IMG/VR virus record: IMGVR_UViG_3300020577_005315
Span: 29,521-93,520 of that record
Reading direction: 5' to 3' (one strand)
Origin: a virus
Lineage: Duplodnaviria > Caudoviricetes
Length of the DNA stretch: 64,000 nucleotides
In this document: positions 1 through 64,000 of the stretch, one piece after another
Layout: each line of letters opens with the position of its first letter
How positions within the stretch are numbered: the stretch's first letter is position 1
Position numbers and translations under genes: made by a program
The notes under the pieces: model-generated
Databases searched by the model: none
What the model saw: only the letters and a program-made list of their open reading frames with translations
Told to the model about the DNA's origin: nothing

Positions 1-170
1 CAACCTGGCGCAACCGTCCACTGGGAGTAGCCGACACGCCCGGCAACACCCCGGCCAACGCCCCGCAGTCGGGTATGCCGTCCAAGATCGAAATGAGTGG
101 TATCCTGACCGTTGACATCGTAAAGGGTCAAGGCGCTCTGAGTGGCGAAGGCGCAGTTCCTAAGAAGTAA
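1..170 (+). CDS. 3' end of an upstream gene (partial), probably a virion/tail protein
   Basis: Frame open from position 3 (...MPSKIEMSGILTVDIVKGQGALSGEGAVPKK) to TAA at 168-170, 5 nt before the next ATG; tail-gene context. Confidence 0.55.
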   Translation, partial: TWRNRPLGVADTPGNTPANAPQSGMPSKIEMSGILTVDIVKGQGALSGEGAVPKK

Positions 171-175
171 CTACC

Positions 176-691
176 ATGTACGTGTTCGGTTCTTCCGCCG
201 GGATCGTGTCTGCCACCCTCACGGGCGGGGCCATACCGTTCTCCATCGGCATTAGCGGCAACGTCAACGCCCCCGAGTTCCCATCTTACACGCTGTCCAA
301 GGCGATCCTGACCGGCCTCCAGTACGGCGGCCGGGCTGGGTTGGGTGTTAGTCACACCCTCCGCGACCGTGTGTACCTGTACGTGTTCGGCGACAGGGTT
401 GGTAAGATCGAGATGAGCGGTTACGCGTTCGCCGAGATCTGCAACGGCGCGTCGGACGCCAACTACACTGGGTTCGACGCGGTCAACGCGTACTACGAGA
501 AGGCCCGTGTAACGGCGCAGGGTCTGCCGGTGACTCTGGTGATCGGACGGTCTACGACGTTCGTCGGGTTCATGACCGACTTCGTGTTCGGTATAGAGGA
601 CGCCTCCACAGGGTTAGGGTCGTTCAAGTTCGGATTTACGTCGCTGCCGCGGAACGCGTTCGGCCAGGTGCCGCGGCTGCCTTGGGAATAA
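176..691 (+). CDS. putative tail tube-like / baseplate-associated virion protein
   Basis: 171 aa, beta-rich (VYLYVFGDRVGKIEMSG), directly upstream of baseplate genes; function inferred from context. Confidence 0.45.
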   Translation: MYVFGSSAGIVSATLTGGAIPFSIGISGNVNAPEFPSYTLSKAILTGLQYGGRAGLGVSHTLRDRVYLYVFGDRVGKIEMSGYAFAEICNGASDANYTGFDAVNAYYEKARVTAQGLPVTLVIGRSTTFVGFMTDFVFGIEDASTGLGSFKFGFTSLPRNAFGQVPRLPWE

Positions 692-692
692 C

Positions 693-1175
693 ATGGTCAA
701 CCACTTTCGCACGTTGTTACTGAACCTGTCCCCGACCCCAACTCCTGGGCCGGGTGAAGAATACATTCCCACCACGTTCGTTCCCTTGCCGCTCCCACAA
801 CCACTGGCCGACGTAAGAACCCTACTCCTGACCCCTACCACAGACCGGGACACCCTCAACGTCCAGATCGCCCGCCTCCTGGCTTACGTACACACATCGT
901 CGCTTCGACAATACGTGACGCAGTTCGACGGTCGGACGACGTACGATCCGTTGGCCCCCGCCGACACGGTCGTCAATCTGATCTCTCCGCCGCCTGGGTC
1001 GTTCGCGGACGCGGCGAGTAAGACGGTGGATGAACGGGTCGTGTTCCGGCCGGCCGGCGACGAGGCCGATAGGGCGTACTACTACGTCTGGAGCAACCTA
1101 TACCCTGACCCGCTACGCGCGTGCGCACTGGCACTGGCCTTGGTCGCCCGCATCGAAGAGCTTCGAACGCACTAA
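693..1175 (+). CDS. hypothetical protein (virion module)
   Basis: 160 aa ORF tightly packed between its neighbours. Confidence 0.6.
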   Translation: MVNHFRTLLLNLSPTPTPGPGEEYIPTTFVPLPLPQPLADVRTLLLTPTTDRDTLNVQIARLLAYVHTSSLRQYVTQFDGRTTYDPLAPADTVVNLISPPPGSFADAASKTVDERVVFRPAGDEADRAYYYVWSNLYPDPLRACALALALVARIEELRTH

Positions 1176-1184
1176 GGAGAGTCG

Positions 1185-3218
1185 ATGGCAGGTGAGTGGG
1201 CACGCGTATCGAAACTGTTTGCGTTCGTCGGCATCCGACGTGACGACCTGGATCCTATACTGGGTCCGTCGATCGTCAACAAGTTCCGGCCGCTGCTGGA
1301 CGCGTACACGATCCGAGAGCCCCTACACGTCAGCCTGAAGGACGCTAAGTACACGCCGGCCAACGCCCCGTACATTCTAGTCCTGGACGTACGCCGGTTT
1401 GAGATCAACGCTGCCCTGAATGGGATCCCACGCGCCACCTGTATGATGGCGATTGGTAGGGACGGCCAGCGTTTGGTCGACGCCGCCAACGCGGCTAACA
1501 CCACCCTCGCCCCGATTCACGTTCTTGATCAGTATCTGGGTAAGTTCGTCACTGCCCGCGTGTACTTCAACGAGCAGCAGACGTACACGGCCGGAACCGT
1601 TGACGGGGGCGATAACGGTGGGCGTGACAACAGTGACTGGGTCGTCCTGTTCGAAGGCGTAACGGCCGCACCCACGTGGCGATTCAACGACCAGGACGCG
1701 GGTCTCGTTCTTCACCTAGCCCACTTCACTTCGCAACTTACGTACTCGTCGTCGCTGTCCGGGTCAGTGGCGTCCGGGTCTGCCACTCCCGCGTCGTTCC
1801 AGATCGCTACCTTCCCGCAGGCCGTTGCCGGCGCAGGTTTACCGTTCACGCCTCAAGGCGCCGTAGCTGCGTCCTTGGCAGGCGGTCCCGCTGCACAGAA
1901 CGACTTCTGGGGATACAACTTGCCGACCGGTCCTGGGGCTAAGTACCCGGCCGTCGGTTTGAAGGGCTTCCTAAACAATCTAGCGAACACTGACCAGTTC
2001 CAGTGGAGCGCGTTCGCAGTCGCTGACGGCGCTCAATCTTCGACCTGTATCGTGCCGCAGGGCGGACTGTTAAAGAACAACCGCGCCCTCAGCGCCCTCG
2101 CCAAGATCGAGCCGTACAGGTTCGGTACGCTGGGTTACGCCGAAGCCGTCGCCGCATGGAATAAATTGGCGACCCTGTACACGCCGAACCAGGACGGCAG
2201 CGGTATCGACAGGTCGTCGTTGGCGAAAGTGCCTGAGTACGCCACCCTCGGCTACCAGTACGCCGTCCCGCTGCCGTTCTACCTGAACGACACGGTGCTG
2301 GGGGCGACCAGTATCGGAAAGGGGTTTGCAGGCGATATCGCTGGGGCCACGTTCCAGCAGCTGACGTCGGCGTCGTTCTGGGAGCTCCTGACGGGTCGAT
2401 ACGCCAGTCGGTACCAGTTGGCGTTCGTGCCTACGGCTGAGGGCGGAGCCGTCATCCCCGCCCAGCCCTTACTCAGTAAGTCGTGGCAGACCATCTACGA
2501 GAGTGAGATTTCGTCCTGGGACGACGACATGGGTAGTCCCGTGCCTGTGCGGGGCGTCATGCTCACGTGCGACCGGGTGTCTACAGCGGGGGCGTTCAAC
2601 GCCGGTTACCAGCCTATTTGCGCTGTGTACGACAGCTGCGAAGACGGCGTTCTGGTAACCAAGATGCTGCCGGAGTGGTTGTGGTCAGCGTACCGCGGCG
2701 TTGGCGCTGGTATTGCTCCCGAACGACCCAAGATGATGGCTTCCGCCCCCAGCGCCTTGGCCGCCGTCGTGGGCACGGCTGGCGCTGTCGGTAAGACCGA
2801 CCCGTCCGATATTCAACGATCCACTGCCAATCGGCTAGCCAAGGCGTACTGGCAGCAGGAGCGTCTGCGCTACCGGTCGCTGATGGTGGCCTGTAGACTT
2901 CGGTACGACATTGCCCCTGGGTCGGTGATCTCGTGCGAGCTACCGTGCGACCGATACGTTCGCCAGACCAACGTCCGGGACAACAAGTCGTCTCTGGTAT
3001 CCGGGATGGTGCTCAACATGACCATCTCCGTAGACTGTGAGGGCGAGACGGCGTCCACCAACTTCATGATCGGTTTCCCGCGGACGGAGGCCGAGACGAA
3101 GAAGACCAACAAACTGTTCGCGAACTCGCACCCCTTCTGGCGGACCGTGTGTTATGGCTTACCCTGGGCAGACTCCACCGGGATTAGAAACAAACTTGGG
3201 CCCAACGCGACTCTCTAA
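1185..3218 (+). CDS. putative baseplate hub / tail protein
   Basis: 677 aa, SD AAGGAG; C-terminal RYDIAPGSVI resembles hub (GpD/gp27-like) beta-barrel ends; upstream of gp25 and baseplate J. Confidence 0.45.
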   Translation: MAGEWARVSKLFAFVGIRRDDLDPILGPSIVNKFRPLLDAYTIREPLHVSLKDAKYTPANAPYILVLDVRRFEINAALNGIPRATCMMAIGRDGQRLVDAANAANTTLAPIHVLDQYLGKFVTARVYFNEQQTYTAGTVDGGDNGGRDNSDWVVLFEGVTAAPTWRFNDQDAGLVLHLAHFTSQLTYSSSLSGSVASGSATPASFQIATFPQAVAGAGLPFTPQGAVAASLAGGPAAQNDFWGYNLPTGPGAKYPAVGLKGFLNNLANTDQFQWSAFAVADGAQSSTCIVPQGGLLKNNRALSALAKIEPYRFGTLGYAEAVAAWNKLATLYTPNQDGSGIDRSSLAKVPEYATLGYQYAVPLPFYLNDTVLGATSIGKGFAGDIAGATFQQLTSASFWELLTGRYASRYQLAFVPTAEGGAVIPAQPLLSKSWQTIYESEISSWDDDMGSPVPVRGVMLTCDRVSTAGAFNAGYQPICAVYDSCEDGVLVTKMLPEWLWSAYRGVGAGIAPERPKMMASAPSALAAVVGTAGAVGKTDPSDIQRSTANRLAKAYWQQERLRYRSLMVACRLRYDIAPGSVISCELPCDRYVRQTNVRDNKSSLVSGMVLNMTISVDCEGETASTNFMIGFPRTEAETKKTNKLFANSHPFWRTVCYGLPWADSTGIRNKLGPNATL

Positions 3219-3981
3219 GAGCGACGAGGCGCCCCAGTCCCTGTGGTCCACTCCCGTCAATAACAGCCTGCTGGAGCCGGAGTACTCCGGCGTCTACAAG
3301 GCGTATCAGCAGGCCCCTAACCCACAGAATACGGCGTCACTCCTCAAAGCCGTCCACCCCGTCATCGACGAGGCGTTGCGGTCGTACGCCGGCAGCGAGG
3401 CCAACACGGCCACCGCCAGGGCCAGGGCCAAGATTCTGACCCTGGAAGCCGTACAGCGATACAGCCCCGACAAGGCCAAGCTGCGGACTCACCTGCTCAG
3501 CCACTTACGCGGTCTACGCCGCATGACGGAGCGTTCTACGTCCGGCGTTTATGTACCCGAGCAGTGGCGACTTGATGCCCAGAAGATCGAGCTGGCCCAC
3601 AACGACGCCCGTGATGAACTGGGCCGTGACCCGTCCGACGCGGAACTCACGGAACGCACCGGGATCCCCCTTGAGCGTATTCGTCGGGCTAGGGCCGTTC
3701 CCGGCGTACTGGCGTCGAGCCAACTCGAAGGGACGATGGAGAACCCCGACCCCGACCACAAGGCGTGGGAGCGGTGGGTCGACGGCATCTACCATGACCT
3801 TGACCCCGTAGATCAGATTATCCTAGAACACTCTACAGGGCTTCATGGCAAGGAGGTCCTGCCCGCTACCGTACTTGCCCAGAAGATCAACTTGTCCCCT
3901 GGCTCCGTGAGCCAGAGAAAAGCTCGTATCCAAACGATGCTGGACCAGTATTCGAAGTTCATGAAGGGACGGAGTGGGTAA
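3154..3981 (+). CDS. phage-encoded sigma-70 family factor (FliA/WhiG-like); start uncertain
   Basis: Region 2-like EAVQRYSPDKAKLRTHL, region 3 ELGRDPSDAELTERTGIPLERIRR, region 4 HTH LAQKINLSPGSVSQRKARI. Confidence 0.8.
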   Translation: MAYPGQTPPGLETNLGPTRLSKSDEAPQSLWSTPVNNSLLEPEYSGVYKAYQQAPNPQNTASLLKAVHPVIDEALRSYAGSEANTATARARAKILTLEAVQRYSPDKAKLRTHLLSHLRGLRRMTERSTSGVYVPEQWRLDAQKIELAHNDARDELGRDPSDAELTERTGIPLERIRRARAVPGVLASSQLEGTMENPDPDHKAWERWVDGIYHDLDPVDQIILEHSTGLHGKEVLPATVLAQKINLSPGSVSQRKARIQTMLDQYSKFMKGRSG

Positions 3982-4730
3982 TGGGACTGTTTGACAGACT
4001 CTTCGGTCCGGCTCGTGACAACGAAGAGAGGGCCAAGTTCCTAGCTGACATCACTAAGGCGACCGAGCACCGGCGTAAGGCCGACGACGCTAGGACTGCT
4101 TTCCTCGAAGCCGTCGAGGAGTCGCGGGTAGTCGAGAACGATAAGACGTCGCCACAGGCCGTGATGGACGAGAAGGTGTTCCCTAACCAGGACATCGATC
4201 GCGACATCATCGTCGACAGTCGAGAGTTTCGCGTCACGGTGTTCCTGGATGATGGGGACGGCAAACAGGTCAGTCGGGTGGTTAAGGGTAAGGCCGAGGT
4301 AGACCGTCTGATCCGACAGTGCGTCCAGAACGGCGTGAGCTACACCGAAGACGGCGTGACCCACACCGTCGCCGCTCGCCGCGTGCACAAGGTGACCCAT
4401 CGTCAACTGTTGGGGCCTTGTACCTCCACGCCATGCGCTCCGCCGTGTCCTGTCGACACGATGGCTAAGCTCTTGAACGACGCCATCAAGGTCAACCGTG
4501 AGTTGGTCGACGAACTGATTGAGACGCGGGTCGACACAAACGGCGTGCCCGACGATCGTCTACCCGACTTCGTGTACGCCGAGCAGGACGGCAAGATTCA
4601 GGTCGGGCTCTTGGGCGTCCTCAACGGCTTTGCCGCCCTGTACGGCAAGGTGCTGGTCGCTGTGACCCGCGACGCGGAGCCTACCAGCCTTCTGTACGTC
4701 GAAGTCCGGCCCAAGATTGGTGGTGTTTAA
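3981..4730 (+). CDS. hypothetical protein
   Basis: 249 aa ORF with TAATG overlaps at both ends. Confidence 0.65.
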   Translation: MGLFDRLFGPARDNEERAKFLADITKATEHRRKADDARTAFLEAVEESRVVENDKTSPQAVMDEKVFPNQDIDRDIIVDSREFRVTVFLDDGDGKQVSRVVKGKAEVDRLIRQCVQNGVSYTEDGVTHTVAARRVHKVTHRQLLGPCTSTPCAPPCPVDTMAKLLNDAIKVNRELVDELIETRVDTNGVPDDRLPDFVYAEQDGKIQVGLLGVLNGFAALYGKVLVAVTRDAEPTSLLYVEVRPKIGGV

Positions 4731-4912
4731 TGAGCGAGCAGACCGAGTTTGAGAAGTTGGACGCCGAAGAGGCCAAGAAGCGCGAGAACCTCCGACCTAT
4801 GACGATCGGCCAGGTGGTAGGTCGAACGGTCTACACAGGCCGCAACGAACGCTGTCCGTGCGGCAGCGGCCTGAAGTATAAGAAGTGCCACCGCGTCTAC
4901 CAGATGGGGTAA
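4730..4912 (+). CDS. SEC-C metal-binding motif small protein
   Basis: GRNERCPCGSGLKYKKCH is a canonical SEC-C motif. Confidence 0.9.
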   Translation: MSEQTEFEKLDAEEAKKRENLRPMTIGQVVGRTVYTGRNERCPCGSGLKYKKCHRVYQMG

Positions 4913-4915
4913 GCG

Positions 4916-5371
4916 ATGCCTACGCCGCAGTTCTACACCTTCATCCAGGACCTCCAGAAGATCGCCGCCGCCCAGGGCGTCGCTGCGGCCGCCCCGGGTG
5001 TTGCTCGTCCTAAGTGGGCCGTCCCCAGTACTTTCACTCTCGGCCTGGACGTTCAGAGTCCGCTCGCCTGGCGTGCTGCCTGTGATAGGACGTCCCTCAA
5101 CAACTACTGTCTCCAACAGTATCGTACCGGCGCTACCCCTAACGCCGGACGCATCGGCAACGTCATGGCCGCTAAGCAGGCGCTGGATCGTATGGCCACG
5201 TTTGAACGCGCCGCGCACGCCCGGTATGCTTCTAGTATTCGGTGCCGCACCTGGGCCGGGGCGCGTAGGTCTGGTCACGGCGACGCATATTACGGCGTGC
5301 ATAGCTCCGTGAAGAACTCCGTGGACGCACTGCTCAACGCGTCTACCGACAACAACTCCCCCCTAATCTAA
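4916..5371 (+). CDS. hypothetical protein (virion module)
   Basis: 151 aa ORF translationally coupled to the gp25-like gene. Confidence 0.6.
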   Translation: MPTPQFYTFIQDLQKIAAAQGVAAAAPGVARPKWAVPSTFTLGLDVQSPLAWRAACDRTSLNNYCLQQYRTGATPNAGRIGNVMAAKQALDRMATFERAAHARYASSIRCRTWAGARRSGHGDAYYGVHSSVKNSVDALLNASTDNNSPLI

Positions 5372-5781
5372 TGTATGATCTACGCCTGTTCGACGCAGTC
5401 GGTCCGACGCTCGACACGACCAACTTCAAGCCGGCGTCTACTGCCGGTGCGGATAAGGTCGCTAACCGCGTCGTGTACGCACTGATGACCCCCCTGGGTA
5501 GCGTACCTGGAGCTCCCACCTTCGGATCGCATTTCAGTACCCTAGTACAAGGGTTCAAGTCTGAGCACGACATTTACGTCGCGTTTGCGACGGTAAAGGG
5601 TGACGTCGTCAGTTCAGTCCTCAGCAGTGAGGCAGACTCGGAGCCTGACTCCGAAAAACTAAGCGACGCGCGCGTATCGAGCGTGTCGTTCACCGGCGAT
5701 CTTGTTACCATCTACCTGGACGTCGTGTCGGTGGACGGGTCTAAGCCGATCGAAGCCCCATTCATTCAGATTGAGACGTAA
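5371..5781 (+). CDS. baseplate wedge protein, gp25/GpW-like
   Basis: 136 aa; LMTPLGSVPGAPTFGS matches the gp25 motif (L.T..G.....P.FG); precedes baseplate J. Confidence 0.75.
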   Translation: MYDLRLFDAVGPTLDTTNFKPASTAGADKVANRVVYALMTPLGSVPGAPTFGSHFSTLVQGFKSEHDIYVAFATVKGDVVSSVLSSEADSEPDSEKLSDARVSSVSFTGDLVTIYLDVVSVDGSKPIEAPFIQIET

Positions 5782-5783
5782 CA

Positions 5784-7400
5784 ATGGTGACGGCGGCCGA
5801 CTTGGCTGGGGCGACTGCTTCCGACGTGGCTAGCGCCAGGACGGCGCTTTCATCGTTCCTACAGGCCAAGTTCCCCAGCCTGTCCCTGTCCACATCGCAA
5901 CTCGCCGACCTGGTACTGAGTCCAGCCGCCGTGGCACTAGCGGCCGTCGACGCGTACGGTGAGTCTGTGGCTGCCGCTCTGAACCCGGAAACGGCCCTGA
6001 CTACGGGTGTGTACGATGAGGCCACCCTGACGTCCGTGTTAGCGGGACGTGGTGTTACGCGTAAGACGGCTACCACGGCTACTGGGTCTATCGGCTTGAA
6101 ATTCTCGACGGACGCGTACCACAACGTACCCGTAAACTGGACGGTTCAAACCGCCGACGGCGTACAGTTCAAGACGACGTCCACCGTATCGGTCATCCCC
6201 AGCGCGTCTACGCCCACGTCGAGCACGCAAGTTGCCGCCGTCGTGGATCCCACCGGTGGCTACATTGCCGTCATTCCGGCCACTGCCGTCGTCGCCGGCG
6301 CGTCTGGCAACGTGCTGGCCGGCACGACGCTGACGACGGTCACGTCCGACGTCGACGGCACACTAACCAGTGTGTGGACGACCACGTCGTTCACAGGAGG
6401 CGCGGACCTGGAGAGCGACGCCGCCCTTCTCCTCCGCCTCCCGGCTGCTACGGCGCCGAGAACTAATGGGTCGGCTAACGGCGCTACCGGTGTGCTGTTG
6501 AACGCGGTACCCGCGGCGTCGGCTGTGACGTCGATCGGGTTCGGGGACGCGGCTCTGGTCCGGGGTCGGTCGCTCCTGGCGTCGCAGTCGCCGGGCCGCC
6601 AAGACGTGTGGTTCCGTACCAGCTCCGTACCCAGTCGCAACACCGTCGACGTCACGGCTACTTTCATCGGCACGTCAGGGCCCAGCGGTATTTGGCGTTT
6701 TACTATCCCGGTAGGGTCAGCCGCCGGCTTGTACGCCGTGGAGAAGGTGGTCCGCGCTGGGACGGCGATCACGGCGACAGGATACGTACCGACTACAGTG
6801 ACGTTCGGTTTTGACCTATCGCAGGACTCCGCCCCACCGGACGTGCGGTCCGTCAGCGACGCGGCGATGTCTGCGTACACCACCGCAACCGTTACGTTCA
6901 CTGACACAGACACGTCTACGGTTGGTCTGGTAACTAACACCAGCACCAAAGCATACACCGCCGTCGTACGCCAAGTCCCCAGCGTCGCAGCTGCCCAAAC
7001 CGCTGCGTCTGACGCTGCCGTACGCGTAGCAGGCGGCGACTGCCTGACGCGTGGCGCCCTGGTCGCGTCAGTCACTGTGACGGCCAGCTTCACGCCGGCT
7101 ACCGGTGTGACGGTCACGAACTCTCAGGTCCAGTCCGCCCTAGCCGCTGCGGTCAACGCGACCGGAATTAGTAACACCCTCTCCGTTCCAGCCGTCACGG
7201 CCGACGCAGTCTCGCGACTCCCCGCCGGCACATCACTGACGCTCAGCAACTGGGCGGCCACACTCTACCCGGCCGACAATGATTCGAACGTCACCGCCAC
7301 CGGAACCACGGCGGTGACGTTCGCGACCAACTACGCCAGGAACATCGGCCCCAGGACGGTGGCGTTTTACCTTGACCCGACCAACGTAACGATCAGCTAG
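5784..7400 (+). CDS. baseplate J-like wedge protein
   Basis: AVVAGASGNV and FTGGADLESDAALLLRL motifs typical of the Baseplate_J family; Thr/Ala-rich. Confidence 0.8.
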   Translation: MVTAADLAGATASDVASARTALSSFLQAKFPSLSLSTSQLADLVLSPAAVALAAVDAYGESVAAALNPETALTTGVYDEATLTSVLAGRGVTRKTATTATGSIGLKFSTDAYHNVPVNWTVQTADGVQFKTTSTVSVIPSASTPTSSTQVAAVVDPTGGYIAVIPATAVVAGASGNVLAGTTLTTVTSDVDGTLTSVWTTTSFTGGADLESDAALLLRLPAATAPRTNGSANGATGVLLNAVPAASAVTSIGFGDAALVRGRSLLASQSPGRQDVWFRTSSVPSRNTVDVTATFIGTSGPSGIWRFTIPVGSAAGLYAVEKVVRAGTAITATGYVPTTVTFGFDLSQDSAPPDVRSVSDAAMSAYTTATVTFTDTDTSTVGLVTNTSTKAYTAVVRQVPSVAAAQTAASDAAVRVAGGDCLTRGALVASVTVTASFTPATGVTVTNSQVQSALAAAVNATGISNTLSVPAVTADAVSRLPAGTSLTLSNWAATLYPADNDSNVTATGTTAVTFATNYARNIGPRTVAFYLDPTNVTIS

Positions 7401-7408
7401 GGGCTCTC

Positions 7409-8176
7409 ATGACGTCCATTGACGCCGTGACGGTGAGTGTCAACTGCGGCGACTTCCTGACCGAGACGGTCAAATGGAATCGACAGCACTTCAATAAGTG
7501 GGTCATAGTGACGACTCCCGACGACAAAGAGACGCGCGAGGTGTGCCGTCGGTACAACCTCACATGCCTCGTCACGGAAGACGACAAACGGGACGGCGAC
7601 TTCTCCAAGGGCCGCCTGGTTGAACGCGGCCTCCAACAGCTCTCTGCCAAGTCCTGGATCCTTCACATCGACTCGGACGTTGTACTCCCCCTGTCGTTCC
7701 GAGACGACCTGAAACGGGCCCACTTGGACCCGACGTTCATCTACGGCGTCGATCGGTACATGGTGAAGAGCTACGAGCAGTGGCAGAAGCTCGTCATGTC
7801 CGGCGTCCTCCACACGTCTCCGTACGGCTGTGCGCATAGTAATAGTCCGCCGGCCGGGGTAGAGCTCGGGTGCCGCTGGGCGGACCGCGACGGCTACGTG
7901 CCGATCGGGTTCTTTCAGCTGTGGCACCGGGACGAGGGCGGCGAGGAGTGGCGCGGCGTTCGCACTAAGCCGTACCCGCACCAGCACGGCAACGCGTGTC
8001 GGTCCGACGTCCAGCACGCCAAGCAGTGGGACCGGCGGAAGCGTGCGTTGATCCCTGAGCTGTTCGTCGCCCATCTGGAGAGCGAAGCCGTTCCGAACGG
8101 CAAGAACTGGAACGGGCGTAAGACGGCTCGTTTCGGCAACGGGCTGCTCACGTCTAAGCCTACCCACTACAACTAA
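7409..8176 (+). CDS. GT-A fold glycosyltransferase (GT2-like)
   Basis: N-terminal AVTVSVNCGDFL, FSKGRLVERGL, DxD motif WILHIDSDVVLP, GFFQLW. Confidence 0.7.
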   Translation: MTSIDAVTVSVNCGDFLTETVKWNRQHFNKWVIVTTPDDKETREVCRRYNLTCLVTEDDKRDGDFSKGRLVERGLQQLSAKSWILHIDSDVVLPLSFRDDLKRAHLDPTFIYGVDRYMVKSYEQWQKLVMSGVLHTSPYGCAHSNSPPAGVELGCRWADRDGYVPIGFFQLWHRDEGGEEWRGVRTKPYPHQHGNACRSDVQHAKQWDRRKRALIPELFVAHLESEAVPNGKNWNGRKTARFGNGLLTSKPTHYN

Positions 8177-8177
8177 C

Positions 8178-9341
8178 ATGACCCTCTCGACACCCACGAC
8201 CGCCGAGTTAGTCGGAGGTTTCTGGTCTGGAGCGTACGCGTCCGACGTGATCGACGCGTACGCCGCGGCCTGTGCCTACCTGACTGACCCCGTCACGGGC
8301 GTGTCTCAGAACACCAAACTGAAGCCGTGGGTGCTTCGGGCCGACCAAAGCGTGTCGCCAGGCTTGGACGGGCGGGCTACGGTGGGTTACCCGATCCCGG
8401 GGTCGGATTCTCCCGTCTGGGTCAGTACCGGCCTGTTTGGCGGCAAGCAGCTGGTCGCGGGTGTGGACTTCTCCGTCTCGGACAACTACGTGTGGTTTGA
8501 GACGGACCCTATTAAGACTGCGGCTGTGCGTAGGCTGGACTGGTCGACGGGCAGTCCCGTACTGACGGCCAGCATTTGGTACGGTATCAAATCCACGGAC
8601 GTTGTCGTCGATAACTCAGTAGACGGTACTCTCGTCAGTCTGACCAACACGCTGGCAGTCGTCTGCGACTCGCCCGGCACGGGTATTACCGTTGAGACGG
8701 TTCAGGATGTCTGGACCAACGCGGTCGGGTCGAAGAAGGTGATTACGGACAAGGGTGCGTACAACCTGCACCCGAACGACGTCCCGTCCGTCGCAGTGGG
8801 TCAGACTCTCCCGCCCGGTTCGCCTCTGGGCAGCGCCTGGCAACTCACGCGGTTAGGTCCGAACTGTAACCTGCCCTACGTGACGACGCCTTCATACTTC
8901 CACGTCGGTATCACGTCCGGTAACATCACGTGGTGGAACACATCAGTCCCTACCGTAATCGATACAGTGAGCGGGCGTACACGTCTGCGCTTCAAGTTGG
9001 GCGGGACTACGGGCGACTTGACTGCGTTCTGGGCCGACTCCCACGCACGAGGCGTCGCGTCCGGTAAGACGCTGGCCCAATGTCTCGACACACGTCCGAC
9101 GCCCACAGGCGATCCCTTAGCAGCCGACCTCCCCACGACCGTCAACCCGATGCGCCTCCTGTGTCAGGAACTGATCGGCGGGTGCGGATTCCAACTCTTG
9201 ATCAAGTCTGCGTGCCTGGGGCCCAAGGCGGTCCTGACGGCCAACCGCAACAAGGCCGTGTGTAAGGCCGCCGGCCCTTACACCGCCGTCTTCGAGTTCA
9301 TCGACACCATCCCTTCTATCGCCGCGTTGGACCCTCCTTGA
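8178..9341 (+). CDS. putative baseplate/tail structural protein
   Basis: 387 aa, Thr/Gly/Val-rich like the baseplate J gene; context. Confidence 0.45.
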   Translation: MTLSTPTTAELVGGFWSGAYASDVIDAYAAACAYLTDPVTGVSQNTKLKPWVLRADQSVSPGLDGRATVGYPIPGSDSPVWVSTGLFGGKQLVAGVDFSVSDNYVWFETDPIKTAAVRRLDWSTGSPVLTASIWYGIKSTDVVVDNSVDGTLVSLTNTLAVVCDSPGTGITVETVQDVWTNAVGSKKVITDKGAYNLHPNDVPSVAVGQTLPPGSPLGSAWQLTRLGPNCNLPYVTTPSYFHVGITSGNITWWNTSVPTVIDTVSGRTRLRFKLGGTTGDLTAFWADSHARGVASGKTLAQCLDTRPTPTGDPLAADLPTTVNPMRLLCQELIGGCGFQLLIKSACLGPKAVLTANRNKAVCKAAGPYTAVFEFIDTIPSIAALDPP

Positions 9342-9556
9342 ACGTCGAGCAGCTAATCGCCCAGCAGATCAGCCGCAAAATAAAAAACGCGTCCGTCACC
9401 GTAACTCGGGTTGGTCCCCACTTCGAGGTTACGGTAAAGTCGGACCTGTTCCTGGGCCTCCCTCCCATCGAACGACAGCAGCGTGTCTACCTGGCCCTCG
9501 ACCGCGTCCCGGTCGAGGTGTTGGCCCGCGTCTGCGCCATAAACTGCATCGAGTAA
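9338..9556 (+). CDS. bolA: BolA/IbaG-like protein
   Basis: HFEVTVKSDLFLGLPPIERQQRVYLAL matches the BolA signature HF.v.vvS..F.G.....RqqxVY.AL; TTG start overlapping the upstream stop. Confidence 0.7.
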   Translation: MNVEQLIAQQISRKIKNASVTVTRVGPHFEVTVKSDLFLGLPPIERQQRVYLALDRVPVEVLARVCAINCIE

Positions 9557-9567
9557 GAGGACAAGTC

Positions 9568-9831
9568 GTGGCTGTCTTGGATAATGAAACCGTCAGCGGT
9601 AGTGGCAGCACAAGCGGCCCTACCGACTGTCGTAGCTACATGCCGCCTACTAACTGGCGGCAGACGCCTAACTTCCTACCAGGTAGCGTCGTTGGTAGCG
9701 GAACTATCGGGCTGGGCGGATCGGTGACCGGTACCTGGATTTGGGTGGTTACCGACGTCTGTCCTGTGTTCGGTACGGTCGATGTCGTTGTGGTGTCGCC
9801 TCCCCCACCCGCCCCGTCGCCCCCGGTGTAA
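9568..9831 (+). CDS. small hypothetical protein
   Basis: 87 aa, SD GAGGA before GTG, Pro-rich C-terminus. Confidence 0.55.
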   Translation: MAVLDNETVSGSGSTSGPTDCRSYMPPTNWRQTPNFLPGSVVGSGTIGLGGSVTGTWIWVVTDVCPVFGTVDVVVVSPPPPAPSPPV

Positions 9832-9832
9832 C

Positions 9833-11782
9833 GTGCCGCCGATCATCCCGTCAGGGGACTCATACGTCACGCATTTAGACGTGAAGTACAACCCGATGCT
9901 GGTGCTGGCCGTGGGCGAGACAGTTTGCGCCTACTCGCCGGCTGCGTGCTGTCGTACACCGCCCACAGATTGTCGTGAGTTTTGCGGTGGGACTGCTTAT
10001 CAAAATGACGGCGTGGCTGCTAGACCTGCAGTTCTTACTATAACTGACAAAAGTGGTAGCCATTCGTGGTTGAATAAGAAGTATAGCGTAGTTACACCGG
10101 TGTCTCGCTTGGCGGTGGGTGCGGTAAGTTACACTTACAGTACGTACCAAGTTGACGCCAGCGGCACTCCTCATTTTTTAGAAGAGACGTTTAATCCAGA
10201 AAACATCAGAAGAATTAATATCAACCCGTGTGGTGGTGTTCGTCAGTACTCCAACAGCTCGGCACCCCACAATCGGTTCACATACGACACGCAATACCTG
10301 GACTGGGTCACTCCGTTCCTATACTGCACAGGTAACTACGTAGGATCTGGAGGCGCAGATTACCACAGTAATGACTGTTGGCTATCTGAAGGATTCGAGG
10401 TTCCGCCTGGTTACCCAAATGGGCCGGATTTCTTACTTGAGCTCATGTTATATCACGCACCTGTTGCAATGTCTGGGGATTGTAGTGACTTAACTCAGGT
10501 GTTGGACCCGGCGTATGATGCTGAGTCATGGCGTACGACTTGTAATAGTACGTGCTGCACTGCTGAAGTCGTAGTAAATTCGACACACACTGGGCAGCCG
10601 GCTGTAATTCCTCTGTTTCAGTACGGATGTAACCCGCTACGAATGCGCGTGGTGAATTACCCGTTGCAATTGATTCACAGTCGAGGCGGTGTTAACGGTA
10701 TACCTCTGGTCGAAACGAAGGAGGTAGTTAATGTAGACCTGGACATAACTGAGTCCTATATAGGTTGTCCCGGACTACTTGGCGGTACCATTTTGTACTG
10801 GTCTTTGAATGGGGCCGCACCTCAACCACTGACTCCGACTACTGGTTTAGTACGCGGCCTTTGGAATACTCCGTCTTTTGATTACACCATCTCAGCCACT
10901 CCTATTAATTTCCCCCAGTACAGTGACGGCAATCCAACGCTGAATGTGTTTGGTCCCAGCGACCATTGTTACCGCGAAAAGGTCTGGGACGCCCGCACCA
11001 AGACCTTGTACCAACATAGTGGAGAGCCCAATCCGCCGTCACAGCGTGTGCTGTGGTACGTCAGTCGTCGTACTTACCCGGCGGACATTAATCCGTTCAT
11101 CGGATATACCGCCTCGTTCTCATGCTCGCCGCTGGACGTCACCATCGTCGATCTTGATGGTAACACACATCGTATCACCAGCTCGTACAATAGAACCGGA
11201 TCGGTGATCGGTGTCGTTGGGTATAACGTCCAATACACCAAGGTGTTGGTGCAGGCCAACTCAGACGTGGTCACTAGTGATTGTGTAGTTCCGTGCGAAG
11301 ACAACACACACGGCCCAGTCGAGACTACGACCTACGATATGACGTTCGGGCCAGTTCTTAAGACCGTCACGCCACGTTTGTCTCCGGTGTTGGCTACGTT
11401 CGGCACGGACACGCGACTGGTTCGCGACCCGACAACCTGCTGCAACGGCTCTAGTCTCGTCGTCCCAGACCCTACGACGGCGTGCAAGCCCACAGACGGT
11501 CAGTCCGCGATCCTCTCGGTGAACGGTCATAACTACGTCGGCTCTTGGGTGGTGACGTATAATCAGCCAGACGGATTTGCCGCCATATTGAGTGTAAGCG
11601 GCGCTGACGGCTACTTCACCGTTAACTTCAATGTAAACGCCTATGGAACCATCACTACTGGCATCTATTGGGTCGATCACGGAAATACCCTGCCAGGCGG
11701 TCTAGGGCCTACCGTCAACTGCGGTCCTCCCATCGTGTTTTCCGGAATCATAGATGGAACCCTGATCACGGTAACGACGTAA
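9833..11782 (+). CDS. Cys-rich putative tail fibre / receptor-binding or decoration protein
   Basis: Long ORF (GTG 9833, 1 nt after the upstream stop, preferred over ATG 9782); beta-rich with many C/CC; visibly AT-richer than its neighbours; follows baseplate genes. Confidence 0.45.
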   Translation: MPPIIPSGDSYVTHLDVKYNPMLVLAVGETVCAYSPAACCRTPPTDCREFCGGTAYQNDGVAARPAVLTITDKSGSHSWLNKKYSVVTPVSRLAVGAVSYTYSTYQVDASGTPHFLEETFNPENIRRININPCGGVRQYSNSSAPHNRFTYDTQYLDWVTPFLYCTGNYVGSGGADYHSNDCWLSEGFEVPPGYPNGPDFLLELMLYHAPVAMSGDCSDLTQVLDPAYDAESWRTTCNSTCCTAEVVVNSTHTGQPAVIPLFQYGCNPLRMRVVNYPLQLIHSRGGVNGIPLVETKEVVNVDLDITESYIGCPGLLGGTILYWSLNGAAPQPLTPTTGLVRGLWNTPSFDYTISATPINFPQYSDGNPTLNVFGPSDHCYREKVWDARTKTLYQHSGEPNPPSQRVLWYVSRRTYPADINPFIGYTASFSCSPLDVTIVDLDGNTHRITSSYNRTGSVIGVVGYNVQYTKVLVQANSDVVTSDCVVPCEDNTHGPVETTTYDMTFGPVLKTVTPRLSPVLATFGTDTRLVRDPTTCCNGSSLVVPDPTTACKPTDGQSAILSVNGHNYVGSWVVTYNQPDGFAAILSVSGADGYFTVNFNVNAYGTITTGIYWVDHGNTLPGGLGPTVNCGPPIVFSGIIDGTLITVTT

Positions 11783-13158
11783 TGCGTGAAGTCCAGACGT
11801 GTAACGGTGCGCCCTTCTGCAACAAGGTGAGGTTGGGAAGGGCCTTCGACGTCACCGTCGACTGTAAGCTGTGTTGGGCCTGCGCTCACGTACAAGTCGT
11901 AGGCGAGGCCGCCGGCTGGAAGGGTGAGACGAGCTACAACAAGGTTCAGCGCCTACTCAGCAAGGATCACGTTGAGCAGTACAAGGGCCTGGAGGTGAAT
12001 CCCAAGCTGGAGGAGTCCCTCCAGGAGGCCACCCGCATGCCCAAGGACGACCCCAAGACGTACCGCTCCCGTCGGTACCCGCTTCCAGATCTGGGGCCTT
12101 GCGTCTACAGGGGTCACGACTTAAATGGCTATGAGGCCGCCCAGCAGGGTTTGAGTACCGTAAAGAAGTGGGCCAAGTGCCACCACGCGGATAAGCCTCT
12201 TGGCGAGTACGTTTGCCCATGTATGGGCTGCGGGTCGACGTGCAACAGGTACGCGCCGTCTACGGCTTTGACTCCGGACCGCGTAATAAAGCCGCTCCAG
12301 GCGACGGGGGCCTACAACCCGAGTACGATCCGGTTCCAGGACAAGTGGGTCCACTTGTATCGGACCGGATACTTGGGGTCGGACTTGTGGGTCGTCGAGA
12401 TGGACGAGGAATTCAACCCTGTCACGCAACCGGTGAAGCTCGAGTTGGTACATAACGAGTGTCACGGCGGACGCGAAGACGGTAGGTTCTTCGTCCACAA
12501 CGATAAGCTGCACGTCGCGTTCGCCGGCGTATGGATGAACCCCCGCGACAACGCCGTCTGTACCTCGGTCCTGATCGCGGAACTTGACGAGCGTTACAAC
12601 GTGGTCGACCTGTGGCGTCCGCACCTGGACGACCGACAGTACCCCAAAGAGAAAAACTGGAGCGTGTTCAGTCACGACGGTGAACTGTTCGCCGTCTACT
12701 GGGTGCTGGGCGAGCACATCATCTTGAAGTTGGACCGGACGCTGGAAAAGGCGTACATAGTCAACAGGTCCGACAACAAACTGCCCTGGCACGGCGGGGC
12801 CATTCGGGGCGGTGCTTCACCCGTCAGGGTAGGGGACAGGTACTACCACTGGACGCACGGCTTCTGGTCGTTCCAGAACAAGTTCCCGGTGGGTACGTAC
12901 AACGTAGGCTTGTACACCTTTGAGGCTAAGCCGCCATTCAAGGTCATCGACCAGTGCGCCTATCCGCTGTACATCGCCGACGAGAAGACGCGGCCCGCCA
13001 GTTGGCACGTGAACGTCGTGTTTCCTTGTGGCGCGGAGTTGTACAAGGGTAAGTGGTACGTAACCGTCGGGATGCACGACGCCTGGACGGAGATCCTGGA
13101 GTGGGATCACGACCGCATCAAGGAACACCTGGAGTGGGGGCCTAGCAGTGAGCAATGA
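11782..13158 (+). CDS. Cys-rich N-terminal domain fused to a 5-bladed beta-propeller glycosidase/phosphorylase (GH130-like)
   Basis: ATG at the TAATG overlap; motifs YNPSTI, EDGRFF, EKNWSVF, RGGASPV, NVVFPCGA. Confidence 0.7.
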   Translation: MREVQTCNGAPFCNKVRLGRAFDVTVDCKLCWACAHVQVVGEAAGWKGETSYNKVQRLLSKDHVEQYKGLEVNPKLEESLQEATRMPKDDPKTYRSRRYPLPDLGPCVYRGHDLNGYEAAQQGLSTVKKWAKCHHADKPLGEYVCPCMGCGSTCNRYAPSTALTPDRVIKPLQATGAYNPSTIRFQDKWVHLYRTGYLGSDLWVVEMDEEFNPVTQPVKLELVHNECHGGREDGRFFVHNDKLHVAFAGVWMNPRDNAVCTSVLIAELDERYNVVDLWRPHLDDRQYPKEKNWSVFSHDGELFAVYWVLGEHIILKLDRTLEKAYIVNRSDNKLPWHGGAIRGGASPVRVGDRYYHWTHGFWSFQNKFPVGTYNVGLYTFEAKPPFKVIDQCAYPLYIADEKTRPASWHVNVVFPCGAELYKGKWYVTVGMHDAWTEILEWDHDRIKEHLEWGPSSEQ

Positions 13159-15034
13159 CCTGTACACGCGTCTCAAGGCCCGCCAGTTCTACCACAAAGA
13201 CGACGAAGATGACTTCGAGCTGTGCCAGGCCCACAACCACTTACTACGCGAGGCAGTAGCATCACCTCCTCCGGTCTACCCGGGTACGCCAGGAACCCGA
13301 GGCATCGTTACGGCCGTGGGGGGCACATTGTATTTCAAGTGCGCCTACGTGGGTGTGAAACTGCTGCGTAAGTTGGGCTGTACGCTGCCCATCGAGTGGT
13401 GGCACCTGGGCGAGCATGAGTTCGACCCAGAAATGGTGAAGCTGGCTGAGGATCTGGGCGTCAGGGTGGTGGACGCCAACACTGTCGATTACAAGCCTCG
13501 CATCCTGAACGGTTGGGAGTTGAAACCGTTCGCAGTCGCGCACAGCAAGTTTCAGGAAGTCATGTTCCTGGACGCCGACAACCTGTCAGTTAAAGACCCG
13601 ACGCCCCTGTTCGACTGCGATGAGTACAAACGGACTGGTTCGTTGTTCTGGCCCGACCTTCCGCCCAGCGACCGCCCCGAGTGGGTGCCTACGGAGGTGT
13701 GGCGTCAGCTCGGACTGACCAGGCCGGACACGCCCGCGTTCGAGTCCGGTCAGTTCTTGATCAACAAGGGCAAGTGCGCTAAGGAACTAGGCGTCACTGT
13801 CCACATCAACGAGTACTCGGACTGGTACTACAAGTGGGCCACGTACGGCGACAAGGACACGTTCCAGATCGCGTGGCGTATGTGCGGAACCGACTACGGG
13901 ATGATTCGGACGCCGTGCGGGTGGGACGCGCCTGCCATCCAACAGTACGACGACAAGGGTGAACTGCAGTTCCAGCACTTGTGCCAAGGAAAGAACCAAC
14001 TCGCAACGGGCCAATTCATCCCGTCTCTGAAGCACTCGCTGGACGTCAGTAAGTTCGCCTTTCTGCTGGCCGACGCGTGGCACGGGAAGATCTGGAAATA
14101 CAGGGACGATGTGGGACTGACTAAAGAAGCGCTGCAGAAGTTCGAGGGCCAGTGGACGGTTCGTAGAACGGACAGCGGGGCCTCGTACGACATCGTCCTA
14201 CTACCAGGGGGCGACGTCGGGAGTGGCAGGACGAACGCCGAGTACTCGTGGTCGGTACGACATAAGGACGGCGATCGTCCCGAGCTGATCATCACGGGCA
14301 GCGGCCATAAGGGGACGCAAGTGGCCACCGTGATCGCTAAGGAAGGGTTGAACAGGGTGTGGCGCGGGAAGAGTGTAATACACCTGAGTCGAGAGCCTCA
14401 GGCTCGCGTCATGCCTTTCTACTGGTCGTATCGGCCCGAGACGTACGACTGGGGCATCTTCAACAGCGTTGCGACGCAAGACGAGTACGGGTTGCGCGGG
14501 ATGTTCCTGAACGGTGGGTGCGTGTTAGACGTGGGAGCCCACATAGGGTCGTTCTCGTACAAGGTGCGTCAGGTGGGCGCGGGAGTAACCCACGCGTACG
14601 AACCTGAACCCGACAACTACGGGCTTCTGGCCCAGAACGCGCAGTTCGTAGGCTGTAAAACGTTCAACGAGGCCGTTTGGTCAAAGGACGGCGTCGTACG
14701 CCTCGAGAAGAGTAGGTGCAACAACACCGGGGCCAACTATACGTTCGAGGACGACGCAGGGACGACCTGGTGCGTTGGACTTGATACGGCCATAGACCGC
14801 TTACTGCGACATTCCGGCCAAGATCGAGTGGCGCTGTTAAAACTGGACTGCGAGCGGGCTGAGTTTGAAATCCTCCCCAACGCTGACTTGTCCAGAGTCG
14901 ACCGCATCGTCGCTGAGACGCACGACGCGGTGCGTGTGGCGGACTTGTGTCGGTATTTGACGGGGTGCGGGTTCGAGGTAAACTACAAACACACTGCCGG
15001 AGACCTTGGGATTCTCTCAGCCCGGAGGAACTAA
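13148..15034 (+). CDS. alpha-mannosyltransferase-like (GT71/MNN) domain fused to FkbM-type methyltransferase
   Basis: GIVTAVGG, LPIEWW, LKPFAV, EVMFLDADN, LFWPD, ESGQ, YGDKDTF (GT71); LDVGAHIGSF, YEPEPDN, LKLDCE (FkbM). Confidence 0.8.
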   Translation: MSNDLYTRLKARQFYHKDDEDDFELCQAHNHLLREAVASPPPVYPGTPGTRGIVTAVGGTLYFKCAYVGVKLLRKLGCTLPIEWWHLGEHEFDPEMVKLAEDLGVRVVDANTVDYKPRILNGWELKPFAVAHSKFQEVMFLDADNLSVKDPTPLFDCDEYKRTGSLFWPDLPPSDRPEWVPTEVWRQLGLTRPDTPAFESGQFLINKGKCAKELGVTVHINEYSDWYYKWATYGDKDTFQIAWRMCGTDYGMIRTPCGWDAPAIQQYDDKGELQFQHLCQGKNQLATGQFIPSLKHSLDVSKFAFLLADAWHGKIWKYRDDVGLTKEALQKFEGQWTVRRTDSGASYDIVLLPGGDVGSGRTNAEYSWSVRHKDGDRPELIITGSGHKGTQVATVIAKEGLNRVWRGKSVIHLSREPQARVMPFYWSYRPETYDWGIFNSVATQDEYGLRGMFLNGGCVLDVGAHIGSFSYKVRQVGAGVTHAYEPEPDNYGLLAQNAQFVGCKTFNEAVWSKDGVVRLEKSRCNNTGANYTFEDDAGTTWCVGLDTAIDRLLRHSGQDRVALLKLDCERAEFEILPNADLSRVDRIVAETHDAVRVADLCRYLTGCGFEVNYKHTAGDLGILSARRN

Positions 15035-15549
15035 TGGCGAACTACATCACCCTCAAGCCAAAGACGGAAAAGTGGGGGTCCGCCGACGAGGTCTACCAGG
15101 AGCTCAAAGCTCAAGTTTACGACGTGGACGTCGTGACGATCTTCATCGACGCGGAGTCCGAAGAGAGCGCCGGACTCCGCAGGTTCTTGTCCGAGAACAA
15201 GATCTGGACGGTGGTGAGTAGGACGCGCGACCCGGACATCGTGGTCATGTCGTGCCGTCCCCAGGACAAGCACAAACTCCCCTCCTACTGGAAGCAGGCC
15301 GTGCACCTGGTGAAGGACATCAAGCAGGCCCTCGAATCACACGCCTTCATCGTTCCTGACGAGGTCTGGCACAAGCGCGTCGACATCTGCCTGACGTGTC
15401 CCGAGCGTAACTTCAACAGGTGCAGCGCTTGTGGGTGTTTCATCGAAAAGCGCGCGGCCGTGTCGAGCGCCGCGTGCGGGTTGATCGAGTTGGGCATTAA
15501 GCCCTTTTGGGACAAGTATGAGCCACGACCTGATAATCGTCCCCAATAA
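15034..15549 (+). CDS. hypothetical protein with C-terminal Cys-rich zinc-binding domain
   Basis: ATG at the TAATG overlap; RVDICLTCP...RCSACGCFI...AACG. Confidence 0.65.
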   Translation: MANYITLKPKTEKWGSADEVYQELKAQVYDVDVVTIFIDAESEESAGLRRFLSENKIWTVVSRTRDPDIVVMSCRPQDKHKLPSYWKQAVHLVKDIKQALESHAFIVPDEVWHKRVDICLTCPERNFNRCSACGCFIEKRAAVSSAACGLIELGIKPFWDKYEPRPDNRPQ

Positions 15550-16420
15550 GGCCGCTCCAGGCGACTTGGTCGCGTGCACCGCACTAATCAGAGACTTGTA
15601 CGAACAATACCCGGGTATCAGACTTTCCGTCCGGTCTAAGGGCGGTCACCGGGAGCTGTTCCGCGACGACTACCGCATCTCTCACCCCACCCTCTCCAGC
15701 AAGCCCGTCGTAATAGACTTCGCCCCGTCCATAAACTGCGCGGCTGTCGACAGGACGAAACGCTACGTTTACTGCCCCCACGAGTCGTTCGAGGCCCAGA
15801 CCGGGATACAGGTCGTGCGGGGCGACCCCAGGCCGTCCTTAGTCTGCTCTGCGGAAAGGCCCTGGAAGCTGCCCGCGAACTACGGACTCGTGTTCAGCGG
15901 GTACAAGGTCGACATGCCCGTTAAGGCGTGGCCTACGGAGAGGTTCCAAGAAGTCGTGGACCGCACGTCCGACATCGTGTCGTGGTGCCAGGCCGGCGAG
16001 ATCCACGACGGCTGGTACCCCCAGAACCAGGACCTCATTGCGAGGACGACGAACCTGCTGGGCGAGTCGGACCTGTACGAGACGATGCGGCTGATCAAGT
16101 ATGCGTCCGTGGTCCTGTGTCATACCAGCATGCCGATGCTGATGGCGGCGGCGTTCGGCACCCCGTGTGTAGTCATAGGCGGCGGCCGGGAACACCCGTG
16201 GCTGTTCGACGGCTTGGGCGTCGACTATCTCCACACCGTCGGCGACATAGAGTGCTGTGCAGACCGCGGGTGCATGAAGAGCATCGCCAAGGTCGGCACC
16301 CCCGGAAACGGCCACTACTGCGACCGTCCGGTGTGGACGTCGTTGCGCGTGGTGGGCGAGTGCATGGAGCGCATCGCCGTCGATAGGGTTATCAGTTCAA
16401 TTCGGGCCGCCGTCGCCTAA
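15518..16420 (+). CDS. GT9 (ADP-heptose:LPS heptosyltransferase-like) glycosyltransferase
   Basis: PGDLVACTALIRDL, KAWPTERFQEV, NLLG, TSMPMLMAAAFGTPCVVIGGG. Confidence 0.75.
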   Translation: MSHDLIIVPNKAAPGDLVACTALIRDLYEQYPGIRLSVRSKGGHRELFRDDYRISHPTLSSKPVVIDFAPSINCAAVDRTKRYVYCPHESFEAQTGIQVVRGDPRPSLVCSAERPWKLPANYGLVFSGYKVDMPVKAWPTERFQEVVDRTSDIVSWCQAGEIHDGWYPQNQDLIARTTNLLGESDLYETMRLIKYASVVLCHTSMPMLMAAAFGTPCVVIGGGREHPWLFDGLGVDYLHTVGDIECCADRGCMKSIAKVGTPGNGHYCDRPVWTSLRVVGECMERIAVDRVISSIRAAVA

Positions 16421-16447
16421 ATAGTAGTCCAAACCTCGTCATAATTA
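16418..16447 (+). promoter_or_regulatory. candidate phage-sigma promoter TAAA-N15-CGTCATAATTA
   Basis: The same spaced motif occurs at 7 intergenic sites; the 13-mer CTCGTCATAATTA is identical to 53744-53756. Confidence 0.6.
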
Positions 16448-16457
16448 ACTGCTATAG

Positions 16458-16480
16458 ATCTGTAGCTTGTTGCTACAGAT
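16458..16480. repeat. perfect 9-bp inverted repeat (operator or 5' hairpin)
   Basis: ATCTGTAGC-ttgtt-GCTACAGAT between the candidate promoter and the AAA gene. Confidence 0.6.
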
Positions 16481-16501
16481 GCGGATTGCTACCAGGAGTT
16501 C

Positions 16502-17779
16502 ATGATGACGACGTCGTTGGAAGTGGCGACCCCGGTTGCGGACATGTTCAACCAGATGGCCGACTGCATGCAGCGGGGCGGCGTCCCGGCCCTGATGGGT
16601 CCGCCCGGCGTCGGCAAGACCGCCGGCATGGCCGCCGAGGCGAAGAGGCGGGGGCTGGAGCAGTACGTCATCATCGGGTCGCAGTGCGACCCGACCGACC
16701 TGAACGGGTTCCCGGTCGTCGACACCGATACCTCGGTCGTCGACTCGCAGCAGCGCAGCCACCCGGTCCTGAAGTTCGCGCCGCGCCGGATCTTCATCGA
16801 CGCGGTGCAGCGGCCGTCGCAGATCCTGCTGGACGAGTTCACCTGTGCCTCGGCGGCCACCCAGGCCGCGATGCTCCGGGGCATCAACGAGCGGCAGTTC
16901 GGGGAGTTCTACGTCGACCCGGAGGTCGTGCAGCTGGCGATCCTGTACAACCCGCCCGAGGTGGCCACGAACGGGACGGAGATCTCCCTGCCGGCCGCTA
17001 ACCGGCTGGAGCACTTCACCATGCCGGAGTTCAGCAGCAAGGACGTGGTCGAGGAGTGGTGCGACGGGTTCCTGCGGTACTGGGGCGATCCGCCCAAGAT
17101 CCAGTTCGTTCCGAACAACCCGTCGCACCCGTCGCACCTGAAGATCCCGGAGAGGGTGTTCCGGGTGGCGCGGTCGATGGTGGTCGGGTACCTGCTGTCG
17201 AACCCGTCGCAGCTCGCGCCCAAGCGGTCCGTCGACTCCGCCAACGGCGTCCTGGCCTTCCCGACCCCGCGGTCGTGGGAGAAGGTCGCGCGCGCCATCG
17301 CCCTGTGTCTCCACCGCGACCAGCCGGTGGTTCAGGCGTACAAGGCCACGATCGCCGCCGTCGGCACCGGGGCGGCCACCCCGTTCCACGCGTTCATGGA
17401 GCGGGCCCGGCTCCCCGACCCGGAGCAGCTGCTCGCCCAGCCGGACAGCTACGTGCCGACCGGCGAGATCGACACCGACTTCGTCACCCTCGACGCCGTC
17501 GCCGCGGCGGTGGTCAGCAACGACACCCTGCCCCGCCAGATCGCGGCGTGGAAGGTGCTCAGGCGGGCCGCCGGCGTGTCCGACGGCGAGGGGAAGAAGA
17601 TCAAGGCCCGCGAGTCCGCGGTCAGCGCGGTCCGGCAGCTGGTGCCGCTGGTCCGCAGCCTGACCAAGGTGGATAACCACGGCAAGATCGACCCGCAGCA
17701 GGTCGCCGACGCGATCAAGACCGTCACGGCCCTGTCGGCGCCGTACAGCTCGCTGTTCAAGTCGCTGATGCACGAGTAG
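16502..17779 (+). CDS. MoxR-like AAA+ ATPase
   Basis: Walker A GPPGVGKT, DPTDLNGFP, Walker B ILLDEF, AANRL, FPTPRSWE; SD AGGAG. Confidence 0.9.
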   Translation: MMTTSLEVATPVADMFNQMADCMQRGGVPALMGPPGVGKTAGMAAEAKRRGLEQYVIIGSQCDPTDLNGFPVVDTDTSVVDSQQRSHPVLKFAPRRIFIDAVQRPSQILLDEFTCASAATQAAMLRGINERQFGEFYVDPEVVQLAILYNPPEVATNGTEISLPAANRLEHFTMPEFSSKDVVEEWCDGFLRYWGDPPKIQFVPNNPSHPSHLKIPERVFRVARSMVVGYLLSNPSQLAPKRSVDSANGVLAFPTPRSWEKVARAIALCLHRDQPVVQAYKATIAAVGTGAATPFHAFMERARLPDPEQLLAQPDSYVPTGEIDTDFVTLDAVAAAVVSNDTLPRQIAAWKVLRRAAGVSDGEGKKIKARESAVSAVRQLVPLVRSLTKVDNHGKIDPQQVADAIKTVTALSAPYSSLFKSLMHE

Positions 17780-17787
17780 TCGAACAG

Positions 17788-17811
17788 ACAGCCCCGGCCG
17801 GGGCTGTTTTT
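17788..17811 (+). terminator. intrinsic terminator-like hairpin
   Basis: ACAGCCCC-ggcc-GGGGCTGT followed by TTTT. Confidence 0.65.
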
Positions 17812-17849
17812 AGCCCCGGCCTTCTACCCCGCCCCACCCCGAGGACACG

Positions 17850-19355
17850 ATGACGGCAACTGCCCAGGAGACGGACAAGGCGATGAGCGACGAGCACAAG
17901 GGTAAGCACAAGAAGTGCAAAGGCAAGGAGGAAGAGCGTCGGCCGGCGTCCGACTTCAACCAATCGGAGCTGGACGACAAGCTCGAGATGGCGCGGATGT
18001 TCATCCAGATGCTCTGGCCGTACCTGTACAGCGGCGTCGCCAAGATGTCCCCGCGGTGGTGCACCCACCCGCACCTGCGGACGATGGCCGTCGACAAGTA
18101 CTGGCGGCTGTACCTCGACCGCGAGCACGTCAACAACATCAGCCACTCCGAGCTGGCGCTGATGCTCGTCGGGCACGAGCTGATGCACCTGATGTACGCC
18201 CACAACGACCGCCTGATGGAGCACCAGGACTCGTTCCTGATGAGCCCCACCGGCGACCTGGTGTCGTTCAACAACTTCGTCGGGGACATGGCCATCAACT
18301 GCAGTCTGCAGGCGGTCCTCGACGCGGGCATGAAGTACTACCAGCAGACGTCCGGGCGCGGCATCCAGAGCGGCAAGGTCACGGTCCCGACCGACATCCT
18401 CCTGCCGACCAACTTCAAGGACAAGGCTGGCAACCCGTTCCCGGACGGACTGCTCCTCGAAGACTACGCCCAGCTGCTCATCGACAACGCCCGGGAACCC
18501 GAGGACGGGGGTGATGATAAGGGTGAGAAGAAGGGCGGTTGGACGCTCTTCACCCGCAACGGTAAGGGTAAGGGAATCTCGGGGCCGGGCAAGGGCTGTG
18601 ACTGCGGCTCCGGCGCGGACGGCAACGACCGCGAGTGGGAGGACAAGGACAAGCCCGACCCACGTAACCCGAAGACCGGCCTGTCGAAGGAGCGGCAGGA
18701 CATCGAGCGGCAGTCACTGGCGGAGAGCATCAAGAACCACGAGGCCAAGCACCCTGGCACCACTCCGGGCGGCATGGTGCTCTGGGCCGACGTCCACCTT
18801 CGGCCGGTCAAGGAGCACTGGTCCAAAATCCTGTCGCGGGTGCTCCGCTCCGGCCTCGGTACGCTCCGCGGCGACTACGAGGTCTCGTACGCCGTCCCCA
18901 ACCGGCGGTCGATCGCCACGCGATCGCAGATCATCCTGCCCGGTCGGCTGACGCCGAAGCCGAACTTCGCCCTGCTGCTCGACACGTCGGGCAGCATGGG
19001 GGAGTCCGACTACTCCAGCGCGTTCAGCCACATCCAGGCGATCCTGAAGCAGTGCGACGTCAAGAAGGTGCCGTTCCTGGCGTGCGACACGGAGGTCGCC
19101 GAGGTCCGCTACATCTCGTCCCTCAAGGACGTGAAGTTGGTCGGCGGCGGCGGCACCGACATGCGGGTGGGGATCGAGAAGGCGCACGACGTGTTCCCCC
19201 ACAACCGCAAGAGCCTGGTCATCTGCCTGACCGACGGGTATACTCCGTGGCCGAGTGAGAAGCCGGCGAACATGGAGGTGGTCGTCGTCCTCACCCAGAA
19301 GACGGACGCCCAGGTGCCGAGCTTCTGCCGCGTCGTCCGCGCTTACGACGACTGA
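17850..19355 (+). CDS. HExxH metallopeptidase-like + vWA domain protein (DUF2201-type), MoxR partner
   Basis: TMAVD, HELMH, DMAIN; MIDAS LLDTSGSM, GGGTD, LTDGYTPWP. Confidence 0.88.
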   Translation: MTATAQETDKAMSDEHKGKHKKCKGKEEERRPASDFNQSELDDKLEMARMFIQMLWPYLYSGVAKMSPRWCTHPHLRTMAVDKYWRLYLDREHVNNISHSELALMLVGHELMHLMYAHNDRLMEHQDSFLMSPTGDLVSFNNFVGDMAINCSLQAVLDAGMKYYQQTSGRGIQSGKVTVPTDILLPTNFKDKAGNPFPDGLLLEDYAQLLIDNAREPEDGGDDKGEKKGGWTLFTRNGKGKGISGPGKGCDCGSGADGNDREWEDKDKPDPRNPKTGLSKERQDIERQSLAESIKNHEAKHPGTTPGGMVLWADVHLRPVKEHWSKILSRVLRSGLGTLRGDYEVSYAVPNRRSIATRSQIILPGRLTPKPNFALLLDTSGSMGESDYSSAFSHIQAILKQCDVKKVPFLACDTEVAEVRYISSLKDVKLVGGGGTDMRVGIEKAHDVFPHNRKSLVICLTDGYTPWPSEKPANMEVVVVLTQKTDAQVPSFCRVVRAYDD

Positions 19356-19362
19356 GGCCGAC

Positions 19363-19632
19363 ATGACCCTGACCCTCGACGCGGACTCGTTGGCCACCCT
19401 GGCGGGCAACCAGGCTCTGGTCAACGAGTTCCCCTTTCTCCGCCAGCTCAACAACAAGCCCCAGCCCGGGTGTTGCGGCAAACCGGGCGCTTCCGTTGAC
19501 TACAGGTCGGTCGTCAACGGAATCATGAACCTGCCGCCTGACCGTAAGATTGTGTTCAAGCAACTGACGGGGGCGTCGACCGTGTCTGCGCGAGTGGTTC
19601 GTGCAGCTCAGGTCGTCGTCCTCGAATTTTAG
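19363..19632 (+). CDS. hypothetical protein
   Basis: ATG 19363 with SD GAGG; contains GCCGK. Confidence 0.6.
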   Translation: MTLTLDADSLATLAGNQALVNEFPFLRQLNNKPQPGCCGKPGASVDYRSVVNGIMNLPPDRKIVFKQLTGASTVSARVVRAAQVVVLEF

Positions 19633-19641
19633 GGATGAGCA

Positions 19642-20025
19642 ATGTCCGAGACGACCGCAACCAAGCCCTACGCCTTCGACGTCCGTCGGTGCCTCGCCCC
19701 GGGGGCTGACCGCGACAACACGAACGCCGCGTGGATCGCCGTCTGCGCCATTAACCGGGACGACCTGGCCGACAACATGGACGTGCTGACCGACGCCGTC
19801 AACTTCGCGCGCCGGCGCTTCCGTATGGACTCCCACGCCGGGTACGACAAGGCTGTCGGGCCCACGCCGGACGACGGTCACGTGAAGGCTCCACTCATCC
19901 AGGACACGTTCGCCGCCGGCCCGACGACGGCTGCCGAGTACCTGCAGTCCGCCGCCGAGCAGAACGTGGCCAGCCGGGCCGGCGTCATGAAGGGGTACAT
20001 CCTGTATGTCCGAGTCACCACCTAA
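19642..20025 (+). CDS. hypothetical protein
   Basis: 127 aa ORF, strong GC3 codon bias. Confidence 0.65.
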   Translation: MSETTATKPYAFDVRRCLAPGADRDNTNAAWIAVCAINRDDLADNMDVLTDAVNFARRRFRMDSHAGYDKAVGPTPDDGHVKAPLIQDTFAAGPTTAAEYLQSAAEQNVASRAGVMKGYILYVRVTT

Positions 20026-20518
20026 CCTGACGGTCGATCAAGTTTACAACGGGTGGACGAGCGACCCCGACTCGATCCACCCGTCCTACCGTAACAAGGC
20101 GTTCCGTAAGCGTACAGTCGCCGCCTGCGGCGGGGACGCCAAGGTCGCCGCCAACCCGCTACGCCTGTGGACGCCGCTGGTGGCGACCAGGATGATCCCG
20201 GAGCACTGCTTCGAGTCCGTCTACGAGTGGCTCGAGACGCTGCCGGACACGGTGTGGGACGAACTACTACAGTACGTCGAACGCGGTGCAGCTTGCACTT
20301 TGATCGTGTTCGGCGGCCGTTATCTGACCCTGTCCCTGGTCGGGTCCGTGTTCGACGTGGAGACGTGTGGGCTGAGTCACAGTTTACCTACCGACTGGTG
20401 GGAAGCTAAGATGATCAACCTGACGACGTTGTACCACGCCAGCAAGGACAGGGCCGGAAAATGGACGCAGCCGCCGGATCAATCTGGGCCGACCCCGACA
20501 CCCCGGCCGCGTGCCTGA
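20006..20518 (+). CDS. hypothetical protein
   Basis: 170 aa ORF in operon-like packing. Confidence 0.55.
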   Translation: MSESPPNLTVDQVYNGWTSDPDSIHPSYRNKAFRKRTVAACGGDAKVAANPLRLWTPLVATRMIPEHCFESVYEWLETLPDTVWDELLQYVERGAACTLIVFGGRYLTLSLVGSVFDVETCGLSHSLPTDWWEAKMINLTTLYHASKDRAGKWTQPPDQSGPTPTPRPRA

Positions 20519-21135
20519 TCTACCTGGTAGCCGACCGGTACGGGGTGGAGGGCTTACACTGGCTCCCTACGACGGTGTTCGAACACGTCGAGATGGACAC
20601 CAAGGTTAAGCCTAACCCTCGTGCCAAGGACAAGTACGGGGCGGCCCTCGTCCGCCTCCTCAACCCCGACGAGTTCTTCTCTTCGGCCGCCGGGTTCCGG
20701 ACGATCTGTCAGGGCCTGGCGGCCGACTGGTTTGACACCCACATCGAGCAGCCGCTCACGCCTGAAGAGATCGGTCTGGGGATCCTGGAAGCGTGGATGA
20801 TCGCCGCCCCTGACCCCAAAGTCGGCGAGGATTTCTCCGTCACCGTCACCCGGATGATCAACTGGGTGTTCCGGAACGCCGGTTACAACCGTCTTCCCAC
20901 CTCGATCCAGGCGTTCGGCGTCAAGCACGACCCCGGCGTCAACTGGGGGGCCGACCTGTCCGAAGACCCGGACTTGATCATGGACGCTCAGGCGGGGGCG
21001 GAGCGAAGCGAAGAGGACTTCAACAACTTCATGCGCGACAAGGTGACGGAGATGGCCGACTACCTCGACCGTCTCCCGCTACGGAAGACCAATGCCAAGG
21101 ACATTGCAGAGGAACTGCGTAGAAGCGTGAGGTAG
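20461..21135 (+). CDS. hypothetical protein
   Basis: 224 aa ORF with coding-like codon bias. Confidence 0.65.
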   Translation: MDAAAGSIWADPDTPAACLIYLVADRYGVEGLHWLPTTVFEHVEMDTKVKPNPRAKDKYGAALVRLLNPDEFFSSAAGFRTICQGLAADWFDTHIEQPLTPEEIGLGILEAWMIAAPDPKVGEDFSVTVTRMINWVFRNAGYNRLPTSIQAFGVKHDPGVNWGADLSEDPDLIMDAQAGAERSEEDFNNFMRDKVTEMADYLDRLPLRKTNAKDIAEELRRSVR

Positions 21136-21136
21136 C

Positions 21137-22210
21137 ATGTCAGCGTTCAAGGACTATCTACGCCGACTCTACACGACCGACCCGACTAACTTGGCCAAGT
21201 ACGCGTCCGCCAACATCGTTTACCTCCGGGTCGCCCGGCGGATGTGGCGGGGCGTAAAGCGCATCTCGTCCGCCAAGGTGACGGCGGACGACTACGCGGT
21301 GGACGACGAGAGCGTTACCAACCCGAGCTGGAAGCTCTGCCCGCGTGAGATGCGGAAGGAGTTCCAGGCGCTGTCGGATCAGACCGACATCACCGTCGAG
21401 CGGTTTTGCTACGGCAGTCAACTCACCACGGGCCCGGATCAGGAGGAGGGCGTGAGCGCCCTATCGATCCTGACCGGCGGCGGTAGGTACGCGGTGGACG
21501 TCGGCTACTGGCCGATGCTCCAAATGCGCCTGGCCTTCATCGAGGAGCAGTGGAACGCCGCCGCCGACCTGTGGTGTTCGGAGGAGGGCTACAAGCGGAT
21601 CCACTTCCTACTCGAGGAGGAGCGGGGTAAGAACACGTACGAGAAGATCAAGGAGCACATCCCTGACCGTCACACGCTTAGGACGAAGTTCTCGTACTCC
21701 GTCCGCCGCGCCCCCGTCGTGTTCATCGAAGACCGAAACGTCCCCCAAGACGTCGAAGACGGTCGTCGAGACGAGCTGGTGGAGCTGATCGACACGGCCG
21801 TCCGTCAACCCCGCGAACAGCTTGCCCAGGCCGTACAGGACGTCTGCGACCGCCTCGTCGTGTTCGACGGTGTGCGGCTCCATGCCCTACAGGCGACACG
21901 CGTAACCAGGAACGGTAAGACTACGGAGTCACCCCGCTCTGTCCGCGGCACTACGCTCACCAACCTCAAAGAACAGCTCAACAACACACAGAAAATCGAA
22001 CGGTACATTAACTCAGAGTTTCGTTACAAAATCCAACTGTTAAACCAGGAGCTTCCGGACGCCCCCGACGCCGCGTCGGAGGTCGCGAAGAAGTTGAACT
22101 ATGACGACGCAGAGGCCGTGAGGCTCGGTGGGATTATGCGGGACTTGGTCGCCGCTGCCCGGGACGAGTCTGGGATGTGTGCCGGATTCTCCGCCGCCGT
22201 CGCGCGGTAG
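21137..22210 (+). CDS. hypothetical protein, possibly DUF3150-like (MoxR/vWA-associated)
   Basis: 357 aa, helical; N-terminal YLRVARRMWRGVKRI pattern and proximity to the MoxR/vWA pair. Confidence 0.45.
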   Translation: MSAFKDYLRRLYTTDPTNLAKYASANIVYLRVARRMWRGVKRISSAKVTADDYAVDDESVTNPSWKLCPREMRKEFQALSDQTDITVERFCYGSQLTTGPDQEEGVSALSILTGGGRYAVDVGYWPMLQMRLAFIEEQWNAAADLWCSEEGYKRIHFLLEEERGKNTYEKIKEHIPDRHTLRTKFSYSVRRAPVVFIEDRNVPQDVEDGRRDELVELIDTAVRQPREQLAQAVQDVCDRLVVFDGVRLHALQATRVTRNGKTTESPRSVRGTTLTNLKEQLNNTQKIERYINSEFRYKIQLLNQELPDAPDAASEVAKKLNYDDAEAVRLGGIMRDLVAAARDESGMCAGFSAAVAR

Positions 22211-22237
22211 GAGACCCGACGTAAGTTTGGAGTCGAC

Positions 22238-23048
<811 letters not shown>

Positions 23049-23050
23049 CA

Positions 23051-23084
23051 AGAAACCCCGCCAACTCGGCGGGGTTTTCTTTTT
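23051..23084. terminator. bidirectional intrinsic terminator between convergent genes
   Basis: AGAAACCCCGCC-aactc-GGCGGGGTTTTCTTTTT. Confidence 0.85.
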
Positions 23085-24603
23085 AGCTGTTGGCGACCTC
23101 TTCCCAGTTCACAGGCGGCCTGGGTGCGTACCCGGCGGGCACTACGCCCCTGGACTGCAGGAGTCGCTCCACCGTCGCTCCGTACTTCTCGCTCTGCAAC
23201 ATCTCGGCCTTCTTCTCTCGGCTCACGATCGGGCCGCAGTCAAGCAGGTCCGAGCACAGGTCGTCCGGAAGGTCGTCCAGGCTGTCGCGGGTGTACCAGT
23301 TGCCGCTCTCGGCCTGAATCACGCCGGCGAGCTTGGCACGTGCAGTAGACGGCGTATCACCGATGATCCCGTCGGCCGGGTCGCCGTACATCTTCATGCC
23401 GTACTTGGCGTCTAGCTGCTTGAGCAGGTCGGCCAGTTCAGCGACCGACTTGAACGACCCGACCGTCTCGACATGACCGGAGTCGGATGCCAGCTTCACA
23501 GCCTGCTGTGCCTCCTCTTCCTTCTTCTTCTGGTTTTGGTGCTGGTTGTAGAGGTGGGCAGCGCCTGCGCCAAGCCCGAAGGCACCTAATCCGACCGCAC
23601 CGGGGATTGCGTATTGCGACCAGTCGGGGCCGGTTGCCGTCGGTACAGGCGGCGGTACAGGCGGCGGTACGGGCTCAGGGTTCGGAAGTACCGAGCTTGC
23701 AGCCGCAGGGTTGATAGGTTTAGGTCTTGGCATTGCAGCCATCATACGCTCGAGCCAACCACTGCCGTCGTACCCCCCACCTACACCTTTATGTACGCCG
23801 GGCTGGTTGGCGTCGACCCACTCTTGGTGTATACCAGGTGGACCGAGTTTGTCGAGCACGTTGATCTCCTTGGGCGCAACAGAATCAGCGCCGGCCCCGA
23901 ACTCTAGGCCCTTAGGTAGCCCCACCCAATCCTCAGCCCGCTTGATCTCAGCCTTCAGCCCAGTCAGGATCTGTTCGACCTCCTTCAGCCCACGTTCCTG
24001 CGCGTACTTGACGCGCATGTCGAACTCGAGCTCCCACTGCGGGTGCAACATCGCTTGGCCGGCTTCAGCCTCAAGTCGGTGTAGGGCGTCCGGCGAGACG
24101 GCCCCGGGATGACGTTCGGCGGCCTTGACCAGGTTGTCGGCAAACGTCATCCGCTCATCCGGGTCGAAGTCGCTGGCGTACTTACGGAAGTACTCCGCGG
24201 CGATCTTGGTCTGGTACTCGGAGTCGAGCGGGTACTTCTGAGCCTCGGGCAGTCCCCAGTGCTGGACGCCGGCAACGGTCTCAGCGGCGGGCCGGGCCTT
24301 GGAAAGCCGATCCCACTCGCCACCAATGCCGTGGTACTCGCACGCCTTTTTGATATAATCGCCCGTAGTTTTGCACTCCGATCGACCGGCGTGGTACGCT
24401 GCCGCCGACACCCAAGCAGCGGTCTTGTTGTGAACCGGGTAGGTGCGGGTTGAGTCGGCGAAGTTCACGGCGATGTTCGGGACGTCGACGACCTCTTCCA
24501 GGTTGCCTTCCAACACGTCGTCCGGCGCGGCGTACTTCTGGAGCAAGGAGAGCACCTTCGCGCCGGTACTGTCGGTCAGGGGCCCAGGGGCAAGGAAATT
24601 CAT
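23083..24603 (-). CDS. hypothetical protein, possibly head-associated
   Basis: 506 aa; duplicated YP motif (TYPVHN / KYPLDS); internal Pro-rich and Gly-zipper hydrophobic segment. Confidence 0.7.
   Translation of the reverse strand: MNFLAPGPLTDSTGAKVLSLLQKYAAPDDVLEGNLEEVVDVPNIAVNFADSTRTYPVHNKTAAWVSAAAYHAGRSECKTTGDYIKKACEYHGIGGEWDRLSKARPAAETVAGVQHWGLPEAQKYPLDSEYQTKIAAEYFRKYASDFDPDERMTFADNLVKAAERHPGAVSPDALHRLEAEAGQAMLHPQWELEFDMRVKYAQERGLKEVEQILTGLKAEIKRAEDWVGLPKGLEFGAGADSVAPKEINVLDKLGPPGIHQEWVDANQPGVHKGVGGGYDGSGWLERMMAAMPRPKPINPAAASSVLPNPEPVPPPVPPPVPTATGPDWSQYAIPGAVGLGAFGLGAGAAHLYNQHQNQKKKEEEAQQAVKLASDSGHVETVGSFKSVAELADLLKQLDAKYGMKMYGDPADGIIGDTPSTARAKLAGVIQAESGNWYTRDSLDDLPDDLCSDLLDCGPIVSREKKAEMLQSEKYGATVERLLQSRGVVPAGYAPRPPVNWEEVANS
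23641..23670. repeat. 12-bp tandem repeat (2.5 copies) encoding PVPP units
   Basis: CGGTACAGGCGG x2 + CGGTAC. Confidence 0.8.
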
Positions 24604-24637
24604 GATCAGTCTCCGTTCCAGGTGGCCGTCGGCCGCG

Positions 24638-26176
24638 ATGAGCTGCTTCGACTATTTTAGCAAAATCGAGGGCGTAGAGGAGGGGACGCCGTCGATCTTA
24701 CCGTGTCACAGTTGTAGGTCGAAGTCTGCCGTCGCCGTCGTGCTCCAGGACGATGTCGGGTATTGGGTACGGTGCACCGCGTGTCAGTGGGAGGGGGACC
24801 TGTTCCAACACGCCTCGAACTTCGTTCGGTCGCAGCAGTCTCAATCCGACGAGCCGCTGTCGACCGACGAGTGTATCAAACACTTACGGTCGTTGGGAGT
24901 TAAATTCCGACGGGGGTGTACGGCTAAACGTGTGACTCAAAGCTATCTGAGGCACGTTAAGGCGCGACAGGCGTTCCTGAACCTACAGGCCGCCATGAAG
25001 AAGCGGGCGGTGTCCAAGATCAATACCCCGGCCGTCGCGTACTACAACCTACAACTCAACCCGCACGTCGCTGATATGTGGTGGTGTGCCAGTCCGGCTG
25101 AGGTCAACTCCTACCTGTTCAGACACACCGACAACGAAACGCACTTTGCACGGACAGCCGGCTGCATCACCGGCGAGGACCGTCAGATTCCGACGGTCGT
25201 CGCACCCTACTTTGACGCCATCGACAGACTGGTGGCTGTGGCCCTACCAGCGTGGAATCAGTTTAACAGTTGGGTCACACGTTGCCTGCCTGCGGGCGGC
25301 AGCGGCGTCGCGTTCCGCAGGGCCGCTGGGTTCAAGTGTGCAGCGTGGGGAGATGAGGGGAAGATCTGCACTGAGCCAGCCGTCCCGCTGTTGATGCAGG
25401 CGCACAACGCGAGCAGCAACATCTCCCTCCTGCCGATGGTCGCCGTCATCGATCCGAGCACGCCGAGGGAGGTGGCGTCGATCAAGAAGAATCTACCCAG
25501 AAAGAACTGGACCATCCTCCACACGCCGGAAGCCCCGGTGTCGACGTACTACTTCGCCCGCACCCTGAACGTCGATCTCGAGCGTGTCGAACCGGTAGAT
25601 CTACGTAACCGCAGGTTCAATCGAGTTATTCGTCGGACGTGGGTGGAATCGATGGCGGAGAGAACGCTACAGCACCTCAGGTCGGGGTCGACCCAGAAGG
25701 AGGTGTTAATCAAGTCGTCCCCGTTCGGCCAGTGGACCGACGACGTCATCGAACGTGTCGGTAAGTACTTGCCGAAGATGGAGTACGACGACCTCAAGCT
25801 GTTGCTGGCGAAAACGGTGCACCACAGGCGGGCCCGCGTATCGCCCGAGGTGACTATCGTTGAGACGCCGGCCGGATGGCTGTGGGACGAGCAGCAGCAG
25901 ATCGTCGCCACCACGTACCCGGTGAACGTTCAGGCTTATACTCGAGGACGCAAGGTCAGGCACAAAGGCGAGGTGTGCGTGACGCACAACGGGAAGATCG
26001 TGGCGTTGGTTCCGTTCGACTCAGGTCGGTTCCGTAAAGACCCCGTAGCGGTTATGGAGACGGCTGTGATGAGGAAGTCCCTGGAAGACGGCCGTCTGTC
26101 CAGGGACTACTGCAAAGAACCGGAACCGATCATCGCCAACCACGTCGCGCGGATCGCGATGTTCTTTAGCCGTTAA
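24638..26176 (+). CDS. hypothetical protein with N-terminal primase-like zinc-binding domain
   Basis: ATG 24638 avoids overlap with the divergent gene; PCHSC...WVRCTACQWEGDLF. Confidence 0.55.
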   Translation: MSCFDYFSKIEGVEEGTPSILPCHSCRSKSAVAVVLQDDVGYWVRCTACQWEGDLFQHASNFVRSQQSQSDEPLSTDECIKHLRSLGVKFRRGCTAKRVTQSYLRHVKARQAFLNLQAAMKKRAVSKINTPAVAYYNLQLNPHVADMWWCASPAEVNSYLFRHTDNETHFARTAGCITGEDRQIPTVVAPYFDAIDRLVAVALPAWNQFNSWVTRCLPAGGSGVAFRRAAGFKCAAWGDEGKICTEPAVPLLMQAHNASSNISLLPMVAVIDPSTPREVASIKKNLPRKNWTILHTPEAPVSTYYFARTLNVDLERVEPVDLRNRRFNRVIRRTWVESMAERTLQHLRSGSTQKEVLIKSSPFGQWTDDVIERVGKYLPKMEYDDLKLLLAKTVHHRRARVSPEVTIVETPAGWLWDEQQQIVATTYPVNVQAYTRGRKVRHKGEVCVTHNGKIVALVPFDSGRFRKDPVAVMETAVMRKSLEDGRLSRDYCKEPEPIIANHVARIAMFFSR

Positions 26177-27876
26177 TACCTAGGGTCGGGCGGCGTCGGA
26201 GCGTTGACCAGCGACGGCCACCGGCATGTGTATTCCCAGAGGCAGGCGGCGGCGTAGTTGACGGCAGCCGTGAAGTCATCGGACACGTGCTCGCTGCTGC
26301 GCCGGATGCGGAACGTACCGCCAGTGGGTGTGTCGACGCGGTCCTCGACGAGTGAGATGAAGTCCCACAGAAGGCCGGGTTGGTTGTCGTCCACGTAGTC
26401 GTACTGGAAGAACTTAACCTTGCCCTGTTTAATGGCCTCGCACAAGAACTGCAGCGTCTGAGCCTTGTGCATGACGTAGTAGGTACGCTGGCGGCTGGCG
26501 GTGCCGACGCGTTTCTCAACCATCCCGCCGCCGGTGACGCCCTGGTACGCCATAGGCACGATGCGCTCGGCCGGCCACCCCATGTACGTCAGGGCCGACT
26601 CGGACGCGGTGCCGATACCACCCTGGATGTCGTGGGCGATCAGGTGGGCCCCACACGTCTGGGCGATCTGCGCAATCTTCTTGGCCTCACCGACGCGGTC
26701 CGTCGACGGCTCAAACTGGAACCCGTAGAAGACTTCGGCCGACCCATCTGGGCCCAGACCAACGGCAGCGCCTTTGGTACGGCTCACACCCTCGTCACCG
26801 CCGCCGCCCCAGTCGATCCCCAGGACGACCATCGAGTAACGTCGACCCCGGGACCGGGCCTCTTCGATCGTGTTGGGGCCCAACGTGGCGGCGCGTTTCA
26901 GGTCGTCGATGGACACCAACTTGTACGCGCTGTCCCACGCCTCACCCAAACACTCATTATAGAATTTGGCGGTCGTGTACCCCTGTCGGCCGTCGCGGTA
27001 CGACAGGAACAGCTTCCACTTCTGCGGTTGGGCGTAGTGGAACGGGAAGATAATCTGCGGGGCGTAGAACCCGAGGACGTCGCGCTTACGCTCCGGATAG
27101 CGGTGGACCCACCGGCCTAGACGCGGCCTAACAGGCTTCTGACACCGGTGACATACCGTCCCGGGCTCGAACTCCGAGATGTCGTCCCGATACTCACCTA
27201 TCATGGAGATCAAGTGGCCTTCGGGCTCCAGGCAGCAGATGTTGTCGAATCCGCAGTGGTGGCACTTGACCTGCCAGACGCCCTGACTGGACGTGAGCCA
27301 GGTTCGTTCCAAGTACGTGTCCAACGTCTTGCTGGTGCCGCTGACCCACGTGCTCGGCGTCTTGCACGCACTCATGGTCTGACTGAGCACGGGTAAGTGT
27401 GCGGAGTCCATGTCCTGCGCCTCGTCGACGAACAGGACGTGGGCCGTCTTGGACCGTGTGCGCTCGGTGTCAGCCAGGGCGTACGTGAAGAACACCATAG
27501 ACCCGTTGGCGAAGCTGCGCCTGCGGACGTTGCCGACGGTGTTCGTCTCGCACAGCATCGACCGGATCGGGCTGTCCTCGATCATCGGTTTGAAGATGGT
27601 GGACGACAGGGTGTCGCTCTGTTCCTGGCGCGGGACGACGACGAGGACCTTGCGGCCCTCGATCATGGCGCACTCGAGAATCAGTCGGCCGATGATGGAC
27701 CGCGTCTTCCCGATCTGTCGGCTACTGCGGTGGACCACAAGCGGCGATATGGACGTCGAGAACACCTCGTCAAACGGGAAGTGGTCGTCCAGCCGCATGG
27801 GGGCGCGGTCGATGGTCAAGAGCTGCGGGAGGTAGGGAACCAGGTTACGGACTTTTCCGCTCTCGTCGAGCTGCAC
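26173..27876 (-). CDS. terL: terminase large subunit
   Basis: Walker A SRQIGKT, Walker B LFVDEAQD, SGT coupling motif, CHHC/CHRC zinc knuckle (lambda gpA-like), FYNECLGEAW, nuclease LGIDWG. Confidence 0.88.
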   Translation of the reverse strand: MQLDESGKVRNLVPYLPQLLTIDRAPMRLDDHFPFDEVFSTSISPLVVHRSSRQIGKTRSIIGRLILECAMIEGRKVLVVVPRQEQSDTLSSTIFKPMIEDSPIRSMLCETNTVGNVRRRSFANGSMVFFTYALADTERTRSKTAHVLFVDEAQDMDSAHLPVLSQTMSACKTPSTWVSGTSKTLDTYLERTWLTSSQGVWQVKCHHCGFDNICCLEPEGHLISMIGEYRDDISEFEPGTVCHRCQKPVRPRLGRWVHRYPERKRDVLGFYAPQIIFPFHYAQPQKWKLFLSYRDGRQGYTTAKFYNECLGEAWDSAYKLVSIDDLKRAATLGPNTIEEARSRGRRYSMVVLGIDWGGGGDEGVSRTKGAAVGLGPDGSAEVFYGFQFEPSTDRVGEAKKIAQIAQTCGAHLIAHDIQGGIGTASESALTYMGWPAERIVPMAYQGVTGGGMVEKRVGTASRQRTYYVMHKAQTLQFLCEAIKQGKVKFFQYDYVDDNQPGLLWDFISLVEDRVDTPTGGTFRIRRSSEHVSDDFTAAVNYAAACLWEYTCRWPSLVNAPTPPDPRY

Positions 27877-27880
27877 GGGC

Positions 27881-27918
27881 TAAACTCTCATCGGGAAACC
27901 GTCAATATTACGACGGTG
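27881..27918 (+). promoter_or_regulatory. candidate phage-sigma promoter TAAA-N15-CGTCAATATTA within a CCGTC..GACGG dyad between divergent genes
   Basis: Fixed-spacing motif; the - strand also reads CGTCGTAATATT towards terL. Confidence 0.5.
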
Positions 27919-27930
27919 GCATAACAGTTT

Positions 27931-28158
27931 GTGTTCAGTGTAAGTGGTGTGTTGCAGATGTACTATGGCAGAATGATCATCGGCCAGCCCGACGATCAAG
28001 TGTTTCACCAGTGCACTACCACGCAAGTTCAAGCGGTTACAGCTTGTCTCGCCCTAGTTGGCCTTCTGTCTTACCTGGACGACGGCACCAGGGGCGGACT
28101 GATCGGGGCTCTCGTCTTCTTCCTGTTCTTCGTCTACCACTCCAGGGACAAGTCTTGA
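27931..28158 (+). CDS. small membrane protein
   Basis: Two hydrophobic segments (AVTACLALVGLLSY; GLIGALVFFLFFVY); start uncertain. Confidence 0.5.
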   Translation: MFSVSGVLQMYYGRMIIGQPDDQVFHQCTTTQVQAVTACLALVGLLSYLDDGTRGGLIGALVFFLFFVYHSRDKS

Positions 28159-28162
28159 GGCG

Positions 28163-28191
28163 TTGACTCGGTGCGCTCACGCAACTAGAGT
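28163..28191 (+). promoter_or_regulatory. sigma70-like promoter upstream of nrdJ
   Basis: TTGACT-N17-TAGAGT. Confidence 0.5.
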
Positions 28192-28270
28192 CACCCCTCC
28201 TACCTGAAGTCGGCTGGGAGTCGTTCCCGGCCTCGGTACAACGTCGGAACAAGAGTCGGTATAAGTCAAG

Positions 28271-31200
28271 ATGGTTAAGCACAACAGCAAGCTGCCCACG
28301 ACCTGTGTGAAGCGCGACGGCGCCACCGTGCCTTTCGACGGCGAGAAGATCGTCAAGGCAATCCGTCGCTGCTTCGACAACGTCTGGGCGGACGAACGTA
28401 CTCTCGCGGACAAGAGCGTCGACGACGTCGTCGGCAACATCTACGGGCGGGTGCTCAATGTGATCGCGGCCCAGAAGGCCGACCAAGTCAGCGTGGAAGA
28501 CGTCCAACGGTTCGTCCTCCACGTCCTCTGGTCGGACAAGCTGTACGCCGCGGCCGAGCACTACCAGAACTACCGAGAGGACCGGCGTAAGGCCCGGTTC
28601 AACACGGCCGTGACCCCCGACCGCCTGGAAACGGTCAAGGCGGACCAGAAGCACTTCCCGACGGACCTGCAGTACTACCAGTTCATCGGAAAGTTCTCGC
28701 GCTGGCGGGACGCCGACCGCCGCCGGGAGACGTGGAAGGAGACGGTCACGGAACGGGTGATGCCCTGGTTCAAGGGCTTGCCCGGTGCCCAGCTCGAAGA
28801 CGCCGAGTGGAGCATGCTGCAGGACAGCATGTACAACCTCGAGTCGTCCCCGGCCATGCGGGTCGTGCAGATGGCCGGGCCGGCGCTGCAGAGGGAGCCG
28901 CTGGGATGCTACAACTGTCTGGGCGTCGAGACGGCGTTTATCACCCGTAATGGTGTGAAGACGTTTCGAGACTTCAAAGACGGCGACACTACCGTGGTGC
29001 TTACGCACACCGGCTCCTGGAAGAACGCTGTCGTTCGAAACTACGGCGTCCAGAAGCTCTACACACACCACATCAATCGCTCACGCACCAAAGTGACTGT
29101 TCGCGCCACGGCCAACCACCGCTGGGTGCTGAGTGACGGTAGTGTTCAAACCGGGCTCAAGGCGGGCGATAAGCTCCACTTGCCGCCGTGTCCGTCGATC
29201 AACTGGAACTACGACGCTGCAGAACCGCTGGAGAAGCTCTACTGGGCGTACGGATACGTGTACGGCGACGGTACCCGCGTCAAGAAGGACGGTGAGTACA
29301 CGTACTCGATGGTTCGTCTCTGTAAGAACGACCGTGGGTACCTTGAGCGATTCGAAGAGCTCGGTTTCGGCTCCAGTAATCCGTTGTCGTGTAAGGGCGA
29401 CCCGATCGTCTACACTGGTAGCTACCTCAAGACTCTCCCCGAGTTGACCGACGACTTGGGCGTGATCCGGGCTTTCGTACGCGGCTACCTGGACGCGGAC
29501 GGCGGTAGTGGTCACCCCCAGTCGCCGAACGACTTCTCCTGCATTCAGGTGACCGGCGAACAGTCTATCGAGTTCGTTCGACGCGTGTTTCCCGTCGCGG
29601 GCTACTACATCACGCGCGAAGAGGTTGTCGACAAGGACACCAATTTCGGTCCGCGCTCGGCTCTGACAATTCGGTTCGGACTGACGAACAACTTCGGCGT
29701 TGCGACGAACCGGTTCTACGGGTTGACGTCGAACGTCGAAGACGACGGTAGTCCGCCGGAAGAAGTGTGGTGTCTCGAGGTCGAAGACGACCACTCGTTC
29801 GTGCTCCCGTCAGGTGTCGTCACTGGAAACTGCGCTTATGCACCGATTGTCGACAGAACGTCATTCTCTGAACTCCTGTACGTACTCATGCAGGGGACGG
29901 GGATGGGGTTCTCAGTCGAAAACGACTACATCGACGAGCTGCCTCGCATCAAGAAGCAGCGTAACACCCCTCGGGAACGGATCGTCGTCCCGGACAGTAC
30001 TGAGGGGTGGTGCAAGTCGTACGACCGCTACCTGGAGCTCCTCTGGGACGGGCGTGAGGCGGACATCGACGTCTCGTTCGTCCGCAAGGCGGGCAGCCGC
30101 CTGAAAACTAAAGGCGGGAAAGCATCCGGTCCGGGGCCTTTCCTGGAGCTCTGCTCGTTCGCCAGCAATCTGTTCAAGTCGCGTCAGGGTAAGTACCTGA
30201 CCGACCTGGATTGTCACGACCTGGCCTGCATGACGGGTCGGATTGTTCAGGTGGGCGGCGTCCGTCGGGCGGCAGAGATCTCCTTGTCCGACCTGAACTC
30301 GCGGGCGATGCGGGACGCCAAGTCTGGCGCGTGGTGGACCAACAACCCGCAGCGGTCGATGGCGAACAACTCGGCCGTCTACGAGGAGAAGCCGGACTCT
30401 ACGACGTTCATGGAGGAGTGGCTGGCGCTCACCAAGTCCCGCAGCGGCGAGCGCGGTATCTTCAACCGGCAGGCCGCGCAGCTACACAAGCCTAAGCGTC
30501 GTAAGATGGTACGATTTGGCGTTAACCCGTGCGCGGAAATATTACTTTCGCCTCATGGTTTGTGTAATCTCAGTATGTGTATCGCACGTCAGAACGATAC
30601 CGCCGAATCGCTACGACGTAAGGTCCGTGCCGCCACATACTTCGGCAAGCTGCAGTCGCTGTGTACGAACTTCAATTACGTCCGGTCCGACTGGAAGCGT
30701 AACGCCGAAGAGGAGCGTCTCCTGGGTGTGGACATCACGGGTCAGGCCGACTGCCCCTTACTGAGGTTCAACTCTCAGACCGATCGGGCCGCTCTCCTCC
30801 GGACGCTCCAGGAGGAGGTCCTGTCAGTCGACCGGATGCTGGCCGAACGCTGGGGCATCAACGTCTCCGCGGCAGCTACGACCGTAAAGCCGGGCGGTGA
30901 CTCTGCGGTGTTCTTCGACTGCTCTTCGGGCGTGAGCCCGCGTTTCAGCCGGCACCAGATCCGGTGGGTGCGAGAGTCGAAGGACAGTCCCGTGGCCCGC
31001 TTCCTGATCGACAGCGGCGTTCCGCACGCCCCGGCCCCCGAGGCCCCGGATCGCCTACTGGTGTTCGGGTTCCCGAAGGCTGCCCCGACCGGCTGTACGC
31101 TCCGTGACGACATGACCGTGATCGACCAACTCGAGAACTGGCTGACGTGGAAGGAGAACTGGGCCGAACACTCCGTGTCCGCCACCATCTACGTCGGCGA

Positions 31201-31450
31201 CGACGAGTGGCTGACGGCCGGGAATTGGGTCTACAACCATTTCGACCAGATCACGGGCCTGTCGTTCCTTCCGCGGGACAACGGCACCTACACGTACGCC
31301 CCGAACGAGGAGATCGACGAGGCGAAGTACGGCGAGATGATGAACTCCTTCCCTGACCTCAACTGGGCGAAGCTGTCCGCCTACGAGGAGGAGGACATGA
31401 CCGAGGCCGCTATCACGTTCGCCTGCGTGGGCGGCGGCTGCGACAACTAA
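28271..31450 (+). CDS. nrdJ: class II (adenosylcobalamin-dependent) ribonucleotide reductase with ATP-cone, intein-interrupted
   Basis: ATP-cone VKRDG..VPFD; RRETWKETV, YN^C, LMQGTGMGFS, GGVRRAAEISL, NPCAEI, CNLS, TVKPGG, C-terminal ACVGGGC. Confidence 0.92.
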   Translation: MVKHNSKLPTTCVKRDGATVPFDGEKIVKAIRRCFDNVWADERTLADKSVDDVVGNIYGRVLNVIAAQKADQVSVEDVQRFVLHVLWSDKLYAAAEHYQNYREDRRKARFNTAVTPDRLETVKADQKHFPTDLQYYQFIGKFSRWRDADRRRETWKETVTERVMPWFKGLPGAQLEDAEWSMLQDSMYNLESSPAMRVVQMAGPALQREPLGCYNCLGVETAFITRNGVKTFRDFKDGDTTVVLTHTGSWKNAVVRNYGVQKLYTHHINRSRTKVTVRATANHRWVLSDGSVQTGLKAGDKLHLPPCPSINWNYDAAEPLEKLYWAYGYVYGDGTRVKKDGEYTYSMVRLCKNDRGYLERFEELGFGSSNPLSCKGDPIVYTGSYLKTLPELTDDLGVIRAFVRGYLDADGGSGHPQSPNDFSCIQVTGEQSIEFVRRVFPVAGYYITREEVVDKDTNFGPRSALTIRFGLTNNFGVATNRFYGLTSNVEDDGSPPEEVWCLEVEDDHSFVLPSGVVTGNCAYAPIVDRTSFSELLYVLMQGTGMGFSVENDYIDELPRIKKQRNTPRERIVVPDSTEGWCKSYDRYLELLWDGREADIDVSFVRKAGSRLKTKGGKASGPGPFLELCSFASNLFKSRQGKYLTDLDCHDLACMTGRIVQVGGVRRAAEISLSDLNSRAMRDAKSGAWWTNNPQRSMANNSAVYEEKPDSTTFMEEWLALTKSRSGERGIFNRQAAQLHKPKRRKMVRFGVNPCAEILLSPHGLCNLSMCIARQNDTAESLRRKVRAATYFGKLQSLCTNFNYVRSDWKRNAEEERLLGVDITGQADCPLLRFNSQTDRAALLRTLQEEVLSVDRMLAERWGINVSAAATTVKPGGDSAVFFDCSSGVSPRFSRHQIRWVRESKDSPVARFLIDSGVPHAPAPEAPDRLLVFGFPKAAPTGCTLRDDMTVIDQLENWLTWKENWAEHSVSATIYVGDDEWLTAGNWVYNHFDQITGLSFLPRDNGTYTYAPNEEIDEAKYGEMMNSFPDLNWAKLSAYEEEDMTEAAITFACVGGGCDN
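28916..29830 (+). mobile_element. intein (305 aa) with LAGLIDADG homing endonuclease
   Basis: Block A CLGVETAFIT, block B ATANHRW, LAGLIDADG-like AYGYVYGDG and FVRGYLDADG, block F VWCLEV, block G HSFVLPSGVVTGN|C. Confidence 0.92.
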
Positions 31451-31461
31451 GCGACAGGCTT

Positions 31462-31497
31462 CGACTCCGGGCTTCGACAGGGGCCTGGAGTCGTTTT
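31462..31497 (+). terminator. intrinsic terminator after nrdJ
   Basis: CGACTCCGGGC...GCCTGGAGTCG-TTTT. Confidence 0.65.
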
Positions 31498-31500
31498 ATG

Positions 31501-31545
31501 AAAAACGCGTGAAAAATTTGACACGCTTGCTCCGAGCAGTAACAT
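31501..31545 (+). promoter_or_regulatory. sigma70-like (early) promoter with upstream A-tracts
   Basis: AAAAA tracts, TTGACA (31518-23)-N16-TAACAT (31540-45). Confidence 0.6.
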
Positions 31546-31593
31546 GAGTCGTTAGTGAATTCCTTGCGACGCCTAGCAGATCGAGAGGAAGAC

Positions 31594-32205
31594 ATGCAGC
31601 TCGTAAGCGACTTTCGCGACTACTACGACTGGGCGTTTGACCGTGACGGGGTCGTGTTCGACAGGATGGCTCGTAACAGCGGTCCAAAGAAGGCTGCTCA
31701 GTTCAGCATCCTCCGCGACACACTCGGACACCTGACTCCGCCCGTCGGACCTGTAAACTGCGTACTCGGGACGAAGTGGCGGGGTAAGACGATCGACAAG
31801 GTCGTTGCCTACACGGACGACGCGGCTCACTGCGGCGAGGGTAAAGAGCTCGTCACACTAGACTCAGACGGCTGGCGGACCAACACTACGCTCTGTTCGG
31901 CGTATTTAGGTAAGCCGGGGCTGAGTTGGAGAAAACTACACGTAGGTCCGCACGTGTTCTGGATCGAGTACACGTCCACCGAGTCGTGGATGTCGAACGT
32001 GGGTGACGGAACGTGCGAAGTCATCGGCGTCGAGATGGACTTTGGCATCACAATATACCCGCTCCTGGCGATCGACTTCGTCCTGGACGACGAGATGTAC
32101 GCGGTGGACCTGAACGTGGCTCCGGGGATCAAAGGCAGCGGCGTCGAGAAGCTCCTCCCGGCTGAGCAGGTGGTCGAAGCGATCAGACGTTGGTGTGCTT
32201 GGTAA
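31594..32205 (+). CDS. compact RimK/LysX-like ATP-grasp protein
   Basis: SD GAGGA; HCGEGKELV loop, SWMSNVGDG (cf. RimK WRSN..GG), LLAIDFV, YAVDLNVAPG (cf. E.N..PG). Confidence 0.65.
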   Translation: MQLVSDFRDYYDWAFDRDGVVFDRMARNSGPKKAAQFSILRDTLGHLTPPVGPVNCVLGTKWRGKTIDKVVAYTDDAAHCGEGKELVTLDSDGWRTNTTLCSAYLGKPGLSWRKLHVGPHVFWIEYTSTESWMSNVGDGTCEVIGVEMDFGITIYPLLAIDFVLDDEMYAVDLNVAPGIKGSGVEKLLPAEQVVEAIRRWCAW

Positions 32206-32219
32206 AAAGGTGGTGTGTA

Positions 32220-32645
32220 GTGAGCGAGCACAGTCGAGTCACCGTGACGACGGCGGCGACGGACGCCGTCAACAAAGTGTGCAAGATCGAGGACGAGATC
32301 GTGTCCGAGAACTGGCTGCCGCCGGCGTGGGTGGCGGCCAAAGGCCCGCAGTTCCCGTCCGTACAGCCCGTCATGGTCCTCATGTGGCGGCACTGGTACG
32401 CGCTGGTGACCGCGGTGAAGGACAAGAGCGTTCGCTACAACACTTTACGGATCAGGGAGGCGCTCACCGACCTCGCAGCCGCGGCCATCAAGGGGGCGGT
32501 CGACCTGGACGCCATCGAACGTGGTGGCGGGCTGAGGGACGTCGACTCGCGTAAGGCCGGGGAACTGCTCACGTCCGTCAACCCGAGTGCCGTAGACTAC
32601 GACCTGACCGAACCACCGGACATCGAGTCCGATGCAGACGAGTAA
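32220..32645 (+). CDS. hypothetical protein, acidic C-terminus
   Basis: GTG 32220 after AAGGTGG; helical ORF. Confidence 0.55.
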   Translation: MSEHSRVTVTTAATDAVNKVCKIEDEIVSENWLPPAWVAAKGPQFPSVQPVMVLMWRHWYALVTAVKDKSVRYNTLRIREALTDLAAAAIKGAVDLDAIERGGGLRDVDSRKAGELLTSVNPSAVDYDLTEPPDIESDADE

Positions 32646-32651
32646 CGCATG

Positions 32652-32676
32652 ACCCCGGGGCGACCCGGGGTTTCTT
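32652..32676 (+). terminator. GNRA-loop hairpin / weak terminator directly before the DEEG array
   Basis: ACCCCGGG-GCGA-CCCGGGGT-TTCTT. Confidence 0.65.
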
Positions 32677-32691
32677 CGTTTAGGGGGTACG

Positions 32692-32910
32692 ATGCAGATA
32701 CAAAGGCACCTCCTGTGGGTGTCGGGACGTGGTGACGATGATAAGCTGATAATCGGGATGAATGTTTTAGTGTTTGGTGGAAAGTACAGCGAAGTCGTAA
32801 TCGACGCAGTGAAGTTCACGTACGAGGAGGTCACAACACTCGACGCCGACTGGTTTATCGATCACCTGCCGGAGTTCGACGGACTGTTCGTCTTTGACGA
32901 AGAGGGCTAA
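32692..32910 (+). CDS. DEEG-tag protein 1
   Basis: Ends DWFIDHLPEFDGLFVFDEEG*; SD AGGGGG. Confidence 0.85.
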   Translation: MQIQRHLLWVSGRGDDDKLIIGMNVLVFGGKYSEVVIDAVKFTYEEVTTLDADWFIDHLPEFDGLFVFDEEG

Positions 32911-32912
32911 CG

Positions 32913-33125
32913 ATGACTCGAACCAGCGAGCTGTCTCGGTGTCTCACGTATGACCACGAGTACTACTTCACAGTGATGAATCAATACGACTGGCACACTT
33001 GGTCTAGGATCACCGTGTCAGTCGACAGCCCGGAGTTGAACGGACACTGGATCCGGCACCTGACGGCGATTTGGTTGAATCTTCCCAGGAACGACGAACT
33101 CTACGCCTACGACGAGGAGGGGTGA
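32913..33125 (+). CDS. DEEG-tag protein 2
   Basis: Ends AIWLNLPRNDELYAYDEEG*. Confidence 0.85.
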   Translation: MTRTSELSRCLTYDHEYYFTVMNQYDWHTWSRITVSVDSPELNGHWIRHLTAIWLNLPRNDELYAYDEEG

Positions 33126-33127
33126 GC

Positions 33128-33358
33128 GTGTACTGCCGATCGAGGAGTCATAGCGATAGAACGGAGCTACTGTACAGATACCTACACAGTCTGACGGTGG
33201 CGGTAGACACCCGCTGTGGTAGAGACGTCGGCGTCGTCGTGTACGCGTTCAGTGGACGTGACCGCCGCGACGACACGCCCGAGACACAACAACTGACAGT
33301 ACTGTGGCGCGCTCTGCCCAGGGGAAAGAAGCTGTTCACCCCGGACGAGGAGGGTTAA
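33128..33358 (+). CDS. DEEG-tag protein 3
   Basis: GTG start 2 nt after the stop; ends VLWRALPRGKKLFTPDEEG*. Confidence 0.85.
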   Translation: MYCRSRSHSDRTELLYRYLHSLTVAVDTRCGRDVGVVVYAFSGRDRRDDTPETQQLTVLWRALPRGKKLFTPDEEG

Positions 33359-33360
33359 CC

Positions 33361-33555
33361 GTGTCGGTACGTCTCACTGGAATGTTCCGCTACTACGGCA
33401 CGACGTTGGTCGCCGTCGATAACGTCGTCAAGTGCGACGCCAACTTCATCGTATCACACGGTGGACCCGATGCGGCACAGGATGTAGAGTTCGATCGCGT
33501 ATGGAGACTTTTGCCACATCGGGGAAACCTGTTCACCCCGGACGAGGAGGGCTGA
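33361..33555 (+). CDS. DEEG-tag protein 4
   Basis: GTG start; ends RVWRLLPHRGNLFTPDEEG*. Confidence 0.85.
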   Translation: MSVRLTGMFRYYGTTLVAVDNVVKCDANFIVSHGGPDAAQDVEFDRVWRLLPHRGNLFTPDEEG

Positions 33556-33557
33556 CC

Positions 33558-33788
33558 GTGTCGACGTGTCTCATCAACATGTATCGCTATTACGGCACGA
33601 CGTCTTTCGTAAGAATGTATCGCTATTACCACATGGCGTCAGTCGCCGTCGATAACAACGTCACGTGCGACATCGACCTCATCACATCACACAGCGGATG
33701 CGTTGTGGCGTATGATACAAAGTTCGAACGTGTGTGGAGTAGTCTGCCACAGATGGAAGACCTGTTCACTCTGGACGAGGAGGGCTGA
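33558..33788 (+). CDS. DEEG-tag protein 5
   Basis: GTG start; ends RVWSSLPQMEDLFTLDEEG*; internal MYRYY duplication. Confidence 0.85.
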   Translation: MSTCLINMYRYYGTTSFVRMYRYYHMASVAVDNNVTCDIDLITSHSGCVVAYDTKFERVWSSLPQMEDLFTLDEEG

Positions 33789-33790
33789 CC

Positions 33791-33988
33791 GTGTCGACGT
33801 GTTTCATCAACATGTATCGCTATTACGGCACGCCGTCGGTCGCTGTCGACAGTTACGACAAGAATGACGCCGGCGTCATCACGTCACACAGTGGATACAG
33901 CTGCTCGGAGCGGGATACAGAATTCAACCGTGTGTGGAGACTTTTGCCGCAGATGAGTGACCTGTATGAACTGGACGAGGAGGGGTGA
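33791..33988 (+). CDS. DEEG-tag protein 6
   Basis: GTG start; ends RVWRLLPQMSDLYELDEEG*. Confidence 0.85.
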   Translation: MSTCFINMYRYYGTPSVAVDSYDKNDAGVITSHSGYSCSERDTEFNRVWRLLPQMSDLYELDEEG

Positions 33989-33990
33989 TC

Positions 33991-34248
33991 GTGTGCGGAA
34001 GCGTCGTATTGTCGGTGTTGAGAGAGGTTTGGGGCGGTGGGTGGTTTGGCATCCAACTGTGCATCGGGGACCACCCTCGGAGCGAAGTCTGGTCGATGCC
34101 GGCGATCAATTACGTAGACTTCCGACACACCCTGCCGGACTCGAGGTTGTTTCGTGAAGAAAGCGACGCCCGGCGCGGAACCTTCGTGAGGTTGGTCTTC
34201 GCGCTACCGAACCGGCGGGAGCTATACGTCTTCGACGAGGAGGGCTGA
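33991..34248 (+). CDS. DEEG-tag protein 7
   Basis: GTG start; ends RLVFALPNRRELYVFDEEG*. Confidence 0.85.
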   Translation: MCGSVVLSVLREVWGGGWFGIQLCIGDHPRSEVWSMPAINYVDFRHTLPDSRLFREESDARRGTFVRLVFALPNRRELYVFDEEG

Positions 34249-34249
34249 C

Positions 34250-34468
34250 GTGCGTCACGTGTACAGGATTCAAAGGGGGTACCCGGAGCAGTACAACGCG
34301 TTAGCTGTGTACACCACAACGCCAACGCCTAGTGTGGTGGAGGCCGCGGATCTGGCCGTACCGCACGTTCTCGGGTTGAGAACCGAGCGAATTAACGAAG
34401 TGTTGATGAAAATCTGGTGGAATCTACCCTGTACCGAAGAACTATACACCTACGACGAGGAGGGATGA
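34250..34468 (+). CDS. DEEG-tag protein 8
   Basis: GTG start; ends KIWWNLPCTEELYTYDEEG*. Confidence 0.85.
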   Translation: MRHVYRIQRGYPEQYNALAVYTTTPTPSVVEAADLAVPHVLGLRTERINEVLMKIWWNLPCTEELYTYDEEG

Positions 34469-34470
34469 CG

Positions 34471-34716
34471 GTGAGTCGAGAAATTGCGGACATGGCGAGG
34501 ATGTCCGACGCGAGCGGAAACGCGTTCACGTATGCGGCGATGGTCGTGTACAGGCCGGCGGACAACGAACGCGAGACGACACGGCACAAAACAATCATCT
34601 GCGTGAACAGCGTGAGATGGTCGACTGGTAATCACCGGTCAGGTTACAGGCTGAGAACGCTGTGGCGGAAGTTGCCGGACCAGGACGATCTGTTCACGTG
34701 GGACGGGGAGGGCTGA
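34471..34716 (+). CDS. DEEG-tag protein 9 (DGEG variant)
   Basis: GTG 34471 (or ATG 34465); ends TLWRKLPDQDDLFTWDGEG*. Confidence 0.85.
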   Translation: MSREIADMARMSDASGNAFTYAAMVVYRPADNERETTRHKTIICVNSVRWSTGNHRSGYRLRTLWRKLPDQDDLFTWDGEG

Positions 34717-34717
34717 C

Positions 34718-34945
34718 ATGATCCTGTGGATCGAGCGGTGTCACGGCTGGGCCATACTTACCGGCGCACGCTCCGGTCACCACCTGACGGTATGTCGTCG
34801 AGACAGTGGGGGAGGTTCGCGTTCCCGGACGCACATTTACGCGCCGAAGTCTATGGAACACAGGGACGTCGAACACGACTGGCAGCATCGTTGGTTCGAT
34901 CTACCCAAAGGTGGTGAACTGTTCACGTGGGACGAGGAGGGGTGA
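34718..34945 (+). CDS. DEEG-tag protein 10
   Basis: Ends HRWFDLPKGGELFTWDEEG*. Confidence 0.85.
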   Translation: MILWIERCHGWAILTGARSGHHLTVCRRDSGGGSRSRTHIYAPKSMEHRDVEHDWQHRWFDLPKGGELFTWDEEG

Positions 34946-34946
34946 C

Positions 34947-35165
34947 GTGCGTCAGACTTGGTTCCCTGTACGAGACTTCCGCGGTTACAATTACAATACC
35001 GCGCAAAATGAGGCGTTTGTAAGATTCTTTCACCCTTCACCGCCGTGGTGGCGAAAAGTGAACTGCGTCGTTAACGTGTTAAGCGTAAACATGACTAAGT
35101 TTAGGAGGATTTGGGAAATACTTCCTAACGGGTCAGCCCTGTTCGTTTACGACGAAGAGGGATGA
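34947..35165 (+). CDS. DEEG-tag protein 11
   Basis: GTG start; ends RIWEILPNGSALFVYDEEG*. Confidence 0.85.
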   Translation: MRQTWFPVRDFRGYNYNTAQNEAFVRFFHPSPPWWRKVNCVVNVLSVNMTKFRRIWEILPNGSALFVYDEEG

Positions 35166-35439
35166 GAACAAAATGAAAATAGTAAGTTCACCAACTTACT
35201 AAACTATGCCCTAAAAAACACCCCAAATCGGGGTGTCGGAGCCGTCGATATATTGCAGCTGTCTTTCTTCTTCTTCTTCTTCTTAAGAAATATGGTTAAG
35301 AAGAAGAAAGCCGTGTCTTTTTCCTCAAAGCAGGAAAAAGACACTACAGAGTTACGGAAAATCGCCCCAAAACGAACCTCCAAGGATATGTTATCTATAC
35401 CTGGCGCTGCGCGCTCCGCAGTGCGGACTGGATGCGAGG
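35166..35439. other. AT-rich non-coding region with (TTC)6 tract and 13-bp inverted repeat; candidate origin/regulatory region
   Basis: Largest intergenic gap in the window; TTCTTCTTCTTAA (35274-86) / TTAAGAAGAAGAA (35296-308); CAAA-N15-CGTCGATATATT at 35224. Confidence 0.45.
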
Positions 35440-36285
35440 ATGTCAACCGACCGAGTCGTGAAGATCGACCCGTCAAAGTTCCCTGACGGCTGGATTAGGG
35501 TCCCATTTCGCATTACGCCGATTCTGAGACAGCCTGGAGCCATATCTCGAACTTCCCGCCTCTTGACGGCGTTCGCCTTTCCTAGGCCCGTTTATTCGCA
35601 AATCCTGCCGTGGTCGAAATTGAGCCTGGACGAGAAATGGGTTGCGGCTGCCTCGGTATGGTCTGGAATCCTGGAATCGCTCCTATCGTTCCCGGATTGC
35701 ACCGAGTCTCGACCAGATCTGAACTTCAAGAAATGGCGATCTTTAGTCAAACGGATGGCGCTGTGTACACCGCCGGGTTACGAGTTTACTTCCCCAGACG
35801 TAACACTCCCGTTCGCCTGCCACGTCGCCGTATGCCCGTTCTGTTACGCTAGGCGCGTCTCTGAGCTCGTAAAAGACGTAAATAGGGTTCTGACCCAGGC
35901 CCCACCCAGAAAACTCCTCTACGCGTATTTAATCGCAAATAAGGGGTCACGGCAAAATACAATCAATTTATTGCGACGCCTCAAACCGACTGGTGCCGTC
36001 GGGGTGTTCACTCCGAGATCCGTCGATGAGGACGAGTGGTACTCACGTATCGTAGGGTTGACTTTCGACCACAAGCAGGTAGCATCTGATGAGTCGACTC
36101 GACTCAGACACCGATACGACGTCAGCGACTTCCTGGTCCGTAAGCTCCTCTACCCGCGCATCTGGTCGTCGCGGAACCAGGTCAGGTACGTCGCAGGAGC
36201 TCTTCATACGTTCTGTAACCACAAGAATTTAAGGACGATCGCTACTTACGGCATGGCCCGTCAGTCGTCGTCTGAGGGAGGATGA
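35440..36285 (+). CDS. hypothetical protein with CxxxxCPxC zinc-binding motif
   Basis: 281 aa; FACHVAVCPFCYARR; SD GAGG. Confidence 0.6.
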   Translation: MSTDRVVKIDPSKFPDGWIRVPFRITPILRQPGAISRTSRLLTAFAFPRPVYSQILPWSKLSLDEKWVAAASVWSGILESLLSFPDCTESRPDLNFKKWRSLVKRMALCTPPGYEFTSPDVTLPFACHVAVCPFCYARRVSELVKDVNRVLTQAPPRKLLYAYLIANKGSRQNTINLLRRLKPTGAVGVFTPRSVDEDEWYSRIVGLTFDHKQVASDESTRLRHRYDVSDFLVRKLLYPRIWSSRNQVRYVAGALHTFCNHKNLRTIATYGMARQSSSEGG

Positions 36286-37806
36286 ATGAAGAAGCCTTAC
36301 GTGTGGGTGATCGGGGACCTGATGCTCGACGTCGAGGTCCGGTCCGAGCGGTTCAGGCGGACGCCGGAGGATGCCGTCGCTCCCGTCCTTCCGTCCGTAC
36401 CCGGTAGTAACGCCGTGACCTATCTGGGCGGCGCTGGCAACTTGGCGGCTAATCTGGCGACTCTGGGCTGTCGCGTCGACCTGTTTAGCCAGTTCGACCC
36501 AGACAAACTGCCTGAGGACTGCGCGCCGAGCGACTTTCCGTCCGTCGACGGCCTGACCCTTCCGTGGGTACCCACCAAGACCGCCCCGCTTACAGTTAAG
36601 CGACGGTACTACGAGGGTGACCGCCTGGTCGCCCGCGTCGACTCGGATTACCAAGCGTCGCCGATCACCGTCGCCTCGTTACGCGAGACGGGTTATCTTC
36701 AGAGTGGGGCTCTTCCCGACGCGATCGTCCTCACCGACTACGGCCGCGGTACGATCAGCAAGGCGTCGGCTCAGGGGTGGGCCAAGTTCGCCGAGGACGA
36801 GAAAATCCCGATTTACGCCGATCCTAAGGTGGGTCGTTCGTCGGTCTGGGACAACTGCCGCCTGACCTGTATGGTGTGTAACTGGGACGAGGCTACCGAC
36901 GTGGTCCGCGAGAATCTCACGCGTGGTGCTACCGACGAGTGGGACGACGTGTGGGATAACGACGATCCGAAATCTGACGTCCGCGCCGCTAAGTTCGTCC
37001 AAAACGTGCAGACCGCCTGGGGCCCGTGTCATTCCCTCGTCGTCAAGCGTGGTCAGTACGGGTCTACCTGGCTCAAAGAGGGTGCGAGGGGTCGACCGGT
37101 CGTCGGTCACGTCCCCGCGATTCGCAGACAGGAGGTCATCAACGTCCAGGGCGCCGGGGACACCTACCTGGCTGGTCTGGTGACCGCGATGTGTCGTGGC
37201 GCCAAACTCGAGGAGGCGTGCGTCTACGGCTCAGCAGCCGCTGGCGTCGCCGTGTCGCACAAGGGCACGTACGCCGTCAAGCGTGAGGAGGTCCTCGACC
37301 TGATCCGCGCCCATTACGCCGACAGGGACGAGCGACGCGTCGTGCCGATCGGTAAGGCGATCGAGACGGCCAACCGCATGCGAGCTTTCGGGTTCAAGAT
37401 CGGGTACACCAACGGGTGTTTCGACGGCCGCCTACACGCCGGCCACCGACACACCTTGCGGGAAGCCAAGGCGCACTGCGACTATCTGTTCGTCGGCGTT
37501 GACTCCGACGCCCGGGTGCGTAAACTGAAGGGGCCCGACCGGCCTCTGGTGGACGAGGTCGAGCGAGCCCGGTCGGTCGACAGCCTTCACTTCGTCGACT
37601 CCGTGTTCGTCTTCAACAGCGACCCCGCTGACGTCGTCAACGCGATCAAGCCTGATGTTTTGGTCAAGGGCGGCGATTACGCGCCCGAGACCGTCCCGGA
37701 GGCCGAGGCGCTCAAGGCTTGGGGTGGTAGACTGCACATCGTGCCGTCGGTGGACGCAGAGCGTACGTCCGCGTTCGTTAACAGGGTCCGGGGGTTGAAT
37801 GGCTAA
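36286..37806 (+). CDS. hldE: bifunctional HldE-like sugar kinase / nucleotidyltransferase
   Basis: PfkB domain VIGDLMLD, GGAGNLAANL, DYGRG, DPK, GAGDTY; cytidylyltransferase-like TNGCFDGRLHAGH, LKGPDRP, KPDVLVKGGDY. Confidence 0.88.
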   Translation: MKKPYVWVIGDLMLDVEVRSERFRRTPEDAVAPVLPSVPGSNAVTYLGGAGNLAANLATLGCRVDLFSQFDPDKLPEDCAPSDFPSVDGLTLPWVPTKTAPLTVKRRYYEGDRLVARVDSDYQASPITVASLRETGYLQSGALPDAIVLTDYGRGTISKASAQGWAKFAEDEKIPIYADPKVGRSSVWDNCRLTCMVCNWDEATDVVRENLTRGATDEWDDVWDNDDPKSDVRAAKFVQNVQTAWGPCHSLVVKRGQYGSTWLKEGARGRPVVGHVPAIRRQEVINVQGAGDTYLAGLVTAMCRGAKLEEACVYGSAAAGVAVSHKGTYAVKREEVLDLIRAHYADRDERRVVPIGKAIETANRMRAFGFKIGYTNGCFDGRLHAGHRHTLREAKAHCDYLFVGVDSDARVRKLKGPDRPLVDEVERARSVDSLHFVDSVFVFNSDPADVVNAIKPDVLVKGGDYAPETVPEAEALKAWGGRLHIVPSVDAERTSAFVNRVRGLNG

Positions 37807-38866
37807 GATCGCGTACCTGACCGCCGACTGGCACATCCCTGAGGAGCCTGACGCCGGTGCTTGGTCCGACCTACCGATCGTCGGCGACGCACAGTTCGCT
37901 CTCAGTCAGATCGTGGACCTGTGCGTCGCCGACCGTGTCCCACTCGTCGCGGCCGGCGACATATTCGACGGCCCGGATGTGGCGCCGAAGGCTCTGGGCA
38001 ACCTGTACGCCATCCTGCGTCGCCTCCGTGAGCCGGTGATCTACGTAATCGGCAACCACGACCGCGGACGGAACTGGTTGCTTCCTCTCGGGACTCAGGC
38101 GCTACATGCGACGTCAGACCCGATCATGCTCAAGTCAGGGGTGTCTGTCTCCGGACTGGATTGGGTCGAACCTGCACGGTTTTCCGAGGCCGTGGCTCGA
38201 ATGCCCAAGACCGACGTCGGCATCTACCACCAGACCTGGGCGGAGTGGGCCCCGGGGTCTGGGCGGATACCCTGGTCAGCGCTTCCGCGCCACAGACTCG
38301 CTGTGTGTGGCGACATCCACGTGAGATCCATCGTAGAACCCAACGACGGTCCGGCTATGGCGGTCTCACCCGGACCGTTGACCCCCCAGTCCACCGTTGA
38401 GTTTATCCCGCACTTGACGTACGCTCTTCACGACGACTTTACTGTAACGTCAGTGCAGCTGCGCGGTAGAACGTTCAAACACTTCACAGTAACAGACGAG
38501 CCAACGGCCGACAGGTGCGCCGTCGAGCTGGCCTCTCTCTCACCCGACCCTACGCTTCCGGACCACTTGGCAAAGCCGCTGGTAGCCGTAAGGGTCACGT
38601 GCGCGGTCGACGGTTTCGCCGCTACCATCAAGAAGCTGTCAGTGGATCGTGGTTTCGTCCTCCGGTACAACGACGCCGGCACGTCGCCTAAGACTAAAGT
38701 ACAGGTCAAGGCGTCGGACGTGGGTGATGTGCACCAAGTCATACGCAACTGGAACCACGTCGGCGACGAGGCTAAGAGCCTGGCGCAGGCCCTGTTGGCC
38801 GAGAACTGTGACAAGGCCGCGGTGCTCGAGGCGGCACGCGCGGCGTTCAACACAAAGCAGGTGTAG
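37799..38866 (+). CDS. sbcD: SbcD/Mre11-like metallophosphoesterase nuclease
   Basis: ADWH, AGDIFD, GNHD, HQ, GDIH, SPG motifs. Confidence 0.85.
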   Translation: MAKIAYLTADWHIPEEPDAGAWSDLPIVGDAQFALSQIVDLCVADRVPLVAAGDIFDGPDVAPKALGNLYAILRRLREPVIYVIGNHDRGRNWLLPLGTQALHATSDPIMLKSGVSVSGLDWVEPARFSEAVARMPKTDVGIYHQTWAEWAPGSGRIPWSALPRHRLAVCGDIHVRSIVEPNDGPAMAVSPGPLTPQSTVEFIPHLTYALHDDFTVTSVQLRGRTFKHFTVTDEPTADRCAVELASLSPDPTLPDHLAKPLVAVRVTCAVDGFAATIKKLSVDRGFVLRYNDAGTSPKTKVQVKASDVGDVHQVIRNWNHVGDEAKSLAQALLAENCDKAAVLEAARAAFNTKQV

Positions 38867-38869
38867 GTC

Positions 38870-40927
38870 GTGCGGTTACTGTCAGTCACGCTGCAGGACG
38901 TCGGCGTGTTCAATAACGCGTCGTTCGACTTCGACGGCAACCTGATCGGCATTCTCGGCCCAAACGGGTCAGGGAAGTCCACACTCATGTCGTCACTTCA
39001 CTACGCCGTAACCGGCGATCTCAGCCGCTTGGGTGAGCGAGACGCAGTCGCCAAGAAGCGCAGACACCCCGGTGAGCGGCCGTTCGTCAGACTCTTATTC
39101 CAGCCCGACGCTGCTAACACTGAGCCTGCTACAATCGTCCGTACGCTCCCGGACGGCCCCAAGTCCGCCACCCGACGGTTGACTTACGCCGATCAGTCGT
39201 GGACGAGTCAGGCCGACGTGAACGACCGGTTCGAGCGGTGGACTGGATTACCACTCCGCAGCCTCAGTGACTTCATCTTCGTGGAACAGGGTGAGTTGGC
39301 TCGAGTCGTCACGTCTCCGCCCAGCAGCCGCGCTGTCATATTTCAGCGTTTGTTCGGGCTGATGGAGGCCGAGTCTGCTCGAAAGGCCATAGACGAGCAC
39401 GCGGCTACTCTACCTACCCCGCCGGACCAGACCATAGTTACGGAGACGCGCGTGCGTCTGGTGGAGGCTGAGGCGGCTTACAAGGCGTGTCAGACGGAGT
39501 TCGATGCTTTACCCAGGCAGGACCTTAAGCTGTACGACGAACTAAACGCCACCATCGCTCGGTACGTCTCTCAGCAGACCGCCTTACAAGAGGAGGCGTC
39601 CCTCGTCGCCAAGATCGACCAACTCGGCGAGGCGCTCAAATCGCCGAAACCTAATCTGCCTGACGCGTCGGACGTCGAACGGCTGCGGGCGTACAAGAAG
39701 CAGTGGGCCGAGCACGCCGTCAAGTCGTCAGCGTACGCTCAAAGCTGTACTGCGCTCAGCGAGGCCAACCGCCGACTACGCACCCTGACGGCGGTCTCAG
39801 AGCCCGGAGACGTACCCGTTCCGAGTGGCGAGCTAGTTGAGCTCCGGGGACGTAAGTACGCTTACGAGGTGGTTGCGGGTGTAGACGGCGAGCTCGACGG
39901 CCGGTGCCCGGTGTGTCGTAACGCCCTAACTCCTGACGTCCAGGACAGGGAGACCGCCGCTGACAGGCTGCAGCGGTTGGTTGACTTGGAACGCCAGTTT
40001 AACAAGGCCGTCGTCAACTACAACGAGTCCGTTAAGCGCTACCGCGCGTATACCGCCCAGCGGGATGAATGTGAACGCGTGGTTGACGCGGCGTTCAACA
40101 CTATGACTAGGTTGGGTGCTGAGGTGCCCAATCCGCCCGATCTGTCGTTGAAAGACGTCGAGCTGTTACTACGCAAACACGATCAGGCCGCCCACGCGTG
40201 TAAGGTCAGGGACAACGAGGACGCGGCCAACAGAGACAAAATTAAACAGTTGACGGCTCATCTGGACCACGTTCGAGTCGCACTACGTGACCGTGTGTCT
40301 CAGGAACAGGGTGAGGCTGCGCAGCGTGAGCGGGACGTACTTCGCGAGCAGTCGGCCGTACGCCGAGCCTGTGAAGCCAAACTGACCACGCTCAAGAACT
40401 CGCGCAACGCTCTGAAGACGCTCCTGGACCGGGCCGAACGTCAGGCGTCAGAGTCGGCATACGTTGTCGGCTGGCGGCGGGTGCTCGACGAGACGAAGGC
40501 GATTCTACACAGGGACGCTGCCCCGGCTCAGGCGGCCAAAGCCTGTCTGGAAGATCTTACAGTGGACCTCAACCATCGGCTAGAGTGTCTGGGCGCCAGG
40601 TACAGGATGACGGTTAACCACGCCGGCGACTTGTATGCCCACTACCATGACGGAACCAGTACGACGCGGGTTCACTCGCAGCTGCTCAGCGGCGGGGAGC
40701 AGGCGACGTTGGGCCTCGCCTGGCGTATCGCCCTTCTCGACCGGTACGCCCCCAACGTCGGCATTCTCTGTCTGGACGAGCCGACCAACGGGCTGGATAA
40801 AGAGCGCGTCGTGGCGCTCAAGGCGGCGCTCGAGGCTTGGCGGCCGTACGGCTCCAGTCGGCAGTTCGTCGTCGTCACCCACGACCGCTCCCTGGCAAGT
40901 GTGTTCGACCGTGTAATTCAGCTCTGA
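38870..40927 (+). CDS. sbcC: SbcC/Rad50-like SMC ATPase
   Basis: GPNGSGKS, Q-loop VEQG, zinc hook CPVC, signature LSGGE, LDEPT, VTHD, coiled coil. Confidence 0.9.
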   Translation: MRLLSVTLQDVGVFNNASFDFDGNLIGILGPNGSGKSTLMSSLHYAVTGDLSRLGERDAVAKKRRHPGERPFVRLLFQPDAANTEPATIVRTLPDGPKSATRRLTYADQSWTSQADVNDRFERWTGLPLRSLSDFIFVEQGELARVVTSPPSSRAVIFQRLFGLMEAESARKAIDEHAATLPTPPDQTIVTETRVRLVEAEAAYKACQTEFDALPRQDLKLYDELNATIARYVSQQTALQEEASLVAKIDQLGEALKSPKPNLPDASDVERLRAYKKQWAEHAVKSSAYAQSCTALSEANRRLRTLTAVSEPGDVPVPSGELVELRGRKYAYEVVAGVDGELDGRCPVCRNALTPDVQDRETAADRLQRLVDLERQFNKAVVNYNESVKRYRAYTAQRDECERVVDAAFNTMTRLGAEVPNPPDLSLKDVELLLRKHDQAAHACKVRDNEDAANRDKIKQLTAHLDHVRVALRDRVSQEQGEAAQRERDVLREQSAVRRACEAKLTTLKNSRNALKTLLDRAERQASESAYVVGWRRVLDETKAILHRDAAPAQAAKACLEDLTVDLNHRLECLGARYRMTVNHAGDLYAHYHDGTSTTRVHSQLLSGGEQATLGLAWRIALLDRYAPNVGILCLDEPTNGLDKERVVALKAALEAWRPYGSSRQFVVVTHDRSLASVFDRVIQL

Positions 40928-40946
40928 CCGCCGCGAGGTTATAGAC

Positions 40947-41750
40947 ATGCCGCCGACCCCGACGCCTAACGCCGCTGTCGCGGTGTTGGTGAAATGGAGC
41001 AAGGACGGGAAGGGTGTGGAGGTGCAGACCTCTAAGACCACTACCGTCCGGTACTCAATCGCGCAATTCTGCCAAGACCCCAACATCTTCTCCCCGAACA
41101 TGAGGGTCCACATCCTCTACAAAGAGGGGATGGCTTTGATCGGCTACGTGGCCGACTTGTGGACCCGCGGCGTCATCAAGAAGGTGTACATCGAGTCCGG
41201 GACCGGACAGAGCACCCTACTTGACGCCGTCACGCTGCAGACTATAACGGTTAGTCGGTACGCTACCGTTGAGAGTCTGCGGGCCCACGACGTCTATGTC
41301 GACCTGGCCCCATTCGTCCCGCGACACAACCCTGGGTCGTTCGCCTCGGTCATCGGGATCATCTTCGACCCGCGGTGGTACGTCGACCCAGACTGTCCGA
41401 ACCGCACGGCCCGACTCGAGGCCGCCTTCTCCCTCAACCCTCGGTTCGACGCCGTGCCTCGGACCAAGCGGTCGTTCCTCGAGGGGTGCTGGCGCGGCAA
41501 GGACGGGAATTGCACCGCGGACGCCGACTTCTACGGTCGGATGCACCACACTCTGTTGAGCCTGGGTGTGGCCGAGGGTAAGGCCCGCCGTAAAGTGGCT
41601 CGGCACTTCCTACGCGCGCTCAGCGGCTCTTGGATGGACGCTTACCGGTTGCAGCACTACAAGGGCGGGGATCGGATGTTCGATCCCAAAGCGTTGTTCG
41701 ACGCAACGGCCTTGGCGGCCGTGAGAGGGCGGAGTGGCGACAACCGTTAA
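40947..41750 (+). CDS. hypothetical protein
   Basis: 267 aa ORF, SD GAGGT. Confidence 0.65.
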   Translation: MPPTPTPNAAVAVLVKWSKDGKGVEVQTSKTTTVRYSIAQFCQDPNIFSPNMRVHILYKEGMALIGYVADLWTRGVIKKVYIESGTGQSTLLDAVTLQTITVSRYATVESLRAHDVYVDLAPFVPRHNPGSFASVIGIIFDPRWYVDPDCPNRTARLEAAFSLNPRFDAVPRTKRSFLEGCWRGKDGNCTADADFYGRMHHTLLSLGVAEGKARRKVARHFLRALSGSWMDAYRLQHYKGGDRMFDPKALFDATALAAVRGRSGDNR

Positions 41751-43227
41751 TCTGCGACGCGTGCACCGCGTCGTTTTCGCGTCCGGCGGCAACGGTTTGC
41801 TGCCGGACGACCTTCGCTGTTGGCTCTGCGACCAGCTCACCTTCTTTGAACGCCGGTTTGACTTCGTCAACACGAACTCCAACGGCAACGCCCAACTCGA
41901 ACTGATCGAGCGTAAACTCTACGAAGTCGACCCCAATACCGGCGCGATCGTGTTCGGTCTGGGGATGCTGCCCAGGATTCGCAGCCTGCTGACCCAACTC
42001 GGACACAAGGTCGTATGTCAGGGTGGGACGCTTCGACAACTGCACGCCCGTGAGTACCCGAACGCGGCGTACACCGACTTCGACGGCATGCTTCTGGAGT
42101 ACACGCCGTTCCCCGACCAGGTGACTTGCCTCTCGAAGATACTGGCGTCCGACGGGGGGGTTATTTCGGCGACTACGGGGTACGGCAAGTCGACGATGAT
42201 GCGGATGCTGTGTCGGCTTTACGCCAAGGCCAAGATCCACATCGTGACCAAGGCCAAGACGTTGGCGCTCGAGATCTACCAGGACTTGATCCAGAAGTTC
42301 CCCGACGTCGGCTTCATCGGGAACAACAAGCGGTCGTTCGGCCGGATCACTGTGGTGATGGCGGACAGCATCCATCACGGACAGGGCGACGCCGACATAG
42401 TACTGGCCGACGAGGGACACGAACTCGCCGCCCCCAAGTACACCGGAAAGCTGGGCACCTACACCCGAGCCCGGATGTTCACCTTCTCCGCCTCTCCCAA
42501 GGGTCGCTCTGACAACCGCGACGTTTGCCTGGAGGCTGTCTTCGGCCCTCAGATCCACACGATGTCCTACCAGGAGGCGCAAGCCTTAGGGCGCGTCGTG
42601 CCGATCACCGTGGAGTGGCTGCACGTGGCGGAGGGACCCGGTGTCGACCACCTCCAGTTCCCCACCGCCCGGGAAGAGATCGGTATCTGGCAGAATGAGA
42701 CGCGCAACCGAATAATCGCCGATCGCGCGCGAAAGTTCGGCCCGGACGAGCAGGTCATGATTATGGTCAAGACCATCGACCACGCCGTTCACCTTAAGTC
42801 GTTTTTGCCCGACTACACTCTGGCGTACGCTGGTAATGGTATGGACCCGGCTCGGCTCAAGCGGTACGTCAAACGCGGCCTGCTGAGGCCAGACGAGCCG
42901 CTGATGACTAGTAAGCGGATCAACCAGCTCAGGCAGGATTTCGCCGACCAGAAGATCAAGAAGGTGATAGCCAACTACGTCTGGAGCACCGGCGTGAACT
43001 TCCGGTACCTGACGGGGCTGATTCGGGCCGACGCTGCCGGCAGTACGATCCGTGACACTCAAATCCCCGGACGCGCGTGTCGCCGGGTGGCGGGTGTCAA
43101 AGAGAGCGCGATCCTGGTAGACTGTGCCGACGAGTGGTGTCAGCGGTACTACCAGAAGGCGCTGAACCGGAGGAAGAACTACGAGGAAAAAGGCTGGACT
43201 CAGACATGGTTCAATCAGGAAGCGTAA
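41734..43227 (+). CDS. SF2 DNA helicase (UvsW-like)
   Basis: TTGYGKS, ADEGH, SAS, STGVN, QIPGRACR. Confidence 0.85.
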   Translation: MATTVNLRRVHRVVFASGGNGLLPDDLRCWLCDQLTFFERRFDFVNTNSNGNAQLELIERKLYEVDPNTGAIVFGLGMLPRIRSLLTQLGHKVVCQGGTLRQLHAREYPNAAYTDFDGMLLEYTPFPDQVTCLSKILASDGGVISATTGYGKSTMMRMLCRLYAKAKIHIVTKAKTLALEIYQDLIQKFPDVGFIGNNKRSFGRITVVMADSIHHGQGDADIVLADEGHELAAPKYTGKLGTYTRARMFTFSASPKGRSDNRDVCLEAVFGPQIHTMSYQEAQALGRVVPITVEWLHVAEGPGVDHLQFPTAREEIGIWQNETRNRIIADRARKFGPDEQVMIMVKTIDHAVHLKSFLPDYTLAYAGNGMDPARLKRYVKRGLLRPDEPLMTSKRINQLRQDFADQKIKKVIANYVWSTGVNFRYLTGLIRADAAGSTIRDTQIPGRACRRVAGVKESAILVDCADEWCQRYYQKALNRRKNYEEKGWTQTWFNQEA

Positions 43228-43953
43228 ATGAACCCACCTGACGACTTCGAAACCGAATACCAGGCTTACAACCCGAAGTCTGAACCCAAACGTGGCCGTC
43301 GGCGGACCGAGCGTCCCCAACTGTCCGCCGACGCCGAACTCAGTCGTACGTTGTGGATCAAGGCGGTGAACGAGGCTAACGCCCTACGCACTGGAGTGAC
43401 GTCCAACTGGGCGTCTTGCCCGGTGTACGACGGCGGCCTGGATCCGCGGACCGGCCGCACGTACAAGACGCCGGTGTGGGAGAAGATAGCCGCTGAGGCC
43501 AAGACGTCCGGGTTTCACGTCAAGGAGCTGATCGACACGGTCTTCCGGGGCTGGAACCAAGACATCATGCCCGCCCCGTACGTCGCCATGTCGTCTGACA
43601 ACCTGCGACTGGCGATGGCCGAGCGGACGCAACGCGTTCGACGCCTGACCGATAAACTGAAGAACGATTATACGATCTTCAAGTCTAACTGGTGGGGCGC
43701 TAAACTCAGCATCGCCGACGCCCAGGTGGCCGCGGCTTATGTGCTCAACGACACGGGCTTGTCCCTGTCTCCGTTGTTCCGCTACTGTGTGGCTCTTCTC
43801 AAGAACTTGCCCGAGGTCGCCAAGCGGTGGGAACCGGCCGCCCGGTCTGAGTTCTTCAAGGACGTCCCGACGTACCTGGCACACTGGTCGTCGGTCCTGC
43901 CGGCCGAGATGGTTTCGGAAGGCAAAGCAAGTTTAGCCGGCGCTAAGAAATAG
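43228..43953 (+). CDS. hypothetical protein (replication module)
   Basis: 241 aa ORF between the two helicases. Confidence 0.65.
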   Translation: MNPPDDFETEYQAYNPKSEPKRGRRRTERPQLSADAELSRTLWIKAVNEANALRTGVTSNWASCPVYDGGLDPRTGRTYKTPVWEKIAAEAKTSGFHVKELIDTVFRGWNQDIMPAPYVAMSSDNLRLAMAERTQRVRRLTDKLKNDYTIFKSNWWGAKLSIADAQVAAAYVLNDTGLSLSPLFRYCVALLKNLPEVAKRWEPAARSEFFKDVPTYLAHWSSVLPAEMVSEGKASLAGAKK

Positions 43954-43964
43954 CGGAGAGACAC

Positions 43965-45665
43965 ATGGCTGATCGCACGACCCCAACGGGGGTTGAGGAC
44001 CGTTTTGTCACTACCATCCGCGAGTCGACCAATTCGCGGATGACGGATCACGAAATCAGCTTCATGCTGGCCACCGCGACCCGTATCCCTAGTCTGTTCC
44101 TGGCCGCCAAGTCCCAAATCGAGACTGACCTGTTCGGCCCGCACGAGGCGAACTACGTCCTGTACTGGCGGTCCGTTGTAGCCGCCGCGGCCGTTAACAA
44201 GGGTGGGTTGCCTCAGGACCCTGTCGCAGCGCGTGAGCTGATCGCCCTGAAGGCGTCGGCGGAGGTCAAGTCTGACCAGGGTCGGACGTACTACACGCCA
44301 GCCGTCGAGGACGCCGTCTGCAACCCGGACGACGGCCTGATCGTTCAGGTGTTCAAGCTGCCCGCGGACACCAGCCTGGAGGCGGCTGGGTTCGACCTGC
44401 TCGCCAAGTTCATCACCGAGCGTGAGGCGAACGACCCGTTGCGCCAGGCGTTCGCCGGCATGTCCGCCGGTGAAACGCTGATCGACACGACCGGGATCAT
44501 CAACATCCTGGAGAAGCACCGGGCCAAGATCTCCGGCCTGAAGCGTGACCCAGGATCCGACATCTTCGAGGACCTGGGCGACGAGCTCCCGCCGGGCCCG
44601 AATATCTTCACGACCGGACTGTCGTGTCTGGACGAGCTGATGAACGGCGGTCAGGCGACGCAGGAGTGCTACGTCATGCTGGCGCCCACCGGTGCCGGTA
44701 AGACGGCCATCGGGTGTCAGATCGCGATCGAGGGCGCGATGATCCAGTCGGCCATTGCCGCCGACCAGGGTCCGGACAAGGCTGGCAACTGGTACTACTT
44801 CAGTTGGGAGTTGAATAAGAAGCAAGTCCAGCCGCGCGTCTACGGCTACACGGCCCGCATCCACGCCGACACGTTCAAGGTGGACCACTTCAACCCCAGC
44901 GGCCGACGATTCTCCACCGCCGACGACCCGACCTCGCTGAAGGAGTACGAGTACGACCCGTTCGTGAACTCACCAGGCAACCCAGTCCGCGGCGAGCGTG
45001 AGCGGTACCGCGAGATGATGATGAAGATGTCCGGCTACAACTGCCGGTTCAAGTTCGTCGACTACTCCGGCGAGGAGCACGGCTGCGGCATGGGCGGGCT
45101 CGAGGAGGCGGTGGCGTACGTCCACCGTGAGGCGAGTCGCGGGAAGGTCATCAGCGGCGTCGTCCTCGACTGGGCCGGACACTGCGTGAAGCGTTACTTG
45201 AGCGCGAAAGGTGCGAAGTCGTCCGAAGAGTACTCCATGCTGGACAGCTTCGTGGACCACGCACGGTTTCGCATCGCCGTGCCGATGAACTGTCCCGTGT
45301 GGGTCTTCCACCAGCTGCACGGCGACCACACGGCCTCCAGCAACCCGACGGTCGCCCACCACTCGGCCGCCCGCGGTGCGCGTAACTTCGCCGACGCCGC
45401 AGACTTCGCTATCCAGATGACGAAGTACAACGACGCTACCGGGATGTTGTCGATGAAGGCCACTAAGCACCGCCGGGCTCCTGGTCGTGAGGACCCGGTA
45501 CTCGTCCGGTTCGACGGCCGGTTCGGCGCGTTCCGTACGCCGGACGACTCCTACGTGATCGAGAAGGGTACGGGCAGGATCGTTCCCAAGGACGCGTATG
45601 ATTCTTTCGAAGTCCGTAAGGTCTCGTCGCGACGAGCCGTGGACCCTCGCATCACAATCGACTAA
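43965..45665 (+). CDS. dnaB: replicative DnaB-like helicase
   Basis: FTTGLSCLDELMNGG, APTGAGKT, FSWE, VVLDW, HQL, ADF, KHR motifs. Confidence 0.82.
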   Translation: MADRTTPTGVEDRFVTTIRESTNSRMTDHEISFMLATATRIPSLFLAAKSQIETDLFGPHEANYVLYWRSVVAAAAVNKGGLPQDPVAARELIALKASAEVKSDQGRTYYTPAVEDAVCNPDDGLIVQVFKLPADTSLEAAGFDLLAKFITEREANDPLRQAFAGMSAGETLIDTTGIINILEKHRAKISGLKRDPGSDIFEDLGDELPPGPNIFTTGLSCLDELMNGGQATQECYVMLAPTGAGKTAIGCQIAIEGAMIQSAIAADQGPDKAGNWYYFSWELNKKQVQPRVYGYTARIHADTFKVDHFNPSGRRFSTADDPTSLKEYEYDPFVNSPGNPVRGERERYREMMMKMSGYNCRFKFVDYSGEEHGCGMGGLEEAVAYVHREASRGKVISGVVLDWAGHCVKRYLSAKGAKSSEEYSMLDSFVDHARFRIAVPMNCPVWVFHQLHGDHTASSNPTVAHHSAARGARNFADAADFAIQMTKYNDATGMLSMKATKHRRAPGREDPVLVRFDGRFGAFRTPDDSYVIEKGTGRIVPKDAYDSFEVRKVSSRRAVDPRITID

Positions 45666-45675
45666 CCCAGATGAC

Positions 45676-46773
45676 ATGAACACCCCACAGGACGTCGACT
45701 ACGTCCTCAATCCGACTCTGCTGTCGCTCATCGAGCGGGCCAACTTCGGCCCCGTTCACGTGATCAACCGCGGCGACCCGATCCAGGGGTATTACGAGAA
45801 GCAGGCCGACGGCACTGAGCGACTAGTGATTCTGGAGCGTGGCGAGTCGTACATCACCGACTGCCCGTTCTGTAACGACAACCGCCAGAGGCTCTCGGTG
45901 AACCACTACTTCGGCGTCAAAGACCCGCGGACCGGGTATTACAATAAGAACCTCTGGAAGTGTTACAACGAGGAGTGTCAGAGCCAGTTCGTCAACCGTC
46001 AGAAGCTGTACGACCTGATCTTCTCGGTCCACGTCGGACCCTCGGCCATGAAGATCCGCCCGCCGCGAGTGGCACCGAAGCGGGCCGTTAAGCTAGAGCC
46101 ATGCGAGTTCCCCGGGATGATGGTTAAGCTCACAGAGCTGGACTACGACCACCCGGCCCGCACCTACCTCGAGACCGACCGGGCGTTCGACCTGGACGAG
46201 TTGGTCGACCTGTGGGAGATCGGGTTCGCCCTCCACATGCCGGCTAGGCAGCGGGGCGCTATGGCTCAAGGCCGTATCATCATCCCGGTGTATCAAGACG
46301 GGGTGATGGTCGGCTGGCAGGCCAGATACGTGGGTGAGGCCGACTGGAAGGCCATCGGCCAGCCGAAGTACCTGACGTACTACCCGAAGAGTCAGGTCGT
46401 GTACGGTCTGGATCGCACCAAGGACTCGCCGTACATCGTCCTGGTCGAGGGGTGTACCGACGTGTGGCGGTTCGGGCCCGGGGCCGTGGCGCAGTTCGGC
46501 CACGACCTGTCGCCGCACCAGGCTGAGTTGGTTTGTAAGGTGATTGGCGACCGGCCCTTCGTGATCATGCCGGACATGGACGATCCGAAGTCGGTCGACT
46601 TCTTTTACAAGAGTGCTGGACGGCTCCGGGAACGCGGGTATAAAGGGGTTACGGCCGTAGCCCCTCTTCCTAAGGGCAAGGACCCGGCCAACCTCACGCG
46701 AGCTAAACTTCACAAGATCGTACAGCAGTCAATCGAAGCAGCTCGTCGACTGGAGCAGGAGCATGTGTCGTAA
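45676..46773 (+). CDS. dnaG: DNA primase (zinc-binding + TOPRIM)
   Basis: CPFC..H..C..C, RIIIPV, GWQAR, PKYL, VEGCTD, PDMD, KDP. Confidence 0.85.
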   Translation: MNTPQDVDYVLNPTLLSLIERANFGPVHVINRGDPIQGYYEKQADGTERLVILERGESYITDCPFCNDNRQRLSVNHYFGVKDPRTGYYNKNLWKCYNEECQSQFVNRQKLYDLIFSVHVGPSAMKIRPPRVAPKRAVKLEPCEFPGMMVKLTELDYDHPARTYLETDRAFDLDELVDLWEIGFALHMPARQRGAMAQGRIIIPVYQDGVMVGWQARYVGEADWKAIGQPKYLTYYPKSQVVYGLDRTKDSPYIVLVEGCTDVWRFGPGAVAQFGHDLSPHQAELVCKVIGDRPFVIMPDMDDPKSVDFFYKSAGRLRERGYKGVTAVAPLPKGKDPANLTRAKLHKIVQQSIEAARRLEQEHVS

Positions 46774-46954
46774 GAAGTTTCGTGACGACGAGGTCGCCGG
46801 GTGCACTGAGTGTGGCCGGCCCAAGCACCCCAAATCCGACCGTTTCTGTATCAAGTGTCTGAAGAACTACAAGCACAAGATCGTCAACTGTTGCAAGAGT
46901 TGCGGGCGCGACACGTACAGCGTCGATTACTGTAGCGAGTGCGTCGGCGAGTAG
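46763..46954 (+). CDS. small double zinc-ribbon protein
   Basis: Four CxxC pairs in 63 aa. Confidence 0.6.
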   Translation: MCRKKFRDDEVAGCTECGRPKHPKSDRFCIKCLKNYKHKIVNCCKSCGRDTYSVDYCSECVGE

Positions 46955-46967
46955 TTTAAGGACGCGT

Positions 46968-49900
46968 ATGCTGAATAAGACGACGCTGGACGTTCAGTCG
47001 GCGACCATCCGAACGCGCATGTTCGGTGGTCAGTCGGCGGACGACATAGTCCGGGACATGCCCATGCTCCCGGTCACCGCCCCGTTCCTGTCGTTCACCG
47101 GCTGGGATGTGGTGCGGCAGGCCGGCCAGCTGGGGGACGAGGTCGAGGCCCCGGACCCGGCCGTGCGGACTACCAAGAAGGTTACGGTCCGGCCCGACGG
47201 TCCGTACCTCACGGCTCTGGTGCGACAGCTGCTGTACTACAACGGCATCTACCTGAGCGTGTACGGGATGCCGACCGACCAGAACCCGGTGCAAATGACG
47301 GCGGGGGTGCACAACTGCGGGACGAACATCGTGTTCGGGCCCAATCCGTCCCGGCTGATGGTGATCGGTAAGAATCTCACCCCGAACGAGCTGGCCACTG
47401 GCAACCCGTTCAGTGGGAAGAGCAGCGTACCGCTGTGGGAGTCGTGGAAGGAGTCGGGGATGCCGGCCCCGTGCCCGGAGCTCCCTGTCTTCTTCACCAA
47501 CCTGGTGCGGTTCGCCCCGCCGCTCCATCTAACCAAGAAGAAGTTCCCGAAAGACTGGATCGCGCTCGGCACCCACCTCCTCCAACAAGAGTTCGCCGCC
47601 TGCCGGCCTGAGGTTGTGTACGTGCTCGGGGCCGACGCCTTGAAAGCCGTACTTGGTCCCAAGGCCAAGGTGGAGGACTACCGCGGCCGGGTGGCGACGT
47701 GGACGGTGGACTGCCGTGCGACGGCGGACGACCCGGCCGACCTTCACACGGCTCACCTGGTCGTAACCGACAGCCCGTCGCGGGCTGCAGCTGAGCCGGA
47801 CATGTACCCGGCGCTACTGCATGGGACCCGGACCGTGGCCAAGCTGCTGGGTTACGGCTCGGCTGCGACCGAAGCCGTGCCGCTCGACCATCGGGCGGTG
47901 TACACCTACGAGGAGTTGGTTCAGGCGGTCAACGAGTCCGTCAAAGCCAGCTCGGCAGGCGGGTACATCTCATTTGACGCCGAGTGGGAGGGCCGACACC
48001 CGTCGTACCCGGACTCGTACTTGTACACCCTCCAGTGGTCGCACGCTCCAGGTCACGCGCGAGTCGTGTTCCTGCGGCGGTGCGGCGGTGCGGTCAACCC
48101 GGCTCTCCCCTTGGACAAGGTCAGGCCGCTACTGAAACGACTGTTCGAGGGCGCACCACGACGTGGAGCCAGGCTGGTCGGCCACTTCGCCAAGTCCGAC
48201 TTGCCGTGGCTCGACTCGATCGGTGTCGACGCGTACTCCAACTTCGTGGCCCCGGACCACGACGACGAGCTTCAGTGCTGGGACAAGACGTACTTCGAGG
48301 GCGGGTTCGACACGTACATAGCGGCCCACGCGACCGAGGAGACGGGGATCCACAAGCTGGAGGTGTTGGCCGCCAGCATTCTCGGCGTTCCCAGGTGGGA
48401 CGCAGACGTGCTTGAGTGGAAGAACACTTACTGCCGCGAGCAGAAGATCTCCAAGTCCAAGTTGAAGGGGTACGGCAACTACCCCGAAGACCGGATCCTG
48501 CCGTACGCCGCGTGGGACTGCGACGCGACCGGCCGCTTGTACCTGTACTACAACGGCGACCCTAAGAAGGGCACCCGTGGGCTGCTCGACAAAGACCGGT
48601 TCGGCAACTCGTCGCGGAAGATCTTCAGCATCCGGATGCGTGCGTGGGGCGCGTGGGCGTCGATGGAGCGGTACGGTATGGAGGTCGACACGACCGTCCA
48701 CCACGAGCTCCGCGAGGTTGTGTCCCAGAAGCGGGACGAGCTGATCGCCCGGCTACGCGAGGAGCTGTGCTGGCAGGAGGTGCTCGACGAGCGGGGCAAG
48801 GTGAAGTATCACGCCTTCACCCCGAGCAAGCGCTCTCACAAGGTGGAGTTCCTGTTCGGCGAGGACTACAACAAGAACTCCGTAAGACCCCCCGGTTCCC
48901 TGTCATTATATCTCACCCCGTACAAGGCCACTAAGGCTCACGACGAGGCGTTGTGGGACAAGGCGCTGTGGCGGTACGAGCAGAACGGGGGCGAGCCGCC
49001 GAGTCCGGCTGTGGACCAGGAGTCGATCACCCACCTGTCCCGACAGCACGATCTGGTCAAGCTTCTGCGTGACATTGAGTTCCTTAGCACCTCAATGAAG
49101 ATCCTCCTCCGTCCGCCCAAGGAACTCGTTGCGGGCAAGGTCGATGAGGACGAAGAGGACTACGATGACGACGCCGCACCCGTGGACGAGAACGACGTCA
49201 TCGAGGTCCACGAGAAGGGGCTGCTGGCCGCAGTAGCTCCCGACGGGCGGGCGCGGTCCATGTTCGGTCTGGCTGAGACGGGGCGGGCCAGGTCCGGCGG
49301 CGGGCTGAACCTGCAGAACATCACCGGGGCCAAGGACGAACAGTTCGACCGGATCCTCAAGTGGGGCAAGTTCGCGGAGAAGGGTACTCCGGAGAGTAAG
49401 CGCAAGTTCGTGTCCAAGTCGGTGTTCAAAGCCCGTCAAGGCTGGTACCTGGTAGACGCCGACTTGAAGGGTGCCGAGATCGCCATCGCCGCTTGGTTCT
49501 CTGGCGACCCACTACTGATCGAGCACGCCAGGCGTAACAACCTGCCCGAGAAGCACCCGGAGTGGCTCGATCTTCACTCCGACCTGGCTAAGGCGGCGTT
49601 CAACCTGAGCTGCTCGCTCCCGGAGATCAAGGAGCACTACAAGCCGCTGCGCGTCGCCGCCAAGCGCTCGCGATTCGGTCACTACTACGGCGCCAGTCCG
49701 GCCACGATCCTCAGGCAGGTGCTTGAAGAAGGTGCTAACGAGGTGACCCTTGAGCAGATCGAGGCGATCGTCGAAGGCCACGACCGGATGTACCCGGTGC
49801 TCGCGCGGTTCTTCGCCGAGTGTCGGGCCAGGGCCAAGTCGCCGGGGTGGTTGGCCAACTGCTTCGGGAGCCACCGCCGGTTCCGGCGGTCGACCGAGGA

Positions 49901-50303
49901 GAAGATCACCGAAGCCCAGGGTCGTGAGGCTCAGAACTGGTCGTGTCAGGGTCTGGTGGCGGACGCGATGAACACAGGCATCGGCAACTTGTGGTACGCG
50001 ATCCATAAGCTGCAACTCCGCAGTCGCATCCTACTGTCTGTACACGACTCGATCGTCGTCGAGTCGCCCCCTGACGAGGTCGAACTGTTCGCCGACGACG
50101 AGAACGGGCTGATCGCAAAGTGCTTCTCGAAGGACGTGGCGATCGTGCCCACCGACCTGGACGGTAAGCCGATCACGACCCGCGGTCCGTACCACTTTGG
50201 CGTGTCGATCGACGTGTTCCGCAGCTGGGGCGTCCCTGTCTCCCGGGAGGAGTGGCAGACGCACGCCGCGGCGGAAAAATCTAAGGTTACTACTGGACGC
50301 TGA
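46968..50303 (+). CDS. polA: family A DNA polymerase with N-terminal uracil-DNA-glycosylase-like domain (SPO1-type architecture)
   Basis: UDG-like LMVIG..NPFSG..FTNLVR..RPEVVYVLGADA; exonuclease SFDAE, HFAKSD, YAAWD; polymerase TGR, NLQNI, DADLKGAE, RVAAKRSRFGHYYG, VHDS. Confidence 0.9.
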   Translation: MLNKTTLDVQSATIRTRMFGGQSADDIVRDMPMLPVTAPFLSFTGWDVVRQAGQLGDEVEAPDPAVRTTKKVTVRPDGPYLTALVRQLLYYNGIYLSVYGMPTDQNPVQMTAGVHNCGTNIVFGPNPSRLMVIGKNLTPNELATGNPFSGKSSVPLWESWKESGMPAPCPELPVFFTNLVRFAPPLHLTKKKFPKDWIALGTHLLQQEFAACRPEVVYVLGADALKAVLGPKAKVEDYRGRVATWTVDCRATADDPADLHTAHLVVTDSPSRAAAEPDMYPALLHGTRTVAKLLGYGSAATEAVPLDHRAVYTYEELVQAVNESVKASSAGGYISFDAEWEGRHPSYPDSYLYTLQWSHAPGHARVVFLRRCGGAVNPALPLDKVRPLLKRLFEGAPRRGARLVGHFAKSDLPWLDSIGVDAYSNFVAPDHDDELQCWDKTYFEGGFDTYIAAHATEETGIHKLEVLAASILGVPRWDADVLEWKNTYCREQKISKSKLKGYGNYPEDRILPYAAWDCDATGRLYLYYNGDPKKGTRGLLDKDRFGNSSRKIFSIRMRAWGAWASMERYGMEVDTTVHHELREVVSQKRDELIARLREELCWQEVLDERGKVKYHAFTPSKRSHKVEFLFGEDYNKNSVRPPGSLSLYLTPYKATKAHDEALWDKALWRYEQNGGEPPSPAVDQESITHLSRQHDLVKLLRDIEFLSTSMKILLRPPKELVAGKVDEDEEDYDDDAAPVDENDVIEVHEKGLLAAVAPDGRARSMFGLAETGRARSGGGLNLQNITGAKDEQFDRILKWGKFAEKGTPESKRKFVSKSVFKARQGWYLVDADLKGAEIAIAAWFSGDPLLIEHARRNNLPEKHPEWLDLHSDLAKAAFNLSCSLPEIKEHYKPLRVAAKRSRFGHYYGASPATILRQVLEEGANEVTLEQIEAIVEGHDRMYPVLARFFAECRARAKSPGWLANCFGSHRRFRRSTEEKITEAQGREAQNWSCQGLVADAMNTGIGNLWYAIHKLQLRSRILLSVHDSIVVESPPDEVELFADDENGLIAKCFSKDVAIVPTDLDGKPITTRGPYHFGVSIDVFRSWGVPVSREEWQTHAAAEKSKVTTGR

Positions 50304-50390
50304 GCTCCCTAGCTAATAGAATGGCGTAACGTAAATTACTACAGCTTGCATTAGCTAAAACCGAGTTCCAGTTTCCCGCAGAGGCAGACA

Positions 50391-51713
50391 ATGTCGTTGT
50401 TTGGCAAGAAGAAGACGTACAACTTCAACACCGATTTCCTCCCCGGCAAGGACAAGAAGTTCGAGCACCTCTCCTACATCATGCAGAAGCCCGGGGCGGT
50501 CAACGCCCGCATGGTGCTGCAGAAGGGCGGCGCTACGATCGTCCCGCTCCCGTACCCCGTCTTCGACGAGAGCGTGACCCCCAACCGGCCGACTGGTGAG
50601 GTCGAACCTGACCGCAACAACGAGGAGGAGTCCCGCGACTACGGGCAGTGGCTCTTCTCGGCCGAGGGCGTGCTCAAATTCGGCAAGACCCAGGTCACCC
50701 TCCTGTTCGACAACCCCGAGGGCATGTTGAAGCTGGATCACCCGATCCACGCGATCAACCACGCTGTCTCGCAGGTCATCATGAACAAGACCGTCGTCGA
50801 GACGCCCTTCGGGTCGTCCGAGTCTGACGGCTGGGTTACGTTGGCGAAGGGCGACGGCGGCAAGGTTTACGGGTGCCTCCCCCGGCCCGAGAACCTGCTC
50901 CTGTGCTACGCAGCCATCTACAAGCTGGGCGAGGAGGACTTCGGGTCGGCGGCTCTGGGCACCGCGGCCGAGGACCCGCCGTACGTCTTCGTGATGAGCC
51001 GGTCTACGGGGCTTCAGTTCCTGACCGCCCTGGACGAACACCGGGATGTGACCGGGTCGGCGGTGTGCCACTTCTACGACCGCAAGGCGAACGTGTGTCA
51101 GGCCCGGTCGAACGCCGAGCGGGCCAAGAATGACACCAGCAAGTTCGGCGGCCGGCGGTCGGTCCCGATGCAGGGTCCGGCGTCGGAGAAGACGGCTGGC
51201 TACGACGTGTACGTCAGTGAAACGATCGACGGCATGCCGACGTCCTACCGACCGTCGCAGCACCGCGCTCAGTTCAACCGGCTGGCGCGGGAGAAGGTCA
51301 AGCCCTGGTCCGAGGTGCTCAAGGGTCATACGCCGGACGAGTGCGCCTCGGTCGTCGCCAAGGTGTGCGGCCTGCCGATGTCGCTCCTCTACCACGCCTG
51401 GAGCAACCACCCCGAGTGGTACCCGCCCCAGCTCCAGGAGCGGCTCCGCAACCCGCGGACGGTGACCATGAACCCGCCCGCCAACCGCGGTCGCACCAGC
51501 ATGCTCGACGCCCCGCCGCCTACGCGTTACCAGGCGCCGCCCGAGGCGACGAAGTCGGACGACGACTTCCCGGTGCCCACCTCGACCGAGTCGTTCGACG
51601 ACCACCCTGACCAAGGGTATGAGGGCGGCGACGAGGGCGTCGACCAGGCCGAGTACGAGGCCGCCAACCGCAAGTTCCGCGAAGCCGCCGCTCAGCGTAA
51701 TCGCCCCCAGTAA
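50391..51713 (+). CDS. putative single-stranded DNA-binding / replication accessory protein
   Basis: Lies between polA and recA-like genes, acidic low-complexity C-terminal region, strong codon bias. Confidence 0.4.
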   Translation: MSLFGKKKTYNFNTDFLPGKDKKFEHLSYIMQKPGAVNARMVLQKGGATIVPLPYPVFDESVTPNRPTGEVEPDRNNEEESRDYGQWLFSAEGVLKFGKTQVTLLFDNPEGMLKLDHPIHAINHAVSQVIMNKTVVETPFGSSESDGWVTLAKGDGGKVYGCLPRPENLLLCYAAIYKLGEEDFGSAALGTAAEDPPYVFVMSRSTGLQFLTALDEHRDVTGSAVCHFYDRKANVCQARSNAERAKNDTSKFGGRRSVPMQGPASEKTAGYDVYVSETIDGMPTSYRPSQHRAQFNRLAREKVKPWSEVLKGHTPDECASVVAKVCGLPMSLLYHAWSNHPEWYPPQLQERLRNPRTVTMNPPANRGRTSMLDAPPPTRYQAPPEATKSDDDFPVPTSTESFDDHPDQGYEGGDEGVDQAEYEAANRKFREAAAQRNRPQ

Positions 51714-51736
51714 CGGGCGATTCAGCAAACCCATCG

Positions 51737-51771
51737 ACGACGCCTACCCCAATAAGGTGGGCGTCGTTTTT
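51737..51771 (+). terminator. intrinsic terminator
   Basis: ACGACGCCTACC-loop-GGTGGGCGTCGT-TTTT. Confidence 0.75.
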
Positions 51772-51782
51772 CGTCGCAATTA
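51753..51782 (+). promoter_or_regulatory. candidate phage-sigma promoter TAAG-N15-CGTCGCAATTA
   Basis: Near match to the recurring motif; overlaps the terminator; upstream of the recA-like gene. Confidence 0.45.
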
Positions 51783-51804
51783 ACGCATCAGCACAGCAGG
51801 ATTT

Positions 51805-53154
51805 ATGGCACGTAAGCGACAAGCGGCGGTGGACGACACGGACGCGATTCTGTCCTTTCTGGGCGAGCAGGCGCGCAAGCGGGCCCTGACCCACGGGTAC
51901 GACACAGCCCGTGAGATCATCGCGGCCGACATCGGCATCCGCCTGCCGTACCTTTGTCACCGATACATGCTGCAGCGGAACACCTACCCGCTGGAGCGTG
52001 TCACTCTGGTCTTTGGGCCGCCGAAGTCTAACAAGTCGGCGTTCATGTTCTGGCTGTTCGACCTGTTCACCAACCCGCGGTACGGCACGATCAAGTACGG
52101 CCGTTACTTCCACATGGAGACGGAGGGCAAGGACACCGCCGAGATGCGGTTCGCCCTGACCGGGTACCGGGACGAGGTCGGCGACTCGTTCGCGTGCTCG
52201 TCTATGGACCAATTTCAGACCCAGACGAAGGAAACCGTTGAGTGGTACAAGGACGTCATCGTCAAGAACGAGAAGGTCGGCAGCCGGCTCCCACTGATCA
52301 TGGGCATCGACAGCCTCACCGCGTCAATGACCGGTGACGCCCAGAACGTGATGGCTAAGAACGACGGCGTGGCCGGCCGCCGGTTCGCCGACGAGGCGCG
52401 ATCCCTGTCTGACTGGTTCAAGGTCGTGCCGGGGTACCTCCAGGGTTACCCGCTGTCCCTGGTCGGCATCACGCACGACAAGCCAGTCAAAGACCCGCGG
52501 ACCGGCATCGTCACCCACCGGGCCCCCGGCGGCGAGTCACCCACCTACGCCGCGACCTACAAGATCCTGATGCAGAAGGTGGCCGGCATCCCGCAGGGCA
52601 AGTCGGGCTGGGCCGGCAACCGCATCAAGTTCAGCCTCCACGCCAGTGCGCTCGGCGTCGACAAACTCGGGTTCGAGGCCGAGATCGGGTTCCGTAAGGC
52701 ACTACGCAAGAACGCCGACGGCGAGAGCATTCTCGTGCAGGAGGCCGGCTGGAACTGGCACAAGGCCAGTATCGAGCTTCTGGCCAACCTGGGTAGCCAG
52801 GTGAAGAACTGCGGCGCCCGGAACGAGGCCGTCAAGGACATCCTGGGCCCGATCTCCAAGCAGACCGGCGGCAAGTTCTCCTGCGTCAAACTCGGTGTCA
52901 GCCCGTCCGAGGCGATGCCGGCCACCCAGCTCGGTGAGATCCTCGAGTCCCGGGTCGACATCCTCAGCCAGCTCGAGCCGGCCCTTGGCATCACCTACGG
53001 CCGCGTGTTCGACCAGTCGATGGAGTACGTAGATCAGGTGGCGCTGGCGAAGAAGGAGTCGCACAAACTGACCCCGATCGCCGAAGTCGAAACCGCCGAC
53101 TCTGTCGTGGACGACACGTCCACCCCCAACGAATCGGCCTCCGAGGAGGAGTAA
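51805..53154 (+). CDS. RecA/UvsX-like recombinase
   Basis: YPLERVTLVFGPPKSNKS (Walker A variant), METEG, MGIDSL, APGG...YAA. Confidence 0.78.
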   Translation: MARKRQAAVDDTDAILSFLGEQARKRALTHGYDTAREIIAADIGIRLPYLCHRYMLQRNTYPLERVTLVFGPPKSNKSAFMFWLFDLFTNPRYGTIKYGRYFHMETEGKDTAEMRFALTGYRDEVGDSFACSSMDQFQTQTKETVEWYKDVIVKNEKVGSRLPLIMGIDSLTASMTGDAQNVMAKNDGVAGRRFADEARSLSDWFKVVPGYLQGYPLSLVGITHDKPVKDPRTGIVTHRAPGGESPTYAATYKILMQKVAGIPQGKSGWAGNRIKFSLHASALGVDKLGFEAEIGFRKALRKNADGESILVQEAGWNWHKASIELLANLGSQVKNCGARNEAVKDILGPISKQTGGKFSCVKLGVSPSEAMPATQLGEILESRVDILSQLEPALGITYGRVFDQSMEYVDQVALAKKESHKLTPIAEVETADSVVDDTSTPNESASEEE

Positions 53155-53729
53155 TGGACGATGACGTGCCGGAGATCCCCCGGCGAAAGTTCAACCAGGC
53201 CGACTACAAGCTCCGTGAGACTCGACGCCTGGAGGACCGGATTAGTCGCAAGCTCTGTGACCTGTACGCGATCAACTACTACGAGGTCCGTAAGCAGCAT
53301 GGAGACGGAGACGTACTTACGCTGGCGGGCGTCTCGCAAGCTACTGGGTCACGGCCCCTGACGCTGCTGACGCCCGCGCCGGACCAGATGCTGAAGTTGT
53401 TTACCAACTTCGAGCAGTCGAACCTGTACGTCGCTTACCGCGAGGCGGCCGACCTGTTCCCTAGGCGTGACCGGCTGAACCTGTGCGGCGTGTTTAAGTG
53501 GGTCGGCTGGCCGTACATGACGATCGGACTGATCAGCCACGACTACTACCTGGACCCGTACCGATCGTGCGGCAACTATGAGTGTACGTGCCTTAGTCAT
53601 GAGCCGACGGACTCGTTCTTCAGCAGTTGTTCGACCAACGTGCCACAGATGCTGTTCCCGTACAGGAAGGACTGCGACTACCTGTATCGACTCGTGCCTC
53701 TGGACCGGGGGTACCGGGACCTACACTGA
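53154..53729 (+). CDS. hypothetical protein
   Basis: 191 aa, TAATG-coupled to the recA-like gene. Confidence 0.6.
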   Translation: MDDDVPEIPRRKFNQADYKLRETRRLEDRISRKLCDLYAINYYEVRKQHGDGDVLTLAGVSQATGSRPLTLLTPAPDQMLKLFTNFEQSNLYVAYREAADLFPRRDRLNLCGVFKWVGWPYMTIGLISHDYYLDPYRSCGNYECTCLSHEPTDSFFSSCSTNVPQMLFPYRKDCDYLYRLVPLDRGYRDLH

Positions 53730-53756
53730 ATTTCCCTCGGATTCTCGTCATAATTA
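53727..53756 (+). promoter_or_regulatory. candidate phage-sigma promoter TGAA-N15-CGTCATAATTA
   Basis: Recurring fixed-spacing motif. Confidence 0.6.
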
Positions 53757-53771
53757 GATACGAGGTATGCC

Positions 53772-54536
53772 ATGTCGGCGTTAGCCGCCGCCCGTACTAT
53801 CCAGGTCACGGATGAGCTGCAGTCCGAGATCAAGGAGTTGACGGCGGAGATCAACGCGGACGAAGCGTCCGCGATCGACTCCATGTACAAGATCGGCTTG
53901 CGGCTGTTGGGTATCGTCACCGACCGGACGGGTCGGTACGGCGCCAACCCGCACGCCGCTCTCAAGAAGCTCCTTCCCCTGTCGAGGGACGGCATCCGGC
54001 CTTACCTGAAGTTGGCGCAGGCGTTCGACCCACAAGAGATTGAACGCCTCAAGTCGTACTCCAACCCGGAGACCGGCGAGCGTCTTAACCGCTCTCACGT
54101 CGTCGCTCTTACCCGTGTGTCAAATGACAAAGCACGGGTGTGGGAGTTGGCGGAGTGGGCGGTCGGCGGCGGTAAGTCTACGAAGTCGTTGGTGAAGGAG
54201 GTGATCACCCGGGCCGGAGGGCCCAAGAGCCAGGGTGGGCGGAAGCCCAAGAAGTCGACGTCCGCGTCCGAGTGCGTTGATGACGTTTTAGCGCGTACGA
54301 AAACGTACGAAAACGCCGCCCGGCAGAGCTGGCTGGGCGACGGCGGACTCCTCGACCTCTACCAACGGGACCTCCGGCAGAACAGCTGGCGGCCGACCCG
54401 CGAGTTCGTCGCCCGCGTCAACCAGGCGCGGGCGCAGGTCGAGGCTTTGGCTCTGGTGAACGCCGCGCTGATGCGCGACCTGTCTGCTCTGGCGGCCAGG
54501 GCCGACGCACAGCTGCGTCCGAAGTCCATTCTCTAG
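53772..54536 (+). CDS. hypothetical basic helical protein (possibly DNA-binding)
   Basis: 254 aa, SD GAGGT. Confidence 0.65.
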   Translation: MSALAAARTIQVTDELQSEIKELTAEINADEASAIDSMYKIGLRLLGIVTDRTGRYGANPHAALKKLLPLSRDGIRPYLKLAQAFDPQEIERLKSYSNPETGERLNRSHVVALTRVSNDKARVWELAEWAVGGGKSTKSLVKEVITRAGGPKSQGGRKPKKSTSASECVDDVLARTKTYENAARQSWLGDGGLLDLYQRDLRQNSWRPTREFVARVNQARAQVEALALVNAALMRDLSALAARADAQLRPKSIL

Positions 54537-54549
54537 CCGCGAGGAGGAG

Positions 54550-55449
54550 ATGAACAACCCGTTCGCCTCCACGGCGAAGAGACGGGACAGGGTATTTAAG
54601 GAGATAAGCGACGAGTTGCGGTTCACCGCCAAGGTCATCTGGGACGCCAACTTAGTCTCGCAGGTGGTCGCTCGTCTGCTGAAGGTCCTCCCGAAAGGCT
54701 GTCGGTACGACGCCGTCCACCGTTCTCTGGCGACACTGCTGGGGACGGCGGTGAGAGACGACGTCAACCGACAGTTAGCCTGGGCGGTGGCGGCCAACTA
54801 CAAGACGCTGCGTAGCGGCGGACTTGTGTGGCCGCCCACCCTTCCCGGTGAGAAGACCAGGGTCACACTGACCGTGACCGCGGCGCGCAAGCTCCCGCGG
54901 CGGTCGACCGACAAGCCTGGGCCTGGGTTTCGGGTGCAATACCGTCTCCGTGTGGTTGAAGGGCCGTACGCGCCGCGCGAACTGGACGTGGTCTGGTCGT
55001 CGCGGCTCGTTCGGTATTTAGCGTTGAAGACTGGGGGGTTGGGCTTCACCAGCGCCATGCTCGACGCTCGTCGGCCTGGCGCGAAGTTGTACCAACACTG
55101 GTCGACTCTGGTCGGTATGTTCCTACATGCCGACCTGTCTGCTGCGGATGGTAGGCCGAAGCTGGACGACCCGAGGTGTAGCAGTCGTTTGCAGGAGTTC
55201 AACCGCGGGTTGACCGACATGCGGTGGCGGGTCGGGTATGTGTGCCCGTTCGAGTACGCCCACCCGTGCCACGAGTGTGAGAAGGGACAGGACGCCTGTC
55301 CCGCAGCGTGTAGACCGGTCACGCTGCGAACAGAGTACTGTCCCGCGTGTAGGCGGGACGTCAGGTTCGACCCCGCGTGGGCCGGCGGCGTGTGTACGTC
55401 GTGCGGCTCCCAGGCGGCTCGATCTGGCCTACGTCGGCCGTTGCTGTGA
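54550..55449 (+). CDS. hypothetical protein with C-terminal Cys-rich zinc fingers
   Basis: SD GAGGAG; CP..CHEC..CPAAC..CPAC..CTSC. Confidence 0.65.
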   Translation: MNNPFASTAKRRDRVFKEISDELRFTAKVIWDANLVSQVVARLLKVLPKGCRYDAVHRSLATLLGTAVRDDVNRQLAWAVAANYKTLRSGGLVWPPTLPGEKTRVTLTVTAARKLPRRSTDKPGPGFRVQYRLRVVEGPYAPRELDVVWSSRLVRYLALKTGGLGFTSAMLDARRPGAKLYQHWSTLVGMFLHADLSAADGRPKLDDPRCSSRLQEFNRGLTDMRWRVGYVCPFEYAHPCHECEKGQDACPAACRPVTLRTEYCPACRRDVRFDPAWAGGVCTSCGSQAARSGLRRPLL

Positions 55450-55491
55450 TGGCTGGCGTTACTAAACTTTTACCAAAACGATGGAGCGATT

Positions 55492-56100
55492 ATGCCCCCG
55501 GCTCTGCCCGACGTTCACCCGATTTCCCGCATGCGGTTCAAGCGGATCGACGCTACGCCGGACGACCCGAAGGTGGACCCCGACTACCAGACCCTGATCC
55601 ACGTCGGCCCCGGCGCGTACCGGCACGACCAGCTGTTCCGGTACTTCCACTTCGCCTGGAACGTCTGGCGTGGTGAGATCAAGTGGTCCCAGGAGCTCGA
55701 GTTCTGGCTGCCGTGGCATGACCCGTCGAAGACCGACGGCAGCCTCCTGACGTGCAAGGGCTGGGTCGGCCAGGACCCGAAGGCGTACCCGCCGTACGTC
55801 ACCGGCAAGACCAGCACCAAGGACTGGGACGCGTGCGGCATCGGGTACGTGGCCCAGCTCGGCTGGCCGGACCTGACCAACGACCAGCAGTTCGACCACA
55901 GCTACCTGTGGGACTTCGAGTACGACCACAAGGAGCTGCGGATCGGGATCTCCAAGTGGAACTCCAAGAACCTGGAGATCCCCGGCTGGACCTTCCCCGT
56001 CCAGCCGTACGAGCGGGCCAAGGAGGAAATCCTGTCGCGGTGGAACCTCCACTACCTGGAGATGACCAACCGCCGGTTGGCGAAGGAGGCGGCCCAGTAA
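55492..56100 (+). CDS. hypothetical Trp-rich protein
   Basis: 202 aa, strong GC3 bias, SD GGAG. Confidence 0.7.
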   Translation: MPPALPDVHPISRMRFKRIDATPDDPKVDPDYQTLIHVGPGAYRHDQLFRYFHFAWNVWRGEIKWSQELEFWLPWHDPSKTDGSLLTCKGWVGQDPKAYPPYVTGKTSTKDWDACGIGYVAQLGWPDLTNDQQFDHSYLWDFEYDHKELRIGISKWNSKNLEIPGWTFPVQPYERAKEEILSRWNLHYLEMTNRRLAKEAAQ

Positions 56101-56105
56101 CCCGG

Positions 56106-56134
56106 TTGACGACCGGCCTGACTCGGGCTAACAT
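56106..56134 (+). promoter_or_regulatory. sigma70-like promoter
   Basis: TTGACG-N17-TAACAT (same -10 hexamer as at 31540). Confidence 0.5.
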
Positions 56135-56135
56135 G

Positions 56136-56166
56136 AACGTACGCCGAACCCCGGCGTACGTTTTTT
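56136..56166 (+). terminator. intrinsic terminator
   Basis: AACGTACGCCG-aaccc-CGGCGTACGTT-TTTT. Confidence 0.8.
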
Positions 56167-56182
56167 AGTCGTTAGGAACCGC

Positions 56183-56704
56183 ATGTTACAGATCCGCAAG
56201 CACAACCGGGCCTACACCCCGGCTCGGGACATCGTCCAACTCTTCCCGAACGTGATCGGTCAGCAGGCGTGCAACGGCCTCGCTCGGCACTCCTGGCCGA
56301 AGGCGTTGGCGGCTTACGCGAAGCACTGTCAGTTGGACGACAAAGACCTCATCGCCGCGGCCCAGGCGCTCGCTAAGTTTGTGATGCAGGTCACCAGCTA
56401 CGCCAACACCGACATCCCTACCGCCTACGTCAACGCCGGGATGGACAAACTTGCTCCGGCCGCCCAGTTGGCCCTCATGGCCTCGATCGGCGCCGCGACG
56501 CTCGACACGTGGGTTCACTGCGCCCGCGGAGCGACCCAGATGGGTCAGAACCCGCACGGGACCGACCAGCTTGCTGCCTCCCTGGAGCGGACTACCAGCG
56601 TCTTCGGTGCGGCGACTCAGGGCGCCAGGCAGCGTGCCGCCGACGACGTCAACCGAACTACTACGCGCGTCATGGGAGACAACGACCCCCTCGCCGGCGA
56701 GTAG
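56183..56704 (+). CDS. hypothetical protein
   Basis: 173 aa ORF, SD AGGA. Confidence 0.65.
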   Translation: MLQIRKHNRAYTPARDIVQLFPNVIGQQACNGLARHSWPKALAAYAKHCQLDDKDLIAAAQALAKFVMQVTSYANTDIPTAYVNAGMDKLAPAAQLALMASIGAATLDTWVHCARGATQMGQNPHGTDQLAASLERTTSVFGAATQGARQRAADDVNRTTTRVMGDNDPLAGE

Positions 56705-56706
56705 TC

Positions 56707-57432
56707 ATGAAGTATTTCGACCCGATCGTCGCGATGACGTGGGTTGACGAGTTCGGTAAACTTCCACGGAACTATTTGGCCGTGGACACCGAGACGTCGG
56801 GGGTCGACCCACGGCAGGACTACATCCTTCAACTGGGCTTCTGTAAGGTCGCTGACAGTCAGGCCAAACTGTATGGTTCTCTGACGATCGACTGGACCCA
56901 GGTGCTCAATCGGAGTCAGCTGCAGGACCTGGAACGCCGCATGGACGGCGCTCGGACTGCGATGCAGAAACGTGGCAAGCAGTACGACTGGACTATCGAC
57001 TCACTGACGAAGCACGGCAAGCACCCCAGGGAGATCGCCAAGCGGTTTCTGGCTCAGGTCGGCGACGACTGGGCGTTCGCAGCCCACTATGGGTTCCTAC
57101 TCGACTACCCGATCATCGGTAAGTTCCTACAGCAGTACGGCGAGAAACCGTTCGCGCCGGAACTCGAGAAGATGATCGACACAGGTCTGTTGGTTAAAGC
57201 CGGCTTCATCGGCGTCTCTCCCGAGCAGCATGAAGACATGATGAGCTACGTGAAGCGGGTGGACACAGTTCGCGCTGCACCCCGACACAGCATGGAGCAC
57301 TGCGTCGATTACTTCGACTTGGTCAAACAGGGCGCGGTTAAGAAGAACCTTCACGACGCCGGCTACGACGCCTGGTGCGTCCACCTCCTGGTCGAGAAGA
57401 TGCGGTCGTACGTCCCGGAGCACATGCGATGA
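56707..57432 (+). CDS. DEDDh (DnaQ-like) 3'-5' exonuclease
   Basis: AVDTETSG, HY...LDY, IDT, HDAGYD. Confidence 0.82.
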   Translation: MKYFDPIVAMTWVDEFGKLPRNYLAVDTETSGVDPRQDYILQLGFCKVADSQAKLYGSLTIDWTQVLNRSQLQDLERRMDGARTAMQKRGKQYDWTIDSLTKHGKHPREIAKRFLAQVGDDWAFAAHYGFLLDYPIIGKFLQQYGEKPFAPELEKMIDTGLLVKAGFIGVSPEQHEDMMSYVKRVDTVRAAPRHSMEHCVDYFDLVKQGAVKKNLHDAGYDAWCVHLLVEKMRSYVPEHMR

Positions 57433-58049
57433 CCGGTCGGAAGGTGATGGGGGTCGACCCCGGCGGGCACGGCGCCTTTTACGAGTTGGACGAGGTCGAC
57501 GGTAAGTGGGTGCCTGGTCGGTACCTGCTCATGCCGTTCGAGGAGTCCGAGGCTCGGGTCAAGGACGTCGACGTCTCCGCCGTGATCGACTTCATCGCCG
57601 ATACGCACTACGACTTGATCGTCTTGGAAGATGTCGGCTACATGCCGAGCGGCGAGGGTGGTACGGGGTTCAAGGGTGGGGCGTTCACCGCCTGTATCCT
57701 GACCTCCCGCGTTCGAGACCTACTCGGAATGTTTAAGACCCTGAACCGACTCAAGCGTACCAGCGATGAGTGTCGGATGGTGCGGACGCTGACGTGGCAA
57801 GGGGCCTTGGGGATTAGGTTGATGCGGATCGCCAAAGAGAAGCGTGAGAAGCGGAAGAAGCGGATTAAGGCCGCCGTACTCACCTGGGTCCAGACCGCCT
57901 ACCCTGACGCTCAGTTGGTCCCGCAGGGTTGCCGCGTCCCCCACGACGGGCTTGTCGACGCCCTGGCTATGGCCCACTACGCCGCCACCCAACTGCCGGA
58001 CAACAACATCCTGCCGACCGTCGTGAAGAAGGGACGTAAGAAGAAGTGA
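57429..58049 (+). CDS. ruvC: RuvC-like Holliday junction resolvase
   Basis: MGVDPG..GA, IVLED, WQ, HDGLVDALAMA. Confidence 0.8.
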   Translation: MTGRKVMGVDPGGHGAFYELDEVDGKWVPGRYLLMPFEESEARVKDVDVSAVIDFIADTHYDLIVLEDVGYMPSGEGGTGFKGGAFTACILTSRVRDLLGMFKTLNRLKRTSDECRMVRTLTWQGALGIRLMRIAKEKREKRKKRIKAAVLTWVQTAYPDAQLVPQGCRVPHDGLVDALAMAHYAATQLPDNNILPTVVKKGRKKK

Positions 58050-58645
58050 TCCCCGAAGCCCGCTACGTAGGGTCTACCGAGCTCCCCTGGGAGGAGGGCA
58101 ACCACGACGGCCCTACTATCTACAACGACGACTTGAGCCCGGTCGGGCGTAAAGCCTCCTGGACCCTGACCGGGTTGTCCGGCTCTCACAAGTTTTTTAC
58201 CCATCAACTCCTGCTGGCTGCAGGCACCACGCCGGACCCGGTGGAGGTGTACTGGGCCGAGAACAACCTCCCGGCCAACGAGTCGTGTTACATCCTTCAA
58301 ACATCCCGACCCGTGTTCGGCGGCCTCCCCGACCCGTACAGTCGTATCGTCTTCGCCTGTCCGGACGTTCACGCCCCTGGTCTATTCAAGTACCTGGATC
58401 GACTAGCCGTCTGCTCCGCCGGCCGTCCGATGTTCGACTCTTTGCGTCAGAACATCTACATCGTCGACTGGCCGATGGTGGATAGTATGTCCGTTGTACC
58501 GCAGAAGCCGCCGGTGGTGGTGGCCGCGGTGTGGGGAGTGGAGTGGGCCGACTCAATGGTTTACTTCAAGCAGTCGAGCGACTTATGGACGAAGCCGTTC
58601 ACCCTGGTCAAGCGGACCAAGCCCCCCATCAAACAGCCCAAGTGA
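58046..58645 (+). CDS. hypothetical protein
   Basis: 199 aa, GTGA overlap with the upstream gene. Confidence 0.6.
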   Translation: MIPEARYVGSTELPWEEGNHDGPTIYNDDLSPVGRKASWTLTGLSGSHKFFTHQLLLAAGTTPDPVEVYWAENNLPANESCYILQTSRPVFGGLPDPYSRIVFACPDVHAPGLFKYLDRLAVCSAGRPMFDSLRQNIYIVDWPMVDSMSVVPQKPPVVVAAVWGVEWADSMVYFKQSSDLWTKPFTLVKRTKPPIKQPK

Positions 58646-58650
58646 CCGAC

Positions 58651-58935
58651 ATGGAATTTACTCTTCTAGTTCAGTGGTCGAACACGTCGCCCGTAGAGAC
58701 TTTCACGTTCCAGACCGGTGAAGCGCTGATCGCCAAGTTCCGGGAGGTCAAGGCGCGGGCCAAGGCCGATCGCCTGACGCGGGAAGGCGTTCGCGTTTGG
58801 GCGTTCTACGGCCGCCAGGTGAAGCTGACGCCGGACAAGATCTTCCTGCCGAACCAGGACCAGGTCTGGGGGTGGGTCGATGTGGACGAAGTCCCCGGCT
58901 CGTTACCGGAGTACGCCGGAGCGATTTTCCGCTAA
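58651..58935 (+). CDS. hypothetical protein
   Basis: ATG 58651 just after the upstream stop. Confidence 0.55.
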   Translation: MEFTLLVQWSNTSPVETFTFQTGEALIAKFREVKARAKADRLTREGVRVWAFYGRQVKLTPDKIFLPNQDQVWGWVDVDEVPGSLPEYAGAIFR

Positions 58936-58962
58936 ATTGTCAGTCAAGTGCTGTCAATATAG
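58933..58962 (+). promoter_or_regulatory. candidate phage-sigma promoter TAAA-N15-TGTCAATATAG
   Basis: Near match to the recurring motif. Confidence 0.45.
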
Positions 58963-59017
58963 ATGCGCCCGAGAGAGTGTTGAATTGGAATCTAGGGTGG
59001 GCGCTAGGAAATCCTCG

Positions 59018-59878
59018 ATGAACGTGCGCGCTGTCAGTGGTAATCGGTCGAAGGTCAGCACCGGCCCCGGACGGATCCTGCCGGTCAACCTGCACTCGCA
59101 AGACGGTCCCAGCCTCCTGGACGCTGAGAAGCAGCGGAACTCCGCCTTCATCTCGGTCATCCAGGCCCGCCTGTCGTGCGGCCCCCTCTACACCCCAGGC
59201 TGGGAGCAGTACTGCGCCGTCGCGTACGTCAACGGCGACCTCGACACGTACGGCGGTCCGGACGTGCTCGGTATGCCCAAGGTGTCCAACAAGTTCGGCC
59301 TGCTGACGGTCGGGTTCACCGGCCGCGTCGCGGTCCGCGGCGACCGGAAGACGGAGGAGGTGCTGGCCGTGTACACGCCGGTACACGTCCTCGACGCCAG
59401 CAGCAAGTACGTGGCCGTTACCGGCCACCCGCAGGTGCGGTGCTTCCACCCGCCGAGCGAGGCCCCGCACCAGTTCCCGTACTACCCCCCGTTCCACCTC
59501 GAGCAGGAGTGGCGCTGGGCGCACTCGGCCGCGTGTCTGCTGATGCAGCTCACGCACACCCTGGCGACCACCCACGGTGAGCCGTCGGCCGACCCATCGG
59601 CCCAGGTCCGTGCGCCGTTCCTGGCGATCGAGCGGGTTGACGACAGCGGCGTCGAATCGTATGCTGCCGTCACCGACAGCACGGCTCCGGCTCTGAACGC
59701 TGACGGCAGCGTCGACCGCAGCAAGTACTTCTACGACTTCTCGAACGTGCCGACCGGCATCGACCGTCGCCGCCACTCGACGGCCGTCCCGACGTCGCTC
59801 CACTGGATGATCCAGCGGGCGCACGTGCGTTGCCCGAACCAGCAGTTGGGCGACATCAAGTGGCAGTACGCCGTGTAA
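59018..59878 (+). CDS. hypothetical protein
   Basis: ATG 59018 with SD AGGA; strong GC3 bias. Confidence 0.65.
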   Translation: MNVRAVSGNRSKVSTGPGRILPVNLHSQDGPSLLDAEKQRNSAFISVIQARLSCGPLYTPGWEQYCAVAYVNGDLDTYGGPDVLGMPKVSNKFGLLTVGFTGRVAVRGDRKTEEVLAVYTPVHVLDASSKYVAVTGHPQVRCFHPPSEAPHQFPYYPPFHLEQEWRWAHSAACLLMQLTHTLATTHGEPSADPSAQVRAPFLAIERVDDSGVESYAAVTDSTAPALNADGSVDRSKYFYDFSNVPTGIDRRRHSTAVPTSLHWMIQRAHVRCPNQQLGDIKWQYAV

Positions 59879-59889
59879 GCCGGCGCGTG

Positions 59890-59915
59890 AAAAGAAGGGG
59901 CACACCCCTTCTTTT
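59890..59915. terminator. bidirectional-type terminator hairpin
   Basis: AAAAGAAGGGG-caca-CCCCTTCTTTT. Confidence 0.75.
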
Positions 59916-59937
59916 AGTCATCAGGAGTGTTTTGACC

Positions 59938-60729
59938 GTGTCAGACGAATACAACGACGACATCCAAATCATCGACGAGGACGGCGTTCGGCGTCGACTC
60001 ACCACTAGTGAGTACGCTGAAGAAGAAGAGTTCTCCGACGACGAGCTCAGTCGTTTCGGCAAGTCGGATGTAATGCGTCTTCCCCGCTCCTACCGGTCCG
60101 AGTCGTCTGGCATCCCTATCGGCCGCCCCCCGGAGTTGGTGCGCGGCAACGTCATCTACATCGACCCTCCGCTGGACGGCAACGGACCGCCGATTGCGGC
60201 ACTGACGATCGACGACCTGAACGACCCAGACATCGTCACCGCCACGGCCAAGTACGCCAGCAACCCGACGATGGACACTCCGGACGAAATCAAGGATAAA
60301 ATGGTGGCGGCTTACACCGAGGCGGCCCGGATGAAAGCCGCCCGCAAGCGCGCCGCCAAGTCGTCCAAGGCAGCTACCAAGCCGGAACCAACTCAGACCG
60401 CGTGCGTGGTCGTAGACGATAAGAAGAATGTGGAGGAGGCGATTCAGATGGCGAGCTTGGTTGACGTCGAGTGGGACTACGGGCCGTATCAGGTGACTGC
60501 GGGTTACACCGAGGTCATCATCAATGACAACATCGTTGTTTTAGCCATGTCGGACGCGGCCAAGGCCGCCGGCATTCACATCCCGAAACCGCAGGACGAG
60601 TCGATCCGCCTGACGCCGGCCAACCCGGAATACGGCGTCGACAGCTTGTGGGTTTTTCCGACCGGCACCAGTTTCACCCACAACGGCTACACGTACGCGG
60701 TATTGTTCATCGACCGCGACAAGCAGTAA
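59938..60729 (+). CDS. hypothetical protein
   Basis: SD AGGAG; start GTG 59938 or TTG 59932. Confidence 0.65.
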   Translation: MSDEYNDDIQIIDEDGVRRRLTTSEYAEEEEFSDDELSRFGKSDVMRLPRSYRSESSGIPIGRPPELVRGNVIYIDPPLDGNGPPIAALTIDDLNDPDIVTATAKYASNPTMDTPDEIKDKMVAAYTEAARMKAARKRAAKSSKAATKPEPTQTACVVVDDKKNVEEAIQMASLVDVEWDYGPYQVTAGYTEVIINDNIVVLAMSDAAKAAGIHIPKPQDESIRLTPANPEYGVDSLWVFPTGTSFTHNGYTYAVLFIDRDKQ

Positions 60730-60750
60730 ACTACGCGCTGAGAGACGTCA
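60727..60750 (+). promoter_or_regulatory. candidate phage-sigma promoter TAAA-N15-CGTCA upstream of the putative portal
   Basis: Exact spacing match, although the 3' part is not AT-rich. Confidence 0.4.
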
Positions 60751-60762
60751 GAGGGCTAAAGC

Positions 60763-62742
60763 GTGCCGATCCCGGTTCCCGGCCACCCCCAGATGGGGAC
60801 TTCGTTCGACGCAATCGCGCCGTTCCAGGACCCGTTCGCCGACCAGGCGTCGGTGGCCATGCCGATCAGCATCCCCGCGATGCTGCGGCACGCTGAATTC
60901 TTCGCTGTAGCCGACCCGACCTTGTACGCAGCCTACAAGCGTGTCGCCGCTCACTTCTTGACGGAAATCGAGATTACTGGCGACGAGGTCGGGACCGACG
61001 AGAAGAAGGAACAGAAGGCGTACCTGGAAGACACGGTCGGCGTTCTCCCGTTCATGCTAGAGGCCGGTCTAAGTACGCTGATCTACGGCAACGGCTACTT
61101 CAGTGTGCTGCCTCAGTTTGTCCGGTATGTGGTCTGTCAGAATAAGTTCAAGAACGGGCGGTATTGCGGCTCGAGTTGGCGACTGCAAGAGTTCCAGTCG
61201 CAACCGCTGTTCAAGTACAAGTGGCGTAACGGTATCGCCGGGTACTGTCCGGCGTGCGGCTTTAGTGGTGTGTTCCATGACAAAGACCGTCCGCCGCGTG
61301 ACGAAGTGGACGAGAGCGCACCAGTCATTCTGAAGTCGTGGAACCCGCACGACATTCGAATCAACTACAACGCCCACACGGGTCAGACGTTGGCTTTCAT
61401 CTGGGTCATCCCGGCCCAGGACCGCACCGAGATCAAGCAGGGGTTGAACCCGCTGGTCATTGCCACCACCCCGTGGGATTGGGTGATGGCGGCCAACTCG
61501 GACATGAACCTACAGTTCACTCCGGACTACATCTTCCACTGGCGCGAGCCGTACATCTCTGGCCTGCGGTTCCAGGGTGTCGGAGTATCGCGGTCTATCA
61601 TCTCGTACCGGCAGCTGTACCTGACCCGTATGCTGCTGCGGATGAACGAGGTGTTGGCCGCGGGTCACGTCGTCCCCATGCGTGTCATCTCGCCGGCTAA
61701 TACTGCCGGACGCAGTGACGAGGGCGACATTCTTCGCACCGGTCACTTGGGTAACGTCCGGGCCCGAACGATGCAATTGGTTGCCAACTGGCGCCAAGAC
61801 CCGTCCAGCATCGGCTTCAGCCCTATCCCGCTTCAGATGCAGGCGCTGGGGGCTGACGCTCGCAGCCTGATCCCCGCTGACATCATCACACAGAGCCAGG
61901 ATCAGCTGCTAAACGGTTTGGACGTCCCCACGGATTACTACCGCTGTGCGTTGACTCAACAGAACGCTCCGGTCGGTATCCGTCTCATGGAGAAGACCTG
62001 GGCACCGTTCGTACATAGCCAGAACCGTCTTTTGAACTTCATCGGCCGGCGGTGTCAGTACATTCTGAAGTGGACTGAAGCCCAGTATCAGTTCAAGAAG
62101 ACGACGCTGGTCGACGACCTCGAGAAGTCGCAGCTGAAGGTCCAGATGAGCCAGGCGGGCCTGGTGTCCCGTACCAAGGCTCTGGACGAAGTCGGCGAGG
62201 ACTTCGAGGAGCAGACCAAGCAGAAGCTCCGCGATCAGATGACGGAGCAGCGGCTTCAGGCAGAGATGCAGGAGGAGGCCGACGCGTTCGGCTTCGCTCA
62301 ACAGCTTGGCCAGCAGCAGGGCATGCCGCCGGGTATGCAACCTGCCGGCCCCGGCGGTCAGCCGGGTCAGCCTGGCGCAGCTCCCGTCGGCCAGGACCCC
62401 AACGCCCAGGGCGCGGCTCCTGCTGGTCCCGGTGGGGCGCAACAGGCTGCGGGCACGCCCGCTGGTAGCGACCCGCTCGCTTCGCTGGTTCCGCAGAACG
62501 GGACCGAGATGGACCCGCAGGAGTTCGTCGGGCGAGCTCAACAGGTGGCTAAGTTCCTCATCACGGTGCCCGAGGGTCAGCGCTTCGGGATGCTCAAGCA
62601 GATCCGTGAGACGCACGAGTCGTTCCACCAGATGGTCAAGGGGGAGCTCGAGAAGCTGCGTTCTAAGGCCCGTAGTCAGGGTCAGCAGATGGTGCTGAGT
62701 CAGATGGGGGCCCAACAGGGTGGTCAACCGGGCGGCCAATAA
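60763..62742 (+). CDS. probable portal protein
   Basis: 659 aa; LIYGNGYFS, WNPHDIRI, IFHW, GVS, helical stem, VSRTKALDEVG crown-like segment, Gln/Pro/Gly-rich tail. Confidence 0.6.
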   Translation: MPIPVPGHPQMGTSFDAIAPFQDPFADQASVAMPISIPAMLRHAEFFAVADPTLYAAYKRVAAHFLTEIEITGDEVGTDEKKEQKAYLEDTVGVLPFMLEAGLSTLIYGNGYFSVLPQFVRYVVCQNKFKNGRYCGSSWRLQEFQSQPLFKYKWRNGIAGYCPACGFSGVFHDKDRPPRDEVDESAPVILKSWNPHDIRINYNAHTGQTLAFIWVIPAQDRTEIKQGLNPLVIATTPWDWVMAANSDMNLQFTPDYIFHWREPYISGLRFQGVGVSRSIISYRQLYLTRMLLRMNEVLAAGHVVPMRVISPANTAGRSDEGDILRTGHLGNVRARTMQLVANWRQDPSSIGFSPIPLQMQALGADARSLIPADIITQSQDQLLNGLDVPTDYYRCALTQQNAPVGIRLMEKTWAPFVHSQNRLLNFIGRRCQYILKWTEAQYQFKKTTLVDDLEKSQLKVQMSQAGLVSRTKALDEVGEDFEEQTKQKLRDQMTEQRLQAEMQEEADAFGFAQQLGQQQGMPPGMQPAGPGGQPGQPGAAPVGQDPNAQGAAPAGPGGAQQAAGTPAGSDPLASLVPQNGTEMDPQEFVGRAQQVAKFLITVPEGQRFGMLKQIRETHESFHQMVKGELEKLRSKARSQGQQMVLSQMGAQQGGQPGGQ

Positions 62743-62817
62743 CCGCCCCGTCGGTCTACAACGTACACACGCCTCTACCTACACGGGCGTACTTCTAACC
62801 GGTAGCGGAGTGCCGTC

Positions 62818-63636
62818 GTGTTCCCTCGTCTGTATTGTCCGGTCTGTAGCAACAATGATTTGAAGAACTTCAGGCTCCTGCGTGACCTGACCGACCAGCC
62901 GTACGCCGCCGTGTGCAACGACTGTGGGTTGTGCATGGAGTGTAAGTTGACGCCTGATCCGATTAACGTGTATCGGGCGGAAAACTACGACAAGAGTCGG
63001 AATAAAGGTGCCGGTGGATCCAGGTGGACGCGGTTCCACCACGACTGCGCCGTCGCCAAGGATCGTATAGAGCAGCTCAAACGTGTTCTACCTACCGACT
63101 TCACGTTGGACGACATCGGGGCGTGGAACGACATCGGCTGTTCGAACGGGGCTGTGGGTGTTGTGCTGCAGGGTGTTCTCCCCCACGTGTCGTTTCACGG
63201 CGTCGAGGCGGACGAGAAATCTGCCGACGAGGTTCGGGCGCTGACAGGGCTGACCGTTTCTAACCGGGGCTCGACGACGGACTATAAGGGCCTGGTGATT
63301 GTGTCGATGTACGACGTGCTCGAACACGTCCTCAACCCGCTCGACATGGTCAGTAGGGCTGTACACACCTGTCGTGCTTCGAGCGTCGGCGGCCTGATAA
63401 TTATCGAGTGTCCGGACTACGATGACGTAGCCGGGTCGGACGCCGAGTTCTATACTTGGAAACACAGGCGGGTCACGGACGAGGTGACGGAGCACATCTG
63501 GCACTTTTCGGAAGCTAGTCTGGAGCGCCTACGACTACGCCTCAACGACGTTCACTCTACCGCTACGGTGAGTCCGGTCTCGTATAGTCGGAACATCAAG
63601 GGCCGCCTGCAGGCGGTCTGGCGAGTGGAGCGATGA
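62818..63636 (+). CDS. class I SAM-dependent methyltransferase with N-terminal zinc knuckle
   Basis: CPVC..CNDCG, DIGCSNG, GVE, DVLEHVLNP, EHIWHFS (sugar methyltransferase-type). Confidence 0.82.
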   Translation: MFPRLYCPVCSNNDLKNFRLLRDLTDQPYAAVCNDCGLCMECKLTPDPINVYRAENYDKSRNKGAGGSRWTRFHHDCAVAKDRIEQLKRVLPTDFTLDDIGAWNDIGCSNGAVGVVLQGVLPHVSFHGVEADEKSADEVRALTGLTVSNRGSTTDYKGLVIVSMYDVLEHVLNPLDMVSRAVHTCRASSVGGLIIIECPDYDDVAGSDAEFYTWKHRRVTDEVTEHIWHFSEASLERLRLRLNDVHSTATVSPVSYSRNIKGRLQAVWRVER

Positions 63637-64000
63637 TGAGTTTCCGTAAGAGCATGACGGCTCCGCCCAGCGGGGTCGACTGTTACTGGTTGAAGGTCCA
63701 CGGCGGCCTGGGCGACATCGTCTGGGTCTACAAGAAGGCCGTGAACTTCGACAAGCCACTGTTCATTTCGATCTCGGAAGAGAACCGCACCCGGCCCCGG
63801 CGGTCGGGCTTCCTAGTTGATCACCTGCCTAACGTGGTCGGGTGGAACTTCGACGGTAAGATGTTCTGCCCCAACGGTCAGGACTGGTGTCCCCTCACTG
63901 ACCCGTCGTGCGCGTACGGGAAGAAGTTCAGCGACCTAAACCTGCCGGTCAATACCCCGGTCCGCCTCGAGTGCAACAAGTGGTTGGAGAACGGCCACCG
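63633..64000 (+). CDS. GT9-like glycosyltransferase, N-terminal part (runs off the window)
   Basis: Open frame from ATG 63633; LKVHGGLGDIVWV resembles the GT9 N-terminal GGLGD motif. Confidence 0.5.
   Translation, partial: MMSFRKSMTAPPSGVDCYWLKVHGGLGDIVWVYKKAVNFDKPLFISISEENRTRPRRSGFLVDHLPNVVGWNFDGKMFCPNGQDWCPLTDPSCAYGKKFSDLNLPVNTPVRLECNKWLENGH

Follow-up and report, generated by a model that had tools for sequence, protein, structure and literature searches.

SspB carries a ClpX-binding tail, and Hsp70 and Hsp90 end in EEVD-COOH, which is read by TPR clamps; in these proteins a variable or substrate-binding body is joined to a short, partly acidic C-terminal peptide that plugs into one hub. 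In translationally coupled operons, the Shine-Dalgarno site may be contained in the last codons of the preceding gene. The T-even internal proteins (IPI, IPII, IPIII and their polymorphic alternatives) are a diverse defence-countering set in which the only common part is a conserved targeting sequence (PMC3012670), and encapsulin cargo is loaded via C-terminal peptides onto a shell of the HK97 fold (PMC7925596).

The window analyzed here, a 64,000-nucleotide stretch of a tailed-phage record, contains a tandem array of mini-protein genes (array A) that resembles each of these systems in some respects and departs from each in others. Like the T-even internal proteins, the array products are small, diverse and fast-evolving, have one short constant segment, and are encoded at polymorphic loci. 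The T4 signal, however, is an N-terminal stretch of ~10 residues that the prohead protease cleaves, whereas the constant segment of the array is C-terminal, spans ~26 residues containing a helix and a strand, and follows N-termini that are variable. There is no sequence similarity between the two sets, and array A does not lie in a head-gene cluster. The likeness to encapsulin cargo lies in a constant C-terminal peptide on otherwise unrelated proteins, which in encapsulins docks to one HK97-fold partner; the encapsulin peptides are shorter and follow another consensus, their cargo genes stand beside the shell gene, and encapsulin systems have neither tandem arrays nor an acidic Gly end nor a dual-coded ribosome-binding site. 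We take the array motif to be unlike the published encapsulin targeting peptides. SspB, Hsp70 and Hsp90 are encoded by single genes rather than by diversifying arrays, their motif sequences differ from that of the array tag, and for the array no ClpX-like or TPR partner came to light. With textbook translationally coupled operons the array has in common a GGAGG sequence located 5–10 nt before a start that abuts or overlaps the upstream stop; unlike in those operons, the same four codons recur at every junction and are kept as amino acids even without coupling.

The tandem array and its genomic setting

Array A comprises 11 consecutive, tightly coupled ORFs of 64–85 aa on the plus strand (32692–35165; Table 1), and the same 11 genes were predicted by an independent gene caller on contigs from other samples (L008/L009). 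In a codon-usage frame test, the annotated frame outscored the alternatives for all 16 of the N-terminal parts, whose GC3 lay between 0.57 and 0.80. The DNA pattern encoding LPx4L[FY]xxDEEG-stop was matched 10 times in the window, compared with 0.00 matches expected from 100 shuffles, and all ORFs in the 93.5-kb record that end in [DE][DEG][DE]G carry the motif, the count on the minus strand being zero. Array A thus consists of 11 genuine genes, coupled in translation and belonging to a tailed phage that has not been cultured.

The 93.5-kb record is ~47% complete, so the genome would measure roughly 200 kb. Array A is placed between a ribonucleotide reductase gene and HldE/SbcCD/helicase genes, in a region of nucleotide metabolism and replication with no adjacent capsid or shell gene. 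A sigma-70-like promoter, assigned by consensus match, is the likely start of the array-bearing transcription unit. For the product of the 216-aa gene upstream of the array, no match was found in Pfam, PHROG or PDB. Its ~50 homologues adjoin RecA, EndoVII, DnaB and primase genes on contigs without a tag array, and in relatives the 216-aa homologue is followed by a gene (135–145 aa) that matches the 151-aa gene in size.

Table 1 Array A and its flanking features, in window coordinates. The last position of each unit is that of its stop; unit sizes assume starts 1–3 nt past the preceding stop.
Feature	Position	Strand	Size (aa)	Tail	Remarks
Class II ribonucleotide reductase gene	28271–31450
Terminator-like hairpin, 3' of class II ribonucleotide reductase gene	31462–31493	+			14-bp stem, then T run
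Sigma-70-like promoter, TTGACA-16-TAACAT	31518–31545	+			10/12 consensus matches; consensus match only
216-aa gene	31555–32205	+	216		Conserved in replication modules of related jumbo phages
151-aa gene	32190–32645	+	151		Directly 5' of array A
GC-rich hairpin	32651–32672	+			Between 151-aa gene and unit 1
Unit 1	32692–32910	+	72	LFVFDEEG	Stop TAA; W shifted by 2 residues; codon-usage frame test
Unit 2	32913–33125	+	70	LYAYDEEG	Start 2 nt past unit 1 stop; codon-usage frame test
Unit 3	33128–33358	+	76	LFTPDEEG	Distant member of unit 4–6 subgroup; strain-variable patch 33260–33272
Unit 4	33361–33555	+	64	LFTPDEEG
Unit 5	33558–33788	+	76	LFTLDEEG	Recent duplicate, ~79% DNA identity to unit 4
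Unit 6	33791–33988	+	65	LYELDEEG
Unit 7	33991–34248	+	85	LYVFDEEG	V in place of W
Unit 8	34250–34468	+	72	LYTYDEEG
Unit 9	34471–34716	+	81	LFTWDGEG	Glu replaced by Gly (GGG), GGAGG kept
Unit 10	34718–34945	+	75	LFTWDEEG
Unit 11	34947–35165	+	72	LFVYDEEG	DEEG encoded by GAC GAA GAG GGA; no coupled gene 3'
AT-rich spacer closing array A, 274 nt	35166–35439				Small hairpins and (CTT)n run
Next gene after spacer	Start at 35440

The C-terminal module and its codons

The units of array A share the motif WxxLPxxxxL[FY]xxD[E/G]EG-stop. Our recount agrees with the earlier note, made from the DNA sequence alone, which had described 11 consecutive ORFs with LP, L[FY] and D-x-E-G-stop in all 11 and W in nine of them; unit 9 reads DGEG, and the units without W at the fixed spacing are 1 and 7. 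Across the 39 family members described below, the conserved block is longer than the 17–22 aa originally given: it spans ~26 residues, its first position being the one at −4 from LP, which is hydrophobic in 36 of 39 members, and consists of an amphipathic helix (hxxhWxxL), a Pro, a loop of 4–23 residues, a strand (L[FY][VT]x) and the acidic D-x-E-G end. Conservation in the family is highest at P, D and F/Y (39/39 each), followed by L (38/39) and W (29/39), and the codons are varied; the Leu, Pro and Gly codons of the motif vary synonymously, as had been described. That the constant tag is C-terminal holds for 11 of 11 units in array A but not for the whole family. In four relatives LP...LFVPD[LV]DE is internal and is followed by an extra helix of ~20–25 residues, with no terminal Gly; from the sequences, a free C-terminus is not universal in the family.

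The codons GAG-GAG-GGN specify the protein tail and, at the same time, the GGAGG Shine-Dalgarno site of the next cistron. At the 10 junctions in the window, GGAGG or AGAGG is located 5–9 nt before the start codon, which itself lies at −3 to +3 relative to the stop; as in translational coupling, the Shine-Dalgarno site is inside the upstream ORF and the start is near or overlaps the stop. All replacements of the first Glu (GGG for Gly, GCG for Ala, CTG for Leu) retain GGAGG, GAA codons are found in four of six uncoupled tails but in just one of the 26 that are coupled (Fisher p = 0.002), and GGG is the last Gly codon in 16 of 32 cases, compared with 22% genome-wide. The RNA at the junctions is less structured than shuffled controls, and a search for a structured RNA repeat identified no RNA structure and no Rfam match. 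To judge from this codon usage, the invariance of DEEG is partly an RNA-level effect, which limits the earlier claim that the tag is selected as protein. The claim is upheld to the extent that the codons vary and that DEEG is retained with GAA codons where the downstream gene is uncoupled, which indicates selection of the motif as protein.

Variable N-terminal parts, family extent and strain variation

The N-terminal parts range from 38 to 167 aa in proteins of 61–193 aa. Smith-Waterman comparison gave z < 3 for 114 of 120 pairs of N parts, in line with the earlier description of N-termini as mutually unrecognizable except in units 4–6; that description was too strict in two respects, however, because units 4–6 have a further relative in unit 3 (z 3.5–8.7) and because a leave-one-out profile test detected weak homology among the N-termini for 10 of the 31 members compared with 1.5 expected, including a family signal in the N part of unit 2 (p = 0.003). 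The N parts have a β-former-rich composition in common. When dN/dS was compared between tag and N part in recent duplicates, as the earlier note had recommended, it was 0.10–0.72 for the tag and 0.6–1.1 for the N part. Taken together, the N parts are coding, β-rich, evolving almost neutrally and mostly unalignable, with about a third carrying a weak family-wide signal. The unit 3–6 subgroup, the duplicate pairs on contig L016, the weak family-wide signal and the β-rich composition suggest that they are diverged tandem duplicates, a better fit than the captured foreign payloads first envisaged. Frameshifted duplicates were considered as the source of the unlike N-termini and rejected, since no DNA similarity was found outside the tags and units 3–6; the DNA identity of the repeat is 61–79%.

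AF2 models of unit 1 (pLDDT 68; a β-hairpin and the tag helix, with the tail as coil) and of unit 4 (pLDDT 53; the tag helix only) both contain the tag helix and leave the LFxxDEEG end as coil, at low confidence (pLDDT 53–68). A Foldseek search of PDB, BFVD and Atlas with a low-confidence AF2 model returned only noise.

In all, 39 members of the family were found, 16 of them in the 93.5-kb record and at least 23 distributed over three further contigs from metagenomes. Five of those in the record make up a second array (array B; G000:C1:17993-19870), located 42 kb upstream, outside the window and among large ORFs. Beyond the record, 16 members lie together on a single contig, which is either the portion of this genome that the record lacks or a closely related phage. 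The search for the tag that had been proposed for the rest of the genome, IMG/VR and related phages was thus productive within the record, with five more members, and on the other contigs, but not in IMG/VR or among cultured phages (blastn and tblastn). A scan of IMG/VR for close relatives of array B member B2 gave no further member, and Atlas look-ups of B2 and of one extended member were empty. The exact DNA pattern of the tag gave only single matches, at chance number, in IMG/VR, in JGI/ENA metagenome contigs and in GTDB genomes, none of them ending an ORF of at least 40 codons, and no family member was found in 185,000 bacterial genomes. Pfam yielded no match for the array units or for 35 aligned family members, no family match was obtained in PHROGs, PADLOC or, by profile, the PDB, and a literature search did not find a description of the motif. 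These searches bear out the earlier view that the array belongs to no described family and place its genes in an undescribed, lineage-restricted multigene family.

Copy number, which the earlier note had singled out for checking, does differ between strains: unit 5 is missing from strain contig L032, members B3–B5 are replaced in L026/L027 with a breakpoint 51 nt past the B2 stop, and L024 has one extra unit. Read from these contigs, the family grows and shrinks through tandem duplication and deletion. Two strains compared over 1.3 kb show only seven differences, all seven nonsynonymous and all seven in the N part of unit 3, and six of the seven are at positions where one strain has adenine. 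The clustered, nonsynonymous and adenine-biased nature of these changes leaves a targeted diversification mechanism possible. A diversity-generating retroelement (DGR) was considered and rejected, as neither an RVT_1 match nor a second copy of the unit 3 patch was found in the 93.5-kb record (~47% of the genome). Unit 8 shows one strain SNP, in the loop (T62I).

Possible roles of the module

The reading that we tentatively favor, at somewhat less than an even chance, is that the module is an unchanging handle for docking, attached to specificity parts that vary, and that the arrays are a library of adaptors under diversification, serving host takeover or counter-defence. The constant module would serve as the common binding handle for a single phage or host partner and would also close the small fold, the hypervariable N part would give each member its own target, and the units would be made in near-equal amounts from one mRNA. 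In its favor count the protein-level selection on the module, the disparate N parts, the turnover of units between strains and the LFxxDEEG end left as coil in the AF2 models. Several observations count against docking. The conserved residues (h, W, L, L, F, V) are mostly hydrophobic and could form a small fold's core, the loop varies in length and in four relatives the chain runs on beyond the motif into a helix, and the weak common signal in the N parts, together with their shared β-rich composition, would fit one shared fold. Fairly unlikely, in our estimation, is a reading in which one hub (a host machine or phage assembly) recognizes the module as a portable address label and the arrays form a self-expanding arms-race library of adaptors or decoys, with every new duplicate bringing its own ribosome-binding site. 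A resemblance of L-h-x-h-[DE] to short linear motifs such as clathrin boxes and clamp-binding peptides was considered and set aside, the motif being very short. The phage sliding clamp was considered as the hub and rejected, no DnaN having been found in the 93.5-kb record.

The main rival, possible though on balance we doubt it, is an ordinary paralog family made up of diverged copies of one small β-plus-helix domain, in which the tag would be the best-conserved structural core, made of the last helix and the last strand, with a ribosome-binding site embedded in its end, and would have no docking role. Units 3–6 and the L016 duplicate pairs, which show duplication followed by divergence, agree with such a family, as do the positive leave-one-out profile test, the β-former-rich composition common to the N parts and the helical spacing of the hydrophobic conserved positions, and the variable loop and the extra C-terminal helix in four members resemble a domain rather than a terminal peptide. 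A paralog family would account less readily for an acidic end that retains its D, E and G where no ribosome-binding site is required, for the presence of the module on proteins of such different sizes with unalignable N parts, or for the LFxxDEEG end that AF2 leaves unpacked, albeit at low confidence, and an N-part dN/dS near 1 would be unusual for a domain that folds with a conserved core. We consider it improbable that the module instead targets the mini-proteins into the assembling capsid for injection with the DNA, an idea suggested by analogy with the T-even internal proteins (PMC3012670) and encapsulin cargo (PMC7925596). One of the large ORFs around array B has a weak virion-structural match, which would be compatible with such a role, but array A is surrounded by nucleotide-metabolism and replication genes, the tail recurs on no larger structural protein of the record, and the module has no sequence likeness to known signals.

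Proteins of ~70 aa whose acidic end closes in an invariant Gly might also be substrates of C-terminal modification, either by RimK/LysX-type ATP-grasp ligation on the acidic end or by ubiquitin- or Pup-like conjugation via the terminal Gly; we regard this as very improbable. Four members have no terminal Gly, and the RimK and ThiF models match nothing in the 93.5-kb record (~47% of the genome). A RimK/LysX-LysW system was rejected on the lack of a RimK match in that record, and a ubiquitin-like or Pup-like modifier on the lack of a ThiF match there, on the members without a terminal Gly and on an end that is E-G rather than G-G or GGQ/E. The 216-aa gene was likewise rejected as a dedicated ATP-grasp tag ligase, since its product has no family match and its homologues occur in relatives without arrays. 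Scarcely credible is a repeat conserved at the nucleic-acid level alone, whether for a ribosome-binding site with its stop-start junction or for the boundary of a recombination cassette, the peptide being a by-product. GGAGG, stop and start are identically arranged at all 10 junctions, GGAGG survives the amino-acid replacements, GGG is over-used for the last Gly and a mosaic breakpoint lies just past one tag, all of which such a repeat would explain. It would not explain the 20 residues further upstream (h, W, L, P, L, F/Y), which have no role in initiation and yet are conserved with synonymous variation, or the persistence of DEEG in GAA-encoded tails that no coupled gene follows, and the modest DNA identity of the repeat and the absence of RNA structure or an Rfam match also argue against it. 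The synonymous-codon pattern already largely refutes this explanation.

Small orphan genes number in the hundreds in giant phages, and the present family may make up a substantial part of one such genome. Its architecture is constant plus variable, its fast evolution is measurable, units have been gained and lost between strains, and four codons have a dual use. If the docking handle that we favor is true, the 26-residue peptide would lead to the hub addressed by a whole class of accessory proteins, and it would be a possible tool for cargo delivery in that system. If the units are instead a plain fold family, the small domain would still be a new one, and the family would illustrate cleanly the constraint that coupling signals place on the ends of proteins.

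The operon of eleven small genes and its surroundings

An independent gene caller predicted exactly the same 11 genes on contigs L008 and L009, which come from other sequencing runs and are 100% and 99.94% identical to the window. At each junction of array A, the start codon lies 1-3 nt past the preceding stop or shares bases with it (GTGA or ATGA). Alignment of the 11 units showed that L, P, L, D, E and G of the C-terminal motif are invariant and that W occurs at a fixed spacing in nine, and the back-translated pattern LPx4L[FY]xxDEEG-stop matched the window 10 times, compared with 0.00 in 100 shuffles. By alignment, shuffle test and gene calling, the array of 11 ORFs with a common C-terminal tag, which the earlier note had described, is thus present. 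Using a codon model trained on the long genes of the phage, the annotated frame of the variable remainder (N part) scored best in 16 of the 16 members on the record, in all of which GC3 was raised in that frame; the variable parts are therefore coding sequence, not spacers. Array A is an operon whose small genes are real and coupled.

Upstream are a terminator-like hairpin, a sigma-70-like promoter and then two genes without assigned function, and the AT-rich spacer that ends the array is possibly a terminator or promoter region between it and the next operon. Neighboring genes encode a class II ribonucleotide reductase, an HldE-like bifunctional kinase/adenylyltransferase, Mre11/SbcD-like and SbcC-like proteins, helicases, a DnaB-like helicase, a DNA polymerase and a UvsX-like recombinase; a baseplate wedge gene also lies within the window. 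The GpA_ATPase gene is among the few minus-strand genes in this plus-strand genome.

The 216-aa protein encoded upstream of array A has about 50 homologues (33-55% identity), found in replication modules of other large uncultured phage contigs of up to 188 kb, beside genes for RecA, EndoVII, RNase T, DnaB, primase and Pol III alpha. None of the homologue loci examined contains a C-terminally tagged array, so array A is a lineage-specific insertion. The protein had no match in Pfam, PHROG or PDB, and a role as a tag-modifying ATP-grasp ligase is unsupported, there being no family match and no hit to a RimK model on the record. A related phage contig (L014) encodes a PF07596 protein; planctomycetes typically carry this family, so the phage group may infect such hosts.

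Coordinates of the arrays and associated features (window positions unless a contig or the whole record, G000:C1, is named)
Feature	Position	Strand	Details
GpA_ATPase (large terminase) match	26173-27876	minus	567 aa; precomputed annotation of identical contig L030
216-aa gene	31555-32205		upstream of array A
Unit 1	stop 32910	+	72 aa
Unit 2	stop 33125	+	70 aa
Unit 3	stop 33358	+	76 aa
Unit 4	stop 33555	+	64 aa
Unit 5	stop 33788	+	76 aa
Unit 6	stop 33988	+	65 aa
Unit 7	stop 34248	+	85 aa
Unit 8	stop 34468	+	72 aa
Unit 9	stop 34716	+	81 aa
Unit 10	stop 34945	+	75 aa
Unit 11	stop 35165	+	72 aa
AT-rich spacer	35166-35439		274 nt, ends array A; (CTT)7-like run
Short GC hairpin	~35218-35237		in spacer
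Inverted repeat	35313-35344		in spacer
HldE-type gene (heptose activation)	36286-37806		PfkB kinase + cytidylyltransferase-like; directly before Mre11/SbcD-like and SbcC-like genes
Array B	G000:C1:17993-19870 (= L001:3994-5871)		B1 70, B2 193, B3 73, B4 141, B5 110 aa
Mosaic breakpoint	L026/L027 position 10534 = G000:C1:18878
L016 array	L016:1-4399		16 units; Logan SRR8942260; also L017-L019
PF07596 (SBP_bac_10/DUF1559) gene	L014:15179-16072

A new protein family and its C-terminal module

A profile of the 11 units identified a second array of five members (array B) on the source IMG/VR virus record (93,520 nt, of which the window is bases 29521-93520; estimated to be 47% complete), outside the window and 9.6-11.5 kb before its start, with longer N parts, looser spacing and genes 4-30 nt apart; in B5 the motif is split or duplicated (WARLP...LY, about 20 residues, then ELFVFDEEG). 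All record ORFs that end in [DE][DEG][DE]G are family members, and none is on the minus strand. Across 1.84 billion representative proteins, searched exhaustively with HMMER, the hits were those already known from the record and two new proteins, whose contigs carry 16 consecutive members (L016, 8.1 kb) and five (L015, 1.1 kb). Apart from the array family, L016 has no DNA in common with the record; small membrane-protein genes lie downstream of its array. A word-based search added L024, on which further members flank an orthologue 53% identical to B2, and the family as counted totals 39. Pfam, PHROGs, PADLOC, PDB and cultured phages yielded no member, and neither did the exact pattern when run against IMG/VR, metagenome contigs of JGI/ENA and 185,579 GTDB genomes. 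The proteins form a new family.

With the Leu of LP numbered 0, the constant module has, among the 39 members, V, L, F or I at -4 (36), W at -3 (29), L at 0 (38) and P at +1 (39), followed by a loop of four residues in 22 members and 5-23 in the rest (4 to 23 within the L016 array). After the loop come L (38), F/Y (39), V/T (36), an aromatic residue, Pro or Leu, and then D (39), E (30), E/D (39) and G (35). The hydrophobic residues before the Pro are spaced i, i+3, i+4, i+7, a pattern indicative of an amphipathic helix; AlphaFold2 likewise predicted a helix there in both units modeled and coil for the LFxxDEEG end, with low confidence (pLDDT 68 and 53). Four L016 members have the motif internally as LP...LFVPD[LV]DE, preceded by CPxxF and followed by some 20-25 residues of helix-like sequence, so a free C-terminus is typical of the family but not universal.

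Divergence and turnover of the units

Among recent duplicates (units 4/5/6 and L016 pairs), dN/dS was 0.6-1.1 for the N part and 0.10-0.72 for the module, with considerable noise owing to the shortness of the segments; for the B2 orthologues on the record and L024, omega was 0.45 overall. A contig from another run (L032) lacks exactly unit 5, leaving 10 units, and differs from the window at only seven bases across the remaining 1.3 kb. All seven differences are nonsynonymous and within the unit 3 N part, six in codons 45-49 (window 33260-33272; DRRDD vs NIHNN) and the seventh at window 33189; the L032 strain carries adenine at six of these seven positions. A search of the available 47% of the genome revealed no donor copy of this patch and no reverse transcriptase. 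In array B, L026 and L027 follow the record at 100% identity until 51 nt past the B2 stop, where B3-B5 give way to ~450 nt of unrelated sequence with a 67-aa, coiled-coil-like ORF that has no tag; the large genes farther downstream are only about 75% identical. L024 has one extra member between B1 and B2. The N parts thus evolve in a near-neutral or diversifying manner and units turn over between strains, the simplest history being that units duplicated in tandem again and again and that the copies then diverged very fast in all but the module.

Constraints on the module and its possible role

The tail is encoded by GAC GAG GAG GGN and then TGA or TAA, which places GGAGG 5-9 nt before the following start. 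Where the first Glu is replaced (by Gly GGG twice, Ala GCG and Leu CTG), GGAGG is kept because the third base stays G, an RNA-level constraint. Uncoupled tails (unit 11, B1, B4 and B5) retain the DEEG peptide using GAA, which weakens the ribosome-binding site; GAA is used by 4 of 6 uncoupled vs 1 of 26 coupled tails (Fisher p=0.002), a protein-level constraint. Upstream, the Leu and Pro codons vary synonymously, as had been noticed earlier. Junction RNA, for which Rfam gave no match, folds more weakly than its shuffles (z +0.4 to +1.6), as fits an accessible initiation region, not a structured RNA element. The module is under protein-level constraint with an embedded ribosome-binding site, an unusually clean dual-coded end, and an explanation of the family by purely nucleic-acid constraints is very improbable.

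When the last 26 residues were removed from each record member, pairwise relatedness was confined to units 3-6 (Smith-Waterman z 3.5-18), with z<3 for the other 114 pairs. In a leave-related-out profile test, in which each held-out N part was scored against its own shuffles, 10 of 31 reached p<0.05 (1.5 expected) and seven p<=0.01 (0.3 expected). In the pooled N parts, V, Y, W, H, C and R are over-represented and A, K, Q, L and P under-represented, a beta-rich, globular-type composition. The earlier description of the N-termini as unrelated therefore holds for most pairs as a lack of similarity, but the profile signal and shared composition leave an unrelated origin unsupported. The main rival interpretation, that all units have one small fold and the module is simply its conserved core, is on the unlikely side, yet the foremost of the alternatives.

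Packaging of the family proteins into the capsid is a more doubtful proposal. The closest working analogue of the family is the set of internal proteins of T-even phages, which are diverse, counter defences and have only a capsid targeting sequence in common (PMC3012670); encapsulin cargo, which carries C-terminal targeting peptides (PMC7925596), is another. Like the T-even proteins, the tagged family is a polymorphic set of phage mini-proteins with one constant segment; unlike the T4 signal, that segment is at the opposite end, is longer, has no sequence likeness to it and does not adjoin head genes. The family appears to belong to neither group. That its members are targets of modification or conjugation seems scarcely credible.

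We tentatively favor the module as a constant handle, a reading that we hold with somewhat less than even confidence. With its hydrophobic-faced helix, short strand and acidic end, the module would bind one common partner, and the N part of each member would confer its own target. Together, the arrays may supply a library of adaptors, inhibitors or decoys that serve to take over the host or to counter its defences.

Follow-up and report, generated by a model that had tools for sequence, protein, structure and literature searches.

Eleven consecutive small genes of a tailed phage (Duplodnaviria; Caudoviricetes) are best explained as one translationally coupled operon, which encodes fast-evolving accessory proteins with a common tail tag and changes through unequal crossing-over; we give this reading a probability of about 0.65. 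The genes, here termed array 2, are located in a stretch of 64,000 nt (the window), which corresponds to positions 29,521 to 93,520 of the IMG/VR record IMGVR_UViG_3300020577_005315. The phage is known from metagenomes only.

Architecture of array 2

The eleven open reading frames (B0–B10, 64–85 aa, + strand, window 32692–35165; Table 1) share the C-terminal end L[FY]xxD[E/G]EG-stop. Their terminal codons are GAC-GRR-GAG-GGN-stop and the successive stop-to-start gaps are 2, 2, 2, 2, 2, 2, 1, 2, 1, and 1 nt, exactly the junction pattern described in the initial annotation of this DNA. GTG is the start codon at eight junctions and ATG at two. The tag had been claimed to place a Shine–Dalgarno (SD) sequence at the normal distance from the next start, and this was confirmed: GGAGG ends 6–7 nt 5′ of the start at nine of the ten junctions, and the tenth start is preceded by GAGGG instead (the B0/B1 junction reads GAAGAGGG). 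The lone exception in the tag, DGEG of B8 (the ninth unit; GAC GGG GAG GGC), was correctly described as retaining a strong SD (Table 1).

The codon-position GC of the units (0.52/0.45/0.69) shows that B0–B10 are real genes. A programmed-frameshift polyprotein was rejected, because the units lie in alternating frames and each has a good SD and start. Predicted structures around the junctions contained no consistent mRNA hairpin that would hide the SDs. TGA is used as the stop codon by 9 of the 11 genes; it also prevails in a second array of tagged genes described below (three of five), and hence is not assignable to coupling. On the 3′ side of B10 there is no real gene, merely a 9-codon mini-ORF 8 nt downstream, and the structured spacer at 35160–35440 contains five stable hairpins (z = −4.9) with no match to Rfam families.

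Table 1. Features in and around array 2 (window coordinates)
Feature	Position	Strand	Remarks
p216, truncated ATP-grasp-fold protein	31594..32205	+	Two genes upstream of array; candidate partner
G+C-rich hairpin, then T-run	32651..32672	+	Between p151 and B0; probable end of upstream transcript
Unit B0, 72 aa, LFVFDEEG end	32692..32910	+	Own SD-like AGGGGG upstream
B0 tag codons GAAGAGG	32899-32905	+	Serve B1
Unit B1, 70 aa, LYAYDEEG end	32913..33125	+	GAGGAGG 33114-33120, 7 nt before B2 GTG
Unit B2, 76 aa, paralogue of B3-B5	33128..33358	+	GAGGAGG 33347-33353
Unit B3, 64 aa	33361..33555	+	GAGGAGG 33544-33550; first 30-nt junction run 33540-33569
Unit B4, 76 aa, 12-codon internal duplication	33558..33788	+	Missing from contig L034
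Second copy of 30-nt junction run, in B4/B5 region	33773-33802	+	
Unit B5, 65 aa	33791..33988	+	GAGGAGG 33977-33983
Unit B6, 85 aa	33991..34248	+	GAGGAGG 34237-34243; 1-nt spacer to B7
Unit B7, 72 aa	34250..34468	+	GAGGAGG 34457-34463
Unit B8, 81 aa, DGEG	34471..34716	+	GGGGAGG 34705-34711 retains GGAGG, 6 nt before B9 ATG
Unit B9, 75 aa	34718..34945	+	GAGGAGG 34934-34940
Unit B10, 72 aa, last	34947..35165	+	Terminal GAC GAA GAG GGA TGA
First of five stable hairpins	35218..35236	+	In 280-nt structured spacer closing array (35160-35440)

The tag as a conserved peptide

Five further tagged genes (array 1) are located upstream of the window, at positions 18002–19870 of the genome. Their tags are D[E/D]EG, and they have spacers of 15–29 nt and separate ribosome-binding sites. 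A six-frame search of the 93.5-kb record for [DE][DEG][DE]G-stop gave 16 matches, all of which are tagged genes on the + strand. A tag HMM scored 20–41 bits on these 16 genes and at most 6.6 bits elsewhere, and this separation excludes chance as the origin of the tags. The family has at least 16 members, as counted in a record with a CheckV completeness of 47%.

The members have only a C-terminal module of ~20 residues in common. In this module, a Trp-containing amphipathic helix precedes the stretch L-P-x4-L-[FY]-x2-D-E-E-G, and Gly is the C-terminal residue in all 16 proteins. An AF2 model of B3 calculated with the 16-sequence alignment (pLDDT 54) was confident for the tail only, which forms a helix (42–49) and then a turn. 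The bodies of the tagged proteins are heterogeneous in charge and pI. Across the 16 tags, four Leu, four Pro, and four Gly codons are used for invariant residues. Because these codons vary freely and array 1 keeps the tag without an SD role, the comparison indicates that the tag peptide is the primary, protein-level constraint, in agreement with the protein role that the initial annotation had suggested for DEEG. Most likely, the tail serves for docking to, or recognition by, one common partner. The clamp-binding consensus is QL[SD]LF, and we rejected a clamp-binding reading of the xLF element, as the tails have no conserved Gln and their invariant LP and DEEG are foreign to that motif. A graspetide-precursor reading was also rejected, since Thr is present at −6 in only 6 of the 16 tails.

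Searches for relatives pointed to a single lineage. Pfam and PHROGs scans of all 11 units gave no match, and a 12-kb megablast query had none in 50,697 phage records. A word-index search and an exhaustive profile search, the latter of 1.84 billion representative proteins, found the phage's own proteins only, apart from a borderline match of 1219 aa that was judged spurious. A degenerate tag-junction DNA pattern had a single match in IMG/VR (L009), which we attribute to chance because no ORF of ≥40 aa terminates there, and syntenic relatives sought in IMG/VR by means of HldE were limited to distant loci, which carry no arrays. As judged from these searches, the tagged family is restricted to one phage lineage; nothing appears to have been exchanged between lineages, since no tagged protein was found outside this phage. 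In a family without relatives, the tail may indicate an undescribed phage protein-recognition system.

A probable ribosome-binding site in the tag codons

In array 2, the last Glu of the tag is encoded by GAG in all 11 genes, while codon choice for Leu, Pro, and Gly in the tag is scrambled, so that a secondary, nucleotide-level constraint for a ribosome-binding site is likely. The statistics of the GAG bias are modest: GAG accounts for 72% of the Glu codons genome-wide, giving p = 0.028 for 11/11, and the comparison of array 2 with array 1, in which GAA is used in three of five tags, gives a Fisher p of 0.018. The statement in the initial annotation that this codon is always GAG and never GAA is thus valid for array 2 but not for array 1, and describes a codon that is already the common one in the genome. 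An SD core was found at 10/10 junctions of array 2 versus 5/17 other tight junctions in the genome (p = 4e-4), and other genes of the phage have AGGAG or GGAGG at −5 to −9.

Where two genes overlap, the second usually has its SD within the 3′ end of the first, and removal of the SD lowered reinitiation in four of five E. coli pairs (PMC6728339). Coupling requires an overlap or a very short spacer and is nearly gone at ~20 nt (PMC10666635). The initial proposal that each unit supplies the translation signal of its successor agrees with the strong SD at an ideal distance; the SD function itself and translational coupling at the junctions are what we infer from the sequence. Array 2 would then represent a clean natural case of codons under two layers of selection, for a peptide motif and for a ribosome-binding site, with array 1 as an internal control in the same genome, where the peptide is kept without an SD role and the codons are relaxed.

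Unit history and strain variation

The N-terminal parts of B2–B5 match one another (E 1e-4 to 8e-3). B4 and B5 agree at 41 of the first 42 nt and are 72% identical in the remainder, and the dN/dS values in the B2–B5 comparisons are 0.5–1.3. From these alignments, tandem duplication of B2–B5 is the only clear history. No similarity was detectable among the bodies of B0, B1, and B6–B10. Nucleotide similarity between units is limited to the last 25–60 nt, and a test for overprinting or gene birth detected no frame-shifted nucleotide similarity between bodies beyond the tag region except in B3, B4, and B5.

In four other samples, array 2 is 99.9–100% identical. One contig spans the whole array and has the same 11 genes, and the other three samples are represented by partial contigs; a changing gene order or content, expected from the initial annotation, was not observed in this comparison. 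Contig L034 corresponds to the window minus 233 nt (B4 and its spacer), with the crossover inside the 30-nt run found at 33540 and 33773. This contig may represent a unit-precise loss or gain with a crossover at the junction repeat. L034 derives from a low-coverage k=31 assembly and has adapter sequence at its start, and the absence of B4 may be an assembly graph shortcut, because the repeat is exactly k−1 = 30 nt. In array 1, the tagged genes A3–A5 are present in some strains and absent in others. The left breakpoint of the array 1 variant is 36 nt inside A3, not at the tag, and the replacement carries an untagged gene. A breakpoint at the tag, which the initial annotation had proposed to look for, may be represented by the candidate crossover of L034, but not by the variant of array 1. 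A strain variant of B2 exhibits six clustered amino-acid changes (seven nonsynonymous and no synonymous substitutions).

Proposed explanation

We propose that array 2 is one operon between the upstream hairpin and the structured downstream spacer, and that its eleven small accessory genes evolve fast and belong to a family restricted to one lineage. The tail peptide is the primary object of selection, most likely as a handle for one common partner. With the genes packed at 1–2 nt, the in-frame GAG-GAG-GGN reads as GGAGG 6–7 nt 5′ of the next GTG or ATG, and every gene after B0 would be initiated from the SD in the tag of its predecessor. Termination–reinitiation coupling probably assists, since the 1–2-nt spacers are well inside the permissive range. 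This second role would add a nucleotide constraint, visible as the fixed GAG. The array presumably grows and shrinks through unequal homologous crossing-over between junction repeats, and a gain or loss of unit length would keep it expressed and tagged, because each junction holds the tag end, stop, SD, and start. A tandem accessory family could in this way alter its copy number with expression intact, owing to the complete translation signal at every junction.

A more far-reaching form of this explanation, in which the junction is a selected recombination-competent module and DEEG is a handle for the adjacent ATP-grasp ligase or for one virion component, seems quite unlikely to us. If true, the junction module would allow the phage to amplify, delete, and reorder at least 16 tagged effectors with expression and tag never lost, and the whole would constitute a translation-level analogue of the PeSL (see below) combined with a multi-substrate tail-recognition system.

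Alternative explanations

That the DEEG codons are conserved solely as a ribosome-binding site, the peptide being a by-product, is highly improbable. Although GAG-GAG-G is the canonical SD heptamer in frame, array 1 contradicts this reading: its genes retain the peptide with GAA codons in use and with the next gene served by its own SD beyond a long spacer. B10, which has no successor, is tagged as well, and conservation in the module continues for 20 residues to the N-terminal side (W, LP, L[FY]), a part with no SD role. The initial annotation saw in the tag junction a dedicated, integrase-free cassette boundary, at which foreign or de novo inserts become expressed, tagged genes. Such a device would be consistent with the dissimilar bodies of B0, B1, and B6–B10, with the restriction of nucleotide similarity to the unit ends, with a GC and GC3 of array 2 below those of the genome, with the candidate unit-precise change at a junction in L034, and with the presence or absence of A3–A5 among strains. 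However, unrelated DNA between tags was never seen, and the notion that whatever is inserted between two tags would be captured is unsupported. Array 2 is nearly invariant among the samples, the replacement in array 1 begins off the tag and imports an untagged gene, duplication of B2–B5 is the only traceable origin of units, and tagged proteins occur nowhere beyond this phage among the representative proteins or in IMG/VR. In addition, bodies of 45–65 residues quickly lose detectable similarity at a dN of ~0.8–1.0. These observations leave a gene-birth or shuffling device without support, and we consider it very unlikely.

Two other readings concern the partner of the tail and are compatible with the coupled-operon explanation. 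The AF2 model of p216 (pLDDT 92.9) allowed us to assign this protein with confidence to the ATP-grasp fold with Mg/ATP-binding residues: Foldseek matched it in the PDB (probability 1.00) to the synapsin C domain, RimK, ArgX/LysX, PsnB, and Ddl, the TM values against RimK clusters in the ESM Atlas were 0.72–0.79, and the invariant K84, R113, D161, D172, and N174 are retained. As a separate observation, p151 is not conserved beside p216 homologues. The DEEG tail may be a substrate or handle of p216, as in RimK/S6 or LysX/LysW, given the confident fold, the retained K, R, and D-x-N residues, the location of p216 ~490 nt upstream of the array, and the fact that its nearest solved structures (RimK, ArgX–LysW, PsnB, and TTLL6) act on acidic tails or Asp/Glu side chains. 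Nevertheless, we regard this as unlikely: a terminator-like hairpin lies between p216–p151 and the array, and p216 homologues (45–54% identity) at eight loci in other large phages are surrounded by replication or glycosyltransferase genes and have no DEEG or shared-tail genes within 8–10 kb. Moreover, the terminal residue of the tails is Gly instead of Glu, and array 1 is 43 kb from p216. The tail may instead be a virion-addressing signal that would direct the tagged proteins into the particle, from which they would be ejected as diverse anti-defence effectors. Diverse, fast-evolving bodies that share only a short peptide are reminiscent of the T4 internal proteins (PMC3012670); array 1 is located among large probable structural genes (a Laminin_G_3 protein and a weak match to 'virion structural protein'), and the purely nonsynonymous cluster in B2 is suggestive of an arms race. 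On the other hand, array 2 is situated within a nucleotide-metabolism and replication module, the tag is C-terminal with no recognisable protease site, and the bodies are heterogeneous in charge and pI, making this role, too, a doubtful one.

Comparison with known systems

The PeSL of T4-type phages is a repeated expression signal bordering small non-essential ORFan genes, and homologous recombination between the repeats adds, removes, or replaces genes without an integrase while expression is kept (Arbiol et al. 2010, PMC2839356). Each PeSL combines a promoter with a terminator between genes and acts on transcription, and inter-phage exchanges have been documented (PMC2839356). Unlike the PeSL, the repeat of array 2 is coding (tag, stop, SD, and start) and would act on translation, and array 2 shows one candidate unit loss with no inter-lineage exchange seen. 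A PeSL-type promoter plus terminator is absent between the array 2 genes, which leave no intergenic space; no promoter-like sites were found within the array, and hairpins are present at the two ends only. No integrase was found among the flanking and larger window genes scanned, and the junctions of 1–2 nt, unlike integron cassettes, have no room for attC.

RimK/LysX-type substrates end in Glu (S6 ...EE; LysW ...EDWGE). The present locus resembles RimK–S6 and LysX/ArgX–LysW in that an ATP-grasp gene lies next to genes whose small products all carry an acidic, invariant C-terminal tail, but it differs in that the tails end in Gly, p216 has no N-terminal domain, and the p216 family occurs in other phages without tagged genes nearby. 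The T4 targeting peptide is ~10 residues long and is removed by the prohead protease. Like the T4 internal proteins, the tagged proteins are diverse small proteins conserved only in a short peptide; unlike them, they carry it at the extreme C-terminus and their N-termini are unrelated. The capsid targeting sequence of T4 is N-terminal, is cleaved, and was shown to load proteins into the prohead (PMC3012670, citing Repoila et al. 1994).

Array 2 is most directly comparable to coupled gene pairs with an intragenic SD (Huber et al. 2019, PMC6728339; Huber et al. 2023, PMC10666635), with which it shares co-directional genes, few-nt spacing in the coupling range (1–2 nt), and a strong SD formed by the final codons of the preceding gene. 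In most known coupled pairs, the genes overlap (−4 or −1 nt) and their products are subunits of complexes, whereas array 2 encodes paralogous accessory proteins. In contrast to the known pairs, the SD of array 2 is contained ten successive times in the codons for an invariant C-terminal motif, and the tag codons would thus be under peptide and SD selection together. For annotation, this implies that conserved C-terminal motifs in tight phage operons may partly reflect an SD constraint, and vice versa.

The tagged array and its junctions

The array of eleven consecutive small genes in the window (array 2, B0–B10) was confirmed, together with a second array of five tagged genes upstream of the window (array 1, A1–A5). 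All the products of array 2 end in L[FY]xxD[E/G]EG followed by the stop codon, and the junction table exactly reproduced the layout and the stop-to-start gaps (2, 2, 2, 2, 2, 2, 1, 2, 1, and 1 nt) described in the initial annotation. The downstream genes start with GTG (eight genes) or ATG (two genes). At nine junctions GGAGG ends 6–7 nt ahead of the start codon, and GAAGAGGG takes its place at the B0/B1 junction. B8 is the sole DGEG exception, and its codons, GAC GGG GAG GGC, still contain GGAGG, as had been noticed. A six-frame search of the whole record with the pattern [DE][DEG][DE]G-stop gave 16 matches, all of which were tails of the tagged genes on the plus strand, and a tail HMM scored 20–41 bits for the 16 tails versus at most 6.6 bits for all other sequences; chance is thereby excluded for the tags. 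The bodies of B0–B10 show a coding pattern (GC3 > GC1 > GC2; 0.69/0.52/0.45), which is stronger in the long genes of the phage (0.79/0.61/0.48). No transmembrane segments were found in these bodies, and their charge differs widely.

Coordinates of the tagged arrays and the ATP-grasp-fold gene (window positions unless stated otherwise)
Feature	Coordinates	Strand	Description
A1–A5 (array 1)	genome 18002–19870; contig L001 453–2321	+	tagged genes of 71, 193, 73, 141, and 110 aa
p216	31594–32205	+	truncated ATP-grasp fold, about 200 aa
B0–B10 (array 2)	32692–35165	+	eleven consecutive ORFs, 64–85 aa

Constraint on the peptide and probable constraint on the SD sequence

Array 1 is a natural control for the peptide role versus the SD role of the tag. 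Its genes are separated by spacers of 15–29 nt, and every downstream member carries a separate SD (such as GGAGG, GAGGAG, or AAGGAAG). The tags are DEEG, with DDEG once; three of these five genes use GAA for the last Glu, and A5 has GAA GAA. Since the tag is kept where a role as the successor's SD is impossible, we concluded that it is selected as a peptide. The protein role previously suggested for DEEG thus proved to be the primary constraint. Across the 16 tails, Leu, Pro, and Gly are invariant but are each encoded by four codons; this scatter is the signature of purifying selection on the amino acids, and it also indicates that the tails have not been recently homogenised by gene conversion. 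Conservation extends beyond DEEG to a module of about 20 residues, (F/L)xx(V/I)Wxx-LP-xxxx-L[FY]-xx-DEEG. The AlphaFold model of B3 showed some confidence in this module only (a helix at residues 42–49, then a turn and the tail), with a pLDDT below 50 for the body.

The tag codons of array 2 are probably constrained at the SD level as well, with modest statistics. The last Glu is encoded by GAG in all eleven units (p = 0.028 against the genome-wide share of 72%), and the GAG/GAA counts at this position differ between array 2 (11/0) and array 1 (2/3; Fisher p = 0.018). The rule that this codon is never GAA accordingly holds in array 2 but not in array 1. The first Glu position of array 2 (8 GAG, 2 GAA, and 1 Gly) did not differ from expectation. 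SD-type sites occur at many other genes of the phage; the SD core lies within the end of the upstream gene at all ten array 2 junctions versus 5 of the 17 other tight junctions of the genome (p = 4e-4). Counted among these five is the junction of a 449-aa protein (53140–53157 region) that ends in SEEE, the GAGGAGGAG of which overlaps the start region of the next gene and serves as its SD (53154). Glu-Glu ends acting as SD are therefore not unique to array 2. TGA stops are strongly enriched in array 2 (9/11 versus 23%), but we did not assign this excess to coupling because array 1 (3/5) shows the same trend. Local RNA folding detected no consistent SD-masking hairpin at the array 2 junctions.

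In overlapping gene pairs, the downstream gene usually has its SD within the upstream gene, and removal of the intragenic SD lowered reinitiation in four of five E. coli pairs (PMC6728339). Coupling needs an overlap or a very short spacer and is nearly gone at about 20 nt (PMC10666635). This range fits the contrast between the arrays, with array 2 (1–2 nt) within it and array 1, with its independent SDs, largely outside. The claim that each tag supplies the SD of its successor is supported by sequence evidence, namely the SD cores and the GAG codons of array 2. The mechanism would be translational coupling with an intragenic SD, which is a common architecture. Unlike in the usual coupled pairs, the codons of an invariant C-terminal peptide spell the SD in array 2, ten times over, and every junction thereby combines tag, stop, SD, and start in one complete module.

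Origin and variation of the units

After removal of the tail, significant mutual similarity was found only among B2–B5, with B1 marginal. DNA similarity between units is limited to the last 25–60 nt, except for B3, B4, and B5 (69–75% over the full length), and no frame-shifted similarity was found between array 2 units at the DNA level. B4 and B5 have 41 of their first 42 nt and the preceding junction in common, and the remainder is 72% identical; B4 also contains an internal duplication of 12 codons. The dN/dS values of the bodies among B3–B5 are 0.5–1.3. The B2–B5 similarity, the B4/B5 match, and these values document a history of tandem duplication followed by fast divergence. The tagged family is confined to this phage: only the phage's own proteins were recovered from 5.8 billion clusters (word-index search) and from 1.84 billion representatives (exhaustive HMM search), and a degenerate junction pattern run over IMG/VR gave no genuine match.

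Six public sequencing runs contain the same phage. All eleven units of array 2 are 100% identical in SRR31616005; partial contigs of SRR10761721 and SRR8942262 show 99.9% identity, and the organisation of the array is unchanged in SRR32380193. Array 1 differs among strains, an untagged 89-aa gene taking the place of A3–A5 in SRR8942262 and SRR8942265, where a 12-codon remnant of A3 is left. The left breakpoint lies 36 nt into A3, not at the tag, and the sequence is diverged from about the A5 stop onward.

Contig L034 (1341 nt, SRR22317058) has the gene order B1-B2-B3-B5-B6-B7, corresponding to the window minus 233 nt (B4 and a 2-nt spacer). The crossover falls within a 30-nt run, GGACGAGGAGGGCTGACCGTGTCGACGTGT, with copies at 33540 and 33773, which consists of the DEEG codons, stop, spacer, and GTG plus four codons. 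Unequal crossing-over between junction repeats would produce such a contig, and B4 is not on record from this sample. Alternatively, L034 may be an assembly shortcut, because the repeat is k-1 long in assemblies made with k = 31 and the coverage of the contig, which has adapter sequence at its start, is low. Two other contigs end precisely at the run (L023 at 33569 and L022 from 33773), and a third, L020, spans both copies. Gain or loss of a unit at a junction is thus suggested once. L034 (256–486) also differs from B2 by seven substitutions, all nonsynonymous; six lie within 13 nt (33260–33272, DRRDD to NIHNN) and the seventh at 33189. The clustered changes are mostly G-to-A, and the 1.3 kb compared contain no synonymous change; the bodies may be under diversifying selection, or the changes could be a mutational cluster.

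The proposed comparison of arrays for breakpoints at the tags yielded the candidate in L034, against the breakpoint inside A3 and an array 2 otherwise unchanged in organisation. The idea that the junctions act as a plug-in device for gene birth is unsupported, given the tandem duplication, the restriction of the family to this phage, and the off-tag breakpoint. The nearest conceptual precedent for integrase-free shuffling via repeated expression signals is the PeSL cassettes of T4-type phages, intergenic promoter-terminator repeats in which between-phage breakpoints are documented (PMC2839356). Array 2 lacks such intergenic repeats; its one candidate breakpoint lies in a junction repeat, and the left breakpoint of array 1 lies inside A3. 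Array 2 is clearly no integron.

Gene content and candidate partners of the tails

The source is a large, uncultivated tailed phage. The window covers bases 29521–93520 of a 93.5-kb IMG/VR record (CheckV completeness, 47%), has a G+C content of about 61%, and carries most ORFs on one strand. Its products include a gpA-type large terminase, a class II-like ribonucleotide reductase, Mre11/Rad50-like proteins, Baseplate J, glycosyltransferases, a family A DNA polymerase, and a DnaB-like helicase. No close GenBank phage was found: megablast returned no hit, and no record exceeded 30% identity to the terminase. An HldE-like heptose-phosphate kinase/adenylyltransferase (36286–37806), a GT9 heptosyltransferase-like protein, and a mannosyltransferase-FkbM methyltransferase fusion (15518–16420 and 13148–15034, respectively) together look like a heptose-based glycosylation pathway. 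The phage also encodes a DUF2201 metallopeptidase-like protein with a VWA domain (17850–19355).

The product of p216, two genes upstream of array 2, has an ATP-grasp fold, as confirmed by modelling. Its AF2 model (pLDDT 92.9) matched the synapsin C domain, RimK, ArgX (in complex with LysW), PsnB, Ddl, and TTLL6 with a Foldseek probability of 1.00, and RimK clusters of the ESM Atlas with TM scores of 0.72–0.79; the weak PDB matches of its profile were ATP-grasp enzymes throughout. The metal site has D-x-N where E-x-N is usual. The family, for which there is no Pfam model, occurs in many large uncultured phages (45–54% identity). The predicted fold shared with RimK and ArgX would suit a partner acting on the DEEG tails, but we consider this role unlikely: the last residue of the tails is Gly instead of Glu, a hairpin lies between the p216 and array 2 transcripts, and p216 homologues at eight loci of other large phages are surrounded by replication or glycosyltransferase genes, no gene with a DEEG-type or other shared tail lying within 8–10 kb. 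The link is thus not supported by context. The other candidate partner, equally unlikely, is a virion component; the model here is the T4 internal proteins, which have only a capsid-targeting peptide in common (PMC3012670).

Sequence downstream of the arrays

A 280-nt low-GC spacer 3' of array 2 (35160–35440) folds into five stable hairpins (z = -4.9), among them a (TTC)6/(GAA)n palindrome; it matched no Rfam family, and several public assemblies break within it. A nine-codon mini-ORF, MKIVSSPTY (35174–35203), which begins 8 nt past the B10 stop, is probably meaningless. A AGCCGTCG-like motif follows the terminator hairpins of both arrays (35237–35250, and about 2575–2590 of L001). It is similar to TTAGCCGT, a motif reported from transcript ends, and might serve the phage as a promoter or terminator element.
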